Shown: positions 1-64,000 of the stretch, piece after piece
Layout of the letters: each line of letters opens with the position of its first letter
Numbering within the stretch: the first letter of the stretch is position 1
Assembly: GCA_963663385.2 (NCBI GenBank)
Contig: CAXXXD010000002.1
Coordinates: 192,001-256,000 of the forward strand
Origin: Oceanispirochaeta sp.
GTDB taxonomy: Bacteria; Spirochaetota; Spirochaetia; DSM-2461
Length of the DNA stretch: 64,000 nt
Reading direction: 5' to 3'
The notes under the pieces: generated by a model
The model's input: only the letters and a program-made list of their open reading frames with translations
Told to the model about the DNA's origin: nothing
Databases searched by the model: none
Program-made: the position numbers and the translations under genes

Positions 1-899
1 TCGCCCGTCCCGGCATAGCGGTTCTTCATAATGTAATCGGTAGGTTTGTTATACACAACGCTGTCTTTGGGGATGGAAGAGGTAATCCACACATTACCGC
101 CTATTACGGTGTTGGCCCCTATGGTCGTATTGCCTCCCAGTATGGTGGCTCCCGAATAGATGGTAACGTTATCTTCCAGGGTGGGGTGGCGTTTCTTGTT
201 GGCATTTTCTTTTTTTACACTTAGAGCTCCCAGAGTCACCCCCTGGTAAATCTTTACATTTTTTCCGATTACCGTGGTCTCTCCGATAACAACCCCTGTG
301 GCATGGTCAATAAAAAAGGATTCTCCTATCTCTGCACCGGGGTGAATATCCACGCCGGTTTTTCTGTGAATATGCTCATTCATCATCCGGGGGATCAGGG
401 GAATGTCCATATTAAACAACTCGTGGGCCAGACGATGAACGGTTATGGCTTCCAGGCCGGGGTAGGAGAGGATAACCTCCTCTCTTGAGCGGGCGGCCGG
501 GTCCCCGTCCATGGCGGCTCTTACATCCAGAAGAGTTTTTTCCCTGATTTCCGGCAATTTCTCCAGAAACTCGAAGGTTCGTTTTCTGGCTTCCTCGCCG
601 CACTCTACCGGATTGAAGTCGTCATTTTCCCGGCAGCGGTATTCCAGGCTTTTCCGGATCTCCGCCATCAGACGGCTTCCGACACTTAAAAGTTTCTCCC
701 CCAGGTTGAAGGCCAGGTTCTCTTCCTCCAGCTGTTCATTCTCCTGAAACCCCGGGAAAATAATCGATTCAAGGGTTGTAATAATACCTATTACGCTCTG
801 GCGGGAGGGGAGATTCGGACCGTTCAGGTGATTGATTCCTTCCTTGATCCTGTAGGTTTTCATGATGCTTGTGGTGATGGTTTCGATACGGTTTATCAT
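1..899 (-). CDS. cysE: Serine O-acetyltransferase (3' end runs off the window)
   Basis: Hand translation from ATG 899 gives hexapeptide-repeat motifs GVDIHPGA, FFIDHATGVVIGET and KRHPTLEDNVTIYSGATILGG. ATGA overlap with the patatin stop. Confidence 0.9.
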   Translation of the reverse strand, partial: MINRIETITTSIMKTYRIKEGINHLNGPNLPSRQSVIGIITTLESIIFPGFQENEQLEEENLAFNLGEKLLSVGSRLMAEIRKSLEYRCRENDDFNPVECGEEARKRTFEFLEKLPEIREKTLLDVRAAMDGDPAARSREEVILSYPGLEAITVHRLAHELFNMDIPLIPRMMNEHIHRKTGVDIHPGAEIGESFFIDHATGVVIGETTVIGKNVKIYQGVTLGALSVKKENANKKRHPTLEDNVTIYSGATILGGNTTIGANTVIGGNVWITSSIPKDSVVYNKPTDYIMKNRYAGTG

Positions 900-1762
900 T
901 TTTTTATGGTTCTCCTTAACCTTAAAGGGGTATGTATTGTTCTTCTGATTGATTTCAGATGTTTTTCCGCTATTTCTTCTCCTGCTTTGATAAGTCTGGA
1001 GCTGTCCTCAAAATCAAAACTGGTTGCCTGAAGGGCGCCCATATGAAGGGTAAGAGAGGCCCTGTCCTTTCTCGTTCTCCGCTGGGTCTGACAGGCTGTA
1101 GTAAAACTTCTCAGTATGACGGAAATCCCGTTTTCCAGATTCGCCGATGGAATCCTGCCGTAATATCCTGCATCCACGCCGATGACCCTCCGACGGCCGA
1201 ACTGTCTGGCAATCCATACGGGGTAGTTGTTCTGAACCGAACCATCGCATAACAGCTCTTCCGCCCGCTCCAGAGGGGCGAAAAAACCGGGGTAGGCCAT
1301 AGAGGCGTAGATACCGTCTCCCAGGGATCCGTCATTCATTATCATCTCATGCCCTGTAAGAAGATCGACAGAATTGCAGTAAAAGGGAATCCTTGTATCC
1401 TGAAAGGATTTATTCTGAAACAATTTGTTCAGGTATCCGCGGATTTTCAGTCCGTTATTAATACCCCGCTTCCCAAGCAGATTGCCGAAGGCTTCCTCAG
1501 CCTGGAGAAATTTTGTAATCAGATTGTCAAACGGGATTTTATAGGTAATGCCCTCCAGATAATCGGATATGTCAAAATCCCGGGCGATCTGTTCCATCTC
1601 TTCACTGCTGTATCCGAAGGCCCACAGACCGCCCACAATAGCGCCCATGGAAGTCCCGACGATCATGGAGGGTTTGAGGTTTTCCCGTTCCAGGACTTTA
1701 ATCACCCCCAGATGAGCCAGTCCCAGAGCCCCTCCGCCGGATAAAACCAGTGCCCATTTCAT
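896..1762 (-). CDS. Patatin-like phospholipase (RssA/NTE family)
   Basis: LSGGGALG, GTSMG nucleophile elbow, DGS (DGG-like) motif. Confidence 0.9.
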   Translation of the reverse strand: MKWALVLSGGGALGLAHLGVIKVLERENLKPSMIVGTSMGAIVGGLWAFGYSSEEMEQIARDFDISDYLEGITYKIPFDNLITKFLQAEEAFGNLLGKRGINNGLKIRGYLNKLFQNKSFQDTRIPFYCNSVDLLTGHEMIMNDGSLGDGIYASMAYPGFFAPLERAEELLCDGSVQNNYPVWIARQFGRRRVIGVDAGYYGRIPSANLENGISVILRSFTTACQTQRRTRKDRASLTLHMGALQATSFDFEDSSRLIKAGEEIAEKHLKSIRRTIHTPLRLRRTIKK

Positions 1763-1817
1763 GGCATAACCATAGAATTCGGTTTATTAAAAGTCAAGGT
1801 TTCAGTAAGATGGGGGC

Positions 1818-2927
1818 ATGGACGAATGGAAGGGATTAATGAAGGGAATCTGCCGCACTTCAGAAGGACTGGAGGGGCAGCTGGTTCTTGGAAAGCAGGA
1901 GAAGGCCTGGTTTGAAACGCAGAAGGAGGGGTTATCTTTTCTTATCAATCCCTACTTTCTGGAGCTGGCTAAAACATCCGAAGGAATCAGAAGGCAGTGT
2001 ATCCCCGATGAGGCCGAGTTCCTGCGAACTCCGGATGAGTCGGAGGACCCTCTGGCGGAAGCGCCCCATTCTCCTCTTCCCCGCATGGTCCACCGTTACA
2101 GAAACAGGGTAGCCGTACTGATTACAGATCAGTGCGCCATGCACTGCCGGCACTGTTTCCGCCGGTCTTTTACAGGACAGGATAATCATATCATTAAAAC
2201 TGATGAGATCCGGGCCATAACGGATTATCTGAAAGAACACAGTGAGGTAAAGGAAGTCCTTTTAACCGGGGGAGATCTTCTGACTCTGGATGATGGTCCT
2301 TTAATGGATATCCTCAGGCAATTCCGGGATGTCCGTCCGGATCTTCTGCTCCGCCTGGCGACCAGAATCCCTTCTGTCCTGCCTCAGCGGATTACATCTG
2401 CTTTGACCGAAGCCCTTAAAACGCTGGGGGGGCCTGTCTGGGTGATTACCCAGTTCAATCATCCCGATGAACTGACCGATGAAAGCAGGTTTGCCCTGAA
2501 ACGGCTGAGGGAAAGCGGTTTTCCCGTTATGAATCAGACCGTTCTGCTGAAAGGGATCAACGACCGGGAAGAGCTTCTGGCGGAGCTGTTTCAGAATCTG
2601 CTGGTGGAGGGGGTAAAACCCTACTACCTGTTTCAGGGAGACCTGGCTGTAGGAACCTCCCATTTCAGAACCAGCCTGGAAAGGGGCTGGGAGATTATGC
2701 GGAATCTGAGGCTTATGGTTTCCGGTCTGGCCATGCCTGTCTATGCGGTGGACCTCCCCGGGGGCGGCGGGAAAATCCCCTTAAGCGAACCTTTCCTGGT
2801 GGAAAAATCGGATAGGGGCTATACCTTCCGGAATCCGGAAGGGAAGTTGTATACCTACCCCTCGACCCCTCGACTTCGCTCGGGGATCTCGCAACCGGCC
2901 TCTCCCAGAGGGAGAGGGGAGAAATGA
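1818..2927 (+). CDS. KamA-family radical SAM protein (lysine 2,3-aminomutase-like)
   Basis: HRYRNR, CAMHCRHC, LLTGGD, NQTVLLKGIND, PYYLFQ, DLPGGGGKIP (PLP lysine). Confidence 0.88.
   Translation: MDEWKGLMKGICRTSEGLEGQLVLGKQEKAWFETQKEGLSFLINPYFLELAKTSEGIRRQCIPDEAEFLRTPDESEDPLAEAPHSPLPRMVHRYRNRVAVLITDQCAMHCRHCFRRSFTGQDNHIIKTDEIRAITDYLKEHSEVKEVLLTGGDLLTLDDGPLMDILRQFRDVRPDLLLRLATRIPSVLPQRITSALTEALKTLGGPVWVITQFNHPDELTDESRFALKRLRESGFPVMNQTVLLKGINDREELLAELFQNLLVEGVKPYYLFQGDLAVGTSHFRTSLERGWEIMRNLRLMVSGLAMPVYAVDLPGGGGKIPLSEPFLVEKSDRGYTFRNPEGKLYTYPSTPRLRSGISQPASPRGRGEK
2858..2920. repeat. REP-like double hairpin inside the 3' end of the KamA ORF
   Basis: CCCCTCGA-cttcgc-TCGGGG followed by CCTCTCCC-aga-GGGAGAGG. 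Similar to elements at 24.2, 28.5 and 34.2 kb. Confidence 0.6.
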
Positions 2928-2954
2928 ATCTATAACGAGTTCCAAGGAGACAAT

Positions 2955-3536
2955 ATGAATCAAGATAAAGACGATACAGCTAAGATCCTCTGGAAGGAGA
3001 CCGGAAAACGGGAGACGGTCTGGAAGGGGCCCATCTTTGATGTGGACAGGGTAAACAGGGTCTCCCCGAACGGGGATGAACACCCCTTTGTGGTCTGCCG
3101 CAATCCGGACTGGGTAACGGTTGTACCCGAACTGAAAGAGGGGGGTACAGCAAACTTTCTGATGGTCCGGCAGTTCCGGCACGGGAGCGGCGCCCTGTCC
3201 ATGGAGTTTCCTGCGGGAGTTGTAGATCCCGGTGAAGAACCTTTGACTGCCGCTGTCCGGGAGCTTCGGGAAGAAACAGGTTATACCGCGGAAGAGATGA
3301 TTCTGATCGGACAGATCAATCCCAATCCCGCCATTATGTCCAATACATCCTGGACCTTCCTGGCCCGGGGATTGAAAAAAACAGAAGAGCTGGATCTTGA
3401 TCATAATGAGTATCTGAGCGGATACACAATCAGCAAAGAGGATATTGACCGGGAGATGGGCTTTGGCGAGTTCAACAGCGCCATTATGGTTCAGGTCTGG
3501 TACTGGTATAAGCGGTTTATAGAAAAAAACTCCTGA
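2955..3536 (+). CDS. NUDIX hydrolase (ADP-ribose pyrophosphatase-like)
   Basis: VRQFRH, Nudix box EFPAGVVDPGEEPLTAAVRELREETGY. AAGGAG RBS. Confidence 0.9.
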   Translation: MNQDKDDTAKILWKETGKRETVWKGPIFDVDRVNRVSPNGDEHPFVVCRNPDWVTVVPELKEGGTANFLMVRQFRHGSGALSMEFPAGVVDPGEEPLTAAVRELREETGYTAEEMILIGQINPNPAIMSNTSWTFLARGLKKTEELDLDHNEYLSGYTISKEDIDREMGFGEFNSAIMVQVWYWYKRFIEKNS

Positions 3537-3636
3537 TTTTCGGTTTTTTTACAATTTTTTCCTCAGATTTTGCAGGCCTGATCAGAAAAATCAAAATATG
3601 ATTTAAATCCGCAGGTATTCCTGCACGAGGTTTCAA

Positions 3637-4938
3637 ATGTTACAAACTGAAAACAGCTGCGGAGAATTCCTTCGTGCCAGACAGTATATTCCCGGAGGGG
3701 TGAACTCTCCTGTCCGTTCCTTTAACAGTGTGGGAGGCAGTCCGCTCTATATAGCATCCGGTTCCGGTGCTTATGTGGATGATATAGACGGGAACCGTTA
3801 CCTGGATTTTCTCGGTTCCTGGGGCCCCCTTATACTGGGGCACTCCCATCCCGCTATTGTCCGGGCGGTTAAAGAGGCCTGTGAAAAAGGGATGAGCTTC
3901 GGAGCTCCCACGGTAATCGAAACAGAGCTGGCGGAAAAAATAGTATCCATGGTTCCTTCCGTCGAAATGGTTAGAATGGTTAATTCCGGTACGGAAGCGA
4001 CCATGAGTGCCGTCCGCCTGGCGAGAGGCTATACCGGACGGGATCTGATTATTAAATTCGAGGGCTGTTATCACGGCCATGGCGACAGTTTCCTCATTTC
4101 AGCAGGATCAGGTGCCGCGACCCTCGGCATTCCCGACAGCCCCGGAGTAACCGCCGGAACGGCTGCGGATACGCTGGTTGCCCGCTATAACGACCTTTCT
4201 TCCGTCCGGGAGCTGTTCAGGAAGCATGAAGGGCGGATTGCCGCGGTGATTGTCGAACCTGTGGCCGGTAATATGGGAGTCGTTCCTCCCTGTGAGGGTT
4301 TTCTGGAGGGGCTGAGAGCGATTACTTCAGAAGAGGGGGCGCTGTTTATTCTGGATGAAGTCATGACCGGTTTCAGAGTCGCCCGGGGAGGCGCCCAGGA
4401 ATATTTCGGCATTACTCCCGATCTGACAACATTCGGTAAAATTATCGGAGGAGGGCTTCCTGTAGGGGCTTACGGCGGCAGGAAAGAAATTATGATGCAG
4501 ATAGCGCCGGCCGGCCCTGTGTATCAGGCGGGGACTCTTTCCGGAAATCCTCTGGCCTGTGCTGCAGGACTTGCTGCTCTCAGCGTTATAGACAGTGACA
4601 GCACCTTTTACGAAAAACTGGAGAAACGGTCTGCTCAGCTGGCCGATGGGATGAGGGATAACTGCCGCAGACTGGGTGTCCGCGGGGTACTCAACCGGGT
4701 CGGTTCCATGATGACTTTCTTTTTTACACCCTTAAGCCGTGTTTCCAATTACTATGAAGCGGCTCAGAATCAGGCCGATCTGTACGGAAGATTTTTTCAT
4801 CTGGCTCTGGAAGAGGGGGTGTATTTTGCGCCTTCCGCTTTTGAAGCGGCATTTGTTTCCGGTGTTCACACGGAGGATCATATACAGAAGGCTGTCAGGG
4901 CCCATTACAATGCTTTGAAAAGACTCTCCGTCTTATGA
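3637..4938 (+). CDS. hemL: Glutamate-1-semialdehyde 2,1-aminomutase
   Basis: IPGGVNSPVR, NSGTEATMSA, DEVMTGFR, FGKIIGGGLP, YQAGTLSGNP. Confidence 0.97.
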   Translation: MLQTENSCGEFLRARQYIPGGVNSPVRSFNSVGGSPLYIASGSGAYVDDIDGNRYLDFLGSWGPLILGHSHPAIVRAVKEACEKGMSFGAPTVIETELAEKIVSMVPSVEMVRMVNSGTEATMSAVRLARGYTGRDLIIKFEGCYHGHGDSFLISAGSGAATLGIPDSPGVTAGTAADTLVARYNDLSSVRELFRKHEGRIAAVIVEPVAGNMGVVPPCEGFLEGLRAITSEEGALFILDEVMTGFRVARGGAQEYFGITPDLTTFGKIIGGGLPVGAYGGRKEIMMQIAPAGPVYQAGTLSGNPLACAAGLAALSVIDSDSTFYEKLEKRSAQLADGMRDNCRRLGVRGVLNRVGSMMTFFFTPLSRVSNYYEAAQNQADLYGRFFHLALEEGVYFAPSAFEAAFVSGVHTEDHIQKAVRAHYNALKRLSVL

Positions 4939-6434
4939 GATATGTTCCTGTTGTTAAAAATACCTTTCCTGTCAGCCTGATCCTTGAGGGGAAGTCCTGC
5001 CTGGTCGTAGGAGGGGGAAAGGCTGCCGTCTGGAAAATTGAAAATCTCCTTACCGCCGGAGCCGCCGTTACGGTTATCAGTCCGGAACTGGGCGAACAGG
5101 CCGCCGCATTACATCTGGAGAGCAGATTTACCTGGATTAAGCGATTCTACAGTGAGACCGATCTGGAGGGCTTTTCCCTCGTTTACTGCGCCACCCCCGA
5201 TGCAGACTTGAATCGGTCGATCCTGGAGCAGTGCCGTCAGAAACGGATTCTCTGCTGCCCTGTCGACCGGAACTGGCCTGAAGGGGATTTTATGACTCCC
5301 GCCACCTTCCGCAAGGATGAACTGGCTATTTCCATCTCAACAGGCGGCGCTTCCTGCCGGCGATCCCGGCTGATCAAACAAAGCCTCTCCCGGCATGTGG
5401 ATCTGATTGATTCGGCGGATCTTATACTGATCGGGACCAGCCACAGTTATCTGCCTCTGAAAAAGAGAGAACCCTTCCATCTGGCAGGAAAAAAGCTGGA
5501 TTCTACAGGAAACATGCTGCATCACGTCTGGGGTGTTCATGAATTCCTGATCCTGAATACATGCAACAGGGTTGAGATCCTGGCGGTTGTCTCCAATGAT
5601 TCAAATGTTTACGCTCTGGTTCAGCGGATTTTGGGGTTTGATACTCTGGATAGGGACGAATACTACATCCACCGGGGATGGGATGCTTTTTCCCACTCCT
5701 GCACTTTGATGGCAGGTCTGTTTTCCCAGACGCCCGGCGAAAATCACATTGTTGCCCAGGTCAAAGAAGCTCTGCATATGGCAGTACAGTCATCCTGGGC
5801 CGGCGTGGTTCTGGAAGACTGGATCAGCCGTGCTCTGGGTGTTTCCAAAAAAATCCGCCGGGAATCATCGCCTCTGCTGAAAAACATCGAAATAGAAGAT
5901 GTGGCCGTTGAGTATATTTACCGGACACTCGAAAAAAAACAGGGTTTACGTAAGGCTATGGTTATCGGTACGGGAATTATAGGGACGGGTGTGCTGGAGA
6001 AATTCCTGATACGGAATATCCCTGTCCTCTGGTGCTACCACCGCTATATCCCCGGGATGACTGCTTCCATGAAAGAAAAGGTGGAGCTCTTTTCTCTTGC
6101 GGATCTGAATAAACGGATAGCCGAGTGCGACTGTGCTGTTACGGCTACCGGCAGCTCTGAGTATCTGCTTGATGAAGAACACCTGGAATATTTTCCGGAG
6201 GATAAACAGACCCTCCTGGTAGATCTGTCTCTTCCGCGGAATATTTCTCCCGAACTGAACCGGCCGGAGCAGGGTGTGGAGGTTTTTGATCTGGATGATT
6301 TAAAACACTGGTTCCGCCGGGAAATTGCGGATATGGATCATATTATGGAAGTGAGTCGGAAAATTATTGAGGAGAACAAAGACAGTTATGAAAGAATCTC
6401 AGGCAGCCTTCAAAGCCGGCACCCGCGGCAGTAA
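4935..6434 (+). CDS. hemA: Fusion: precorrin-2 dehydrogenase/chelatase (CysG-N/SirC/Met8-like) plus glutamyl-tRNA reductase
   Basis: N-terminal LVVGGGKAA...ISTGGAS (CysG-N). C-terminal LNTCNRVE, GENHIVAQVK, VIGTGIIG, DLSLPRNI (HemA). Confidence 0.88.
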   Translation: MRYVPVVKNTFPVSLILEGKSCLVVGGGKAAVWKIENLLTAGAAVTVISPELGEQAAALHLESRFTWIKRFYSETDLEGFSLVYCATPDADLNRSILEQCRQKRILCCPVDRNWPEGDFMTPATFRKDELAISISTGGASCRRSRLIKQSLSRHVDLIDSADLILIGTSHSYLPLKKREPFHLAGKKLDSTGNMLHHVWGVHEFLILNTCNRVEILAVVSNDSNVYALVQRILGFDTLDRDEYYIHRGWDAFSHSCTLMAGLFSQTPGENHIVAQVKEALHMAVQSSWAGVVLEDWISRALGVSKKIRRESSPLLKNIEIEDVAVEYIYRTLEKKQGLRKAMVIGTGIIGTGVLEKFLIRNIPVLWCYHRYIPGMTASMKEKVELFSLADLNKRIAECDCAVTATGSSEYLLDEEHLEYFPEDKQTLLVDLSLPRNISPELNRPEQGVEVFDLDDLKHWFRREIADMDHIMEVSRKIIEENKDSYERISGSLQSRHPRQ

Positions 6435-8499
6435 TCTGGCGCTGGTACAGTCCGGAGACGCTCTGGACCGCCTTTCCAATCTGTTTCCCTTTCTGGCCTG
6501 GGAGCAGGTTCCCTTTTCCAGCCCGGGCGACCGGGACCGGAGGATGGATCTGAAAGTCAGTCCGGGCGACTTTTTCTCCCGCGATCTGGATGAAGCCGTT
6601 ATGGAAGCAGCGCTGGACTGCGCCATCCACAGTGCAAAGGACCTTTCCTATCCGCTCCGGGAGGAGCTGGACTGGTTCTGGCTGCCCTGGTCCGAAGATC
6701 CGGAGGATGCTCTTGTCTGCCGGAAGGGAGAGACCCCGGAGGATCTGCCTTCGGATGCCCTGATCGGTGTTTCCAGCGACCGGCGGGAGGAGTACTGCCG
6801 TTCCTTTTTTCCCTCTTTGGGAACCTCTCCCGTCCGGGGAAATATCGAACAGCGCCTGGAGCAGCTGGATGCGGGGCGTTACGATATGCTTATTATGGCA
6901 GCCGCGGCTCTGAACAGACTGGATCTGGAAGACCGGATTACTCAAGTGATCCCCTTAAAGGATCTGCCCGTTCCCGAAGGGCAGGGGATCCTGGCGCTTT
7001 CCTATCGAAGGGGGGATGCCCGATTTAACAGAATCCGGTCCTATTTTGTCAAACCCGTTCAATTTGTCGGTTCCGGGCCCGGCAGCGCGGCTCTCTGTAC
7101 GGTAAAAGGTGTGGAAGCTCTTCAGAACTGTGATATCTGTCTTTATGACTCCCTGGTTGATCCGGCCCTTCTCACACATGTAAAGGGGCGTTCCATTTAT
7201 ACCGGCAAGCGCAGCGGCCGGCACAGTTTCAAACAGGAAACCATTACCGGGATGATCAGTGAATATGCCCGTCAGGGGAAGCGGGTCGTTCGTCTGAAAG
7301 GGGGCGACCCCGGTATTTTCGGACGTCTGGCCGAGGAGGCGGAAGAGCTGGAATCTCTGGGACTGCCCTATGAAGTTATACCGGGAGTGAGCAGCTTGAA
7401 TGCCGCTACCACAGGGACGGGGATGCTCCTCACACGGCGGGAAATCTCCCGGGGGTACACGGTCATCAGCTCCAGAATAAAAGACGGCGGTATTGCCGAT
7501 ACCGAACAGAGTGTCCGCTCGAAACTGCCTATCGTTTTTTTTATGTCCCTGAAAGCTTCCGGTACCGTACTGGCCTCTCTGGTTGAAGAAGGGAGGAGTC
7601 CCGATGAACCGGCGGCTGTCGTATATAACGCCGGGAATCCGGAAGAGGAGGTTGTCCGGGGGACCATAGGGACCCTGGCCGATAAAATAGCCTGTTCGGG
7701 GAATCCCGGCCCCGGCCTGCTGATTGCCGGTGCCGTCACATCCTATGGGTTTGATGGTAATCAGGGGGCCCTGGAAGGAACGCGTGTCCTTCTTACCTGC
7801 AGTGAGAACCTGATGGACCAGGCGGTCCGCCAGGTGGTTCAGCAGGGGGGAAAGCCTGTCAGACGGAGCCTTGTCCGTCTGGAGAGAACCCTGTATCAGT
7901 TGGATCCGGAGCGGTATGACTGGCTGGTTCTGACCTCTCCCTCAGCGGTTCACTTCTGTATGGAGATTCTGAAGGAACAACGGAGTGATCTCAGAAGGCT
8001 CCCGAAGATTATGGTTTGCGGAAAGGCTTCCGGAAAAACCCTGGAGGAGTATGGCCTCTATGCAGACCTCTGCCCTGTTTCCGCTTATGGGGCGGATCAG
8101 TTGATAGCCGCTGCAACTGGCGTTATTAAAACCGGCGACAGGGTTCTGCGGCTTCGTTCCGAAAAAGCTTCCGGAAAAATTACGGAGGCTTTGAAATCCT
8201 GCGGCGCAGAGGTGACCGACCGAATCCTTTATGCCAGCAAAGCGGTTTCCGCAGGAGCTCTGCCCGAGGTGGAGACTGTCTTTTTTGCCAGCACATCTGC
8301 TGTCGAGGCTTATGCTGAACAGTGGGGGCTTCACTCGCTGAAGGGGAAAACCGTTCTTGCCATCGGGGAGCCTACTTTCGAATCTCTGGAAAGCCGGGGG
8401 GTGTCGCCTATCCTTAAAGCCCATGAGGCCACCATACCCGGAGCTATCCGTACTCTGGCCCTTTATCAGATAAAAAACCGATTGGAGGCGCTGATATGA
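6388..8499 (+). CDS. hemC-cobA-hemD: Triple fusion: hydroxymethylbilane synthase (domains 1-2), uroporphyrinogen-III C-methyltransferase, uroporphyrinogen-III synthase
   Basis: GTRGSNLA, HSAKDL, SSDRR, RGNIEQRL, GQGILAL (HemC); VGSGPG, RLKGGDPGIFGR, IPGVSS (CobA); LVLTSPSAV, FASTSAV, AIGEPT (HemD). ATG 6388 preferred over TTG 6367. Confidence 0.9.
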   Translation: MKESQAAFKAGTRGSNLALVQSGDALDRLSNLFPFLAWEQVPFSSPGDRDRRMDLKVSPGDFFSRDLDEAVMEAALDCAIHSAKDLSYPLREELDWFWLPWSEDPEDALVCRKGETPEDLPSDALIGVSSDRREEYCRSFFPSLGTSPVRGNIEQRLEQLDAGRYDMLIMAAAALNRLDLEDRITQVIPLKDLPVPEGQGILALSYRRGDARFNRIRSYFVKPVQFVGSGPGSAALCTVKGVEALQNCDICLYDSLVDPALLTHVKGRSIYTGKRSGRHSFKQETITGMISEYARQGKRVVRLKGGDPGIFGRLAEEAEELESLGLPYEVIPGVSSLNAATTGTGMLLTRREISRGYTVISSRIKDGGIADTEQSVRSKLPIVFFMSLKASGTVLASLVEEGRSPDEPAAVVYNAGNPEEEVVRGTIGTLADKIACSGNPGPGLLIAGAVTSYGFDGNQGALEGTRVLLTCSENLMDQAVRQVVQQGGKPVRRSLVRLERTLYQLDPERYDWLVLTSPSAVHFCMEILKEQRSDLRRLPKIMVCGKASGKTLEEYGLYADLCPVSAYGADQLIAAATGVIKTGDRVLRLRSEKASGKITEALKSCGAEVTDRILYASKAVSAGALPEVETVFFASTSAVEAYAEQWGLHSLKGKTVLAIGEPTFESLESRGVSPILKAHEATIPGAIRTLALYQIKNRLEALI

Positions 8500-9518
8500 A
8501 CCGATACCCTGATGTCAGACTGAGACGACTGAGAAAAACTCCATCAGTCAGAAGACTTTTTGACAGTCCCCTGCCGGGACCCGAGAAGTTTATCTGGCCC
8601 CTTTTTGTTGCGGAGGGAACCGGGAAAAGGGAGGCCATTGATGCCATGCCCGGTCAGTTCCGGCTCAGTACGGATAAAATATGCCGGGAAGTGGAAGCTT
8701 CTGTGAATCAGGGGCTCGGCGGTGTTCTCCTTTTCGGTTTAACAGAACAGGAGAATAAGGACCCCGTCGGAACCGGAGCCTGTGATGATCACGGAGCTGT
8801 TCAGGATGCTGTAAGAGTTCTGAAAAAAGAGTTTCCCCATCTGGTGGTTATGACGGATGTCTGCCTCTGTGCCTATACCTCTCATGGACATTGCGGTCCT
8901 TTAAATCCGGAAGGGGATGTGGACAATGATCTGACCCTGCCCCGGCTGGCGCAAACCGCCTTGTCCCATGTACGGGCCGGGGCGGACGGCGTGGCTCCCA
9001 GCGCCATGATGGACGGACAGGTACAGGCTATCCGCAGAGCACTGGATGAAGGCGGGTATCAGGATACCCTACTGATGAGCTATTCCACAAAATTCGCCTC
9101 TTCCCTGTACGGCCCTTTTCGCGAAGCGGAGCAGTCCGCTCCGGGAAAGGGCGACCGTCAGGGGTATCAGCAGTCCTATCGGGACCCCAGGCAGGCTATC
9201 CGGGAATCCCTGTTTGATGAAGACGAAGGCGCGGATATCCTGATGGTGAAGCCGGCTCTCTTTTACCTGGACATTCTTTCGAAACTGCGGGAGCAGACCG
9301 ACCTGCCTCTGGCCGCCTACAATGTCAGCGGGGAGTATTCCATGATTCATGCCGCTGCGGACAGGGGCTGGGGCGACTTGAGGGCCATGGCCCGGGAGTC
9401 GATTTGTGCCATATCAAGGGCGGGAGCGGATCTGATTATATCCTACTGGGCAAACCGGTATAAAGATTTGTTTCTGGACTCTTCATTTCATCCTTATGAA
9501 CTGATCAATTGTATATAA
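8496..9518 (+). CDS. hemB: Porphobilinogen synthase (Cys-liganded Zn type)
   Basis: RLRRLR, DVCLCAYTSHGHCG, APSAMMDG, YSTKFASSLYGPFREA, MVKPA, YNVSGEY. Confidence 0.97.
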   Translation: MNRYPDVRLRRLRKTPSVRRLFDSPLPGPEKFIWPLFVAEGTGKREAIDAMPGQFRLSTDKICREVEASVNQGLGGVLLFGLTEQENKDPVGTGACDDHGAVQDAVRVLKKEFPHLVVMTDVCLCAYTSHGHCGPLNPEGDVDNDLTLPRLAQTALSHVRAGADGVAPSAMMDGQVQAIRRALDEGGYQDTLLMSYSTKFASSLYGPFREAEQSAPGKGDRQGYQQSYRDPRQAIRESLFDEDEGADILMVKPALFYLDILSKLREQTDLPLAAYNVSGEYSMIHAAADRGWGDLRAMARESICAISRAGADLIISYWANRYKDLFLDSSFHPYELINCI

Positions 9519-10563
9519 CCACTTTGTTCCGGCCGCTGTTTTTTGCTTCATAGAGAGCAATATCAGCTTTTGACATCATCTCATTAAAGGTCCGGAAATT
9601 TTCGGAAAACCGGATAACCCCTAAACTGACTGTAATATTGAATTTCTTCTTATCTGCTTTGAAAGAGATTTCACTGACTGTCATTCTTATCATTTCAGCT
9701 ATATCGCCGGCTGTCTCTAATGTCGTATTTCTAAGGATAAGACCGAATTCTTCCCCACCATGTCTTCCGAAGATATCCTCTGCTCGAATTTTTTTTCTGA
9801 TAGTGTCTGAAAAATCAATCAGGACTGTATCCCCGACATCATGGCCGTGTGTATCGTTTATGATTTTAAAGTGGTCAATATCCATGACTATTAAGCTGAA
9901 ACTGTAGCCGTATTTTCGGGCTAATTCAAACTCGAGTTCTCCCTGGTAGAAAAAACTCCGTCTGTTTGCTGACTGAGTCAGGGGATCTGTATTTGCCAAA
10001 TATTCTAGTTCATTGCTTTTTTTCGCAAGTGCGAGTGAAGAAATAAAGAATATAAAAAATGTAGTACCAATACTCGTTATTACCGAGAAAGCCGATAGTA
10101 TATTTACAGCAGTCGCATTAATCTCAAATATGTAAAAATTAATCTTAAAGTAGCTGCTGATCACATACAGGATTTGACAGGCAACTGTTATTATTAACGA
10201 AAAGTGTCGTTCCGACTTGTTTAGAAGATCCATTATGGTAAATGAAGTAATTGGTATTATGAAATAAAACAGGTCATATTTTGTATCAGGGGGAAACCAG
10301 AAGAAAGCTGCCAATGTAAGTTGTATGAAAAATGTAATGACTATTCCGTATTTTACAAACCTGTATCTTTTTGCTTTAACCAGTGGAAAAAGGAGCAGGT
10401 GAAATATAATATACAGGATATGAACGATAATGGCCGGTAGGAATCTTGCCCAGATAATATAGATGCAGAGGAAGATAAATGCAGAAATCGTAACAGCGGT
10501 GATAATGATATTCAGCAGTAATTCTGTATGATCAGGTTCATTAAATAAGGCAAGTTTCTTCAT
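9505..10563 (-). CDS. Membrane-anchored diguanylate cyclase
   Basis: About 6 hydrophobic helices, then TDPLT, DIDHFKIINDTHGHDVGD, RAED (I-site RxxD), GGEEF, AKNSGRN. Visibly AT-richer than its neighbours. Confidence 0.92.
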   Translation of the reverse strand: MKKLALFNEPDHTELLLNIIITAVTISAFIFLCIYIIWARFLPAIIVHILYIIFHLLLFPLVKAKRYRFVKYGIVITFFIQLTLAAFFWFPPDTKYDLFYFIIPITSFTIMDLLNKSERHFSLIITVACQILYVISSYFKINFYIFEINATAVNILSAFSVITSIGTTFFIFFISSLALAKKSNELEYLANTDPLTQSANRRSFFYQGELEFELARKYGYSFSLIVMDIDHFKIINDTHGHDVGDTVLIDFSDTIRKKIRAEDIFGRHGGEEFGLILRNTTLETAGDIAEMIRMTVSEISFKADKKKFNITVSLGVIRFSENFRTFNEMMSKADIALYEAKNSGRNKVVIYN

Positions 10564-10845
10564 GCCGTGTTTCCTTTCACAGTGCTATCCCCCCCAGAAC
10601 CCGGAATTTCTCCCTGTCTACATAAACAGTAATCTCATATGGTGTTTCCCGCACCTGTATTATTCACTCTACTATTCAGTATATGTTAATATTTTGTAAA
10701 GTTCATCCGGGATGTAAAACTGAACCCCGGATTAAAGAGGACTATAAAGCCTTCCAATGCAGATGCGGACAATTAAACAATTAATTACAAATATTTCATA
10801 AAATAGTTCTACGTTATTATAGTCCAAAGAGACTACTATAATTAC

Positions 10846-12240
10846 ATGCAAAAATCTCTCAACCAAGGCATTGTTATAGGCGGCACCCACTCGGGCTGCG
10901 GCAAAACCACCATTACCATGGGGCTTAACCGGGCTCTGAAAAACCGGGGCGTTGATGTGCAGCCCTGGAAGGCCGGCCCGGACTATATCGATCCCGGCTT
11001 TCACTCCATTGCCGCCGGCCGTATCTGCCGGAACCTGGACACCATGATTCTGGGGGATGAAGTTGTCCGTGAGATCTACAGCCGTCAGAACTGTGAACTC
11101 TCTGTTGTGGAAGGGGTGATGGGTCTCTTTGACGGAGCCGGCGGACGGGATGAAAGGGGCAGCGCCGCCCATCTTTCCAAACTGCTGAAACTCCCCGTTA
11201 TTCTGGTGATTGATGCCCGGTCCATGGCCCGCAGCGCCGGCGCCATAGCCCTGGGATATGACCGTTTTGACCCGGATGTGAATGTAGCCGGGTTTATTCT
11301 GAACAGGGTCGGGTCGACCCGGCACTATGCAATGGTAAAAGAGGCCGTGGAAGATGCCACGGGAAAGCCCGTACTGGGAGCTATCCCCCGGGACAATACG
11401 ATTGAAATGCCCGAAAGACACCTCGGTCTGGTTCCGGTCTGGGAAAAGGAAGAGGAATTCAGCAAATCCCTGGATTATCTGGCTTCTCTGATGGAAGAAC
11501 ATATCGATATGGATCTTTTATTGACTATAGCCTCCCAGGCGGAGGCGCTGCCCGAACCGGTGCATAGCGTTTTCAATCCTGCCCTGGCCGCTGCTCCGTC
11601 GGTCCGGATAGCCGTGGCAAAGGATGCGGCCTTTCATTTCTACTATGAGGATAACCTGGATCTCTTCCGGCACTGCGGAGCCGAAGTCGTTTACTTCAGC
11701 CCCCTTGCGGATGCTTCTCTCCCCGAAGGAACCGATGCGGTCTATATAGGCGGGGGATACCCCGAGCTGCATCCCCGGACCCTGTCTGAAAACAGGTCCC
11801 TTATTGAGGAGATCCGGTCCTGCTGTAACAGCGGGATGCCTCTTTTTGCCGAATGCGGCGGATTTATGTATCTGACGGAAGGGATTGCGGATGAGAAGGA
11901 TCGGTTTTACAGACTCCTCTCTCTCCTGCCCGGACAGACCAGGCTGGGGAATAAGGTCCGTGCCCTGGGATACTGCGAGGCCGTTTTCAGAAAAGACACC
12001 GTTCTGGGATCAAAAGGGGAGACCGCCAGAGGCCATGTTTTTCACTGGGCCGGTCTGGAAGCTGTGCCGGAAGAGGCGGAAAAGGCCCTTGATGTCAGAA
12101 AGGGAGATGATACAATCCGGGAAGGATTTACCTGGAAAAATGTTCTGGGCAGCTGGGTGCATCTGCATTTTGCCTCCAACCCGCCCATGGCCGCCGCCTT
12201 CATTGCCTCCGCGGCCCGATACAGGAGAAATTGTGTATGA
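10846..12240 (+). CDS. cbiA: Cobyrinate a,c-diamide synthase
   Basis: SGCGKTT, KAGPDYIDP, EGVMGLFDG, ERHLGL, AFHFYY, GGGYPE, AECGG. Confidence 0.96.
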   Translation: MQKSLNQGIVIGGTHSGCGKTTITMGLNRALKNRGVDVQPWKAGPDYIDPGFHSIAAGRICRNLDTMILGDEVVREIYSRQNCELSVVEGVMGLFDGAGGRDERGSAAHLSKLLKLPVILVIDARSMARSAGAIALGYDRFDPDVNVAGFILNRVGSTRHYAMVKEAVEDATGKPVLGAIPRDNTIEMPERHLGLVPVWEKEEEFSKSLDYLASLMEEHIDMDLLLTIASQAEALPEPVHSVFNPALAAAPSVRIAVAKDAAFHFYYEDNLDLFRHCGAEVVYFSPLADASLPEGTDAVYIGGGYPELHPRTLSENRSLIEEIRSCCNSGMPLFAECGGFMYLTEGIADEKDRFYRLLSLLPGQTRLGNKVRALGYCEAVFRKDTVLGSKGETARGHVFHWAGLEAVPEEAEKALDVRKGDDTIREGFTWKNVLGSWVHLHFASNPPMAAAFIASAARYRRNCV

Positions 12241-12869
12241 AAAAAGAGAGACAGTATCTGGAACCGGCGGAAATCTACCGCCGCAGTTTTTCCCTGATCA
12301 GTGAAGAGTTCGGGGACTATAAAGTGGCGGAGGACGAGATGCTCGTCCGGACCCGCATCGCCCATACCACGGCGGATGTGGAGTTTGCCAAAACCTTCCT
12401 TTTTCATCCCCGGGCCATTGAAGCCGGCGTACAGGCCCTGAAGGCGGGGAAAAAGATCTTTACGGATGTGTCCATGGTCTCTTCCGGGATCAGCCCCCGT
12501 GTGAAAAACCGGGATAATGAGCTGGTCTGCTACCTCTACGATGAGGATGTGGCGGAAGAGGCCAAACGGCGGGAAACTACCAAATCCGCCGCCGCCATTA
12601 CCAAGGGAATCGATCAGTATAAAGACGGAATTGTGGCCATAGGGAATGCTCCCACCGCCCTTTTCGAGCTGATTGATCTGATCAAGGAGGGGAAAGCCTC
12701 TCCCGCCCTGATCGTGGGGGTGCCTGTCGGGTTTGTGGGAGCCAGGGAGTCCAAAGTGGAACTGGCCGAACTGGATGTGCCCTTTATTACCAACCTGGAC
12801 CGCCGGGGGGGCAGCCCTATTGCCGCGGCTATTGTAAATGGTTTAATTGCTCTTGCGGAGAAATCTTGA
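12237..12869 (+). CDS. cbiC: Cobalt-precorrin-8 methylmutase
   Basis: RIAHTTAD, IGNAPTAL, GVPVGFVGA, GGSPIAAA. ATGA overlap with cbiA. Confidence 0.95.
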   Translation: MKKERQYLEPAEIYRRSFSLISEEFGDYKVAEDEMLVRTRIAHTTADVEFAKTFLFHPRAIEAGVQALKAGKKIFTDVSMVSSGISPRVKNRDNELVCYLYDEDVAEEAKRRETTKSAAAITKGIDQYKDGIVAIGNAPTALFELIDLIKEGKASPALIVGVPVGFVGARESKVELAELDVPFITNLDRRGGSPIAAAIVNGLIALAEKS

Positions 12870-13990
12870 GCCTATCCTATCGTGAGGTCCTTGGTAAGGT
12901 GGAAGGGCTTCAGAGGGGATTTACATCGGGGACCTGCGCTCAGGCGGTTTCCCGGGGGGCGGCGGAGATGCTCCTGTCCGGAGAGGTCTGCCCGGTTATC
13001 ACTGTCACTCTGAAGGGGGGGCTGGAACTGACTCTGCCCCTCGTGCATCAGGATATCCGTGAGAACAGCGCTTTCTGCGGGATAATCAAGGACAGCGGGG
13101 ATGATACGGACATTACAAACGGAAAGGAGTTCTGCGCGGAAGTTTCCTGGTCCGACTGTCCCGGTGTGGAAATCCTGGGCGGTAAAGGGGTCGGCCGTGT
13201 GACAAGGGAAGGGCTGCCCGTTCCCGTCGGAGAGGCGGCTATTAACCCCAATCCCAGAAAAATGATACGGAACGCTCTTGAACCTCTGCTGGAAGACCCT
13301 GCCGCCGGGGGACGGGGATTCCGGGTGGTTCTGTCCATCCCGGAGGGGGAAGAGCTGGCCCGTGAGACCTGGAACCCCCGGATCGGAATAGAGGGGGGCA
13401 TCAGTATTATCGGGACCTCCGGAATTGTCGAGCCGAAATCCTCCAAGGCCTTCAAGGCATCCATTGTCCTGCTGTTGAAGATGGCGGCAAGGAAAGACCC
13501 CTCCCGGGTCTATATAACACTCGGTTATGTAGGGGAAGCCTATCTGACCGGGCACCGGGGCGTGCAGAAAGAGGATATGATCGAAGTAGGGGATCATGTC
13601 GGGTTCGCTCTGGAGTCGGCCGCATCGAAAGGGTTCGGAGAAATTGTCTTTGCGGGACATATCGGAAAGATGGCCAAGGTCGCCTCCGGTCTTTTTAACA
13701 CCCACTGCAAGTACGGAGACGCCCGGCTTGAAACCGTTGCCGCCTGTGCGGCTGCCGCCGGCGCCTCAAGGGAGGATGTAGAGGCTCTTCTGGATATGAA
13801 AATGGCCGAAGCGGCGGTTTCCTATCTGCAGGAACGGCATCTGGAGGAGACCTTCCATATTATGAACAGGCGGCTGGTGGAACGCTGCCTGCTGCTGATT
13901 AAAAAAGAAATCCCCTTTACTTCGGTGATTCTGGATTTAAAGGGTAATCCCCTGTCCATCTGGAAGAGACCGCAGGAAAAATTGGAATAA
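12866..13990 (+). CDS. cbiD: Cobalt-precorrin-5B C1-methyltransferase
   Basis: RGFTSGTCA, KDSGDDTDIT, NPRIGIEGGISIIGTSGIV, GHIGKMAK. TTG start. Confidence 0.95.
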   Translation: MSLSYREVLGKVEGLQRGFTSGTCAQAVSRGAAEMLLSGEVCPVITVTLKGGLELTLPLVHQDIRENSAFCGIIKDSGDDTDITNGKEFCAEVSWSDCPGVEILGGKGVGRVTREGLPVPVGEAAINPNPRKMIRNALEPLLEDPAAGGRGFRVVLSIPEGEELARETWNPRIGIEGGISIIGTSGIVEPKSSKAFKASIVLLLKMAARKDPSRVYITLGYVGEAYLTGHRGVQKEDMIEVGDHVGFALESAASKGFGEIVFAGHIGKMAKVASGLFNTHCKYGDARLETVAACAAAAGASREDVEALLDMKMAEAAVSYLQERHLEETFHIMNRRLVERCLLLIKKEIPFTSVILDLKGNPLSIWKRPQEKLE

Positions 13991-14000
13991 AGGAAATCAT

Positions 14001-14735
14001 ATGTCGAACCAAACGGTCCGGAAAGGGACCCTCTACGCTATAGGTCTGGGTCCGGGAGACCCGGATCTGCTGACGGTTAAAGCTGTCAAAATACTGAAAA
14101 AAGCGGATGCCATCATAGTCCCGAAGGCCAGGATAAAAGCCGACTCTGTTGCCAGGGACATTGTGAGCCGGGCTCTCGGAACGGACCTGCCCTTTGTGGA
14201 GCAGGTCTTTCCCATGAGCCGGGACCGGGGAGATCTGGAGCGCCACTGGAAGGAGGCCGCCTGCACGGTGCTGGACCGCCTGAAAGATGGTGAGGATGTT
14301 GCCTTTGTTACACTGGGAGATGTTTCCCTGTACAGCACTTTTTCCTATATGGAAAGCGCTCTGAAAGAGATGGATCCTTCGGTTAAACCCGTACTGGTTC
14401 CGGGAATCTCCAGCATACAGCTGGCGGCGGTCCGTTTTGAACACCCCCTTGCCCTGGGGGACGAATCCTACGGGGTGTATCCTCTGCCGGAAAATCTGGA
14501 GGATCTGGACAGTGCTCTGAGCGAGCACGATACGGTGATGCTGATGAAAATCGGCCAGCGTCTGGAGGAGGTAAAGGAATATCTGGCAGGGAAGGATCTT
14601 CTGGGCCGCACGGGATTTGTCCGCCGGGCGGGATTCCCTGACGAGTTCCTGGCTCCGTCTCTAAATGATCTGAATCCGGATGAGACCGGGTATCTGTCTA
14701 TCCTGATGGTGAGAACGGGAAGAACTCAGGCATGA
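14001..14735 (+). CDS. cbiL: Cobalt-factor II/precorrin-2 C20-methyltransferase
   Basis: GLGPGDPDLLTVKA, FPM, TLGDVSLYST, VPGISS, LMKIG. Confidence 0.93.
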   Translation: MSNQTVRKGTLYAIGLGPGDPDLLTVKAVKILKKADAIIVPKARIKADSVARDIVSRALGTDLPFVEQVFPMSRDRGDLERHWKEAACTVLDRLKDGEDVAFVTLGDVSLYSTFSYMESALKEMDPSVKPVLVPGISSIQLAAVRFEHPLALGDESYGVYPLPENLEDLDSALSEHDTVMLMKIGQRLEEVKEYLAGKDLLGRTGFVRRAGFPDEFLAPSLNDLNPDETGYLSILMVRTGRTQA

Positions 14736-15487
14736 AAATCTACTTTATAGGGGCCGGACCGGGAGACCCCGAACTGATTACAGTCAAAGGACAGGAGCTT
14801 CTGAAAAAAGCGGATATTGTTATTTATGCGGGTTCTCTGGTTTCTCCGGAAGTCCTGAAAGTCTGCCGGAAGGAGGCGGAGATCCTGGATTCCGCTTCCA
14901 TGAACCTGGATGAAGTGGCAGCGGTCTACCGTAAAATGAAAGACCGGGAAGGGATTATTGTCCGCCTCCATACGGGCGACCCTTCGGTTTACGGGGCCAT
15001 ACAGGAACAGATGGATCTTCTGAAGGAGTGGGGCGTCCCCTATGAAGTCATCCCGGGGGTATCCTCCTTTCAGGCTTCTTCCGCCGCCCTGCAGCAGCAG
15101 CTGACCCTGCCGGGGGTGAGTCAGTCTGTCATCCTGACCCGAATATCGGGACGGACAAAAACGCCTGCCCTGGAGGATCTTTCCCTGCTGGCCCGGGCTC
15201 ATGCCACAATGGTCCTGTTTCTGAGTGTGGATCAGACGGAAAAAGTGCAGGCGAAACTCCTGCCCGAGTATGGCCCCGGTACCCCGGTTGCGGTTGTTTA
15301 CCGGGCTTCCTGGCCGGATGAGAAAATTGTCAGGGGAACACTGGGCGGCCTGCATAAAATGGTAACGGAGGCAGGAATTACAAGGCAGGCCCTAATCTTT
15401 GTGGGCAATGTGCTGGACTCGGAGTATGAAAAATCCAGACTCTACGATGCGGCCTTTACCCACGGGTTCCGGGAGGGATCGGAGTGA
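14732..15487 (+). CDS. cbiF: Cobalt-precorrin-4 C11-methyltransferase
   Basis: GAGPGDPELIT, YAGSLV, RLHTGDPSVYGAIQEQ, LYDAAFTHGFR. Confidence 0.96.
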   Translation: MKIYFIGAGPGDPELITVKGQELLKKADIVIYAGSLVSPEVLKVCRKEAEILDSASMNLDEVAAVYRKMKDREGIIVRLHTGDPSVYGAIQEQMDLLKEWGVPYEVIPGVSSFQASSAALQQQLTLPGVSQSVILTRISGRTKTPALEDLSLLARAHATMVLFLSVDQTEKVQAKLLPEYGPGTPVAVVYRASWPDEKIVRGTLGGLHKMVTEAGITRQALIFVGNVLDSEYEKSRLYDAAFTHGFREGSE

Positions 15488-16230
15488 AAGTCGCTATTAC
15501 GGCCATTACGGAGAATGGTCTGGCTTCGGCAAGGGAACTTTCCGCGGGGCTTCCGGATTCCGAGGTTTTCAATCTCAAGGGAAAGGGAAAGCTCAAGAGT
15601 TGGGTGGAGGATAACTTCCATCGATACGAAGGGCATGTCTTTATTATGTCCATGGGGATTGTCTACAGGCTTATCGCCCCCGGGATTACGGATAAGTACC
15701 ATGATCCTGCGGTGGTTGTGGTGGATGATGCCGGGCGTTATGCCATCGCCGCTCTTTCGGGTCACGAAGGCGGGGCGAATGCCCTGACATTCAAGGTCGC
15801 CCGGATCCTGAATGCCCAGCCTGTGGTAACAACCGCTTCCGATACAAACCGGAGGGTCATTATAGGAATCGGCTGTCGGAAGGGAACCGGACAGGATGAG
15901 ATTAAACGGGCTGTCGCACAGGCTCTGAATGAGAAGGAAATCAGAGCGGATGAGGTCCGTCTGGCTGTTTCGGTGGATATCAAGAAAGAGGAGGAGGGGA
16001 TGATCGAAGCCTTTGACGGGTTGGGTATCCCTCTCCTGTTCATCTCCTCCGATGCCATACGGAATTTTACAGGCTATAAGAATGTTTCCGAAGCGGCGCA
16101 GCGGCAGCTGGGACTCCCCGGCGTGTCGGAACCCTGTGCCCTGCTGGGAGGAAGAGATACCGTTCTGATTCAGGAGCGGATGAAAATCGGGCCGGTTACC
16201 ATTGCTCTGGCCCGGGAGGATGCACAATGA
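15484..16230 (+). CDS. cbiG: Cobalt-precorrin-5A hydrolase (short form)
   Basis: DKYHDPAVVVVD, LSGHEGGAN, VTTASD joined directly to IGIGCRKG, then GVSEPCAL. Confidence 0.92.
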   Translation: MKVAITAITENGLASARELSAGLPDSEVFNLKGKGKLKSWVEDNFHRYEGHVFIMSMGIVYRLIAPGITDKYHDPAVVVVDDAGRYAIAALSGHEGGANALTFKVARILNAQPVVTTASDTNRRVIIGIGCRKGTGQDEIKRAVAQALNEKEIRADEVRLAVSVDIKKEEEGMIEAFDGLGIPLLFISSDAIRNFTGYKNVSEAAQRQLGLPGVSEPCALLGGRDTVLIQERMKIGPVTIALAREDAQ

Positions 16231-16964
16231 AAGGACAGTTGACCGTGGTCAGCACGGGGCCCGGCAAACGGGACTATATTATTCCCGCGGCGGAGCAGGC
16301 ATTGAAGGAAGCGGATGCCGTAGCCGGATATAAAACCTATCTGGAGCTGGTGGCGGATCTGATTGAAGGGAAAAAGATTATCTCCAACGGGATGCGTCAG
16401 GAGGTGGAGCGCTGTGAGGCCGCCATCAAAGAGGCCCGCTCAGGAAGCCGGGTCTGTATCATTTCCGGCGGGGATGCCGGGGTCTACGGTCTGGCGGGGC
16501 TTGTTCTGGAACTTCTGGAGCCGGAAGAGCAGTCCGGCGTGCGGGTTATCCCCGGGGTGACATCCGCTACAGCCTGTGCGTCCCTGCTGGGGGCTCCCCT
16601 GATTCACGATTTTGCCGTCATTTCTCTGAGTAATCTGCTGACTGAAAGCGATCTGATCCGGAAAAGGCTCCGTCTGGCAGCTGAGGGAGACTTTGTAACG
16701 GTAATCTATAATCCCAGGAGTACCAAAAGAACGGAACTGTTCTACGAAACAGGAGATATCTTTTTAAAGCACCGCTCTCCCGAAACGCCTGTGGGGATAG
16801 TCAAAGACGCCTACAGGGATTCCCAAACCATCCGGACCGTTGCGCTTTCGGAACTGAAGGAGCAGGAGTGGGTGGATATGCGGACAACCCTGGTTATAGG
16901 GAATTCCCAGACCGGAATTTCCGGGGGGCGGATGGTGACCCCCCGGGGGTACAGGATCGGTTAA
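16227..16964 (+). CDS. cbiH: Cobalt-factor III/precorrin-3B C17-methyltransferase
   Basis: GYKTY, SGGDAGVYG, LGAPLIHDFAVISLS, YNPRS, DMRTTLVIGNS, TPRGY. Confidence 0.95.
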   Translation: MKGQLTVVSTGPGKRDYIIPAAEQALKEADAVAGYKTYLELVADLIEGKKIISNGMRQEVERCEAAIKEARSGSRVCIISGGDAGVYGLAGLVLELLEPEEQSGVRVIPGVTSATACASLLGAPLIHDFAVISLSNLLTESDLIRKRLRLAAEGDFVTVIYNPRSTKRTELFYETGDIFLKHRSPETPVGIVKDAYRDSQTIRTVALSELKEQEWVDMRTTLVIGNSQTGISGGRMVTPRGYRIG

Positions 16965-16973
16965 ATAGAAATC

Positions 16974-18758
16974 TTACCGCAATTCAACAATTGAAGCCGG
17001 GGGAACCGGGAGCGTTTCAATTGTATTCCGGATTTTCCCCGATGCTACTTCCCTGCCGCAGCAGTCTATAACTGCGTATTCCCGTGGGGCTGCCTTCTCG
17101 GGTGATTTTATAATAACTTCTTTCTCCCAGGCCGCATTGATCAGGTATACGGACCTGTCCTTATCCGGTTCTGCCACAATCCTGTTGTAACAGACGATAA
17201 TCTGTTCATTCCCCTCTCTGAAGGTTACCTGATCATAGAGCCCCGAGGGACAGCTCGGTTCGATGGATCCATCTATCAGGGTTTTTCTGTGGGAATTGTA
17301 AAAACTCAGCCAGTGACGAACCATCTCCCTGTGTTCATCGGAAAGGGGCGCCAGCAGAACGGATACCTGGGGAACTGAAAAGAGAGTATGGGTAAACTGC
17401 ATGGAGGCACTTTCTGCAGACTCTTCTCTGTTCCACATAAGAGGGTCCGCATGGGTGGCAGTTCTGCCGCAGAGAAGCCGGATATCCAGCAGGCTTACCC
17501 GGTTGGTCAGAGAACTGTTGGGGCAGTCGTTGGAACGGAACACATTTCCGTACTTCCGGCTGAGGGGGCCTATATAGGCCTGGCGGCATTCCAGGATAAT
17601 CTCCGGTTTCCGGGCTTTCAGGCGGGCCGCCAGATCTGTCAGCAGGGTGTCAACCGCATCAGGGACGGCGGGTATATCCATTCCCGGACCGGGAGGGTTC
17701 TTTTCGGCGGAAGCGCGGGAAAAGCGGTCAATAAAATCCAGTTTGAATCCGTCCAGGTCCCACTCTTCCAGGGCTTTTTCATAGGTCCGGATAATATGCT
17801 CTCTCACTTCGGGAAAACGGGGATCCAGAACATGCCATTCCGGGTAGGGGGGATCGATTTCCAGTGTCCTGTTTTTCCATTTTTTGAATTCTTGTGTTCT
17901 TTCCCCTATATAGGGCAGGGCATACCAGAGCATGCAGGTCATATCCATATTATGTATTTTGTCCACCAGCTTCCTCATATCGGGAATCTTGGATGCTGCC
18001 GGTTTCCACTCACCGCAATAGGCATATGTTCTGCCAATGTCTTCGGTCTGCCATCCGTCATCAATTATAATCCCTCCGAATCCAAGCTCCTTTCCCCTTA
18101 TGCACTCTTCAAGTATGATTTTTTCGTTAAGATCAAGGTGAAAGCTGTACCAGGTGGAGAGGAGGGGACGTTTTGCTTTGTCGGGAGTGATCAGCGGAGG
18201 ATAGAGCCCTTCCCACCAGGATGCCGTTTCCTTCAGGCATTTGTGATAGGGGAGGGCTCTTTCATCCAGTCTGATTTTCAGAGCAAGGGTTTTTCTGCCG
18301 CTTCCGTCAGAAGGGATGCGGATAACGCATTTGAACCGGGCGGTTTCTTCATTGACCCCGCTGTCCAGATACAGGGTTCTCCGGGCATCATCCAGAGCCA
18401 GGGTCAGAGCATTCCTGCCATCGTAACGGTACAGGCTGATAACCGGCGCCCAGGAAACCGCCTGTGACCGGAAGCCTTTGATCCAGTCCGCACTAAATCC
18501 CTTATTGAACCCGAGGGAGGGATTCCATAGGGCATGGAACTCTTTCAAGGGAGTCCACAGGATCAGTTCAAGATCAGGAAGGGCTTCTTCCGATACCCAT
18601 TTTATATTTATATACCGGATACCCTCTTCCGCTCCGGAATCCTTTGCAGCCTCCACGTGATATGTTTCAGAGTTTCCCGCTTCCATCTGTACCGATCCGA
18701 GTTCGATTGTACCGGCAATTTCCCTTTTCTCATTCATTTGCTTTTTATCCTTTATCAT
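16974..18758 (-). CDS. Glycoside hydrolase family 36 (alpha-galactosidase-like)
   Basis: STWYSFH, IIDDGWQ, DGFKLDFID nucleophile motif, FRSNDCP. Confidence 0.85.
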   Translation of the reverse strand: MIKDKKQMNEKREIAGTIELGSVQMEAGNSETYHVEAAKDSGAEEGIRYINIKWVSEEALPDLELILWTPLKEFHALWNPSLGFNKGFSADWIKGFRSQAVSWAPVISLYRYDGRNALTLALDDARRTLYLDSGVNEETARFKCVIRIPSDGSGRKTLALKIRLDERALPYHKCLKETASWWEGLYPPLITPDKAKRPLLSTWYSFHLDLNEKIILEECIRGKELGFGGIIIDDGWQTEDIGRTYAYCGEWKPAASKIPDMRKLVDKIHNMDMTCMLWYALPYIGERTQEFKKWKNRTLEIDPPYPEWHVLDPRFPEVREHIIRTYEKALEEWDLDGFKLDFIDRFSRASAEKNPPGPGMDIPAVPDAVDTLLTDLAARLKARKPEIILECRQAYIGPLSRKYGNVFRSNDCPNSSLTNRVSLLDIRLLCGRTATHADPLMWNREESAESASMQFTHTLFSVPQVSVLLAPLSDEHREMVRHWLSFYNSHRKTLIDGSIEPSCPSGLYDQVTFREGNEQIIVCYNRIVAEPDKDRSVYLINAAWEKEVIIKSPEKAAPREYAVIDCCGREVASGKIRNTIETLPVPPASIVELR

Positions 18759-18863
18759 ATTGGAATATCACTAATTCATCATAGTTTGGTTTTTTAAGGC
18801 TGTTATATACGATATAAGGGATAAAGCTTATGAAATACGCTCATTTGTATGTTATGATACTCT

Positions 18864-19778
18864 ATGCAGTATGACTCTTTTTCAAAGAATACCCCGGCTC
18901 AGAACAGCCGCCTATTTCTCCGACGACCCGTAGAAGGGGGGCTGAGGGAATTCCCGCTTTCAATAGAGAAGGCAGGCTATGCGCGCTGGTACAAAGGAAC
19001 CGCTTACCGGAGGAGCCGGGAGCACCGGGAGCTGACGGTGGAACTCGTTATACGGGGCAGCTGCCTGGTTACCCTCGATGATTGGAATTTTACGGTTTCC
19101 CGGGGGGGCGGGTACATTCTGCCTCCCGGGCGGCCCCATTCCTACACCACCGGTCCGGAGGGTATCCTTCATAAAAGGTTTCTTACGTTCTGCGCGACCG
19201 AACCGGGAATCCTTTCCTCTCTGATAGAAATGGCCGGGCCGATCTGCCCTGCAGATTTCACACTGTTAAGAAAGCTGTTTAAAGCTGTAACCGCGGAAAT
19301 TTCCGGACAATCCGACGGGATTGTTTTAAGCTCTCTGGCATACAGGATTATTCTGGAGCTGCAGAGGGGCATAGCGGGGCATTATCCCCGTCCCGTTGAA
19401 TCTGCTCTGAATTATTTTCATCACAACCTGAACCGGAATATAACTGCCGGGGAACTGGCAGCCCATACGGGTACCAGTATCTCTCATCTCAACCGGTTGT
19501 TCGCCGCTTCCCTGAACAGTTCCCCCCTGAGGATTTTCCATGATCTGAAGATGAAATGGGCCGCCGACCTGATTGAAAATACGGAGTTTTCCATTAAGGA
19601 GATCGCCTATAAGACAGGCTTCGATACACCGGCTTATTTCTCCTCCCGGTTTAAGGCCTGTTACGGAATCAGCCCGAGGCAGCTCCGCCGCCTGGAAAAA
19701 AAATCCGGTCTCCCTTCAGATCGACATAAAAATACCCCTAGAGACCATTCACTTGTCTCCAGGGAATTTCCACTGTGA
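18864..19778 (+). CDS. AraC-family regulator with a cupin N-domain, divergent from GH36
   Basis: ILPPGRPHSY; C-terminal IKEIAYKTGFDTPAYFSSRFKACYGISP. Confidence 0.9.
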   Translation: MQYDSFSKNTPAQNSRLFLRRPVEGGLREFPLSIEKAGYARWYKGTAYRRSREHRELTVELVIRGSCLVTLDDWNFTVSRGGGYILPPGRPHSYTTGPEGILHKRFLTFCATEPGILSSLIEMAGPICPADFTLLRKLFKAVTAEISGQSDGIVLSSLAYRIILELQRGIAGHYPRPVESALNYFHHNLNRNITAGELAAHTGTSISHLNRLFAASLNSSPLRIFHDLKMKWAADLIENTEFSIKEIAYKTGFDTPAYFSSRFKACYGISPRQLRRLEKKSGLPSDRHKNTPRDHSLVSREFPL

Positions 19779-19798
19779 TTTTGAGATATTATTCCTGA

Positions 19799-20437
19799 TC
19801 AGTCAATCATGGATTTCAGCCGCTCCCGGGTCCGCCAGTGATGATCCATCATCCTCTGCTGGGCCAGCTCGGGGTTTTTCTGGCGGATAGCCTCTATAAT
19901 GGCTCTGTGTTCCGGAAGAGTTTCTTCCGGGTTTCTGATCAGTCCCTTCTGATAACACCGCAGGATAAATTCGAAATTCCGGATAAAGTCCAGGATGATT
20001 CTGTTGTCGGACTGCTTCAGAATGGCGGCATGAAACTCCTGGTCTTTTTTCTGATAGGTCTTATACTGCTTTTCCGTAATCGGCTCGGTAAACCCGTCAA
20101 AGAGGGAGAGAATCTTTTCCCATTGGGCATCATCCAGTTTTTCCATACAGATATGGATAGCCGTCCCTTCCAGCCCGGCCCGGACGGCAAACAGTTCCAT
20201 AAGATCCTTATTGGTAAATACACGGACGAACAGTTCCCGTTTTTCCTTCTGTTCAATAATCCCCTCCTGAACAAGTCGCGAAAGGGCTTCGCTTACAGGG
20301 GTCATACTGACTCCAAGCAGATCAGCCAGCTCTTTTTTCTGTATCCTCTGGCCTGCCTGAAGATCATTGTTCAGAAGCATTTTGACAATCTGGTCGTACA
20401 CTAGATCTCCCAAAGCAGCTTTGGCGATACGGCTCAT
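19799..20437 (-). CDS. GntR-family regulator (FCD domain)
   Basis: LADLLGVSMTPVSEAL HTH; DQEFH, EHRAII, MMDH. Confidence 0.92.
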   Translation of the reverse strand: MSRIAKAALGDLVYDQIVKMLLNNDLQAGQRIQKKELADLLGVSMTPVSEALSRLVQEGIIEQKEKRELFVRVFTNKDLMELFAVRAGLEGTAIHICMEKLDDAQWEKILSLFDGFTEPITEKQYKTYQKKDQEFHAAILKQSDNRIILDFIRNFEFILRCYQKGLIRNPEETLPEHRAIIEAIRQKNPELAQQRMMDHHWRTRERLKSMID

Positions 20438-21078
20438 CTTTCATACTCCCTGATTCTGTTCTGTCCGGTACGGATATGGAGTTCCATCGTCCGTTCAGCC
20501 TGATCGGGGTTGCCTTCTGCAATGGCTTTTGCTATTTTCAGATGATCTTTCAGGCTGGCATTAAAATTGATACCCGATTCATCCTGGTTGCTCAGGCTGA
20601 TTATATTGTAGGAAGATATCATCATTTTCAGCATTGTATTACGGCTCATGGACATGATCTTTTCATGAAAATCAAAATCATGGCTGTTGAAGAGGGTAAA
20701 ACCGTCCTCTCCGTTAAAATCCGGTGCATTTTCCACCAGTTCAAGGAGTCCCTTTTTCTCGGAAGCGGATCCATTTTCTGCCGCGCGTCTTGCTCCCAGA
20801 GGCTCCAGTCTCTGACGTATATCAAAAAGATTGAGTTTATCTTCCATGCTGAGCTCTTTTATATAGAATCCCCGTCTGGGTCTGCTTTCAACAAGACTCT
20901 CTTTTTCCAGTTTGGAAAAAGCAGCCAGTAGAGGCGTTCTGGATACACCCAGATTTTTCGCCATTTCTTCCTGGATCAGTTTCTGCCCCGGGATAAGCTC
21001 CCTTTTAAGGATCATCTCTTTGATGCTGGAGTATACTTTTTCCACTAAATCCGTTGTTTCGATTTTGTAAGAGGTCAT
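20434..21078 (-). CDS. GntR-family regulator (FCD domain)
   Basis: LGVSRTPLL HTH; DFDFH, DHLKI, MELHI. ATG 21078 (MTSYK) preferred. Confidence 0.92.
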   Translation of the reverse strand: MTSYKIETTDLVEKVYSSIKEMILKRELIPGQKLIQEEMAKNLGVSRTPLLAAFSKLEKESLVESRPRRGFYIKELSMEDKLNLFDIRQRLEPLGARRAAENGSASEKKGLLELVENAPDFNGEDGFTLFNSHDFDFHEKIMSMSRNTMLKMMISSYNIISLSNQDESGINFNASLKDHLKIAKAIAEGNPDQAERTMELHIRTGQNRIREYER

Positions 21079-21124
21079 AGTTCCTATATTATGCACAGTT
21101 TCCAGTAAAAAGGTCAACGTTTTT

Positions 21125-21202
21125 TTGTATTCAAAATAATTAACACAAAATTGAAATATCGGTTGACAGCTCAAAATTAGTGTGTATAAAATAATGTATA
21201 CA
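21125..21202 (+). promoter_or_regulatory. Sigma70-type promoter with candidate GntR boxes
   Basis: TTGACA 21163-21168 and TAAAAT 21187-21192. Palindromic TGTATACA 21195-21202 and near-palindromic TTGTATTCAA 21125-21134. Confidence 0.55.
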
Positions 21203-21223
21203 AAATATATCAAGGAGTATGAG

Positions 21224-22036
21224 TTGATCGGTGTATCCCCGGCATTTTACCTGTCAAAGTATGGAACCCATTTCAAGCTGTCTCATCTGCTTGAAAGTAT
21301 GACCCTTATTAAAGAGCAGGGTTTTGAAAATCTGCAGCTGGAAATCTTTCATCCGGAACAGCTGGAAGAGTGGACCGATGAAAGCTGCCGTAAGCTGAAA
21401 GAACACTCCAGGGAAAGCGGGATTGGTTTCAGTCAGTTCTGCGCGCATTTCCTTCTCGCTTCTTTTAATTCCCCAGAGTCTCTTCGTACTGACTGGGGAT
21501 ATAAAGAAGCTGATTTTCTGGGAGAAAGACTTGCTGAGTTCGGTCTGACAAAAACCGTAACCATTCCTGTAGCGGCATTTTCCGGGAATCCAGGGGATTC
21601 TGAAATGCAGGATCTGTTTCATAAAAAAATAGAGGTTTACCGGGATATCTTTACAATGAGGGACATCTCGCTGGCCCTTGAACCTCAACCGGGAAGCCTT
21701 TGCGCCGATCTTTCCTTTCTGGAACGGCATTCCGGTGTAGGGTTGAATCTGGATCCCGGTCACCTGCTCTGCAGCGGTATCGATCCGTTCTCTCTGGATT
21801 GTTCTGTTCTTTCCAGAGTCATCTCGACGCATCTGTGTGAAAATGACGGGAAGGAAAATCTTTCCTCAGCTCCGGGTACTCATGATTATCCCTGGGAAAA
21901 GCTGATGGGAAATCTTCAATCCTGCGGGTATCCGGGGTCTTATGACCTGGAAATTATCTGTCCTTCCGAAAGTGTCGGGGAGATTTACGGGGAAGCAAAA
22001 TTTTTTTTAAAACAATATTGTATGCAAAATAAATGA
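21224..22036 (+). CDS. Sugar phosphate isomerase/epimerase (xylose-isomerase-like TIM barrel)
   Basis: LALEP, NLDPGHL, HLCEND, DLEI metal motifs. TTG 21224 after AAGGAG. Confidence 0.75.
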   Translation: MIGVSPAFYLSKYGTHFKLSHLLESMTLIKEQGFENLQLEIFHPEQLEEWTDESCRKLKEHSRESGIGFSQFCAHFLLASFNSPESLRTDWGYKEADFLGERLAEFGLTKTVTIPVAAFSGNPGDSEMQDLFHKKIEVYRDIFTMRDISLALEPQPGSLCADLSFLERHSGVGLNLDPGHLLCSGIDPFSLDCSVLSRVISTHLCENDGKENLSSAPGTHDYPWEKLMGNLQSCGYPGSYDLEIICPSESVGEIYGEAKFFLKQYCMQNK

Positions 22037-22090
22037 TTTTAAAGCTGTTGGCTGCTGACAGGCAGTCAGGGTTTAAGGAGAAAGTGAAAA

Positions 22091-23065
22091 ATGAGCAGTA
22101 AACTGAGATACGGAGTCATTACAGGCTGGCTGAGCCAGAGCCAGGACCGTTTCAGAAAATACAATGCCCCTCTGACCCTTGAAGAGAAGTTTCAGATGAT
22201 GAATTCTCTTGAAAATGTAGACGGTGTCGAGCTGGTTTATCCCTATGAAGTGAATGAGCCTTCCAAGGTTAAAGAGCTTCTGAAAAAGTACGATCTGAAA
22301 ATGGCTGCGGTAAACGTCAACATCAAGTCTGAAGATGATTTCATTCACGGCAGCATCTCCCATCCCGATCCTGCGATAAGGGAAAAAGCGGTACGCTTTA
22401 TAAAGGAAGCCAAGGACTTCGCCGAAGCCGTGGGCTCCGACAAGGTCCAGTGCTGTCCTCTGGGAGACGGATACGAGTACAGCTTCCAGACCGACTATCT
22501 GGAGAGCTGGAAAAGAATCGTGCAGTGCATCAGTGAGGCTGGTGCCTACAAGCCGGAGATCCCTCTCTTCCTGGAATACAAGCCCAACGAAGTCAGGGGC
22601 AACTGCTTTCTGGAAAGCTGCGCCAAAACCCTGAGTCTTCTGTACGAAATCGGCAACAGAAGCATAGGCGTGACCCTGGATTTCGGACACTCAAAATACG
22701 GAGGGGAAACCCCCGCCGAAGCTCTGTGTCTCGTTGAGAACAGTCCGTTCCCCTACTACATCCACATTAACGACAACGACGGACGATGGGACTGGGACTA
22801 TATGTGCGGAACCAGCAACTTTCAGCTCTATGTTGAATTTATCTATTATCTTAAGCGTTTCGGCTACAGCGACTACCTGACCTCCGATACCTCTCCCACC
22901 AGAGTGGACATAAAGGAGTGTTTCGAGGCCAACGCCCGCTGGACCGATAAAATATGGCAGATTCTGGACTCCCTGGACGAAGAAGAGCTGAAAAGGCTTC
23001 TCAACCAGACGGATTTCACCAGAAACTGGAAGTTCCTGGAAAATGAGGTGTTTTTCAGAAACTAG
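22091..23065 (+). CDS. Xylose-isomerase-like TIM-barrel sugar isomerase
   Basis: LEYKPNE, TLDFGH, IHINDNDGRWDWD. Confidence 0.85.
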   Translation: MSSKLRYGVITGWLSQSQDRFRKYNAPLTLEEKFQMMNSLENVDGVELVYPYEVNEPSKVKELLKKYDLKMAAVNVNIKSEDDFIHGSISHPDPAIREKAVRFIKEAKDFAEAVGSDKVQCCPLGDGYEYSFQTDYLESWKRIVQCISEAGAYKPEIPLFLEYKPNEVRGNCFLESCAKTLSLLYEIGNRSIGVTLDFGHSKYGGETPAEALCLVENSPFPYYIHINDNDGRWDWDYMCGTSNFQLYVEFIYYLKRFGYSDYLTSDTSPTRVDIKECFEANARWTDKIWQILDSLDEEELKRLLNQTDFTRNWKFLENEVFFRN

Positions 23066-23157
23066 GGAGAGGGTATCCGGATTGGCATGACCGGAATCCT
23101 GAAAATATGGATTACGCAGATTCGTATGGGTCTGTTAAAATATGAAAGGAGTTTTAT

Positions 23158-24162
23158 ATGAAGAAACTGTTTGTACTTGTTTTATGTCTGACTGCACTTT
23201 CCGGGATGGTATTTGCGGAAGGTCAGGGTGAATATCCCGAAAGAGATATTACAAATGTCCTCGTATGGGGCGCCGGCGGCGGTACTGATACCTGTAACCG
23301 TGTGGTTATGGCCGAAATGGCAAAAGAGCTTGGTGTAAATATCAATGTTGTAAATAAGCCCGGTGGAGTGGCCGGTTCCGTAGGTATGAGCGATGCTTTC
23401 GCCAAAGAGTCTGACGGATACACTATCTGCGGTCTTTCCGAGTCCTGTGTTACTTCTGCTGTAATGGGCGGATTCCCCGAAAGAATGAACGTATGGGATT
23501 TCTTTATCATCGGCGGTTCTCCCGATATCGTTTCTGTAACACCCGATGCTCCCTATAATACAATCAAAGACCTGGTTGAAGCTGCCAAGGCAGCTCCCGG
23601 TACCATCCGGGCCGGAGCCGGAGGAGCCGGTTCTATCCATCATCTGAACCTTCTGGCTCTTATGAACGGAACAGGCGCTGAATTCAACTTCATTCCCTAT
23701 GACGGTTCCGCTCCCTCTCAGACTGCCGCCATGACCGGGGAAATCACAGTTGTTGTAACTTCTGCTGCAGAGCAGGCTCAGCTGATCCGCGGCGGAAAGC
23801 TGAAACCCCTGGGAATGCTCGTACCCGATGCGTTTGACCTCAGCGGAACTGAAGTTCCCTCTGCTTTTTCTGCCTACCCCGAGCTGAGCCAATACCTTCC
23901 CATCTCTCAGGCTATCGGCTTCGCCATCAAAAAAGATGCAGACGAAGCTATCAAGGAAAAACTGAGAAATGCCTTCACCGTATCGATGAGCTCCAAAGCT
24001 GTAACTGACTTCGGTAGGGAAAATTTCTACATCCTGTCCGGTGCCTACGGCGACAAAGCCAACAAGGTATTCGACAGCCTGGAAGCCAACTTTGCCTGGA
24101 CCCTTCAGGATCTGGGGGCTGCCAAGGTTGATCCCGCTTCTCTGGGAATCCCCAAACTGTAA
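23158..24162 (+). CDS. tctC: Tripartite tricarboxylate transporter substrate-binding protein (TctC/Bug)
   Basis: Signal peptide, then YPERDI, WGAGGGTD, VVNKPGG, DGYT, IPYDGS. Confidence 0.9.
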   Translation: MKKLFVLVLCLTALSGMVFAEGQGEYPERDITNVLVWGAGGGTDTCNRVVMAEMAKELGVNINVVNKPGGVAGSVGMSDAFAKESDGYTICGLSESCVTSAVMGGFPERMNVWDFFIIGGSPDIVSVTPDAPYNTIKDLVEAAKAAPGTIRAGAGGAGSIHHLNLLALMNGTGAEFNFIPYDGSAPSQTAAMTGEITVVVTSAAEQAQLIRGGKLKPLGMLVPDAFDLSGTEVPSAFSAYPELSQYLPISQAIGFAIKKDADEAIKEKLRNAFTVSMSSKAVTDFGRENFYILSGAYGDKANKVFDSLEANFAWTLQDLGAAKVDPASLGIPKL

Positions 24163-24200
24163 GACAGCTTCCGATAATCGAGGGGGGGGGGCTTTCCGCT

Positions 24201-24234
24201 CCCTCACTCTTTCCTCTCCCAGCCGGGAGAGGGG
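24201..24234. repeat. REP-like hairpin between tctC and tctB
   Basis: CCCTCAC...CCTCTCCC-agcc-GGGAGAGGGG. Confidence 0.55.
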
Positions 24235-24262
24235 CTAAGATTGTCAATTTTAAAAAGGAAAT

Positions 24263-25015
24263 GTGATAATGGAAGAAAACAAGCTTCGTCAATATGACTT
24301 TGTTACAAGCATCGGTCTGTTACTGTTCGGGCTGTGGGAGCTGACGGAAGCTTTCAAAATGCCAATGAAAGACTCCTATGGCGGTGTACAGAGCGTCTGG
24401 TATGTATCCCCGGCTCTAATGCCTCTTTTTATCGGAGGCGGAATCATTCTGCTGGGTATTACTTTGCTGATTCACTCAATTCGAACCGGAGGCGCAGCCT
24501 CTTTTATTACTGCTGTTAAAGGATCCTCTCATTTAAAACTGACTGAAGAAACAAGACGGATCTTTTCGGTTGTTCTTGGACTGGCAACGTTAATTTATCT
24601 TTATATCCCCCATGTCGATTTTTATTTAAGTCTTGCTCTGTTTCTGCTCTTTGTCTGCTCTGCATTCTATGCGGACAATGAAGCATTCAGAATGAAATTC
24701 ACAAGGCACTTCCTTGCAGGAAGCCTTATATTTACACTCCTGGTTACTACAGGGCTGGATGACCTTCTCAAGGGTATTCTGAAATATAACGTGGATATTC
24801 TGGCTCTGCTGTTTATTATTTATCTGAATAGGACAGCCCGGTTTATTGGGAAGAAACTGGAAATCCCTGCAAAGGTGTTCCGGACCGTAACATGGGTTTC
24901 TCTTATGGTTCCCCTGATTCTGTGTCCTGTTTTCCGTTACTTTCTGCTTGTTCCCCTTCCTGTGGAGGGAGGAATCATTAAACTGATGAACCTGGTCTAT
25001 TACGCCATTCGATAA
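24263..25015 (+). CDS. tctB: TctB-like small membrane subunit (extended)
   Basis: Multi-TM protein between tctC and tctA; SPALMP and C-terminal FRYFLLVPLP motifs. Confidence 0.75.
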   Translation: MIMEENKLRQYDFVTSIGLLLFGLWELTEAFKMPMKDSYGGVQSVWYVSPALMPLFIGGGIILLGITLLIHSIRTGGAASFITAVKGSSHLKLTEETRRIFSVVLGLATLIYLYIPHVDFYLSLALFLLFVCSAFYADNEAFRMKFTRHFLAGSLIFTLLVTTGLDDLLKGILKYNVDILALLFIIYLNRTARFIGKKLEIPAKVFRTVTWVSLMVPLILCPVFRYFLLVPLPVEGGIIKLMNLVYYAIR

Positions 25016-25027
25016 ACGGAGGAAATT

Positions 25028-26566
25028 ATGGGTTTTCTGGAACCTTTACAGATATTCTTTACCAACATGGGAGCCATGCTGCTGAGTCCGGTTACCATGC
25101 TGATCCTCTTCGGATCTGTTATTATGGGTATTATTTTCGGTGCCACGCCAGGCCTGACAGCTACCCTTGGTGTTGCCCTTCTGACAACACTGACCTACGG
25201 AATGGATCATTCAATGGCTATGGTGGCCTTGATGGGAATCTATGTAGGCGGTGTTTACGGCGGCAGCTACACAGCTATCCTTGTCAATATTCCCGGTACG
25301 GCTGCTTCCGCCGCAACGGCTCTGGACGGTTATCCCCTGGCTAAAAAAGGTCAGGCCGGGAGAGCTCTGGGACTGACAACAACGGCATCGGCTATCGGGA
25401 CATTCATCGGGATGATGTTTGTTGTACTTCTTTCGCCGGTAATATCCGCCCTGGCCCTTGAGTTTACTTCTTTCGAATTCTTTCTGCTGGCCCTGTTCGG
25501 AATTATCATCAGCGGTACCCTGACCAGTCATGACCTGGTATACAAAGGCTGGATAGCCGGATTTATAGGTCTCTTTATGGCTACTATCGGGCGTGATACC
25601 CTTCAGTTCTTTCCCCGTTATACAATGGGTATGAGCGAACTGGAAGGCGGACTGGATCTGGTTCCGGTCCTGATCGGTGCTTTCGGCATTCCCCAGATTA
25701 TCCAGACCATCAGGGATAATCTCAAGATTGGAAAGACCCAGGCTTTCAGGAAAATACTGCCGGACTTCAAAACCATCGGAAGAAACGTTCCCTCAATCAT
25801 CCGTTCGTCCCTGATCGGCGTGGGGATCGGTGCAGTTCCCGGTATCGGTGAAGACATTGCCGGCTGGGTTTCTTATGGTGCGGCTAAAAAAGCCAGTAGA
25901 CATCCCGAAGAATTCGGTAACGGGTCTGTTGAGGCTGTTATCTCTACCGAAACGGCCAACAACTCCTGTATCGGCGGAGCTATGATTCCTCTGCTGAACC
26001 TGGGAATCCCCGGCAGTCCTCCCGCAGCCATGCTTCTCGGAGCCCTGATGCTGCACGGAATACAGCCCGGACCTATGCTGAGTATAGATCATCCGACCTT
26101 TATTCTGGATATTACAGCTATTCTGCTGCTGGCATCCGTGGCCATGTGGGTGTGCGGTATTCTTCTGGCCAAGCAGGTTGTCAAGGTGCTTCAGATTCCT
26201 ACGGCTCTGTTTATGCCGGTTATCGCGGTACTGTGTATTATCGGTTCCTATGCTTTGGGTACCAGGGTCTTTAACCTCTATCTGATGCTGCCGATCGGTA
26301 TTCTGGCCTATTTCCTGTCGGAGATGAAGTACCCTATTGCGCCGCTGATTATCGGTGTCATTCTGGGAGATATGTGTGATTCAAACCTGAGACGGGCTTT
26401 GATGGTATCAAAGGGAAGCTTTGCTCCTGTATTTACCAGACCCGTATCGCTGGTTCTCTTTCTGATTATTCTGCTTCTGATACTTGGACAGATTCCGGCT
26501 TTTCAGAGATTTCAGGCCAAAATGAAGGAACAGTTTTTATCACTGGTAAAAAAAAAGGTAATGTAG
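25028..26566 (+). CDS. tctA: Tripartite tricarboxylate transporter large permease
   Basis: GATPGL, NIPGT, DGYPLA, ETANN, LGIPGS, GIQPGP. Confidence 0.93.
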   Translation: MGFLEPLQIFFTNMGAMLLSPVTMLILFGSVIMGIIFGATPGLTATLGVALLTTLTYGMDHSMAMVALMGIYVGGVYGGSYTAILVNIPGTAASAATALDGYPLAKKGQAGRALGLTTTASAIGTFIGMMFVVLLSPVISALALEFTSFEFFLLALFGIIISGTLTSHDLVYKGWIAGFIGLFMATIGRDTLQFFPRYTMGMSELEGGLDLVPVLIGAFGIPQIIQTIRDNLKIGKTQAFRKILPDFKTIGRNVPSIIRSSLIGVGIGAVPGIGEDIAGWVSYGAAKKASRHPEEFGNGSVEAVISTETANNSCIGGAMIPLLNLGIPGSPPAAMLLGALMLHGIQPGPMLSIDHPTFILDITAILLLASVAMWVCGILLAKQVVKVLQIPTALFMPVIAVLCIIGSYALGTRVFNLYLMLPIGILAYFLSEMKYPIAPLIIGVILGDMCDSNLRRALMVSKGSFAPVFTRPVSLVLFLIILLLILGQIPAFQRFQAKMKEQFLSLVKKKVM

Positions 26567-26699
26567 AAGCTTAGGGCTTTAAATTGCAGGATTTTCTGCC
26601 CTGATATACAGGGCGGATATGTAATAATAAACAATAGTAAACTAAAAGATTGCTAAAAACAAGGAAATCCTCTAAAAAAGGGGTGCTCAGGAGTAGCAA

Positions 26700-27536
26700 A
26701 TGAACAAACAGGAAAAAGTGACCTACCTTAAAGGTAAGGCTCAGGAGCTGAGAAAAACAGCATTAACCATGATTCACGCAGCCCGGTCGGGACACCCGGG
26801 TGGTTCCCTCTCTGCGGCAGATTATATGGCAGCCCTCTATTTTGATGAGCTGAATATCAAAGCGGATGACCCCAGGTGGGCCGACCGTGACCGTTTCGTC
26901 CTTTCCAAAGGACATGTCTGCCCCATCCTTTACTCATCACTGGCCCTGCGGAACTTCTTCCCCTGGGATACCATCTATACCCTGCGTAAACAGGGTTCCA
27001 TTCTTCAGGGACATCCCGATATGAAAGTCTGTCCCGGTGTGGATATTTCAACCGGATCTCTGGGGCAGGGACTGTCTACAGCCGTTGGTATGGCCATAGC
27101 CGGAAAACGGGACAAGAAAAACTACAGGGTTTTCTGTGTAGTTGGTGATGGTGAGTGTAACGAAGGTCAGATATGGGAAGCCACCATGACAGCCGTTAAG
27201 TATGAACTGGATAACCTGGTTATCTTTGTGGATAACAACAACCTGCAGAATGATAATACCTGTGATGTGGTTATGCCTACGGGAGACCTCCGGGGTAAAT
27301 TCGAAGTATTCGGCTGTGAAGCCCACGGTATCAACGGACATGAAATGGAAGAGATTGTAGATGTTCTGGATACAGTCAGAGAGAGCAAAAACGGCAAACC
27401 CAAAGTAATCGTCGGCAAAACGGTGAAGGGCAAGGGTGTTTCCTTTATGGAAAATGTGGTTATGTGGCATGGGGTAGCTCCCAATGATGAACAGTTTGAA
27501 CAGGCTGTGAAAGAAGTTGAGGGGGTAACAGTATAA
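26700..27536 (+). CDS. Transketolase, N-terminal (TPP-binding) subunit
   Basis: SGHPGGSLS, DRFVLSKGH, LQGHP, TGSLGQG, GDGECNEGQIWE. Confidence 0.95.
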   Translation: MNKQEKVTYLKGKAQELRKTALTMIHAARSGHPGGSLSAADYMAALYFDELNIKADDPRWADRDRFVLSKGHVCPILYSSLALRNFFPWDTIYTLRKQGSILQGHPDMKVCPGVDISTGSLGQGLSTAVGMAIAGKRDKKNYRVFCVVGDGECNEGQIWEATMTAVKYELDNLVIFVDNNNLQNDNTCDVVMPTGDLRGKFEVFGCEAHGINGHEMEEIVDVLDTVRESKNGKPKVIVGKTVKGKGVSFMENVVMWHGVAPNDEQFEQAVKEVEGVTV

Positions 27537-28465
27537 TGGAAGGCAGAGCAACAAGAGACGCTTACGGAGAAGAGATCCTTGCCCTGGGTAAGGAAAACTC
27601 CAATATCTATATAGTTGATGCGGATATCGGAAAGTCCTGCAAAACAGTACCTTTTTTTGAGCAGCTCCCTGATCAGCATGTGAATGTGGGAATCTCCGAA
27701 CAGGATGCAGCCGGTGTGGGTGCCGGTCTGGCCACCTGCGGCAAGATCCCCTTTGTAACAACCTATGCCGTATTCGGTTCCATGAGAATGAGTGAGCAGA
27801 TCCGTCAGGAAATCTGCTACCCCAAACTGAATGTCAAGATTGCCTGTTCCCACGGCGGATTTACCCCCGCCAATGATGGAGCCAGTCACCAATGTATCGA
27901 AGATATGGGAATTCTCCGGACCATCCCCAATATGACCGTAATTATGCCGGCTGATTATTATGCAGCTAAAAAACTGGTACGGGAAGCGGCTTATTTCGAC
28001 GGTCCGGTATACCTCCGTTTCACCCGCGACCCGATTCCCTTCATCTACGATGAAAACGCCAAATTTGAAATTGGTAAGGCCTATCCCCTGAAAGAGGGGA
28101 AGGATGTGGCCATTATCGCCAACGGAGATATCATGTCCCGCGCCGTAAAAGCGGCGGAAGAGCTGGAAGCCCAGGGCGTATCCGTTCGTCTGCTGGATAT
28201 GCACACCATTAAGCCCCTGGACAAGGAAGCCGTTGCCAAATGTATTGATGAGATTGGAAAAATCATCACCGTGGAAGATCACAATATTCTGAACGGCCTG
28301 GGAAGCGCCGTCTGTGAAATGGTTGCCGAAAAGGGAACCGGTATCGTTAAACGGATCGGAATCCAGGACAACTTCGGAGAGTCCGCCCCTTACGAGTTCC
28401 TGCTGGATAAAAACGGCATTACTGTAGATAATATTGTAGCTTCAGCAAAAGAGATGCTGAAATAA
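27536..28465 (+). CDS. Transketolase, C-terminal subunit
   Basis: GISEQ, DGASHQ, GPVYLR, IKPLD, VEDH. Confidence 0.95.
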   Translation: MEGRATRDAYGEEILALGKENSNIYIVDADIGKSCKTVPFFEQLPDQHVNVGISEQDAAGVGAGLATCGKIPFVTTYAVFGSMRMSEQIRQEICYPKLNVKIACSHGGFTPANDGASHQCIEDMGILRTIPNMTVIMPADYYAAKKLVREAAYFDGPVYLRFTRDPIPFIYDENAKFEIGKAYPLKEGKDVAIIANGDIMSRAVKAAEELEAQGVSVRLLDMHTIKPLDKEAVAKCIDEIGKIITVEDHNILNGLGSAVCEMVAEKGTGIVKRIGIQDNFGESAPYEFLLDKNGITVDNIVASAKEMLK

Positions 28466-28505
28466 ACGAGACAGATTTTCAACTGTCTCCGGGCCCCTCT
28501 TTTCC

Positions 28506-28630
28506 GGACCCCTCTCTGTCTCCCCTCAGGGGAGATGTAATTCAAATATATTCTTTTCCTTTGAAGGAGCAGAAAGTGGTACTGGATATGTGAATTCACA
28601 CCCCTCTTGAGGAGGGGCCGGGGGAGGTCC
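28506..28630. repeat. REPIN-like element: two inverted C/G-rich REP hairpins with a spacer
   Basis: GGACCCCTCTC..TCTCCCC-tca-GGGGAGATGT ... CACACCCCTCTTGAGGAGGGG..GGGGGAGGTCC. Homologous to the reverse complement of 34185-34260. Confidence 0.7.
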
Positions 28631-28666
28631 GGGGGGCAGTGATATCTGGTTATATAAGGAATAAAA

Positions 28667-29623
28667 ATGAAAATTGTTGTATTAGACGGTTACACCCTCA
28701 ACCCCGGTGATCTGAACTGGGAGGGGATGAAAGCCCTTGGGGATTTTACCTGTTATGATCGGACTGAAAACAGTGAAATAGTGAACCGGATAGGTGATGC
28801 GGAAGCTGTTATCATTAATAAAACACCCCTGACGAAAGAGACTCTGGATGCCTGTCCCGGTATTAAATACATAGGCGTCCTGGCTACCGGGTACAATGTG
28901 GTGGATGTGGAAGCCGCTGCGGCAAAAGGAATTCCCGTGTGCAATATTCCCACCTATGGAACAACCGCTGTATCCCAGTTTGCCTTTGCCCTGCTGCTGA
29001 ATATCTGTCATCACGTGCAGGAGCATTCCGATACGGTACATGCCGGAGACTGGACAAAATGTCAGGACTTCTGTTACTGGAACTTTCCCCTGACAGAACT
29101 GGCCGGCAAAACACTCGGCATTATCGGGTATGGACGGATCGGGCAGGCAACAGCCAAAATCGCCCGGGGATTCAGTATGAAGGTTCTGGCATACGATGAG
29201 TATCAGAACAAGGACCTGGAGAACGAGGATATGTCCTATGCTCCCCTGGATGATGTTCTGGCCAAGTCGGATATGATCTCCCTGCACTGTCCTCTCTTCC
29301 CTTCTACCGAAGGGATCATCAACAGGGACAATATTGCCAGGATGAAAGACGGGGTCATTATTATAAATACTTCCAGAGGTCCCCTGATTGTGGAACAGGA
29401 TCTGGCGGATGCTCTGAACAGCGGAAAGGTGAGGGCTGCCGGTCTGGATGTTGTTTCAACCGAACCTATCAAGGCGGACAATGTGCTTCTGAAGGCAAAG
29501 AACTGTATTCTCACGCCCCATATTGCCTGGGCTCCCCAGGAGTCAAGGGCACGGTTAATGAGTATTGCCGTGGATAACCTGAAGGGTTTTCTGAATGGCA
29601 AAGTGATTAATCAGGTGAATTAA
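28667..29623 (+). CDS. D-2-hydroxyacid dehydrogenase (glycerate dehydrogenase/hydroxypyruvate reductase-like)
   Basis: LATGYNVVD, GYGRIG, SLHCPL, NTSRG, TPHIAW. Confidence 0.92.
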   Translation: MKIVVLDGYTLNPGDLNWEGMKALGDFTCYDRTENSEIVNRIGDAEAVIINKTPLTKETLDACPGIKYIGVLATGYNVVDVEAAAAKGIPVCNIPTYGTTAVSQFAFALLLNICHHVQEHSDTVHAGDWTKCQDFCYWNFPLTELAGKTLGIIGYGRIGQATAKIARGFSMKVLAYDEYQNKDLENEDMSYAPLDDVLAKSDMISLHCPLFPSTEGIINRDNIARMKDGVIIINTSRGPLIVEQDLADALNSGKVRAAGLDVVSTEPIKADNVLLKAKNCILTPHIAWAPQESRARLMSIAVDNLKGFLNGKVINQVN

Positions 29624-29655
29624 GCTTCCCTTTTCTCTATATAAATATTGATTTC

Positions 29656-29699
29656 GGACCGGAAGTGTATCTCCTCCGTTAGGCTTCCGGTCCTTTTTT
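29656..29699. terminator. Probable bidirectional intrinsic terminator
   Basis: GGACCGGAAG...CTTCCGGTCC followed by a T-run, between convergent genes. Confidence 0.65.
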
Positions 29700-29700
29700 A

Positions 29701-30570
29701 TTATATATCTACTCCTATAAAATGCTTGATCAGTATCCCGATCAGAAAGGATAGTCCTGCTATTCCCAGGGAAATCCCGGCCATTTCAAAAAAGCGTTTT
29801 TTGAATTCGAATCCCCTGGCAACGGATATATAGAAGTTAAAGGCGAAAATAATGGCGATAGCCATCAGAAGGGTCACTCCCAGACAAACGAAGGGATTGC
29901 TGAAAAGGGCAAAGGGCAGTACCAGAAAAACCACGGTGAATACATAAGCTATCCCCGTATAGAGAGAGGATTTCCCCGCGTCTTCACCGCCCTCATGTTT
30001 GGTGGAGAGGTATTCGCTGGCTGCCATGGAGAAGGAGGCGCTGATTCCCGTAATCAAACCGGTCAGCCCGATCAGCTTGGTATCCTGAAAGGCAATGGTG
30101 TACCCCGCCAGAGCTCCGGTCAGTTCGACCAGAGCATCATTCAGCCCCAGAACAACGGACCCCACGTATTTCAGCCGCTCTTCGTCCAGCATATCGATCA
30201 GCTCCTGCTCATGCCGCTCTTCATCTTCGACAATTTCATCCAGATACTGAAGGGCCTCGTCATCTTCGCCGTAACAGCTTATGGCTTTGCTTTCCGCCCG
30301 TTCCAGCATCTTTATCCCGAAGGTCAGGCCGAAGATCCGGACAAAAAGGTAGTTGAGGAATATGATGAATCTCTGAGGTTTAACTTCTTTATTCGTTAAG
30401 CCTTTCAGGCGGAGAAAGTGCTTCAGTTCATCCCGGGAAATGTGCTCCAGGGTTTCTCTGTTGTGTCTGTCTTTTGTGATGCCGGCTACTTTTCTGTACA
30501 GGTGGTGAGCGTTAATCTCATCCTGCTGTTCCCGGATCATCTTTTTTCTTTGTGCTGCTGTCAGTTCCAT
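29701..30570 (-). CDS. Ferritin/rubrerythrin-like domain plus VIT1/CCC1 iron/manganese exporter
   Basis: DELKH and DEERH diiron motifs; VLGLNDALVE and SMAASEYLS (VIT1). Confidence 0.9.
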   Translation of the reverse strand: MELTAAQRKKMIREQQDEINAHHLYRKVAGITKDRHNRETLEHISRDELKHFLRLKGLTNKEVKPQRFIIFLNYLFVRIFGLTFGIKMLERAESKAISCYGEDDEALQYLDEIVEDEERHEQELIDMLDEERLKYVGSVVLGLNDALVELTGALAGYTIAFQDTKLIGLTGLITGISASFSMAASEYLSTKHEGGEDAGKSSLYTGIAYVFTVVFLVLPFALFSNPFVCLGVTLLMAIAIIFAFNFYISVARGFEFKKRFFEMAGISLGIAGLSFLIGILIKHFIGVDI

Positions 30571-30648
30571 AGAGGGGGTCCTTTTACTATTGTGTAGTTC
30601 GTCGATATCAGTCGTGTTTCTCTGTGGGGAACACGGCTTTGTGTTCCT

Positions 30649-30843
30649 TTATTTCAGGATCTCCTGAACCCGGCCGACCTGGCCGTCTGTCAGTCTGACT
30701 TTGATGCCATGGGGGTGAAAGGAGGAGTTGGTCAGGAGGTCCTGGACTACACCTTCCGTCAGTTTTCCGCTTCTCTGGTCCTTTTTAAGGACGATGGCCA
30801 CTTTAAGGCCCGGTTTAATATCTGCTCTGTTCTGTCCGTTCAT
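30649..30843 (-). CDS. YwbE-family small protein
   Basis: MNGQNRADIKPG...KKDQRSGKLTEGVV..LLTNSSFHPHGIKVRL.DGQVGRV. Start at ATG 30843. Confidence 0.88.
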   Translation of the reverse strand: MNGQNRADIKPGLKVAIVLKKDQRSGKLTEGVVQDLLTNSSFHPHGIKVRLTDGQVGRVQEILK

Positions 30844-30958
30844 AGGGGTATTGTAACAAACAACGGCTTGATCTGCCCAGATGATAGAAGGGGATTCCTC
30901 CCTGTTCTGTTGATACTTCTTCCGCCTGCAGGTAATATAGTAAAAAATCTCACTATTC

Positions 30959-31045
30959 AGGCAAAGAAAAAACACAGCCCCGCAGGTAGTCCGGGCGGTC
31001 GTCTATTACGGCTCAGTAACCATCGCAAGATGTCCGTCTTTGTCT
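30959..31045 (+). ncRNA. yjdF (azaaromatic-sensing) riboswitch
   Basis: P1 GGCAAAGA/TCTTTGTC encloses AAAAAACAC, GGTAGTCCGG, TCAGTAACC and GATGTCC, blocks I recall from the yjdF motif. Directly upstream of a DUF2992-like gene. Confidence 0.85.
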
Positions 31046-31072
31046 CCAGGAAAGGAATATCCGGAGGCAAAT

Positions 31073-31456
31073 ATGGAAGAAGTCATTTCTACAATCTACT
31101 ACAATGGCCAGTTTTGGGTCGCCCTTATCGAAAAGATCGGGGATGACGGTTCTCTCAAAGTCGGGAAATATACATTCGGTCCCGAACCGACCAACACGGA
31201 TCTGATCCACTTTTATCAGAATATTTATCCCTATCTCAGCTTTTATGAAACAGGGGAACGTTTTCGTATAAAGGAGAAGCGTTCCATTGATGAACAATCC
31301 CGCTGTACGAAGAAATCGCTTGTTCTCTACAGTGCCTGCCGCGGGGCAGACAGAGAACTCCGCAGGAAAGAAAGGGGTAAGGTCCGTCATCAGGAACAGG
31401 ATGAGAAATACAGGAAAAAAGCTGCCCGGAAAAAGGAAAAGAAACGGGGCCATTAA
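31073..31456 (+). CDS. yjdF: YjdF / DUF2992 family protein
   Basis: TIYYNGQFWVALIE, YTFGPEP and a basic tail ending KKRGH. GGAGG RBS before ATG 31073. Confidence 0.85.
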   Translation: MEEVISTIYYNGQFWVALIEKIGDDGSLKVGKYTFGPEPTNTDLIHFYQNIYPYLSFYETGERFRIKEKRSIDEQSRCTKKSLVLYSACRGADRELRRKERGKVRHQEQDEKYRKKAARKKEKKRGH

Positions 31457-31497
31457 AGGCCTGCTATTTGTATGAACAGGGCAGACAAGAATAAAAA

Positions 31498-32220
31498 CTA
31501 CCCTGTATCCGTGTCCTTTATTATGGAGTGAAACAGGAAAAGAGACTCGTTGGCATCCAGAAGAAGGTCTCCCAGATAGATGGAAAAGTCATGAAAGATC
31601 TTCTCTTCTTCGACTTCGTTATTATGGATATAATCGCAGTAGCGTTTTATGACATGAGGAACCAGAGCCGTGTTTATCGTGCTCCCGTCGAACAGGAGCA
31701 ATGTCAGCTTTTCCCTGCTGTTTACATTCAGCGGCTTCAAAACGGAAACCAGGAAGGGGCCTTTGCCCTGAAGTTTTTTCTTAATTCCGCTGTGATCTGT
31801 TCCGGCAGACAGGTAACCCATGATCTGCTTTGCGTGATCATCATTATAGCCATTGATCACAAAGGGGAGTCTTTCTTCTTTGGCCAATAGGCTGTACCGG
31901 CTGCGGAAAAGGCGGGCGTCCTGTCCTACGGGGAGGGCGAAAAGGTTATACTGTTCTCTGCGGGGTGTGTTTTCCCCGGCCATGCCTTCGGCCTGGCAGA
32001 GGATTTCCCTGATAAATGCCTCTTCCAGGGGGTCGGTTGTTGACGTATCCCTTATCAGCAGATAGGTGTACAGTCCGAAGCCGGGGGATAGTCTGTTTTC
32101 CCCATTGAAAGGAGCCCACAGATCCCGTTCGGGCGGAAGGTAGGAGGTGGCGCATCCTGAAAGAACCATCAGGAGGCAGAGAATGCTATAACGAATCCGG
32201 ATCTTCCTGCTCATCTTCAT
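31498..32220 (-). CDS. Hypothetical lipoprotein
   Basis: Basic N-terminus, hydrophobic stretch, LSGC lipobox. No recognised domain. Confidence 0.6.
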   Translation of the reverse strand: MKMSRKIRIRYSILCLLMVLSGCATSYLPPERDLWAPFNGENRLSPGFGLYTYLLIRDTSTTDPLEEAFIREILCQAEGMAGENTPRREQYNLFALPVGQDARLFRSRYSLLAKEERLPFVINGYNDDHAKQIMGYLSAGTDHSGIKKKLQGKGPFLVSVLKPLNVNSREKLTLLLFDGSTINTALVPHVIKRYCDYIHNNEVEEEKIFHDFSIYLGDLLLDANESLFLFHSIIKDTDTG

Positions 32221-32425
32221 CTCCTTTGTCTTTCCTTTTCTGAAACGAAAGCCTGTTTTCCCTTTTTTTAAGAATCCTGTGTATAAGATAAGCGAATCCT
32301 GCTGAAATAAAGAAGAGAATATGGGCCACGTCTGCTGCCTTAATCCCGTAATAACCGGTACAGAGAATGAGCAGGGGAATAAAAATCAGGGCGGCGATGA
32401 TTGTAACGCGCACGGGTAATTTCAT
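32186..32425 (-). CDS. Small hypothetical 2-TM membrane protein
   Basis: Two hydrophobic helices and a charged tail; overlaps the lipoprotein start. Confidence 0.5.
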   Translation of the reverse strand: MKLPVRVTIIAALIFIPLLILCTGYYGIKAADVAHILFFISAGFAYLIHRILKKRENRLSFQKRKDKGDEDEQEDPDSL

Positions 32426-32646
32426 AACCTGTTTTCCTGTAACATGAATGCTTATTTATAGTATAGCCCTGATCTTCTCCTGGATGAAGGAGTTTTTTTT
32501 CTTCAGTTCTATTCACAGGCCCAGTATCAATCTGGGAAAGTACAGCGTCCTTTCCCTTATTAACAGTATAAAGACTAAATACAGCGAACCTCCTGTTCAG
32601 GAGGGCTTTTCCGATGATATTCTTCTGCCGGAACTTATGCTGAGGG

Positions 32647-32671
32647 AGTCCTGCCTGTAACAGGCAGGACT
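32647..32671. terminator. Hairpin downstream of the GDPD gene
   Basis: AGTCCTGCCTG-taa-CAGGCAGGACT, a perfect 11-bp stem. Confidence 0.55.
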
Positions 32672-32698
32672 GTTTGAATAAATCTGTAAAAGAATTTT

Positions 32699-33427
32699 TC
32701 AGGTGGATCTCTGCGTGATCTGACGGAAAAGATCGGGACGCTCGGTTGTTATGGAATCAATGCCCAGTTCACAGCACCTGCGGATATCCGCTTCTCCGTT
32801 GACTGTCCAGACCGCTACGGGGATATTGGCCGATCGTGCCATTTCGACCATCCGGGGCGTACAGAGCTCGTGATTGATATTCACTCCGGCAATATAAAGT
32901 TCCGATGACAGATCCAGCATGCTGCTGTAGTAGTCCATGGAAGATCCCCCGGGATCCTGGAGGTTTTTATCCTGAATGCTGAGCAGGGCATTGTACGAAG
33001 GGCTTCTTCTGTTAATGGCCCGGATCTGGGGCGGATCACAGCCGGAAAAAACGAATTCCCCATGAAAATCCCGGGGTTCCGCTTCCCTGAATATAGCTTC
33101 AAGCGCATCCGGGTCCTTCAGATCCAGGTTCATGGAGAGTTTTCTGCCGCGGCAGAAGTCCATGGCTTCCCCCAGTGTAAGAAGACCCGGTTTGATTTTC
33201 AGCAGTTCCTTCAGGCTTTTTTCAACGATCAGGTTCTGTTCCGTTTTTATTAATACAAACGGATCGTGATGCAGAACAGCTGCTCCGTCGGAAGTTACCC
33301 TGACGTCCACCTCGACAAAGTCGGGATGCACTTTAGCCGCGAGATTTAAATACTCCCGGCTGTTCGGCTCCGTACCGGCAGCTCCGCTGTGAAGAGTTAA
33401 GAAGGGAGTGCTTACAGCCATAAGCAT
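32699..33427 (-). CDS. Glycerophosphodiester phosphodiesterase family protein
   Basis: HSGA..EPNS, VEVDVRVTSDG..VLHHD, WTVN, GIDSITTE. ATG 33427 after a G-rich RBS. Confidence 0.85.
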   Translation of the reverse strand: MLMAVSTPFLTLHSGAAGTEPNSREYLNLAAKVHPDFVEVDVRVTSDGAAVLHHDPFVLIKTEQNLIVEKSLKELLKIKPGLLTLGEAMDFCRGRKLSMNLDLKDPDALEAIFREAEPRDFHGEFVFSGCDPPQIRAINRRSPSYNALLSIQDKNLQDPGGSSMDYYSSMLDLSSELYIAGVNINHELCTPRMVEMARSANIPVAVWTVNGEADIRRCCELGIDSITTERPDLFRQITQRST

Positions 33428-33440
33428 TCTCTGTTCCCCC

Positions 33441-34151
33441 TTAATAATACTCGTCACAGCGGTCGCCCATTCCCCGGGCCTGGGGTTTGAGGCCTGCCAT
33501 GGCAAGGTGTGAAACATCCGCTATATGGAGCGCTCTCGGCACAGCCCATTTATCCGATCGCTGATCGAAGTATATATCCGTCAGGGAACAGGGCCAGCAG
33601 TACAGTCCGGAGAATACCAGGGGCAGGGGAATTTCCAGAAGATGGGCGATGGTCATCAGAATGGAGCCGTTGTGACAGAATATGGCAATCCTGTCATCTG
33701 TTTTTTTATCCACCCTGTAACGGCCTCCCTCCCTGTGGTAGCCGAACTCACTCATCAGCTCATCAAAGAGTTTTCTGTATTCCAGCCAGTCCTTATAGAG
33801 GGGGCCCTTGTCAAAGGGGTGCCTGGTCTGCCAGTCATTATGACCGGGGAGGGTTTCGCCGCTGCGGATCTTCTCTCCGTAGGTGTCCCAGATGACATAG
33901 TCGAAGCCGTCCTGGTTAATCCGGATCTGCGCCGGTTCCATCAGCCAGGGTTTGATCTCCACGGGAATATCCAGAAGATCGGAAGAGTACTGCGCCGTCT
34001 GCAGGGTACGGGTCATATTGGATGAAAATATCCTGTTTACCCCGTAATTCTTTAAACGGGGCGCCAGAGCTTCTGCTTCCTGATGGCCGATCGCTGTCAG
34101 TTCATCCGGTTCGTAACTGGGATCGGCGTGTCTTATTAAATACAAATGCAT
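33441..34151 (-). CDS. Histidine phosphatase (phosphoglycerate mutase family)
   Basis: LYLIRHA, SSNMTRTLQTA, IFCHNG, D.SHL. Confidence 0.88.
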   Translation of the reverse strand: MHLYLIRHADPSYEPDELTAIGHQEAEALAPRLKNYGVNRIFSSNMTRTLQTAQYSSDLLDIPVEIKPWLMEPAQIRINQDGFDYVIWDTYGEKIRSGETLPGHNDWQTRHPFDKGPLYKDWLEYRKLFDELMSEFGYHREGGRYRVDKKTDDRIAIFCHNGSILMTIAHLLEIPLPLVFSGLYCWPCSLTDIYFDQRSDKWAVPRALHIADVSHLAMAGLKPQARGMGDRCDEYY

Positions 34152-34184
34152 AATTATCTTATTTCCTGAAAAGGGGTTGTTTAA

Positions 34185-34260
34185 GACCTCCCCCATCCCC
34201 TCCTCAGGAGGGGAGTGACCAAGTTGTCACATCTCCCCTGTGGGGAGAATGAGAGGGGTT
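34185..34260. repeat. REPIN-like element (second copy, inverted relative to 28506-28630)
   Basis: GACCTCCCCC..CCCCTCCT-c-AGGAGGGGAGTG ... ACATCTCCCC-tgt-GGGGAGA..GAGAGGGGT. Confidence 0.7.
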
Positions 34261-34271
34261 TCGAATAGGGC

Positions 34272-35621
34272 CTACTGTTCTTTCAGCCAGGCGTCAACTT
34301 CTTCCTGGGCTTCTTTCATGGCCTGTGCGGGAGTCGCTTCTCCCAGCATGGCTTTTTCTACCTGACGGCCGATAATGGTCCTAGGCTGACTGGCTCTGTA
34401 GGGATAGCGGGGAACCCAGAGAGTGCCCATTGTTTCGATTACTGTAGATACCTGAGGCAGGACGTTAATTGAATCCCACTGCAGGGCTTCTCTGGTCGTA
34501 GGCAGTGAGCGGTACTGGTCCCAGAAGTATTTCTGGTAGGTCTCGGAAGCGGTAAACTTCAGCCATTCCCAGGCGATGTCTTTCACTTCTGAATTGGCGC
34601 CTATACATACGGGGCTTCCGGCAAACATGTTCCCCATTCCATACTCTTCGTTTTTGAAAAGGTAGGATATCCCGATTCTGTCACCCCATCCAAGAGCTTC
34701 GATCTTTTTAAGGTTGCCGGGATGGTCCTGGATATTGATAGCGATGTCATTATCAGGTGTGTACATCTTTTCATCACCCTGACGGGACAGGTTTCCAGGA
34801 GGGCAGTAGGCCTGGATATCTTTCATCCACTGTACAGCTTCGATCATTTCGGGGACATCAAAGTTAACGGTCATTTCGGTCCATTTGAATCCGGTTCCCC
34901 AGATATTTCCCAGACCTTCTGAAATATTCATGGCAGAGTCGGCTGCATAACCACCACCGGTAAACCTCAGTCCATAGTTCATCTCACCGGTTTTGGGGTT
35001 TTTGCCGGTCATGGCTTTACCCTTGGTCATCAGTTCATCCAGAGTGGGATGGAGGGAGAGGTACTCTACGCCCCAGTCATCAAACAGTTTCTTGTCGTAT
35101 GAGATAAACCGGGTGTCTCCGATAAAGGGGAGGCCGTAAATCTGGAGTTCCGTGTCTTCTGATCCCAGAGCCATCCAGCCTTCCACCTGGTTATCTATAT
35201 ATATCCCCAGGTCAAAATTATCTTTTTCAATATAGGGCGCCAGGGGTTCCATCAGGTCCTGGGCGGCCAGTGTGGCAATGCCGGGCACCTGAAAAACATC
35301 CGCTTCGTTGGCCTGGGCCATTACGATGGTTTTCTGGGTGTAGCTGTCCCAGCCCATCAGGATGAATTCCACATCTACACCGGGGTGCATCTGTTCAAAG
35401 GCTTCTTCCAGGTAGTGAACTCCCACTACTTTCTGACCGGAAACGGGATTGGTCGTATCATCCTCTTTGAAATCTCCAATCAGCTGAACCCTCAGTTTCC
35501 CGGACAGTCCGGAATCGGATACCGCTGCAGGGGTGCTGTCCTGTTGACCGTTTGCGAATGCCATTCCTCCGATCAGCGCCATCAGGGACACTGCGGAAAG
35601 AACTTTTTTTCCTAATTTCAT
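34272..35621 (-). CDS. Carbohydrate ABC (CUT1) substrate-binding protein
   Basis: Signal peptide ending AFANGQQD; IYGLP, AWEWLKF; downstream of two permeases. Confidence 0.88.
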   Translation of the reverse strand: MKLGKKVLSAVSLMALIGGMAFANGQQDSTPAAVSDSGLSGKLRVQLIGDFKEDDTTNPVSGQKVVGVHYLEEAFEQMHPGVDVEFILMGWDSYTQKTIVMAQANEADVFQVPGIATLAAQDLMEPLAPYIEKDNFDLGIYIDNQVEGWMALGSEDTELQIYGLPFIGDTRFISYDKKLFDDWGVEYLSLHPTLDELMTKGKAMTGKNPKTGEMNYGLRFTGGGYAADSAMNISEGLGNIWGTGFKWTEMTVNFDVPEMIEAVQWMKDIQAYCPPGNLSRQGDEKMYTPDNDIAINIQDHPGNLKKIEALGWGDRIGISYLFKNEEYGMGNMFAGSPVCIGANSEVKDIAWEWLKFTASETYQKYFWDQYRSLPTTREALQWDSINVLPQVSTVIETMGTLWVPRYPYRASQPRTIIGRQVEKAMLGEATPAQAMKEAQEEVDAWLKEQ

Positions 35622-35638
35622 ATTTTCCTCCAAATTAT

Positions 35639-36475
35639 TTATTCACCCTTGATGCCGCTCAGGGCGACACTCTGGATGATATATTTCTGTAAAAACAAAA
35701 AGATAACGATTACGGGCAGGATGCTCATGGCGGAAAGGGCCATGGAGAGTCCTGCATAGGTTGTCCCGTCTTCCATGGAGAACTTGGACAGGTAGATGGG
35801 GATGGTCTGGAGCTTCTGGCTGGTCAGTATTACCAGGGGCCAGAGAAAATCGTTCCAGCTGCTCATAAATACCAGGATGATTAATGTGGCGATCATGGGA
35901 CCGGAGAGGGGCAGGAATACCCTGAAGAAAATGGAGAACTCCCCGGCGCCGTCTATCCAGGCTGCTTCCCTCAGGCTGTGAGGAAGAGCGTCCATATACT
36001 GCTTGGTAAGAAGAATTGCGAATCCCATCATGGGCACTGTCAGGATAAGGGGCCAGTAGCTGTTTACCATCCCCCAGCTGCGAAACATCATATACATGGG
36101 AATAAGGCGGGATTCCATGGGTATCATCATGGTTGCCAGTACAGCCATAAAGAGAAACTTGCGCCCCGGGAACCGGCCTTTGGAGAAAGCGTATCCTCCC
36201 AGAAGCGCGCAGATCAGAGTCCCCGCCACTGTTCCGGTTCCAACCAGGAAGGAGTTCCAGTAGGCCATAAAGAGGGTACCGTTCTCCACGACTATTCTAT
36301 AGTTGAACAGGGAGGGCTCCTCCGGGATCAGCCTGGGGGGGAAAGGAGGCTGGATATTCGCAAAGCGCTCCAGGCTTACGCTTACCATCCAGATGAAGGG
36401 CGAAAGCATAATGATTCCCAGTATGAGAAGACATAGAAAGGGTATGAAGTCGGATATATTCTTTTTTATATTCAT
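35639..36475 (-). CDS. Carbohydrate ABC permease (MalG-like)
   Basis: EAAWIDGAG EAA loop, WNDFLWP, LFLQKY. Confidence 0.92.
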   Translation of the reverse strand: MNIKKNISDFIPFLCLLILGIIMLSPFIWMVSVSLERFANIQPPFPPRLIPEEPSLFNYRIVVENGTLFMAYWNSFLVGTGTVAGTLICALLGGYAFSKGRFPGRKFLFMAVLATMMIPMESRLIPMYMMFRSWGMVNSYWPLILTVPMMGFAILLTKQYMDALPHSLREAAWIDGAGEFSIFFRVFLPLSGPMIATLIILVFMSSWNDFLWPLVILTSQKLQTIPIYLSKFSMEDGTTYAGLSMALSAMSILPVIVIFLFLQKYIIQSVALSGIKGE

Positions 36476-36485
36476 TATCGTATTC

Positions 36486-37358
36486 CTAGATATCCATTTT
36501 TGAGATTTTCATATTGATCCTGGTAAAAATCAGGATAATGAAAAACAGTACATAAGCCGCTGCGGAGGAGTAGCCGAATTCGGTTCCATGAAACCCCCTG
36601 TCGTAGATAAATCCCGAGAGGGTCATCAGGGCTCCGGCGGGTGTCCCTGTTCCCCGGCCCAGGATATAGGGTTCCGTAAAGACCTTCAGCGCACTGATCC
36701 AGCCCATTATCAGGAGAAAAGCGAAACAGCTTGCCATCCGGGGGATGGTTATATAAAAGAGACTCTGCAGTTTATTGGCTCCGTCAATATTAGCCGCTTC
36801 GTACAGTTCGGGTGGAATCGTCTGCAGGTTGGCCATGCTGATGATGATGACAAAACCAAGCCAGTGCCAGGCTGTCAGTAGAATGGTTCCCCAACGGGCG
36901 GGAGTCGGTTCCGCCAGCCACAACTGGGGCGGTATGCCGAAGAATCCTAAAAAAGTATTCAGCAGCCCCTCTCCCGGATGGAGAATAAAGAGAAAGATCA
37001 TTCCCGCAGCTACAACCGATGTAATGTAGGGTATAAAAAAGACTACCTTGAACAGGTTCTGGCCGTATCTCTGGTTGTTGATCATGTAGGCAACAAGGAA
37101 TCCGACGGGAATGGCAATCAGGAGTTTGAAAACGCCGATATAAAATGTTGTATATAAGGCCCGCCAAAAGCTGTAGGACGTAAAAATCCTTATATAATTC
37201 CGCAGTCCAACCCAGCTTTCTATGGTGCCGTTGGATTTGTAAAAACTCAGTCTTAAAGAGTCCAGAATTGGGTAGGTCATAAAAAGGACCAGGACCAGCA
37301 GAGTCGGCAAAAGGAATATATACCAGATGCCGTACTCTTTTAATTTGCTTTGCTGCAT
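36486..37358 (-). CDS. Carbohydrate ABC permease (MalF-like)
   Basis: VGLRNY, LYEAANIDGA, GYSSAAA. Confidence 0.92.
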   Translation of the reverse strand: MQQSKLKEYGIWYIFLLPTLLVLVLFMTYPILDSLRLSFYKSNGTIESWVGLRNYIRIFTSYSFWRALYTTFYIGVFKLLIAIPVGFLVAYMINNQRYGQNLFKVVFFIPYITSVVAAGMIFLFILHPGEGLLNTFLGFFGIPPQLWLAEPTPARWGTILLTAWHWLGFVIIISMANLQTIPPELYEAANIDGANKLQSLFYITIPRMASCFAFLLIMGWISALKVFTEPYILGRGTGTPAGALMTLSGFIYDRGFHGTEFGYSSAAAYVLFFIILIFTRINMKISKMDI

Positions 37359-37385
37359 ATCAAAAAAATCCCCTATTGAATAAAG

Positions 37386-37534
37386 TGGTATGTCAAAAAG
37401 TGTTTAATGGGTATATCATATCCGTGATAAAACAACAATACATCGGATATAATGGTTTGTCAAATTAATATTGTATTAATCTGGTATGTTTTTATTGACA
37501 ATATTATATGCCTAAATTAAGATATGGTATGCCA
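37386..37534. promoter_or_regulatory. Repeated candidate GntR operator boxes in a divergent promoter
   Basis: TGGTATGTCA 37386, GGGTATATCA 37409, TGGTTTGTCA 37453, TGGTATGTTT 37482, TGGTATGCCA 37525. TTGACA at 37495 with TAAGAT 17 nt later. Confidence 0.65.
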
Positions 37535-37551
37535 AATAAAAAGGAAGGCTG

Positions 37552-38643
37552 ATGGAACCCCAATCAAAGTATGAGCAGGTAAAAAGAACTATTCTGGATG
37601 AGATAGAAAGCGGGAACTGGAAGGAAGGAGAGAAAATCCCTCCCCAGAGAACACTGGAGGATTCTCATCAGGTCAGCCGGATAACCGTAAAAAAAGCCAT
37701 CGTTGATCTTATCAGCGAGGGGGTTCTGGAGCACCAGAAAGGAAAGAAAGGGCTTTTTGTAAAAAAGAAGCAGCAGGTCCGTACGGGAAATCGGACTATT
37801 GCCGTCTCCCTGGATGATATAACCAGTTACTATGACTCCAACCTGTTAAAGGGGATTGAAGACAGCCTGTGGAAGCAGAGCTACCATACCATTGTCTGCA
37901 ATGCCAACCGGAATATGGATAAGGTTGAAGATTATTTCAACTCTTTTGATTTTTCAAAAGTAGATGGAATTATATACCTTCCAGTTGTTACACCGGATTT
38001 TGAGGAACGGAACAGAATAATCCTTCAACTGTTCCGGAAACATAACAAACCGTTCGTTCTGATCGATCAGTATATTCCGGGTGTGTCCGCCAATCTTGTA
38101 TCAACGGATCATCGGAATTCAGCCAAGCAGCTGATCAAGGCACTTATTGACCGGGGGCACAGGGATATTCTGATTGGCAAAGGACTGGACTGTTTCTCTG
38201 TCAGTGAGCGTGTCCTGGGAGTAAAAGACGCGTTTGCTGAAGCCGGATTATCCGTTTCCGGTAGCAAAGTACTGGAAATAAATGACAACCTCCTAACTCC
38301 GAGGGCTGATCCCAATCCGGATGAAATGCACAAAATTGAAGAGATGATCAGGGGGGCGGGAGAATTTACCGCCTTTTACGCAATCAATAACAGGATTATG
38401 AAGGCTGTTGTTCAGGTTCTGATAAAGCTGGGATACGATATGAGTAAAATCCAGCTGGTTCTTCATAACGAAGTAAATAAGCCTGTTCATCCCTATACAG
38501 ATAATATCCCCCATACTGATCCCCATCTGCATGATCTCGGTTATGAAGCGGGGAGCCTTTTATTAAAGGTTATGGATTCGGATAGCTATAATTCATTTCA
38601 GCTGTTTCTGAATAGTACCATCATTCTGGATGGCCTTAAATAA
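37552..38643 (+). CDS. GntR-HTH plus LacI-type sugar-binding domain regulator (AraR-like)
   Basis: KYEQVK..GEKIP..VSRITVKKA HTH followed by a periplasmic-binding-protein-like domain. Confidence 0.9.
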   Translation: MEPQSKYEQVKRTILDEIESGNWKEGEKIPPQRTLEDSHQVSRITVKKAIVDLISEGVLEHQKGKKGLFVKKKQQVRTGNRTIAVSLDDITSYYDSNLLKGIEDSLWKQSYHTIVCNANRNMDKVEDYFNSFDFSKVDGIIYLPVVTPDFEERNRIILQLFRKHNKPFVLIDQYIPGVSANLVSTDHRNSAKQLIKALIDRGHRDILIGKGLDCFSVSERVLGVKDAFAEAGLSVSGSKVLEINDNLLTPRADPNPDEMHKIEEMIRGAGEFTAFYAINNRIMKAVVQVLIKLGYDMSKIQLVLHNEVNKPVHPYTDNIPHTDPHLHDLGYEAGSLLLKVMDSDSYNSFQLFLNSTIILDGLK

Positions 38644-38661
38644 GATAACAAAGGAAAAAAA

Positions 38662-40185
38662 ATGACAAAGAATACCTACATTAAAAACGGATTTGTATCG
38701 GAAAATACATTTCGCACCGCGAATGAGATACCCGCAGAGATCCCTGAGTTTAAAAAATCAAAAAACGATCTGCCCCAGCCTTACTGGAAAGGGCATGATA
38801 AAGAGATCGGCATGTACTGGAAGTCCTGGGAAATCGGCTTCAGCCATCTGAAAAAACCGACGCCTCAGAATGGATTCCTCAGCAGCTACCTCGATACGGC
38901 TTATAACGGGAATATATTTATGTGGGATTCGGTTTTCATCTCCCATTACTGCCGTTACGGGATCCGTGTTTTCCCTTTTCAGCAAACTCTGGACAACTTC
39001 TACAGAAAACAGCATCTGGACGGTTTTATCTGCCGTGAAATCTATGGGGAGAGCGGTGAAGATGCTTTTCAGCGTCATGATCCGGCCAGTACAGGCCCCA
39101 ATGTCTTTGCCTGGAGTGAAATGGAATACTATAAGGCTTTCGGAGACAAAGAACGGCTTAACAGTGTTTTTCCCGTTCTCTGCGGTTTTCATGAGTGGCT
39201 GAAGGAAAACCGGACATGGAAGGACGGCAGCTACTGGACAAGCGGATGGGGGAGCGGTATGGATACCGTCCCGCGCCTGCCCGAAGGACGGCATGTCAAT
39301 TTCAGTCACGGTCATATGTCATGGATCGATGCCTGTCTTCAGCAGTATATGGATGCTCAAATTCTTATCCAGATGGGGTTTGAGCTGGAGCGCTGGCAGG
39401 AAATCGAGGGAATCGAAGAGGAGATTCAGACTCTGGGAGACTTTATCCGGCAAAACATGTGGGACAATGATGAGGGATTCCTCTTTGATCTGTTAGCCGA
39501 CGGTTCCAGGGTCGACTGCAAGCATATCGGCGCTTTCTGGGCGCTGCATTCCGATGTGCTGGGAGAGAAGGAAAAAGCCGCAATGATCAGGAATCTGCAG
39601 AAAGGCGGAACTTTTGATCATAAATATATCATCCCCTCTCTGGATCCGGATCATCCCCGGTTCCGTTCAAACGGCCGCTACTGGCAGGGCGGAGTATGGG
39701 CTCCCACCAACTACATGATTTTCTCGGGCCTGCAGAAATCGGGAGAGGCCGAGCTGGCGCACAAACTGGGGAAAAGGCATCTGGAGCATGTTCTCGGAGT
39801 CTTTCAGAAGACCGGAACATTCTGGGAATACTACTCTCCCGATGAGGTTGAACCGGGATTCCTGGCCCGGCCGGATTTTGTAGGCTGGACAGGTCTTGTT
39901 CCGATCTCTGTTCTCTTTGAGCAGGTTATGGGAATCCGTCCGGATTACAGCAGGAAGGAAATCCACTGGGACCTGTTCCTGACGGAAGAGCATGGTATCG
40001 ACAAGTATCCCTTCGGACCGGCCCATACCCTCAACCTCAGGGCTGCCGGCCGTTCCAAAGCAGCGGATGCTCCTGTGATCAGCGTGGAATGTCAGGAGGA
40101 GATTACCCTGATCCTCCGCTGGAACGGAAAAGAGGAACGGCATACTCTTAAAAAGGGAAAGCATACAATCAATCCCGGGGGCTGA
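38662..40185 (+). CDS. (alpha/alpha)6 glycoside hydrolase, GH63/MGH1-like
   Basis: FMWDS, GSGMD..PR, YWQGGVWAPTNY, FWEYY, FVGWTG. Confidence 0.8.
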   Translation: MTKNTYIKNGFVSENTFRTANEIPAEIPEFKKSKNDLPQPYWKGHDKEIGMYWKSWEIGFSHLKKPTPQNGFLSSYLDTAYNGNIFMWDSVFISHYCRYGIRVFPFQQTLDNFYRKQHLDGFICREIYGESGEDAFQRHDPASTGPNVFAWSEMEYYKAFGDKERLNSVFPVLCGFHEWLKENRTWKDGSYWTSGWGSGMDTVPRLPEGRHVNFSHGHMSWIDACLQQYMDAQILIQMGFELERWQEIEGIEEEIQTLGDFIRQNMWDNDEGFLFDLLADGSRVDCKHIGAFWALHSDVLGEKEKAAMIRNLQKGGTFDHKYIIPSLDPDHPRFRSNGRYWQGGVWAPTNYMIFSGLQKSGEAELAHKLGKRHLEHVLGVFQKTGTFWEYYSPDEVEPGFLARPDFVGWTGLVPISVLFEQVMGIRPDYSRKEIHWDLFLTEEHGIDKYPFGPAHTLNLRAAGRSKAADAPVISVECQEEITLILRWNGKEERHTLKKGKHTINPGG

Positions 40186-40212
40186 TAAGAATACGGAGAA
40201 AGTACTCTGTAC

Positions 40213-40249
40213 GGCTGGATGATCTGGTTATCGGGATGATCATCCAGCC
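40213..40249. terminator. Intrinsic terminator hairpin
   Basis: GGCTGGATGATC...GATCATCCAGCC followed by a T-rich tract. Confidence 0.65.
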
Positions 40250-40374
40250 TTTAGTTATTTTTTATATCCCCGGTTCAGACCTTCACCCCGTTAAATTCCT
40301 GAACAGCCTTAAACAGGGCTGCTATATTTACAACAGGATGCCTGAAAAAGAATCTTCTACCGGTATATATTTGA

Positions 40375-41580
40375 TTATTTATACACAGGGATCTTAATTT
40401 GAATCTGAAATAATTCGGTGTTTTTTACGAGGTATATCTCTCCGGAAAAATACTCCTCTACCAGATACCGTGAAGATGTAAGGCCCATTCCATAGTGATC
40501 CTGCTTTGTTGAGTAACCTTCCGTAAATAGAACTTCGGAATCATTCGTATTCTTTCCCGAATCTTTTAATGTCAGAAGGCAGTGTTTATCTTCTTCCTTC
40601 AGTTCCAAAACCACTTTTTCCGGTAAAAAATCATCACCCAGGCTATCTTTTGCATTATCCACAAGGGAAATCAGTATTTGATTAAGCAGAAAGGAATTCC
40701 CATTAATACATGTTTTATTAGAAACCATATTATTCAAAGATATTTTTACTGGCAGAACCGAATGTATGTTATTTATATAATCGTTTACATTAAAAGGGGA
40801 TATATCATAAACCGCAGGTTTATAATGAATGCTGTCAGTCAATATACATACGGATTTAACTAATTTCAGTATATCCTTCTCTATGGTTTTTATTGATTTC
40901 TGCAGTTCCGGATTCATTCTGATTTTTTGAATAATTTTCAGCTTATTCTCAATCGTCTGATCATCCCTGTAACCCCGATCTATTTTAAGTTTTTTTGATA
41001 TAAGGAGTTCTTCAAACTTCTTAATAAAATCCAGATAGAGAATCACGACTTTTCTTACTAACTCAATATTATTAGTTATCTTCGCCAACTTATCAGAAAT
41101 TGATTCCTTCATTGCTTTTGTGCATATATCATAGCAAAATAGCCTGTTTTGCATAAAATGCAATTCGGTAACATTATCATCGTCAGATACGGGTTCTGTT
41201 GTGCGACTTATACTGTTTTGTAAATTTTTTCTTATTCGTATAAGAACATCATCCTTTTCAAAAGGTTTTATAAGATAATCACTTGCTCCCAGACTCAATC
41301 CGCTTATTACGCTTTTTCTATCAGATTTGGCTGTAAGGAAAATAATGGGAATATCTTTGGTATCCTTATTAGATTTTAACTCTCTGCAAACTTCAAAACC
41401 ATCCATCTCCGGCATCATAATATCCAGAAGTATTAAATCAGGTGGTTTCTGGGAAATGCTTTTCATGGCTTTGTAACCGTCTGTAGCAAAATTGAGGGTA
41501 TAATCGTCTTTAAGGATATGCCCGAGAAGCTTCAGGTTATTTGGTGTATCATCAACTACCAGAATGTACTTTTTATCCAT
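40375..41580 (-). CDS. Receiver domain plus HATPase_c protein with no recognisable H-box
   Basis: VVDD, LLDIMMPEMDG, FLTA, KP (REC); LVDNAKD, DSG, LFTEGYSTK, GMGL (HATPase). Confidence 0.82.
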   Translation of the reverse strand: MDKKYILVVDDTPNNLKLLGHILKDDYTLNFATDGYKAMKSISQKPPDLILLDIMMPEMDGFEVCRELKSNKDTKDIPIIFLTAKSDRKSVISGLSLGASDYLIKPFEKDDVLIRIRKNLQNSISRTTEPVSDDDNVTELHFMQNRLFCYDICTKAMKESISDKLAKITNNIELVRKVVILYLDFIKKFEELLISKKLKIDRGYRDDQTIENKLKIIQKIRMNPELQKSIKTIEKDILKLVKSVCILTDSIHYKPAVYDISPFNVNDYINNIHSVLPVKISLNNMVSNKTCINGNSFLLNQILISLVDNAKDSLGDDFLPEKVVLELKEEDKHCLLTLKDSGKNTNDSEVLFTEGYSTKQDHYGMGLTSSRYLVEEYFSGEIYLVKNTELFQIQIKIPVYK

Positions 41581-41781
41581 CCCATTTCCTTTTTAATATG
41601 GTTTAATGTTCATTATTTGTTTTCTTATAATATTAAAAAAACATTTTAAGAATAGCAAATAGAAAATTACTATTTGAATAGACTGGATTTTAAAAAATGA
41701 AAACCATTATACTTTTAATAAGGATTCTGCAGTAATTACTACTGGGGATATTAATACTGAATAGTTAATAGAGATGCTGAT

Positions 41782-44667
41782 ATGAAAATTGACTCGATAA
41801 CAACATTGCCGTCACATATATTGAATTGCATTTATGAGAGTATACTGGTTGTTGATCAGAACAACAGGCTGAAATACTATAATCAGTCATTTGAGAATCT
41901 TCTCCTTCTGAGTTCTGATAATATATCAACAATCAAGGATCGGATACTTGGCGATATACTTCCTGCCAAAATGAGTGCAATTCCGGTAATGGCACAGCAA
42001 TGCATAAGTCGTGTTGAGGTTGTGCAGGGCATACTGGAGATTCAGATCCCGCCCCTTATCCAGTATTATAAAGTAGTAGCTATTCCCAATTTAATAGAAA
42101 AAGATAGGGTGGAAGCTATTATAATTCTAAATAACACAACAGATTACGAACTAAAGAAGAAAGAGCTGCATCAGCAGTTGGATTTTCTTTCAAAACTGGA
42201 AAAACGAATGCCCCTTGGTGTTTTCATGTTCGATTATGAAGATGACGACCCTATTGTAACCCTCTGGAATCCCATGATGGTAGAATATTTCGGGGTACAG
42301 GAGAAAGATATACTGGGAAACAGTATCCAGTGCAGTTTCAATAAAGATACAGTTTCCCGGTTATCAGCCGCCATCGAGGCAATTAAATCTACCGGGTTAT
42401 ATTATGATTCGCCTTCTGAAGAAATTGAAACTCCCCAGGGTGTCAGATCTTTTCATATCGTAATCACTCCGATAAAGGATATGAAACTTACTTCAAACAG
42501 CTACCTGTGCATTATGGAAGATATAACCATAAGGATTCGTCAAGAGAAAGAACTTCAGTATATGCATGAAATGTTAAAAGAGGCTCTTAGTCAGATTTCC
42601 GAGCAATTGGAGCAGACTGATGCAGAATTTTCATCGATTCTCGAGTCTTCTATTAATGTATGCATCTTTTCACTGGACAGGGATTTAAACTACCGTTTTT
42701 TTAATCCCTATCATGAAAAGTACATGATGTCACAATTTGGAATTGCTGCAGAAAAAGGGGAAAAGGCAAAATGTGTCAAGAAGTCTTCCTCAGAAAAGGG
42801 ACTGCCTATTCTCGAGTATATTGAACAGGCTCTGGGTGGAGAATCTCAGGCACTGCAAGTACATTTCCAGAATAAGGAGGGGCAGATCAACTATCTGAAT
42901 ACGGTTTTCTCTCCTTTGTATGATAATGGAATAATTACCGGTGTAACCGTATTGCTGTTTGATACGACAGCACAGAAACACACTGCTGAAAAAGCCGAGA
43001 TCTTCCAGTTTGTCGCTGATCATGCAGAGTACGGTGTTATATTGGTAAACAAGGATTTTTCTGTTAACTATATTAATCCATTTGGGGAAACCCAGTTCGG
43101 GCTTCCATCCGATGAAATAATCGGCAATAAAGTGGACCTGTTATTTTCAGAAAGGCACAGAGAAAATATCCTGAAATCCCTGGATAAGACACTAAAGGGG
43201 ACAGTTCAGAATGAATTGCAAGTTGATTTGACAGACCAGTCTGATGAAACCGTTAATATCATGTTGAATTTTGTTCCCTATGGTGATCTTGAACACCAGG
43301 CGGGAGGTATTGCTATTACCTGCCTGGATGTTTCAACCCTTGAACAGGCTAAAAATACATTGATTCAGGCAAAGGATAGGGCGGAAGAGGCATCCATTCA
43401 AAAAAGTACTTTTGTTGCCAATATGAGCCATGAGTTCAGAACACCCCTCAATGCCATCCTTGGATTTTCATCCCTGTTAAAAGGGGAAATCCATGACACG
43501 GTTCTAAAGAGCCACGTAGATAGTATCATATCCAGTGGTACGGTATTGAAAAAACTGGTAAACGAAGTGTTGGATTTTTCCAAAATCGAGGCTGGTAAAA
43601 TGGAAATCCAGATCACAAAAGTTAATGTTTATGAGTTCTTTAAGGAAATATTCAGGATCTTTCAGCTTCAGTTTCATAATAAGAGTATTGACTTTGAAAT
43701 CTTCAGTAAGGAGCCTGTTCCGGAGTTTCTGTATTTTGATCAGTTACGTTTACAACAGGTTTTGATTAATCTGATAAATAATGGATTAAAATTTACACAG
43801 TACGGTTGCGTGAAGGTTATTTTTAAGTACATTGATAACAAAAAGATACTGCTGCTTAATGTTGAAGACAGCGGTATCGGTATTGCCGGGGATGATCAGA
43901 GCCGTGTTTTCGAATCATTTGAACAGAGAGAAAAAGAGAACACCCGGGTTTATGAGGGAACCGGATTAGGCTTGACAATTACAGAAAAGCTTCTGTCTTT
44001 GATGAAAGGCTCCATAAGGTTGAAGAGTGACATAGGAGCAGGATGTTCTTTTGCGCTGAAAATCCCCATGGCTGTGGAAGAAAATACAGAATCCCTTTCG
44101 ATTCATCTGCATGAGCCCCTTACTGTTAACAAAGTGATTTCCTGTTATGTGGAAAGACCTTTGATAACTCCGACTATGATGAAATTCGGTAAACGGAAAG
44201 GGATCCGTTTTCTTCCCTTTGATGGAATCCACGAGTTTCAGGCTGCAGAATATATGAAAATCCTTACCGGTAATTCAGAGATTTCGTTTGTAGATGAAAG
44301 CAAAGTAATAAGGATCTATAGAGAATACAGTAACGATTTCAAGCCTTCCGATTATGAGTTCTACTGCCTGTCGCAGGCTATGCCCGAGATAAAACGCCTT
44401 CACTTTATTTATAGTATTCTTATTTATGAGGATGGCCGTGTAAAAAAGAAACAAATCAATTTCAGTAATATTGATCAAACTGAGTTTGAGATGCTTAAAA
44501 AAGCCGTGGATTTAAAAATATTCAGTGATATTGAAGAATCCCTGCCTATTATTTATAAGTGTGAAGATGAAAACCATTATTACTCCGAACAAATTGAAGA
44601 GGCTATCTTAGTTTTCGACATCCCTAAACTGGAGAATATAATGAATAAGATGGCAACAATGTTTTAA
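41782..44667 (+). CDS. Cytoplasmic multi-PAS sensor histidine kinase
   Basis: About 4 PAS-like repeats; NMSHEFRTPLNAI, DFSKIEAG, NLINNGLKFT, DSGIGI, GTGLGL. Confidence 0.9.
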   Translation: MKIDSITTLPSHILNCIYESILVVDQNNRLKYYNQSFENLLLLSSDNISTIKDRILGDILPAKMSAIPVMAQQCISRVEVVQGILEIQIPPLIQYYKVVAIPNLIEKDRVEAIIILNNTTDYELKKKELHQQLDFLSKLEKRMPLGVFMFDYEDDDPIVTLWNPMMVEYFGVQEKDILGNSIQCSFNKDTVSRLSAAIEAIKSTGLYYDSPSEEIETPQGVRSFHIVITPIKDMKLTSNSYLCIMEDITIRIRQEKELQYMHEMLKEALSQISEQLEQTDAEFSSILESSINVCIFSLDRDLNYRFFNPYHEKYMMSQFGIAAEKGEKAKCVKKSSSEKGLPILEYIEQALGGESQALQVHFQNKEGQINYLNTVFSPLYDNGIITGVTVLLFDTTAQKHTAEKAEIFQFVADHAEYGVILVNKDFSVNYINPFGETQFGLPSDEIIGNKVDLLFSERHRENILKSLDKTLKGTVQNELQVDLTDQSDETVNIMLNFVPYGDLEHQAGGIAITCLDVSTLEQAKNTLIQAKDRAEEASIQKSTFVANMSHEFRTPLNAILGFSSLLKGEIHDTVLKSHVDSIISSGTVLKKLVNEVLDFSKIEAGKMEIQITKVNVYEFFKEIFRIFQLQFHNKSIDFEIFSKEPVPEFLYFDQLRLQQVLINLINNGLKFTQYGCVKVIFKYIDNKKILLLNVEDSGIGIAGDDQSRVFESFEQREKENTRVYEGTGLGLTITEKLLSLMKGSIRLKSDIGAGCSFALKIPMAVEENTESLSIHLHEPLTVNKVISCYVERPLITPTMMKFGKRKGIRFLPFDGIHEFQAAEYMKILTGNSEISFVDESKVIRIYREYSNDFKPSDYEFYCLSQAMPEIKRLHFIYSILIYEDGRVKKKQINFSNIDQTEFEMLKKAVDLKIFSDIEESLPIIYKCEDENHYYSEQIEEAILVFDIPKLENIMNKMATMF

Positions 44668-44814
44668 TACAGTATTTATTACTGCTTCGGGTATAATTAC
44701 TGATACTGCTGTTCTGATACCAAGAAAGCAAGATTTGTCTTTGTTTCTCTCTACTGTCTGATGTTCCAGATATTCCCTTTATAGAAGACTGTTCTTTACT
44801 TGATCCGGGAGGAC

Positions 44815-45825
44815 TCATTTGGAACAGGATGTTCCCCGTCTAATCTGATGAGGCAGAATCCGGGTATAGGATGTTAAATCTTTCTTATCTTTTTCATCGG
44901 ATTCAATCAGTTCCAGCAGTGTCCGGGTTGCTTTTAATGTAATCTCTTCAATCGGCTGGTTTATGGTGGTAAGGGACGGGACCATATATTTTCCTATTTC
45001 TATGCCGTCATAGCCGATAATATCTATATCCTTACCGATTTTCAGACCCATGGAAGTAATTGTTTTATAACCACCTATTGCCATCTCATCATTTACATAA
45101 AAAAGAGCTGTCAATTCAGGGTGTTTCTGCAGAAGCTCTTTTGTAACTTTTTCTCCTGAGTCAAGGGAGAAAGATCCGGGCAGGAGGTAGTCCGGATTAA
45201 ATGGTATTCCGGTATTTTTCAATGCATCCCTGTAGCCTGCAACCTGAGGGTCCTTACTGCTTTCTTTGAATGCATTACTGCAGATCATGCCTATTTTTCT
45301 ATGATTCAGGGATGTAAGAAGGCTTACGCCATCGAATACAGCTTTCCGTGGGTTGATGTAATAAGCGGGCCATTTCAGTTCGGGAATATTGATGGCACAC
45401 TGGACAACGGGGATTTTACTGGAATTAATATGATTATTAATATTCTCCGAATAGGATTCATGGCAGAGAATAATTCCGTCAACCTCTTTTTGTTGAAGGA
45501 GATTAAGATAGCTCAGCTCTGAATTATCATTGTCCTTTATACTGCAGACTATCAGTTTATATCCTTTTTCTTCCAGATGGGTTTCCAGAAGGTTGAACAG
45601 TCTCTGGTGAAATATGCCCGAGACCTGTGGCAATAACAGTCCTATCAGATTGGTTCTGCCCAGGACCATACTGCGTGCGGTATGATCCGGAACATAGTTC
45701 TCTCTGGCAATGGTTTCTCTCACTTTCCTTTCCAGTTCGGGACTTACAGCTTTTGTTCCGTTGAGAACCCTTGAAACAGTAGAGATTGAAACCCCGGACA
45801 TTCGTGCGATATCTTTTATTCCCAT
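44815..45825 (-). CDS. LacI-family repressor
   Basis: IKDIARMSGVSISTVSRVLN, NDEMAIG, GYDG, PSLTTINQP. Confidence 0.95.
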   Translation of the reverse strand: MGIKDIARMSGVSISTVSRVLNGTKAVSPELERKVRETIARENYVPDHTARSMVLGRTNLIGLLLPQVSGIFHQRLFNLLETHLEEKGYKLIVCSIKDNDNSELSYLNLLQQKEVDGIILCHESYSENINNHINSSKIPVVQCAINIPELKWPAYYINPRKAVFDGVSLLTSLNHRKIGMICSNAFKESSKDPQVAGYRDALKNTGIPFNPDYLLPGSFSLDSGEKVTKELLQKHPELTALFYVNDEMAIGGYKTITSMGLKIGKDIDIIGYDGIEIGKYMVPSLTTINQPIEEITLKATRTLLELIESDEKDKKDLTSYTRILPHQIRRGTSCSK

Positions 45826-45862
45826 GATCCTATTATTGGGGGAAAACTGGATTTAATCAATA

Positions 45863-45897
45863 GGAAAAGGTTTTCCCTTGACAGGAAAAGGTTTTCC
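45863..45897. promoter_or_regulatory. Two identical LacI-type operators flanking a -35 box
   Basis: GGAAAAGGTTTTCC at 45863-45876 and 45884-45897, with TTGACA at 45878-45883 between them. Confidence 0.85.
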
Positions 45898-45939
45898 TAT
45901 GTATCCTTGGATTTAGATAACAGCTATAAGGAGACAAAT

Positions 45940-47226
45940 ATGAAGAAGTATCTATTCGCCGCATTATGCGTGTTGCTGATTCCTTTTTTTCTAACTGCAG
46001 GAGGAAGTCAGGAAGCAGCCGGAATAACAGAGGATGGTGTAACTCTGGTTATGTGGGACCAGTTCTACAGAGGTGAAGAGAATACCATCATGGAGAAAAT
46101 CGTCAGGGAGTATGAACAGCAGAATGCGGGAGTTACAATCCAGAGGGACGCAAAAACACTGGATGATTTGAAACTGGTACTTCAGATGTCTGTTCAGGCC
46201 GGAACAGGGCCCGATATTATGCAATTGAATCAGGGAGAAGCCGATATGGGTGCTTTTGTAAAATCCGATCTGATTGCCAACCTGAATGAACAGGCCGTCA
46301 GCCTGGGATGGGAAGACAGACTTACCAAAGCCAATCTGAAATCCATGGGATATAAAGGTGATTATTACGGTGTTTCCGTTACTGGAGAGGTTGTAGGTTT
46401 CTTTTACAATAAAGCGCTCTTCCAGGAACTGGGCCTGACAATTCCTTCTACTCTTGAAGAGCTGGAAGTTCTTCTGGCAAAAGTAAAGGATGCCGGTTAT
46501 ACACCGATTAATTTTGGAAATCTGGACGGCTGGACAGGTATCCATGAATGGTCATCACTGCAGCATGTCATGACAACCAGAAGTGAGCTGGACGATATGA
46601 TGAGTGGAAAATCCGGTGCTTTCTGGAGTGTCCCTGCCAATAAAGCTTCTGCCGATAAACTTGTTTCCTGGGTGGAAAAAGGTTACTTTACCAAGGACTT
46701 TTCAGCGATCGGGTATGATGATTCCGCTACAGTTTTCTATCAGGGTGATTCTGCTCTTATGCTGACAGGAAACTGGCTGCAGGGTGAAATAGATGCCAAT
46801 GCTCCTTTTGATGCCGGATTCTTCCTTCTGCCGGCACCTGCCGCTTCTCAGGAAAATCTGAAGGCTGTAGGCGGACCCGGTATCCCCTTTGTTATTAACA
46901 AATCTACAAAGCATATGGATGAAGCTGTTGCCTTCCTGGATCTTCTGACTCAGGAAAAAACTGCTGTGAAATGGGCTGAAAGCGCTATGCTGCCCGCCCT
47001 TCCCATTTCAGAATCTTCCGTTCCAAATTCGGGAGAGCTTTTCAGGGATATTATGAAATGCTACAAGCAGGTAAATGAGAATAACGGAATCGGGTACTTT
47101 ATTGACTGGATTACCCCTACTTTTTATGACACCAGCTCGGCATCCGTACAGGAACTGATGGCTCAGGATATCGACTCTGACACATTTGTTAAAAACCTGC
47201 AGACCGATTACAACGACTTTTATTAA
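45940..47226 (+). CDS. Carbohydrate ABC (CUT1) substrate-binding protein
   Basis: AAGGAG RBS; signal peptide ending AGGSQE; GPDI, FFYNKALF, GNW. Confidence 0.9.
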   Translation: MKKYLFAALCVLLIPFFLTAGGSQEAAGITEDGVTLVMWDQFYRGEENTIMEKIVREYEQQNAGVTIQRDAKTLDDLKLVLQMSVQAGTGPDIMQLNQGEADMGAFVKSDLIANLNEQAVSLGWEDRLTKANLKSMGYKGDYYGVSVTGEVVGFFYNKALFQELGLTIPSTLEELEVLLAKVKDAGYTPINFGNLDGWTGIHEWSSLQHVMTTRSELDDMMSGKSGAFWSVPANKASADKLVSWVEKGYFTKDFSAIGYDDSATVFYQGDSALMLTGNWLQGEIDANAPFDAGFFLLPAPAASQENLKAVGGPGIPFVINKSTKHMDEAVAFLDLLTQEKTAVKWAESAMLPALPISESSVPNSGELFRDIMKCYKQVNENNGIGYFIDWITPTFYDTSSASVQELMAQDIDSDTFVKNLQTDYNDFY

Positions 47227-47247
47227 GAAAAATAACATAAAATATAA

Positions 47248-47283
47248 GGGCTTGCCGTTATATCGGAATATGCCGGTAAGCCC
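47248..47283 (+). other. Intercistronic hairpin after the SBP gene
   Basis: GGGCTTGCCG...CGGTAAGCCC, in the usual position for an mRNA-stabilising stem. Confidence 0.5.
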
Positions 47284-47303
47284 GTTTCGGAGTTAATTAT
47301 ACA

Positions 47304-48248
47304 ATGAAAAAAGTATTGGTCATTGGTCCGGTTTTCTGTGATCTGCTGCTGGACGGGTTCCGAGAAGTCCCCTCTCCGGGAGAGGAAGAGTATCTGGATC
47401 AGATTCAAATGTCTATTGGCGGTGTAGCCATAACTGCACAGGCTCTGACTCAACTGGGAATGCCGGCTGATCTGCTCTCATCCGTAGGTGATGATATCTT
47501 TGGCCGTCATATGCTGGAAGAACTGAACAGTAAAGGTGTCAGTACATCTCTGGTAGAGATCCGCAAGAGAGAACGGAGCAATCTCTCAATTATTTTTCCT
47601 CTGGGAAATGATCGCTCTTTTTTAACTCAACTGATGTCTGAAGACTGTGCATCCGAACAAATTTTGAAAGAAACGGGAGAACTTGATCTGACAGGATTCT
47701 CTCATATACATATTTCCTATTCTCTGATGAAGCATTCCCCGTACAGGGAATTGATCAGGAACGCATCCGATCTGGGAATTACAGTTTCTACAGATCTGGG
47801 ATTTGATGAAGCAAAAACATGGGTTGATGAGGATTTCATAAACCTTGAGAAGGTCGATTATTTCTTCCCTAACGATAAGGAAGCTGCCATTCTCACGGGA
47901 ACCAGTGATATGGAAGAGGCAATAAACCATCTTCGAAAGTGGGTGAAGGTCCCCATTATTACCAGAGGAGGGAAGGGGGCCGTTCTGCTTAATGAACAGA
48001 ACCGGTTCTGCCGTATCCCCGCGCCGGATGTTCCGGTCTTCAATACCACGGGTGCAGGCGATTCTTTTGTAGCCGGGTTCCTGTACGGGATTGCCGGGGG
48101 GGGGTCTCTGGAAGAATCTGTTCTCAGAGGGACTATTTGCGGGTCCATGACTGCCGGGTCCAAATTTTCTCTGTCGCCGCATATTAATTCAGCAGAACTG
48201 CAAAAGTTTCTGAATAATGAAAAATCATATCAGGAAGGAAAAAAATGA
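47304..48248 (+). CDS. PfkB-family carbohydrate kinase
   Basis: IGGVAITA, VGDDIFG, PNDKEA, ITRGGKGA, NTTGAGDSFVAG. Confidence 0.92.
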   Translation: MKKVLVIGPVFCDLLLDGFREVPSPGEEEYLDQIQMSIGGVAITAQALTQLGMPADLLSSVGDDIFGRHMLEELNSKGVSTSLVEIRKRERSNLSIIFPLGNDRSFLTQLMSEDCASEQILKETGELDLTGFSHIHISYSLMKHSPYRELIRNASDLGITVSTDLGFDEAKTWVDEDFINLEKVDYFFPNDKEAAILTGTSDMEEAINHLRKWVKVPIITRGGKGAVLLNEQNRFCRIPAPDVPVFNTTGAGDSFVAGFLYGIAGGGSLEESVLRGTICGSMTAGSKFSLSPHINSAELQKFLNNEKSYQEGKK

Positions 48249-49588
48249 AACTGTCTGTTATAGGGGGCGGAAGTGTCCGCACACCTTTATTAATAAAAAA
48301 TTTACTGGAAAGAAATAACCCGGATCTGGAGACAATTGCTCTTTTCGATACTGATCCCGAAAAGATGCAGCTGATAAAGCCCATTCTGGATGAAATTTCA
48401 GAACATCTGAAGGTTAAAAAAAATATTCAGATTTGCACCAGTTTTGAAGAAATGGCGGAAAACACCGATTTTGTTTTCTCAAGCTTCAGACAGGGAGGTG
48501 ATCAGGGGCGGATACTGGATGAATCCATTCCTGATGCTCTGGGAATGCTGGGGCAGGAAACTGTCGGCGCCGGCGGAGCCGCCATGGCATTAAGAACCCT
48601 TCCAGTTGCTCTCGATTATGCCGAGAAGCTTCACCGGATTGCTCCTGATGCATGGCTGATCAACTTTACCAATCCCTCCGGGATTCTGACAGAGGCCCTT
48701 CTGAATCATAGCTCTCATGATAAAATTGTTGGTATCTGCGATGCGCCGATCGTCATTAAAAATATGGCAGCTTCCTACCTGAACTGTCCTGTGGATGATA
48801 TTGATTTCAGGACTTTCGGTCTGAATCATCTGGGGTGGGTTTATGATGTAACCCTGAAAGGTAAGCCAATACTGGGACAACTGATTGAAGAGGCGGAGAA
48901 GTTTGTTGAAACAGAGCCTTTATACAGAAATCTTCTGGACCATATTAAAGAAACCCGCCTGATTCCCAATGAATATCTGCTGTTTTATCTGCATAGCGAA
49001 GATGTCCGGAAAAAGTATGCCGGAGAATCTTATAAACGCAGTCAGTATATAGCGGACATAAATCAGGAGTTCTACAGGAGCCTCAAAAAAGGCAATGTCA
49101 AGGCCCTTGATGCCTACCAGGAATATCTGGAAAAACGGGAAGGATCCTATATGGCTGTGGAAACAGGGAATGCCCGTGAAAAGCAGCGCGTGGATATTTT
49201 TGCCAGAAAGAATAAATTCGGCTATGATGATGTAGCCATTTCTGTAATGGATGCCCTGAGAGGCAAAGGTGACACGGTTCTACCTGTAAACAGGAAGAAT
49301 GACAGCTGTTCCTATCTGGAACGTTCGGATGTTCTCGAAGTGGATTCCCATCTGCATAAGGGCGGGTATTCAGAAGGGTTTGAAGTTCCCGAGCTTCCGG
49401 AAAGATGTGTGTCCCTGATTAAAAATGTAAAAGCTTATGAACGGAAACTGGTGGAGGGGTATATGAAAAAAGATCGGTCTCTCATCCTTGAAGCTTTCGG
49501 CTATAATCCGTTGATCAAGAGCGAAAAGGCGCAGGTTCTTCTGGATGAAATAATAGCCTCTCATAAACTGGAGGATTTTCCTAAATGA
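48245..49588 (+). CDS. GH4 NAD+-dependent (6-phospho-)glycosidase
   Basis: VIGGGSVRTP, GQETVGAGG, NFTNPSG, GICD, GLNHL. Confidence 0.92.
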   Translation: MKLSVIGGGSVRTPLLIKNLLERNNPDLETIALFDTDPEKMQLIKPILDEISEHLKVKKNIQICTSFEEMAENTDFVFSSFRQGGDQGRILDESIPDALGMLGQETVGAGGAAMALRTLPVALDYAEKLHRIAPDAWLINFTNPSGILTEALLNHSSHDKIVGICDAPIVIKNMAASYLNCPVDDIDFRTFGLNHLGWVYDVTLKGKPILGQLIEEAEKFVETEPLYRNLLDHIKETRLIPNEYLLFYLHSEDVRKKYAGESYKRSQYIADINQEFYRSLKKGNVKALDAYQEYLEKREGSYMAVETGNAREKQRVDIFARKNKFGYDDVAISVMDALRGKGDTVLPVNRKNDSCSYLERSDVLEVDSHLHKGGYSEGFEVPELPERCVSLIKNVKAYERKLVEGYMKKDRSLILEAFGYNPLIKSEKAQVLLDEIIASHKLEDFPK

Positions 49589-50481
49589 GCGGGAAGCACT
49601 ACCGCAGTTTATTCGATAATCCTGTAAGGGGCTGGCTTTATCTGTTCCCGGGGCTTGCTGTGTACCTGTTATTTTTTATATTTCCGGTACTCCGTTCGCT
49701 CCTGTCCAGTTTTTTCAAATACGAGACTATGTTCTCCCGTACCTTTTCGGGGACGGAAAATTATCTTAAAGTGATGAAGGATACCCTGTTCTGGGGATCT
49801 CTTTCTCATAATGGGATACTGATTCTTTTCCTGATGGTCCTTCCCGGTATAATCGGATTGATCCTTGCCACTCTTTTCGAAGTCGGCAAACCCCGGTATG
49901 GGAAGGTCTTTGAAGTGGCCTATTTTGCCCCGCAGATCCTGTCGCTGGTTGTCGTGGGTGTTATATGGAAATGGATTTACAACCCTGTATTCGGACTGTT
50001 GAATAATGGCTTGAAGTCACTGGGACTTGATTCTCTGGCCCAACCCTGGCTTGGAAAAGCATCAACAGCCCTTACGGCAATCGGTTTGACCGGAACATGG
50101 GTCAATTATGGTTTTGCCATGATAATTTTCCTTGCAGGGTATAAAAAAATATCGGTATCCCTTTTTGAATCCGCTTCTCTTGATGGTGCCGGGTTCTGGC
50201 AGAAGTTTTACCATATTTCCATACCTTCACTTAAAAGGGAGATTGCGGTTGTTTTCACCTATCTGTATATTCAGTCCCTGAAAACATTTGATCTGAGCTA
50301 TGTCATGACCAAAGGCGGACCCGGTAATTCCACTTCTGTTCTATCCTTATATGTTTTTAAAAATGCCTTTCAGTATAACCGCCTGGGATATGCAGCGACG
50401 CTGGCTATTTATCTTCTGATCTTTATAAGTGCCGGTTCATATATAATTGCCAAATTGACAGGGAGGGATGACAATGAGTAG
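49585..50481 (+). CDS. Carbohydrate ABC permease
   Basis: ESASLDGAG, TKGGPG, GYAATLA. Confidence 0.92.
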   Translation: MSGKHYRSLFDNPVRGWLYLFPGLAVYLLFFIFPVLRSLLSSFFKYETMFSRTFSGTENYLKVMKDTLFWGSLSHNGILILFLMVLPGIIGLILATLFEVGKPRYGKVFEVAYFAPQILSLVVVGVIWKWIYNPVFGLLNNGLKSLGLDSLAQPWLGKASTALTAIGLTGTWVNYGFAMIIFLAGYKKISVSLFESASLDGAGFWQKFYHISIPSLKREIAVVFTYLYIQSLKTFDLSYVMTKGGPGNSTSVLSLYVFKNAFQYNRLGYAATLAIYLLIFISAGSYIIAKLTGRDDNE

Positions 50482-51301
50482 GAAAATTGTGCGTAACTCT
50501 TTAATATACCTCCTTTTGATGAGTATATTATTCATTGCCTTAACACCTCTGTTTTTTACCTGGTTTACCGCTTTTAAATCCAAAACAGAGCTGATAAGCA
50601 ATGTTTTCGGTCTTCCCCGGGACTGGCAGTGGAATAATATCAGCCGGGCATGGATTCAGGGACATTTTGGGACATACTATCAGAATTCCGTTCTGGTCGT
50701 GATTCCTGTGCTCTTCCTTTCCCTGATTCTGTCCATTATGAATTCCTATGCATTTGTATACTTCAGGATCCCCGGGAAAAAGCAAATTTTCCAGCTTTTT
50801 ATTCTGGGACTGGCGGTTCCGATGGAAGTCGTTATGATCCAGCAGTACTTTCACATGCAGAACCTGGGGCTTCTGAATACGCGGGCAGGACTGATTATGG
50901 CCCAGGTTGCCATGTCCATCCCTTTCGGGACTTTCTTTATTACATCCAGTTTGAGAGGACTCCCATCAGCTGTTGTTGAGTCTGCCGAAGTGGACGGCGC
51001 CGATACATGGAAAATTCTCTGGCTGATAATTTCACCACTGCTTACTCCTGCTCTTGTGGCTGCGTCGATATTTTTCTTTATCTGGACCTGGAATGAGTTT
51101 CTGCTGGCTCTGGTTCTGATCAGCAAAGAGGAGCTGCGTACCCTTCCGCTGGGTATGGCCTACTTCCAGGGAAAGTATGTGGGAGACAGCCCACTGATGG
51201 CAATGGGAGCCACTCTGATGACTCTGCCGATAATTCTGTTTTATATAGGATTGCAGAAATATTTTATCTCGGGAATTGTCAGCGGTTCCGTTAAGGAATA
51301 A
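50474..51301 (+). CDS. Carbohydrate ABC permease
   Basis: ESAEVDGA, WNEFL, LQKYF..G...GSVK. Confidence 0.92.
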   Translation: MSRKIVRNSLIYLLLMSILFIALTPLFFTWFTAFKSKTELISNVFGLPRDWQWNNISRAWIQGHFGTYYQNSVLVVIPVLFLSLILSIMNSYAFVYFRIPGKKQIFQLFILGLAVPMEVVMIQQYFHMQNLGLLNTRAGLIMAQVAMSIPFGTFFITSSLRGLPSAVVESAEVDGADTWKILWLIISPLLTPALVAASIFFFIWTWNEFLLALVLISKEELRTLPLGMAYFQGKYVGDSPLMAMGATLMTLPIILFYIGLQKYFISGIVSGSVKE

Positions 51302-51603
51302 GTTTTCTAGGGAAAGAATTGCCTGTAATCATCGAGTATATGATTACAGGTCCCGGTAACCCGAGAACGCAGACAGCACTTCCTGCTGTTATAGGCCCAG
51401 TACCGCAGGGCCTGACGGTGTTTCTTTGGAGATCCCCGGATAAAATTAATATTTCCATGATTAAATTAATCACAGTGGGAAACAAGCCATAAAGAGTCTG
51501 TTAATATTATTAAAATCTTCATCCTTTTTGTAATTATTTGCCCCTCCCCAATACAGGAATTCTCCCTTTAATATGAATTATCAAATCTTAAAGGGAGTTT
51601 TAA

Positions 51604-52593
51604 ATGAAAAAGTTATTATCAGTCCTGTTACTGTTAACCGTGATTTTTACGGGTTGTCAGAAATCGGATTCTGCATCTGCGGATGTCTCGTCAGCGGAAG
51701 CGGAATCTACTGCAGATCAGCTCTATATTGAAGTGTCCGCATTGGGCAACCTCGATTATTTCTACGACCACAAAATGGGAATGGAAATGGCTGGTAAAGA
51801 ACTCGGCGTCCGTACGGAATATGTAGGACCCGCAGAATATGATATGAACGCCATGGTAGCGGCTTTTGAATCCGCGATCGCCAAAAAACCGAACGGGATA
51901 GTCGTTGTCGGTTTTGAACCGTCCCTGAATTCAATCGTTAATAAAGCAATTGCAGAAGGGATCCCTGTTGTCACAGTCGATGCTGATCTTCCGGATTCCG
52001 ACCGGCTTGCCTTTGTAGGTACCGGGAACTTCGGTGCGGGAAAGCAGGGGGGAGAAAAACTGGCGGAAATGATCGGCGAGAAAGGGAAAGTAGCCATTAT
52101 GCTGAAACCGGGTCAATCCAATCTTGAAGAGAGGGTTGCCGGATATAAAGCTGCTTTTGCCTCTTATCCCGGAATCGAACTTGTCCAGCTTGTTGATACC
52201 CAGAGTGATCCTGTTGTTGCTGCTCAGTCTGCTTCCGCCCTTCTTCAGAAATATCCCGATCTGGCGGGTATCGCCTGTGTCGAAGCGGCCGGAGGTTCCG
52301 GTGCGGCTACTGCCATTCGTGAAGCCGGTAAGGCGGGAGAGGTTAAAATCATCGCTATGGACAGGGGGAATGAGGTCCTTGAAGGTATTGAAGAGGGGGT
52401 TATTTCCGCTACGGTTGCCCAGCAGACAGCTTTAATGCCCTATTATGCCACACAGATTCTGTTCAATCTGAACAACAGCAAGGTCGCTATAACAACAGAT
52501 AACAGTTCCGCCGGTGTTCTCGGTATCCCCGCGGCAGTTGATACAGGGACCGTTATTGTAGATAAGTCCAACTATAAATATTTTATGAGATAA
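51604..52593 (+). CDS. Monosaccharide ABC (CUT2) substrate-binding lipoprotein
   Basis: FTGC lipobox; GIPVVTVDAD, VGTGN, ERVAGY, TVAQ. Confidence 0.9.
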   Translation: MKKLLSVLLLLTVIFTGCQKSDSASADVSSAEAESTADQLYIEVSALGNLDYFYDHKMGMEMAGKELGVRTEYVGPAEYDMNAMVAAFESAIAKKPNGIVVVGFEPSLNSIVNKAIAEGIPVVTVDADLPDSDRLAFVGTGNFGAGKQGGEKLAEMIGEKGKVAIMLKPGQSNLEERVAGYKAAFASYPGIELVQLVDTQSDPVVAAQSASALLQKYPDLAGIACVEAAGGSGAATAIREAGKAGEVKIIAMDRGNEVLEGIEEGVISATVAQQTALMPYYATQILFNLNNSKVAITTDNSSAGVLGIPAAVDTGTVIVDKSNYKYFMR

Positions 52594-52676
52594 ATAAAAC
52601 TGATCACTGCTGAAGCAGAGAATTGTGCAGTTCTTCCGCTGGATGCGGGAGAGCTGCTTAAAATATGGGAGAAATT

Positions 52677-54191
52677 ATGTCTGACTGGATTTTGGAAGCA
52701 CGGGGCATAGAGAAAAACTTTCCCGGTGTACGGGCTCTGGCCGGTGTGGACCTTCAGATCCGTGAAGGGGAGGTTCATGCCCTTGTGGGAGAAAACGGGG
52801 CGGGGAAATCCACTCTGATGCTGACATTAAGCGGAATATACAAGCCCGATGGCGGAGTGATCTATCTGGAGGGAGAGAAAGTCCATTTTTCCTCTCCCCA
52901 TGATGCCAATCATAAAGGAATCAGTATTGTTTTTCAGGAATTGAGCCTGATTCCCGGACTCAGTATTGCTGAAAATATCTTTGCCAACAGGCAGCCTGTC
53001 GGGCGTATGAATATGATCGACTGGGAGACTCTTTATCGTCAGACCACAGAGCTGCTGGCCCTGTTTGATCTGGAGGAACTGCATCCTTCGACCCTTGTCC
53101 GGGAGTTGTCGGTTGCAAACCAGCAGGTGATTGAGATTATAAAGGCCATTTCCTTTAATCCGAAGGTTCTGATTCTGGATGAACCAACTTCATCTCTCAC
53201 AGAACATGAAGTAAAACAGTTATTTGCCAATATCAGGAAACTCAAGAAACAGGGGCTTTCCTTTATTTATATTTCACACCATCTCAGCGAGATATTCGAA
53301 ATTTCCGACCGTGTCTCAATTCTGAGAGACGGCCAGTATGTCTGCAGTGCAGATGTAAAGGATATTGATGAGGACTTTCTGGTTACCAATATGGTCGGGC
53401 GGGCTATATCTAATATGTACGGTCAAAGAGAGGCCCACCAGATAATAGGAAATGATCTGCTTACTGTTGAGAACCTGTCTGTGAAGGGGAAATTTGAGAA
53501 TGTGGGGTTTCATGTAAAAGCGGGAGAGATCGTGGGAATGGCCGGGCTGGTCGGTGCGGGAAGAACCGAACTGGCCCGGGCTGTATTCGGCGCCGAACCG
53601 GCGGATTCCGGAAAAATATTCTTGGACGGACGGAAGCTGGATATCCGCAACCCCAAGGATGCCATTAATCATGGCATCGGGTATCTGAGTGAAGACAGGA
53701 AAACCCAGGGGCTTATTCTGGATTTTTCCATTACCGAGAACCTGGTGGGAAATCACCTGGACGATTTTACTTCGGTATACGGCTTTTTAGATGATGGAAA
53801 AATCAGAAACTTTGCAAAGGAATGCAAACGGGATTTCGGAATTGTAACGCCTTCTCTTAATCAGAAGGTCTCCAAGCTTTCCGGTGGGAATCAGCAGAAG
53901 GTTCTGGTAGGCGCATGGATGGGTATCAAACCAAAGCTGCTGATTGTGGATGAACCGACCAGAGGCGTGGATGTCGGCGCCAAGGCGGAAATCTATAATC
54001 TGCTCCGGAACCTTGCCGCCCAGGGAGTCGGGATTCTGATGATATCCTCCGACCTGCCGGAGATTCTTGGAATGAGCGATCGCATTCTGGTTATGCAGAA
54101 TGGATGTCTGGTGGGGACTGTTCCCGGAAATGAAGCGACAGAAGAAAACGTAATGACCCTCGCAGCAGGGACTGTGGAAGGAGAAGTATAA
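52677..54191 (+). CDS. Monosaccharide ABC ATP-binding protein (RbsA-like)
   Basis: GENGAGKST, DEPTSSL, LSGGNQQKV, DEPTRGVDVGAK. Confidence 0.95.
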   Translation: MSDWILEARGIEKNFPGVRALAGVDLQIREGEVHALVGENGAGKSTLMLTLSGIYKPDGGVIYLEGEKVHFSSPHDANHKGISIVFQELSLIPGLSIAENIFANRQPVGRMNMIDWETLYRQTTELLALFDLEELHPSTLVRELSVANQQVIEIIKAISFNPKVLILDEPTSSLTEHEVKQLFANIRKLKKQGLSFIYISHHLSEIFEISDRVSILRDGQYVCSADVKDIDEDFLVTNMVGRAISNMYGQREAHQIIGNDLLTVENLSVKGKFENVGFHVKAGEIVGMAGLVGAGRTELARAVFGAEPADSGKIFLDGRKLDIRNPKDAINHGIGYLSEDRKTQGLILDFSITENLVGNHLDDFTSVYGFLDDGKIRNFAKECKRDFGIVTPSLNQKVSKLSGGNQQKVLVGAWMGIKPKLLIVDEPTRGVDVGAKAEIYNLLRNLAAQGVGILMISSDLPEILGMSDRILVMQNGCLVGTVPGNEATEENVMTLAAGTVEGEV

Positions 54192-54192
54192 T

Positions 54193-55143
54193 ATGAACTG
54201 GTTGAAATCAGTGATTAAACAGAGGGAGTTTATGATCTTTATGATCGTAGCTCTCCTGTTTGTGGTGATGATTTTTGCATCCCCCTATTTTTTAAGTACC
54301 GCCAATATTCTGGCTGTACTTCTCGGGTTGTCCCTGGAGGCAATCATTGCCGTGGCAATGGCCCATCTTATGGTCTCCGGCGGGTTTGATATGTCTGTCG
54401 GATCAATTGTTGCCTTTACAGGAGCCGTTACGGCAATGATGCTGCGGGCGGGTGTTCCTATTCCCGTCGCCCTGATTTTTGGTCTGGCTCTGGGAGCTGC
54501 CATAGGTTTATTTAACGGATTCGTTATTGCAAAAATAGGAATCAATCCCTTTGTAACGACTCTCTCTTCCTTAAGCCTTTTCAGAGGACTGACTCTGATT
54601 GTTACCAGAGGACAGAATATCACAGGGCTCCCCAAGGCTTTTAAAGCCATTGGACAGGCGAAGTTCTTCGGAATACAGACGCCCATTATCATTGCAGCCC
54701 TGCTGATAATCCTGGGAGATATTTTTCTGAGAAAATCCAGATTTTTCCGTCAGAGTTATTATATCGGCGGAAATGAGCAGTCCGCCCGTCTTTCCGGGAT
54801 TCCTGTGGATAAAATGAAAATCCTCGCCTATGTTCTGACCGGTCTGTTTGCTGCTGTTTCCGGAATCGTTATGACTGCCAGGCTGGGTTCGGCTTCTGTC
54901 ACAGCCGGTACGGGAATGGAACTGCGTGTTATTACTGCTGTCATTATCGGCGGCGCCAGCCTGCAGGGGGGGGAAGGATCCGTTCTGGGTGCCTTCCTGG
55001 GAACATTCCTGATGGCCCTGATAACCAATGCCCTTACCCTTCTGGGTGTGGATGTTTACTGGCAGACTTTTGTAATCGGGGGGACCCTGCTGACAGCTGT
55101 TCTGATCGATACTCTTTCAAAAAAATATAAGGCCATGGCATAA
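54193..55143 (+). CDS. Monosaccharide ABC permease (RbsC-like)
   Basis: GGFDMSVG, PFVTTL, GGNEQSARLSGI, VIIGGASLQGGEG. Confidence 0.94.
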   Translation: MNWLKSVIKQREFMIFMIVALLFVVMIFASPYFLSTANILAVLLGLSLEAIIAVAMAHLMVSGGFDMSVGSIVAFTGAVTAMMLRAGVPIPVALIFGLALGAAIGLFNGFVIAKIGINPFVTTLSSLSLFRGLTLIVTRGQNITGLPKAFKAIGQAKFFGIQTPIIIAALLIILGDIFLRKSRFFRQSYYIGGNEQSARLSGIPVDKMKILAYVLTGLFAAVSGIVMTARLGSASVTAGTGMELRVITAVIIGGASLQGGEGSVLGAFLGTFLMALITNALTLLGVDVYWQTFVIGGTLLTAVLIDTLSKKYKAMA

Positions 55144-55150
55144 GGAGACG

Positions 55151-56410
55151 GTGATGACTGGTAAGGAAATACTGCAGAATGCTCTGAATCATAAGGACGG
55201 CCCTGTGCCGGTAGATTTTGGCGCTACCTCCGTAACGGGGATGCACTGTTCTGTTGTAGAAGGGTTGAGAGAATACTACGGACTGGAGAAACGTCCTGTT
55301 AAAATTCATGAACCCTATCAGATGCTCGGTTTTATTGAAGAAGATCTGCAGGAAGCTATCGGGATTAATGTATCAGGCGTATTTGCCAGGAAAAACATGT
55401 TCGGTTTTTCCAATGAGAACTGGAAGGAGTGGAGAACCCCCTGGAATCAGACGGTGCTGGTTCCGGGAGATTATAATGTTTCTGTGGAAGGGAAGGATGT
55501 GTATATCTACCCGGAAGGAGATACGTCAGTGCCTCCCAGCGGCAGAATGCCGGAAAGCGGCTATTTTTATGATGCTATCGTGAGACAGCCTGAAATTGAT
55601 GACGACAGTCTTAATCCGGAAGATAACCTTGAAGAATTCGGCCCCGTCAGTGAGGAGGATCTGGTTTATCTCAAGGCCGCCTGCGACGAGGCCGAGAAAA
55701 CCGGACAGGGTCTTGTCGCAACCTTCGGAGGCACCGCCTTCGGTGATATCGCTATGGTTCCGGCTCCGTTTCTGAAGTATCCCAGGGGTATCAGGGATGT
55801 TACGGAATGGTATATTTCCACAATGATAAGGGCCGATTATATTCATGCTGTTTTTGAAAAACAGAGTGAGATCGCCCTGTCCAATCTGGAAAAGATTTAT
55901 GCCGCTGTCGGGAATGTCCCCGATGCTGTTTTTATCTGCGGGACCGATTTCGGAACACAGAACTCCCAGTTCTGTTCGGTGGATACCTTTGAAGAGATGT
56001 ATGCCCCCTATTACAGAAAGATCACAGACTGGATTCATAACAATACAACGTGGAAGACCTTTAAACACTCCTGCGGCGCTGTGGAGCCTTTTATGTCTCC
56101 CTTTATTGACAGCGGGTTTGATATTATCAACCCTGTACAGTGTTCTGCCGATGGTATGGATCCCCGCCATTTAAAGGAGAGTTATGGAAAATCCTTGACT
56201 TTCTGGGGAGGCGGGGTCGATACTCAAAAGACTCTCCCCTTCGGGACTCCCGATGAGGTCAGAAAAGAGGTGCGTGAGCGGCTCGAAATATTCAGCAGAC
56301 AGGGCGGGTTTGTTTTTGACGCCATCCATAATGTACAAGCCTTGACTCCTGTGGAAAATATGGCGGCCATGATTGAAACAGTAAAAGAATTCAATGCTGA
56401 ACGCTCATGA
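55151..56410 (+). CDS. URO-D-superfamily protein (MtaA/CmuA-like corrinoid methyltransferase fold)
   Basis: GTDFG, FKHSCG, INPVQ, FWGGGVDTQKTLPFGTP, HNVQ..TPVEN. Confidence 0.8.
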   Translation: MMTGKEILQNALNHKDGPVPVDFGATSVTGMHCSVVEGLREYYGLEKRPVKIHEPYQMLGFIEEDLQEAIGINVSGVFARKNMFGFSNENWKEWRTPWNQTVLVPGDYNVSVEGKDVYIYPEGDTSVPPSGRMPESGYFYDAIVRQPEIDDDSLNPEDNLEEFGPVSEEDLVYLKAACDEAEKTGQGLVATFGGTAFGDIAMVPAPFLKYPRGIRDVTEWYISTMIRADYIHAVFEKQSEIALSNLEKIYAAVGNVPDAVFICGTDFGTQNSQFCSVDTFEEMYAPYYRKITDWIHNNTTWKTFKHSCGAVEPFMSPFIDSGFDIINPVQCSADGMDPRHLKESYGKSLTFWGGGVDTQKTLPFGTPDEVRKEVRERLEIFSRQGGFVFDAIHNVQALTPVENMAAMIETVKEFNAERS

Positions 56411-56416
56411 GGATGA

Positions 56417-57916
56417 ATGGATAAAGAATACAGTATTCTTGTTATAGATGACGAACCTCTGGCCCGTCTTTCTTTCAGAAAGCTGATCGAAACACGGTTT
56501 CCGGGGTTCAATGTCTGCGGAGAAGCAGGGACCGGACCGGAAGGTCTTGAGTTTTTTCGCAGACTGCAGCCCGATATCGTTATGATGGATATTCAGATCC
56601 CTGATCTGAACGGTCTGGAAACTTCCCGGCTTATTCTGGAACGTCATCCGGAAGCGCAGATCATTATTCTTTCCGCCTATGATCAGTTTGATTATGTGCA
56701 GGATGCTCTGAATACGGGAATCCTCGGGTACCTGCTTAAACCTGTCAATGAGAAAAAACTGAGACAGCTTCTGGATAAAGCGGTTCAGAGAGTTAAAGGA
56801 TTTGAAGATTCTATAAGGGATTCTATTCAGCTGCAGAATTTCAGGGAAATTGCTGCGGGAGATATGGTTACATCATTTATTTACGGCAGCTGCGGTGGTC
56901 TGGATGCTGACTTTTATGCCGGCCATCATGAGCCTCCTGTTAAATCCGGTTATTTCCTGCTGTTCAGGATTGATGATATTTCTACTGAAGAGGGGACTGC
57001 AAAAGAGATAAGCAACTATCTGAAACACCTTCCGGGTGCTTTGCCGGGCAGGTGGATCGGAAGTATACTCCCTGTATTTATTTACAGTAGCAATAGCATC
57101 TCTCCGGACACCGTTTTTACAGAGGGAATCTCTCGCCGTCTGAGTATTCTGACATCCCGTAATGTAAAAACCGGTATGGGGGGGATTCAAACTCATCCTT
57201 CAGATTTCCCGTTATCCTTCTCTCAGGCTTTGGATTCTCTGGAATCAGGAGCTTTGCATCTGAACTCTGCCGTCCTTGAATACCCGAGGGATCTGGAAAA
57301 GCGTTTTCTCAGGTCTGCAGAAGAGGAGCAATGGGAGAGAGCCAGGGATTCAATCAATCTGTTTTTTGAAATGTTGAGCATGCCTGCCTGCAGTCTGGGA
57401 AATACACAAATGATTCTGAATGAGTTTCTTATTCTTTTCCGCCGTTTCATGGATGATAAAGGAGACCGGAACAGCAGCCATTTGATTTCCAATCTGCAGC
57501 GGAATATCTATCTGCATCATGATCGTCTTTCCATGCTGGAATGGATAGCCTCGTCACTTCTTGATCTGCTGTCTGTTCTTGAAGACAGTGAATCCTCTGA
57601 TGATCTGCAGATAAGGAAAGTTCTGAAGTATATAGATCTTAATGATTTTCAGGAAATAAGTCTCGAAACAGCTGCCGTTTCGGTAGGGCTGACACCCCAG
57701 TATCTCAGCAGGATCTTCAAGGACCGGTATAAAATGAACTTTCTGGAATATCTTATAAGCAGAAGAATGGAACTGGCCTGCCGCCTTCTAAAGGAAACAG
57801 GTCTGAGTATTAAGGAAATTGCACTTAAATCCGGATACAACGATGTAAATTACTTTGGCAGGGTCTTTAAAAAGCAGATGGCTGTGTCACCCCGCGAATA
57901 CAGGCTGAAATATTAA
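56417..57916 (+). CDS. Response regulator, REC plus AraC (YesN-like)
   Basis: IDDE, DIQIPDLNG, YLLKP; C-terminal IKEIALKSGYNDVNYFGRVFKK. Confidence 0.92.
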   Translation: MDKEYSILVIDDEPLARLSFRKLIETRFPGFNVCGEAGTGPEGLEFFRRLQPDIVMMDIQIPDLNGLETSRLILERHPEAQIIILSAYDQFDYVQDALNTGILGYLLKPVNEKKLRQLLDKAVQRVKGFEDSIRDSIQLQNFREIAAGDMVTSFIYGSCGGLDADFYAGHHEPPVKSGYFLLFRIDDISTEEGTAKEISNYLKHLPGALPGRWIGSILPVFIYSSNSISPDTVFTEGISRRLSILTSRNVKTGMGGIQTHPSDFPLSFSQALDSLESGALHLNSAVLEYPRDLEKRFLRSAEEEQWERARDSINLFFEMLSMPACSLGNTQMILNEFLILFRRFMDDKGDRNSSHLISNLQRNIYLHHDRLSMLEWIASSLLDLLSVLEDSESSDDLQIRKVLKYIDLNDFQEISLETAAVSVGLTPQYLSRIFKDRYKMNFLEYLISRRMELACRLLKETGLSIKEIALKSGYNDVNYFGRVFKKQMAVSPREYRLKY

Positions 57917-59379
57917 ACCGGGATACGGATGCGGCAGATTGTTCCCGGAGTGTCCATTGCCGTTATACTCAAACAGGGCCTCCCGTAGTTCAGTTCAAGC
58001 CGCCGGATAACATTTCGAATTCCCATGGACTTTGTTTCATAGTCAGGGTTCATTATTTCATTAATCCTTTCTGAAGATATTCCACAGCCGTTATCGCTTA
58101 TTTCTATCAGAACTCCTTTCTCCTCCTTAAATGCTTTCAGACTGATTGTCCCCGGACGGGAGATAGGCTCAAGGCCATGCTTGATGGCATTCTCAACAAG
58201 GGGTTGCAGGATAAGGGCAGGAACCTGTGTCTGCAGTATCTCTGCATCAATGTCTTCCCTGTAGGACAGTTTTTCTCCAAATCGGGTCTTTTGGATATGT
58301 ATATAACTGTTTATCAGTTCTATCTCTTCCTCCAGAGTCACGATTCTCTTCTGCATAACAAGATTGTAGCGAAGCAGGTCGGAAAGGTTTCGGATCATTT
58401 GTCCTGTCCGGGGTGCTTCTTCAAGGTTGCTTAAGGAATCAATGATGTTCAGGGTATTAAACAGAAAGTGCGGGTTGATTTGTGACTGAAGAAGAGCCAG
58501 TTCCGATTCTTTCAGAAGATTCTCTGTCAGGTGATGCTGAATTTCCCGGTCTTTCAGTTTCTGCTCAAGTTCAGCCTTCTCCTGAATCTCTTCAATCTGA
58601 CAGGTAATGTGCCTGGACATCTCGTTAAAAGAGCGGTACAAAATGGCTATTTCATCCTTCCGGGTGGGAACGTTAAGGTCTGTATGTTTTGCGTTTTTCC
58701 CGAACCGGATCAATTCCATGGCCAGCCGATGTATAGGTTTTGAGATAGATACACTGAAATTCCATGCCAGAAAATAGCAGAAGAGTATTATTATTAGGAG
58801 AACGCTGATATTGATTCTAAGGCTTTTATTCATCTGCATCTTGAAACCAAGGAAGAAGGATCTGAGATTATCCAGAAAGAGAGAATTCAGTTTGTCCAGT
58901 TCTTCCTGTATATATTCGGACAGGTTCAATAGATCGGATTCGGTTCTCCAGACATAAATGCTTTCTGCTCCTTCATCAAACATTTTAAGAAGATCAGCCC
59001 CCCTCTCACTGTAAGTATCGAACATGGCATTCAGGTCTCGCAGGGAATTCCTGATATCCTCATCATCAGTAATCCCTTTAAATTGATTCAACAGGCTTTT
59101 CACCATTGAATAGTCCTGTCTGTAGGATATAAGGTATTCGTCATTGCCGCTTCGGATATAATTGCTGATACTGCTGTTCATTAACTGAAGATGTTTATGA
59201 ATGCTGTGGAGTTCAATCTGATCGTCCACTTTCTTTGAGAGTACTCTATCCTGAGAAGTTATTCTGATCAGTGTATAACTGTTTAGACCTGCAAGGGTGA
59301 GGATTATAACAAAAAATGATCCCAGCAGTTTAAGCCTGAGACCGTAAGGTAGATTTTCCGGAATGTTACGGTTATCCAT
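57913..59379 (-). CDS. Sensor histidine kinase (YesM/LytS-like) with HAMP
   Basis: 2 TM helices, HAMP (DEIAIL..SFNEM), QINPHFLFNTL, QPLVENAIKHG, DNGCG. Confidence 0.93.
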   Translation of the reverse strand: MDNRNIPENLPYGLRLKLLGSFFVIILTLAGLNSYTLIRITSQDRVLSKKVDDQIELHSIHKHLQLMNSSISNYIRSGNDEYLISYRQDYSMVKSLLNQFKGITDDEDIRNSLRDLNAMFDTYSERGADLLKMFDEGAESIYVWRTESDLLNLSEYIQEELDKLNSLFLDNLRSFFLGFKMQMNKSLRINISVLLIIILFCYFLAWNFSVSISKPIHRLAMELIRFGKNAKHTDLNVPTRKDEIAILYRSFNEMSRHITCQIEEIQEKAELEQKLKDREIQHHLTENLLKESELALLQSQINPHFLFNTLNIIDSLSNLEEAPRTGQMIRNLSDLLRYNLVMQKRIVTLEEEIELINSYIHIQKTRFGEKLSYREDIDAEILQTQVPALILQPLVENAIKHGLEPISRPGTISLKAFKEEKGVLIEISDNGCGISSERINEIMNPDYETKSMGIRNVIRRLELNYGRPCLSITAMDTPGTICRIRIPV

Positions 59380-59470
59380 ACTCAGTATTGTACATCCTTT
59401 TACTTCAGAAAGTACATGTACTGCTTATAATACATCTGCCGGGAACCCTGCAGAAACAGGATACAATATT

Positions 59471-59974
59471 TCAATACCTCCTGCTGTCATAAGCCCAGTG
59501 CAGCAGGGCCTGCCTCTGCCTCTTCCGGCACTCAAGAACTCCGTGGGGGCAGTTAATCCTGATCTGGGCAATATGCCTGGTCATCTGCCTCCATCTTTTA
59601 ATCTGCCTCCCGTCATCATCCGACCGCCTGCCATTGTAGTAGCGGCAGTACCACTGGAACCAGCCTCTTGGATCCTCCGGATAAATCCACCCCTTCCGCT
59701 GCCAGTATTGAAGGCTTTTCGAAGCATTGACTCCAAAGAAATTTAAAGCCGGATCATGCTTTTCATGACAGAATCTCACCCCATCAAACCAGTCCTCCGG
59801 AAACTCATCTGTGCAGTCGCTCATATACTTCCCGCCGAAGACACCCAGTTTCAGCATCTCCCCCGGGGTGAGTTCCGGCTTAAAATCCGGATGGAAATTT
59901 TCTCCCTCCGGCTCTGTCAGTAAATAGCGGTAGTTCTTCTGCATAAGGTCGTTTACAACAATCTCTTTGATCAT
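59471..59974 (-). CDS. Conserved-looking Trp/Arg-rich hypothetical protein
   Basis: FKPELTPGEMLKLGVFGGKY, DPRGWFQWYCRYYNGRR, RQALLHWAYD. ATG 59974 lies 1 nt after the DegV stop. Confidence 0.75.
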   Translation of the reverse strand: MIKEIVVNDLMQKNYRYLLTEPEGENFHPDFKPELTPGEMLKLGVFGGKYMSDCTDEFPEDWFDGVRFCHEKHDPALNFFGVNASKSLQYWQRKGWIYPEDPRGWFQWYCRYYNGRRSDDDGRQIKRWRQMTRHIAQIRINCPHGVLECRKRQRQALLHWAYDSRRY

Positions 59975-59975
59975 C

Positions 59976-61781
59976 CTATTCTTTTTCAACCACCCCTATG
60001 GCCAGAGCGCCCCGACCCGAATGCATACCCACCACAGAGGATATATCGGAAATATAATCCGGTGCCTTTTTCAGAATTCCTTCAAGAAGAACGGAAAACT
60101 CTCCAGCCTTCTTTTCTGAGTCTGCATGGACTATGGCATAGGATTCTATTCCTTTCTCTTTTTCCGTATTCTGAATGATACGGGCAATTTTTTTCATAAG
60201 CTGCCCCCGGGTAAAAGCCTTGTCCATGGCTTTTCCTTTCCCCTTTTCATCCAGAGAGACAATCGGTTTGATCCGCAGAGCCCGGGCAATAAACCCTTTA
60301 AGCGGGCTCACGCGGCCTCCCTTTACCATGTATTTGAAAGTACTGACGCTTACATAGATTTTTATCCGCTTTTTCAGCGCCTCCGCAATTGAGACAAGCT
60401 CCTCAAAGCTTTTTCCTTCTGCCGCCTTAATGGCAACTTCTTTTACAAGCAGTCCCTGCGCCACAGAGTTGAGGCAGGTATCCAGAACGGCAATCCTTAA
60501 TTTGTCCCGGTTGAATCTTTCGGCCACTTTTTTCATCTGGTTCCAGGTCCCGCTGAGGGATTTTCCCACAGACAGAACAAGGATATTCTCGTAGTGTTCC
60601 AGAAGATACTGGTAAACAGACTGCACACTGGCCTCGTCGGGGAGGGAACTGCCCGGAAAGGAACTCCTCTGCTGCTGCTGGCGATAGAACTGTCCGGGGG
60701 TGATGGTTACCCGGTCTATATATTCCTCATTGTCCCAGAGTATTTTCAGGCTGATTACATGGACCTGATATTTATCCAGGATTTCCTGAGAAATATCCGC
60801 AATCGAATCGGTCAGGACAGCTGTTTTTGACAGTCTGTTGTTCATAACCTGTTCCTGCCTGATCATATCGTCCGCTTTCTGCTCGGCTACTTCCCCGTAT
60901 TTTCTCAAAAGATCCACAACCTCCCAGGGGTAGTTGGTATGGATATGTATGCGGTCCTTTTCTTTTCCTTTGCTGATAATCAGGGAGTCCCCTTTATCTG
61001 CCAGCTTCTCCTTCAGCACCTTATGGCTCGTCCGTGGTCTGTTTAACAGAATTTCCGTACAGTAGCGGTGTGTTACCCTGTTTCTCAGGCTGTGTCTGGT
61101 GGCTGTGCTTATAATACCGCTGAGGTATTCACTCTGATTTAAAGTCTTTCTGAAGGAAATAGGCACAGGCCCCTTGTAGCGGATCATTTCCGCTCCTTCC
61201 AGAAAGGAAACGACTCCCAGGGCTCCCGCATCAATTACATCATTGTCCTTTAGTACTTTAAGCTGGTTCTTTGTATTGCCCAGCACCTTTTGAGCTGTCT
61301 CCAGGGCTTTTTCAAACACCTGTCCCAGTGGTTTCCTGTCCCGGCTTTCCTGGTAGATGGAATCCGACCAGGCATTTAATACCGTCAGGATGGTTCCCTC
61401 CACAGGGGTTTCCATGGCGTCGTAGGCCATTTCCACCGATTTCCTGGCAGCTTCGGCAAATTCATGTATGGTAAGGGCGTCCTTTCCATCCGTATTAATG
61501 GCCAGGCCGTTCAGATACTGTGAGAAAATAAGCCCCGAATTCCCTCTGGCGCTTTCAAGGGATATACTGGCCATACTACTTAACACCTTTGAGGCGGATC
61601 TGTCCGATTCCAGACGGTTCACAATCATCTTGATGGTTCGCACAAGGTTGTTTCCCGTGTCCCCGTCGGCAACGGGAAATACGTTGATTTCATTCAGGTA
61701 CTCTCTCTGTTTCCGTATACTCTGGAAGCCCAGCAGAAAACTGTGATAAAAATGGTATCCGTTCAGGCAGGCTTCGTTCAT
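59976..61781 (-). CDS. DAK2 (FakA-like) plus DegV (FakB-like) fusion; putative fatty-acid kinase
   Basis: NVFPVADGDTGNN, ARGNSG, PVEGTILTV, HIHT; then TDSIAD, LSGT, GGRVS, HSG. Confidence 0.88.
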   Translation of the reverse strand: MNEACLNGYHFYHSFLLGFQSIRKQREYLNEINVFPVADGDTGNNLVRTIKMIVNRLESDRSASKVLSSMASISLESARGNSGLIFSQYLNGLAINTDGKDALTIHEFAEAARKSVEMAYDAMETPVEGTILTVLNAWSDSIYQESRDRKPLGQVFEKALETAQKVLGNTKNQLKVLKDNDVIDAGALGVVSFLEGAEMIRYKGPVPISFRKTLNQSEYLSGIISTATRHSLRNRVTHRYCTEILLNRPRTSHKVLKEKLADKGDSLIISKGKEKDRIHIHTNYPWEVVDLLRKYGEVAEQKADDMIRQEQVMNNRLSKTAVLTDSIADISQEILDKYQVHVISLKILWDNEEYIDRVTITPGQFYRQQQQRSSFPGSSLPDEASVQSVYQYLLEHYENILVLSVGKSLSGTWNQMKKVAERFNRDKLRIAVLDTCLNSVAQGLLVKEVAIKAAEGKSFEELVSIAEALKKRIKIYVSVSTFKYMVKGGRVSPLKGFIARALRIKPIVSLDEKGKGKAMDKAFTRGQLMKKIARIIQNTEKEKGIESYAIVHADSEKKAGEFSVLLEGILKKAPDYISDISSVVGMHSGRGALAIGVVEKE

Positions 61782-62308
61782 TACCTTGCTCCTGTTTGTT
61801 CCATGTAGATAATTTTATCCCGGTCAAATCCCCTTCTTTCCATCCTGGTAATAATACTCTCCAGTTTGTCCGGATCCATGGAGGGGTCTCTTGCCATAAT
61901 CCACAGGTATTTGTAGTTACTCGTGGCTATAACCGTGTAGGAGTAGGTCTCATCCAGTTCTATAATGTAGTAGGGGAGCTTAAGAGGCCACAGGGGGCGG
62001 ACCCGCCAATCCGCATTGGTTTCATTGTTATAAATCCATCCCTTCTGATACATGATTTTTTCTTTACCCTTTTTTGTAAAAGTGTACTCAACCCTTATGT
62101 TTCCCTCTTTGTCAAAACTGTAGTTTTCCACCCCGTTGCTGGCCCCTTTCTCAAAACTGGTGGGTATCAGAGCCAGAACAAACCAGTCTCCGGAAAATTT
62201 TTCCATATCCACGTAATCTACAGTTTTGTGAAACGCTTCTTTCTCACCGCCTGCCCAGGCTGTCATCGCTGTTCCCATTATGGTTAAAAAAATAATTGTA
62301 TTTTTCAT
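61781..62308 (-). CDS. Blc-like lipocalin (secreted, no lipobox Cys)
   Basis: VDMEKFSGDWF (GxW), YYIIELDETY, YLWIMAR. Confidence 0.88.
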   Translation of the reverse strand: MKNTIIFLTIMGTAMTAWAGGEKEAFHKTVDYVDMEKFSGDWFVLALIPTSFEKGASNGVENYSFDKEGNIRVEYTFTKKGKEKIMYQKGWIYNNETNADWRVRPLWPLKLPYYIIELDETYSYTVIATSNYKYLWIMARDPSMDPDKLESIITRMERRGFDRDKIIYMEQTGAR

Positions 62309-62309
62309 T

Positions 62310-63200
62310 TTATCCTTCCTTCTTCTTTTCCAATTCTAAGGCAAAGTCATAGGCCTTATCCAGCAGATTCGGGATATAGCCTATTCTGGAATAGGACGCC
62401 GCCATTTCCTTGTTGAATCCTCTCCCCGATATAACAATGGGACAGGAAATGCTGCCGCTTTCATCCAGATTCTTCAGATACGCGTTAAGTCCGTTCTGAA
62501 ACAGGTCCGTAATAATAGAGATATTTATCAGATCCGGTTTGTATTTTTCAGCCAGTAAAATCAGATCATTTACGGGAACATCGGGCCCAAGGAAATAGGT
62601 CCTCCAGCCCCTGTTCCGCAGAAGCTGGGAATACATGAAAACACCCAGGTCATGTTTGTCCGACGGGGCGCATAATCCCAGCCATACATTCTGTTCTGTG
62701 TCCTCTTTTTCTGTATTATTTCTTTCATTGGCAGAAATCAGGGCTATCAGCTCCCTTAACCGTTCACTTATCAGATGCTCTTCCAGTACCGATAGGGTTC
62801 CCCCCTGCCACCGGATACCTGTTTCATACAGCGCCGGGAGTATTATTTCACGGAAGCTTTCCCGCAGATCATATCCCCCGGATCTCTTCCAACCCAGAAT
62901 ATAATTCAGACAGTGGTCAAAGGAGTCATTTAATATACTGTGAAGCAGCTCTCCCGTATTGAATGTATCCCGGTTTAATCCTTTTCCGGCTGGTCTTACA
63001 TGGCAGAAAAGGAGATCGAGCGATAATCCCAGTGTTTCTGCCAGTTTAATAAGGGTTTTCTCCCCGGGAAATCTTGTGCCTCTTTCGTAATTGGCAATGC
63101 TCACCTGACCCAGGCCGGATTCTTTACCCAGTTCTGATTGGGTAAAACCCATTTTCTTTCTATAAAACCTTAGATTCCTGCCGAAAATATTATCATTCAT
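62310..63200 (-). CDS. XRE-HTH plus cobalamin-binding regulator with CarH/LitR-type B12 motifs
   Basis: TQSELG..IANYERGTRFP (XRE HTH); W-x9-EH (WQGGTLSVLEEH), DKHDLG (DxHxxG), FLGPDVP, ISGRG. Confidence 0.88.
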   Translation of the reverse strand: MNDNIFGRNLRFYRKKMGFTQSELGKESGLGQVSIANYERGTRFPGEKTLIKLAETLGLSLDLLFCHVRPAGKGLNRDTFNTGELLHSILNDSFDHCLNYILGWKRSGGYDLRESFREIILPALYETGIRWQGGTLSVLEEHLISERLRELIALISANERNNTEKEDTEQNVWLGLCAPSDKHDLGVFMYSQLLRNRGWRTYFLGPDVPVNDLILLAEKYKPDLINISIITDLFQNGLNAYLKNLDESGSISCPIVISGRGFNKEMAASYSRIGYIPNLLDKAYDFALELEKKKEG

Positions 63201-63206
63201 ATTCTG

Positions 63207-63270
63207 AATATAACATTAAGTTATATAAAAGTCAAAAAAACTTGCAATAATAACAATATGGTATTATTAT
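63207..63270. promoter_or_regulatory. Back-to-back sigma70 promoters, each overlapped by an ATAAC-N5-G(T/G)TAT palindrome
   Basis: Minus strand: TTGACT 63235-63230, 17 nt, TATATT 63212-63207. Plus strand: TTGCAA 63242-63247, 17 nt, TATTAT 63265-63270. Operators ATATAAC-attaa-GTTATAT 63208-63226 and AATAATAAC-aatat-GGTATTATT 63246-63268. Confidence 0.78.
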
Positions 63271-63298
63271 TAAATTACTAGGAAATAGGAGAGAAAAA

Positions 63299-64000
63299 AT
63301 GAAACAGATTGTTTTAATGATAATAATTTCAATATTTATGGAGAGTGCTTTTTCAAACGAGGCTGTAGAGGTCATGAGAGGATATATTTACAGAAAGGGA
63401 ACTCAGGAGCAGGACCTGATGTATGTGCAGAAGGAGATAAGGCAACAGTTTGATAAAGCAGAAAGTATCAGTCACCAGTATTACGGCGCTGACAATGAGC
63501 TTGAAGCTTTCGAAACGGTGAAACTGGAAAACGGAGTAATCGATCTGTATGAAACAGCTATCAACGGGCTGAATTTTGAAGGATCATTGCAGATAAAAGA
63601 AAACAGCATTAAACTTATGAGAGTACAGGATGGTAAATTTAAAGAGAGGGAAATCAGAATTAAAGAGAATCTTATTGTTGGCCCCATGCTTCCTTCTTTT
63701 GTAGAGCAGAATGCAGATGATCTTATGGCCGGAGAAAAGGTAGTATTTTATCTGCCCTTCTTTGATGGTATGACTTTGATTCCCATGGTTCTGGAAGCTA
63801 AAGACAGCCGGGATAACGGAGAAAGTAATACTTTTACCATAGAAATGAAGCTGAAAAGCAGGCTGTTGAGCCTTTTTATAGACACCATTGATATGGTTCT
63901 GGATAAAAATACAGGCAAAATTGTGGAAATCCACGGCCCTACCATACTACCGGATCCTGTGAACTCCAGTTCCAGAGAATTTGTTGATGCCAATATCTAC
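63299..64000 (+). CDS. Secreted hypothetical protein (3' end runs off the window; absent from the ORF track)
   Basis: AGGAGAG RBS. MKQIVLMIIISIFMESAFS signal-like start; frame stays open to the window end (…IVEIHGPTILPDP…). Confidence 0.75.
   Translation, partial: MKQIVLMIIISIFMESAFSNEAVEVMRGYIYRKGTQEQDLMYVQKEIRQQFDKAESISHQYYGADNELEAFETVKLENGVIDLYETAINGLNFEGSLQIKENSIKLMRVQDGKFKEREIRIKENLIVGPMLPSFVEQNADDLMAGEKVVFYLPFFDGMTLIPMVLEAKDSRDNGESNTFTIEMKLKSRLLSLFIDTIDMVLDKNTGKIVEIHGPTILPDPVNSSSREFVDANIY

Follow-up and report, generated by a model that had tools for sequence, protein, structure and literature searches.

Introduction

Every hydroxymethylbilane synthase (HemC) studied so far is described with a dipyrromethane on a conserved cysteine (Chem Rev 2026, PMC13564367). 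When a frameshift variant deprives human HMBS of domain 3 and C261, the protein is unstable and retains almost no activity (PMC10773753). One paper names HemC/HemD among the fusions formed around the unstable hydroxymethylbilane (PMC4921024), and the HemC-HemD enzyme of Leptospira interrogans is cited elsewhere as having dual activity (bioRxiv 10.1101/2021.02.09.429727). A preprint describes Clostridium saccharobutylicum HemD as a CobA-HemD fusion and also mentions the salvage of tetrapyrrole precursors by some bacteria (bioRxiv 10.1101/342006). Our literature search found no description of a two-domain HemC-CobA-HemD fusion. We know of no experimental precedent for primer-free or non-covalent chemistry in a hydroxymethylbilane synthase.

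The window, a 64,000-nucleotide stretch of DNA from an Oceanispirochaeta sp., encodes such a fusion. An earlier note on this DNA claimed that its HemC module lacks domain 3 together with the cofactor cysteine, and the claim is borne out below. This bacterium probably carries out the textbook deaminase reaction by a so far undescribed route, since its sole deaminase lacks the domain and the cysteine that hold the primer in every studied version.

Results

Architecture of the fusion gene

The fusion gene encodes, from N to C terminus, HemC domains 1-2, CobA and HemD, as identified with Pfam. Its features are as follows.

6388..8499, + strand: hemC(domains 1-2)-cobA-hemD fusion gene, 703 aa from ATG 6388
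6412..7026, + strand: HemC module, hydroxymethylbilane synthase domains 1 and 2, residues 16-220 (Porphobil_deam, PF01379, 158.7 bits against a cut-off of 22.1; structural match to 1pda)
6568..6573, + strand: D68-F69 in the active-site lid, a signature of the two-domain group (canonical forms have Gly-(Leu/Ile/Val) after Lys, as in E. coli K59-G60-L61)
6640..6642, + strand: D92, equivalent by residue mapping to the E. coli catalytic D84, in 121/121 aligned fusions
7027..7056, + strand: junction, residues 221-230 (NRIRSYFVKP), the end of the last domain-1 helix and a short linker, where canonical HemC runs on into domain 3
7057..7746, + strand: CobA (uroporphyrinogen-III C-methyltransferase), residues 231-460 (TIGR01469, 205.6 bits against a cut-off of 185; aligned to CysG 218-445; TP_methylase at residues 232-438)
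7096..7098, + strand: C244, within the glycine loop of CobA (GSGPGSAALCT; CysG L231), a candidate alternative anchor specific to the subclade of this fusion, in 113/121 fusions
7138..7140, + strand: C258 in CobA strand 2 (CDICLYD; CysG V245), 3 residues before D261, in 120/121 fusions and 16/19 wider fusions
7825..8448, + strand: HemD (uroporphyrinogen-III synthase), residues 487-694 (HEM4, PF02602, 113.9 bits against a cut-off of 27.5)

The open frame spans 6367..8499 (+) from a TTG and would give 710 aa; fusion residues are numbered from this TTG, not from ATG 6388. Judged from the sequence, ATG 6388 is the likely start of the 703-aa product, since GAGGAG lies 10 nt upstream and the closest listed homologues have 703 aa. 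Its first 47 nt lie within sirC-hemA, which ends at 6434.

That a frameshift, misassembly or recent deletion took domain 3 from this one record is a reading with no point in its favour, and it is refuted. The architecture and junction are common to 120/120 of the homologues listed, of 643 matches, and relatives in the order have fusion ORFs of 643-749 aa. Assembled contigs from three runs of three studies cover 6388-7300 with 0 gaps; two of the three contigs are so close to identical that this DNA may derive from them. The earlier note likewise saw no frameshift at the junction, and its question of whether homologues share that junction is answered by the same 120 sequences.

Absence of domain 3 and of the cofactor cysteine

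Several searches match only domains 1-2 of HemC in the fusion. Porphobil_deam matches the fusion protein, whereas Porphobil_deamC (PF03900) has no match in it at E<=1, the outcome of a Pfam comparison that the earlier note had proposed. TIGR00212 (hemC) scores 172.7 against a cut-off of 164, yet covers only model positions 2-211 of 293. In a phmmer search of the PDB, residues 16-222 align to E. coli HemC 7-214 and the alignment ends there. The junction is short, as the earlier note had it, but 13 residues (218-230) rather than about ten separate ...YRRGD217 from V231 of VQFVGSGPG. The longest stretch outside any family model is 461-486 (26 aa), so no hidden domain 3 (~75-90 aa) lies elsewhere in the chain. 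A local domain-3 HMM found no match in 65 tri-fusion representatives. The cofactor-cysteine motif ER...GGC..P is absent from the fusion junction and from every short row aligned, and present in the canonical rows. The E. coli cofactor cysteine is taken here to be C242.

A missed HMM match is not the same as loss of the cysteine: HemC-HemD fusions of another family fail PF03900 and retain ER...GGGC. In the present fusion it is solely the length of the junction that rules out a missed, diverged domain 3.

Conservation of the active site and remodelling of the lid

The catalytic aspartate and the arginine set named in the earlier note are all present and map to E. coli HemC. The equivalents are R20 (E. 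coli R11), Q28 (Q19), F70 (F62), K91 (K83), D92 (D84), S137 (S129), R139/R140 (R131/R132), R157 (R149), R163 (R155), R184 (R176) and Q206 (Q198). Among the aligned fusions, whose mean identity is ~50%, R139, R140, R157, R163, R184, K91 and D92 are kept in 121/121 and R20 in 120/121.

Three signature residues, two of them in the lid, distinguish the short forms. D68 is found in 20/22 short forms, where 17/21 canonical forms have G; F69 is present in 19/22 short forms; and A181 occurs in 20/22 short forms, where 20/21 canonical forms have G. The fusion has D68, F69 and A181. Across the 121 tri-fusions, the D68 position is D in 113 and N in 8.

The CobA and HemD modules

In the CobA module, D261 corresponds to CysG D248 and is kept in 121/121 fusions. 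The glycine loop reads GSGPGS instead of GxGPGD, with S240 where CysG has D227; this position is S in 88, T in 10 and D in 7 of the 121 fusions. C244 and C258 occur together in 112 of the 121, C258 alone in 8 and C244 alone in 1, and none lacks both. C244 is missing in L006 and L031 (Ala) and in L027, L037 and L068 (Leu), the last three having Ile at position 258. No alignment column is all-Cys across the 19 fusions compared, and no cysteine is common to the two-domain group. The HemD module matches the 4es6 structure (Z 16.6, rmsd 2.5 A, 229 residues aligned).

A two-domain HemC group

The earlier note treated the two-domain HemC as an oddity of one protein; it belongs instead to a large separate group with several architectures. 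In a tree of domains 1-2 only, built from 43 rows hand-picked from search matches, a single branch with support 100/94 separates 22 short from 21 canonical forms, and the fusion sits within a 12-row tri-fusion clade (support 100/99). The architecture census covered the best 150 cluster representatives, those nearest to the HemC module, with a Pfam check on 14. Domain 3 is lacking in 116 of these 150, in at least four two-domain architectures: 65 are HemC12-CobA-HemD, 27 are (SirC-)(HemA-)HemC12 with the module C-terminal, 10 are HemC12-HemD, 9 are HemC12 alone and 5 are HemC12-CobA. A further 25 are canonical with domain 3 and 9 are fragments. None of the best 150 combines domain 3 with CobA or HemD.

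The 27 representatives with a C-terminal module have no CobA fused and stop ~16 residues past the module. Two-domain modules with a free C terminus bear a conserved tail, PLDLGDRxGLPWA, which resembles a docking peptide. In Omnitrophota loci the short hemC stands unfused, and the end of its reading frame overlaps the start of a separate cobA downstream. These unfused CobAs have Ile and Val at the C244 and C258 positions.

Gene cluster and copy number

The fusion gene lies in a cluster with genes for the preceding and following steps.

3637..4938, + strand: hemL (glutamate-1-semialdehyde aminomutase), first gene of the cluster (PF00202, 269.7 bits)
4935..6434, + strand: sirC (precorrin-2 dehydrogenase-like) fused to hemA (glutamyl-tRNA reductase) (PF13241, PF05201, PF01488; TIGR01470, TIGR01035)
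8496..9518, + strand: hemB (porphobilinogen synthase), supplier of the HemC-module substrate (PF00490, 423.6 bits)
10846..16964, + strand: anaerobic corrin genes cbiA, cbiC, cbiD, cbiL, cbiF, cbiG and cbiH, consumers of the fusion product

With hemA, hemL and hemB all next to the fusion gene, the cell produces porphobilinogen and must have an enzyme that uses it. The cluster contains no conserved small ORF. The genome has 29 URO-D-family matches, 28 of them above the cut-off, which suggests heavy corrinoid use.

The fusion gene provides the single PF01379 match in the genome (98.13% complete, 4 contigs), as well as its only SUMT above the cut-off and its only HEM4 match. A six-frame search of the whole genome gave no PF03900 match at E<=10, with 10 candidates scored. 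Of 38 genomes of the order, 12 have the fusion, and canonical hemC was found in 0/12 of these; cbiD is above the cut-off in 11/12, the exception being G023. The one genome of the order in which PF03900 exceeds the cut-off is G018, whose hemC is of the ordinary kind (316 aa), and sub-threshold matches among the 12 fusion genomes are confined to G009 and G037, all at E>=0.147. In a phylum sample of 201 genomes, each of the 15 with the tri-fusion has one PF01379 match, and they contain no PF03900 match at E<=0.01 and no canonical hemC; reading of sequences covered G000 and G066 of those 15. The earlier note had offered the alternative that the module is inactive and that a second hemC, to be sought elsewhere in the genome, does its work. 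That reading fails, because this is the only HemC in the genome and fusion-bearing relatives (12/12 and 15/15) have no canonical hemC; the active site, moreover, is kept in 121/121 fusions.

Structure predictions

The AF2 model of the fusion (pLDDT 92.4, pTM 0.89) contains a HemC module that matches E. coli HemC (1pda) with Z 22.4, rmsd 1.8 A, 210 residues aligned and 33% identity. Rigid superposition on E. coli HemC reaches model residue 257 against chain residue 284. The residues aligned past domain 2 are few and fall on different helices in different PDB entries, a sign of shared space and not of shared structure. When HemC 8-228 and CobA 229-465 were given as separate chains, they docked with an ipSAE of 0.59 against 0.00 for the best control, for which the tool's verdict is 'weak support': its mark is reached by 116/157 solved complexes and 2/215 mismatches, and values of 0.60 or less include only 18/157 along with both passing mismatches. 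At least 96% of contacts agree between two-chain runs, with partner pLDDT of at least 83.

Discussion

We lean towards an active synthase that works without the canonical thioether anchor and has CobA at the domain-3 position. One chain would then unite three activities for which the cell has no other gene, those of hydroxymethylbilane synthase, uroporphyrinogen-III synthase and uroporphyrinogen-III methyltransferase, and would feed the adjacent cobamide pathway. From conservation and genomic context we infer that its HemC module is an active member of the separate two-domain group, which lacks domain 3 and the cofactor cysteine. In this proposal the N-terminal half of CobA would pack on HemC domains 1-2 and stand in at the place of the canonical domain 3. 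The bilane may be built on a primer that has no thioether bond, either a non-covalent dipyrromethane or porphobilinogen as the first ring, held by the conserved Arg/Asp cleft beneath the remodelled lid. The unstable product would then be handed to the fused HemD and CobA. A canonical thioether-anchored dipyrromethane is most likely unused, given that no cysteine is shared group-wide and that the group includes forms with a free C terminus and no CobA. More tentatively, the whole two-domain group could make its linear tetrapyrrole without covalent dipyrromethane, with porphobilinogen or a non-covalent bilane fragment as primer and hydroxymethylbilane or aminomethylbilane passed directly to HemD.

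The earlier note had pictured a non-covalent or alternative-cysteine mechanism inside a channelled fusion, and in general terms this survives; its alternative cysteines, however, have candidates only in the subclade of this fusion. A dipyrromethane thioether-linked to CobA C244 or C258 would suit the presence of at least one of the two in all 121 fusions, at positions where CysG has L231 and V245, the predicted filling of domain-3 space by CobA, and the docking of CobA on HemC as a separate chain, at the tool's level of 'weak support'. C244 lies 39 residues past the GQG motif; the canonical cysteine of E. coli presumably lies 45 past it. Such an anchor is nevertheless unlikely, since C244 is replaced in five sequences, three of which have Ile at 258 as well, the 27 representatives without fused CobA end shortly after the module, and in Omnitrophota the separate CobAs carry Ile and Val instead. 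In CysG, moreover, the strand position matched by C258 is hydrophobic. The anchor could be a solution specific to the subclade, which is less parsimonious. We consider it quite improbable that the cysteine loop comes in trans, from a small protein so diverged that PF03900 fails to recognise it. Diverged third domains can escape HMM searches and the docking-like tail of the free-C-terminus modules would fit a partner, but neither the six-frame search nor the 12 fusion genomes of the order, apart from the sub-threshold matches in G009 and G037, gave a PF03900 match, the cluster has no conserved small ORF, and CobA takes the place of domain 3 in a confident model. The fate of the human variant that lost domain 3, and the precursor salvage described for some bacteria, are what speak for an inactive or re-purposed module, a pyrrole-binding scaffold or regulator, with hydroxymethylbilane coming from an unrelated enzyme or from uptake. 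This is highly improbable in view of the invariant catalytic Asp, Lys and Arg residues, the adjacent genes making porphobilinogen that needs a consumer, the absence of another HemC homologue here or in the fusion-bearing relatives, and the co-occurrence of cbiD with the fusion.

A whole group of enzymes does without domain 3 and provides the sole deaminase in many genomes. If two-domain HemCs are active, the role of the covalent primer needs rethinking, genome predictions of haem or B12 synthesis that require a full-length HemC would overlook producers, and the fusion would offer a compact single-chain route from porphobilinogen to precorrin-2 for pathway engineering. If the primer-free reading is true, one of the best-studied tetrapyrrole steps would have a second mechanism, used by cobamide producers of several phyla and by short stand-alone forms that we take to be chlamydial.

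Comparison with known systems

Domains 1-2 of the fusion superpose on those of canonical three-domain HemC (E. coli HemC, 1PDA/1AH5; human HMBS), and the catalytic Asp, the adjacent Lys and the Arg residues are shared. Unlike canonical HemC, the fusion lacks domain 3 and the cofactor cysteine, is joined to CobA-HemD and falls on the opposite side of the 100/94 branch. Its lid reads x-D-F-F in place of K59-G60-L61-F62, and A181 replaces E. coli G173.

The short family NF002202 (PRK01066, a 241-position model), presumably chlamydial, resembles the module in that both HemCs end just after domains 1-2. This family falls in the short-form group with the fusion module; one member of the group, P0167 (242 aa), scores 421.7 bits against NF002202, and another short-form sequence, P0159, is named Simkaniaceae by its source. 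NF002202 proteins stand alone, whereas the present module is fused, and it is not part of that equivalog, as its score is 124.8 bits against a cut-off of 251. To our knowledge, there is no biochemical study of the NF002202 short HemCs or of the two-domain fusion.

As in HemC-HemD fusions, the deaminase of the present protein is linked to the enzyme next in line for its unstable product. HemC-HemD fusions of 517-584 aa, from another family in the phylum, keep ER...GGGC after domain 2 in the sequences read and are therefore no precedent for a deaminase without the cysteine. CobA-HemD bifunctional proteins (NF005524/PRK07168 type) have the same C-terminal order, methyltransferase then synthase. 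The present fusion differs from them in the additional two-domain HemC in front (NF005524 score 156.5 against a cut-off of 603), and from CysG in its CobA glycine loop, GPGSAALCT where CysG has GPGDAGLLT.

Absence of domain 3 from the fusion protein

The fusion gene and the families matched by its product are as follows, with residues numbered from position 6367.

6367..8499, + strand: hemC12-cobA-hemD open frame, 710 aa from TTG (HemC12, HemC domains 1-2)
residues 16-220, + strand: Porphobil_deam (PF01379; Pfam, 158.7 bits)
residues 232-438, + strand: TP_methylase (PF00590; Pfam)
residues 487-694, + strand: HEM4, the HemD domain (PF02602; Pfam)

The start is most likely the ATG at 6388, given a GAGGAG 10 nt upstream and the 703-aa length of the nearest homologues. 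The earlier note described a HemC module without domain 3, which in canonical enzymes bears the cofactor cysteine (E. coli C242), and this description holds. Of the two Pfam models against which it proposed alignment, Porphobil_deam is matched and Porphobil_deamC (PF03900, domain 3) has no match in the fusion protein, even at E<=1. The match to the NCBIfam hemC model TIGR00212 is confined to positions 2-211 of 293, and phmmer against PDB sequences aligns E. coli HemC 7-214 to residues 16-222 and ends there. The chain does enter CobA next, as claimed, but strand 1 (VQFVGSGPG) begins thirteen residues past ...YRRGD217 rather than about 10. The CobA model cobA_cysG_Cterm (TIGR01469) scores above cut-off (205.6 vs 185). 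Family models leave no more than 26 consecutive residues (461-486) of the protein uncovered, too few for a domain 3 displaced to another place in the chain. Three assemblies from three studies cover 6388-7300 without a gap, two of them near-identical and possibly the source of the window DNA. The absence of domain 3 rests on the 13-residue junction and not on an HMM miss alone; as read from its sequence, the HemC module is without the canonical anchor.

An HMM miss alone is no proof of a lost cysteine. HemC-HemD fusions of one family (f17; L082-L084) and one from genome G194 (L085) fail or nearly fail PF03900 and yet keep ER...GGGC or GAGC past domain 2. These four proteins (from G139, G164, G122 and G194) are 517-603 aa long with PF03900 below or far below cut-off, and their domain 3 is strongly diverged or shortened. 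Because they keep GGGC/GAGC, HemC-HemD fusions were dropped as a possible experimental precedent for a deaminase without the cysteine. Two canonical-length HemCs with domain 3 (P0275, P0298) read GGGN or an acidic DREDRG stretch at the GGC cysteine site, and cysteine-less forms may also occur among three-domain HemCs.

Distribution and architectures of the two-domain module

The HemC part is matched by 643 proteins of 390-1243 aa. Among the 120 best listed, PF01379, PF00590 and PF02602 occur together in 120/120 and PF03900 in 0/120, and the HemC-CobA junction aligns gap-free; homologues thus share the junction, a point raised in the earlier note. Their source names include Spirochaetales, Kiritimatiellia, Rhodothermales and other MAGs. 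The HemC module alone, searched against 1.84 billion cluster representatives, gave 11,016 matches at E<=0.001, 133 of them at E<=1e-30. Local HMMs (domain 3, CobA, HemD, SirC, HemA) were used to class the best 150, and a Pfam scan of 14 agreed with the classes. Domain 3 together with CobA or HemD was found in none of these 150.

Table. Architectures of the best 150 cluster representatives
HemC12-CobA-HemD: 65/150 (one with cut module)
Module at C-terminus of SirC-(HemA)-HemC12 or HemA-HemC12: 27/150
Canonical HemC12 + domain 3: 25/150
HemC12-HemD: 10/150
HemC12 alone: 9/150
Fragments: 9/150
HemC12-CobA: 5/150 (short contigs)

The C-terminal modules stop about 16 residues past domain 2, showing that the two-domain module also occurs without a C-terminal partner. 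Their conserved tail, PLDLGDRxGLPWA (P0243-P0302), may be a docking peptide. A P(L/M)D..RR..G linker before CobA in Alistipes-type fusions resembles this tail. Full-length HemC (with GGGC) is fused to ordinary CobA in Actinomycetes MAGs (L049, L080), indicating that CobA fusion as such does not require loss of domain 3.

A maximum-likelihood tree was built from 43 rows picked from the searches, 22 short (without domain 3) and 21 canonical, using domains 1-2 only and thus leaving out the columns of the trait itself. A single branch (support 100/94) separates all short forms from the canonical ones. Its short side includes the window's subclade (Spirochaetota, Lentisphaerota and related MAGs), a second fusion subclade (by source name Alistipes putredinis, Candidatus Termititenax and a Spirochaetes MAG), stand-alone Omnitrophota forms, and a set matching NF002202, a curated 241-position NCBIfam model for 'hydroxymethylbilane synthase' (421.7 bits for P0167; P0159 is Simkaniaceae by source name). 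The short forms carry D68 (20/22; Gly in 17/21 canonical, E. coli G60), F69 (19/22; Leu/Ile/Val in canonical forms) and A181 (20/22; Gly in 20/21 canonical, E. coli G173), and do not retain the Lys of E. coli position 59. The scan pattern through which the canonical rows were gathered biases them, so 'HSAKD' is no discriminator in this sample.

Pathway context

The following features of the window surround the fusion gene or bear on its pathway.

3637-4938: hemL, same cluster, upstream of the fusion
4935-6434, + strand: sirC-hemA fusion, between hemL and the fusion gene
8496-9518: hemB, adjoining the fusion gene downstream
9505-10563, - strand: 352-aa protein with a GGEEF motif (diguanylate-cyclase-like) and several hydrophobic segments, between hemB and cbiA
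10846-16964: cbiA, cbiC, cbiD, cbiL, cbiF, cbiG, cbiH, downstream, past one opposite-strand gene
55829-56392, + strand: URO-D-family match, one of 29 in the genome

This hem/cbi neighbourhood indicates that porphobilinogen is made, and its polymer needed, in genes adjoining the fusion. Among 38 genomes of the order, cbiD is above cut-off in 13. These are G018, the 71%-complete G021 and every fusion genome except G023, which lacks cbiD (11/12). The 29 URO-D-family matches in the window's genome, 28 of them above cut-off and most covering part of the model, suggest many corrinoid-dependent methyltransferase-type paralogues or systems. Despite the hem-cbi cluster, the window has no cobalamin riboswitch at or above the gathering score; its only Rfam match is an azaaromatic (yjdF) riboswitch aptamer at 30956-31053 (+), scoring 59.7 bits (gathering score 45). 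G+C falls to 0.355-0.394 at 40001-46000 compared with about 0.45-0.56 elsewhere in the window, and this segment may be a foreign island.

The sirC-hemA product reads as a glutamyl-tRNA reductase behind a SirC-like NAD-binding domain. It has no GlutR_dimer (PF00745) match at E<=1 and matches TIGR01035 only over positions 2-336 of 416. It seems to be a second enzyme of the cluster whose C-terminal domain has been replaced by a fusion partner, and relatives carry a longer version, SirC-HemA-HemC12. Two Omnitrophota loci have the gene order sirC, hemA, short hemC, cobA, hemB, with hemA fused to hemC in one of them. In these loci cobA is unfused and its start overlaps the 3' end of the short hemC, indicating that short HemC and CobA travel together, fused or not.

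Copy number and alternative explanations

The window's genome (5.3 Mb, 4 contigs, 98.13% complete) has one PF01379 match, the fusion gene, which is also its sole uroporphyrinogen-III C-methyltransferase above cut-off and sole HEM4 match. Across the 38 genomes of the order, PF01379 occurs in 13, in 12 of them within ORFs of 643-749 aa; the other, G018, has it in a 316-aa ORF together with PF03900 (66 bits), the only PF03900 above cut-off in the order. Of 201 genomes sampled from the phylum, each at least 90% complete and classed by reading of match rows, 42 are of canonical type (PF03900 above cut-off in 41/42, always in the same ORF), 29 have HemC-HemD fusions of the f17 family, and 15, including the window's, have tri-fusion-sized ORFs of 620-714 aa, of which two (G000, the window's genome, and G066) were read in sequence and the others classed by size and matches. 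None of these 15 has a second PF01379 match, and none has any PF03900 match at E<=0.01. The hemC12-cobA-hemD fusion is a real, conserved, sole-copy and needed gene.

The earlier note had considered an inactive module backed up by another hemC, and the genome search found no such copy. It had also reported the catalytic Asp and Arg set as retained, and the comparison with E. coli HemC agrees. By phmmer alignment R20, Q28, F70, K91, D92, S137, R139/R140, R157, R163, R184 and Q206 correspond to R11, Q19, F62, K83, D84, S129, R131/R132, R149, R155, R176 and Q198, respectively. When the window protein is aligned with its 120 best fused homologues (mean column identity 50%), K91, D92, R139, R140, R157, R163 and R184 are kept in 121/121 and R20 in 120/121, the sole exception being a gap. 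This conservation fits selection for pyrrole binding and catalysis and not a decaying module, and an inactive HemC module seems very improbable. Only slightly less improbable is a diverged domain-3 partner acting in trans: PF03900 has no match at E<=10 in six frames of the window's genome, and the 12 fusion genomes of the order contain noise-level matches only (G009, E 0.71; G037, E 0.147-0.447).

A third alternative, an anchor specific to the window's subclade in the form of a cysteine supplied by CobA, is rather unlikely. C244 and C258 both belong to the CobA module and correspond to L231 and V245 of the CobA reference CysG; the two occur together in 112/121 tri-fusions (C258 only in 8, C244 only in 1).

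Table. Cysteines of the window protein among the 121 aligned tri-fusions
C85: 62/121
C144: 102/121
C244: 113/121
C255: 64/121
C258: 120/121
C478: 106/121
C551: 112/121

No cysteine is invariant among the 121. Outside the window's subclade, position 244 is Ala in Victivallis (L006) and L031, and in three fusions (L027, L037, L068) positions 244 and 258 are Leu and Ile; 19 fusions compared have no Cys column common to all. Ile and Val occupy these positions in the unfused CobAs of Omnitrophota, and stand-alone and C-terminal HemC12 modules share no Cys column. C85 was rejected as an anchor, since only 62 tri-fusions have it and close relatives carry L, I, A, F or V instead. D68 was considered as an ester-forming nucleophile; as it is Asn in 8/121, it is unlikely to be a general anchor and is kept as a group signature only.

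Predicted position of CobA

The AF2 model built on the 121-row alignment is confident overall (pLDDT 92.4, pTM 0.89).

Table. Structural alignment of the model with solved HemC structures (VIA-align)
E. coli HemC 1pda: Z 22.4, rmsd 1.8 A, aligned 210, model 12..257, chain 3..284
Arabidopsis 4htg: Z 23.6, rmsd 1.7 A, aligned 217, model 12..307, chain 10..295
Vibrio 5h6o: Z 19.0, rmsd 2.0 A, aligned 198, model 13..228, chain 10..226

In the predicted structure, the N-terminal half of CobA has a few elements that occupy the same space as parts of domain 3. The helices involved differ with the PDB entry, indicating that CobA and domain 3 share a position and not a fold. HemC 8-228 and CobA 229-465 run as separate chains gave a median ipSAE of 0.59 over three runs (best of three controls, 0.00), 'weak support' in the tool's verdict: the mark is reached by 116/157 solved complexes and 2/215 mismatched pairs, and passes at <=0.60 comprise only 18 of the 157 and both mismatches. 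Contact agreement between runs was at least 96% and partner pLDDT at least 83.

Proposed mechanism and comparison with known enzymes

We infer that the HemC module almost certainly works as a deaminase, and that it is the cell's only one. The fusion is a variant form of a known enzyme and possibly uses a different mechanism. The most economical account, towards which we lean with some reserve, is that the whole group builds the bilane on a primer without the canonical thioether to protein. The conserved Arg/Asp cleft and a remodelled lid would keep this primer in place; CobA, here in cis, would shut the side closed by domain 3 in other enzymes; and HemD would receive the unstable product.

A full-text literature search, most subscription journals lying outside it, returned no description of a natural HemC without domain 3. 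A 2026 review of haem biosynthesis states that HmbS holds its cofactor via a conserved cysteine, and the passages covered make no mention of forms without it (PMC13564367). In the human enzyme, a frameshift variant lacking both domain 3 and C261 is described as unstable and as having lost nearly all activity (PMC10773753). HemC/HemD and CobA/HemD fusions are listed as examples in which unstable intermediates are channelled (PMC4921024). The NF002202 model shows that database curators have already named a short form 'hydroxymethylbilane synthase'.
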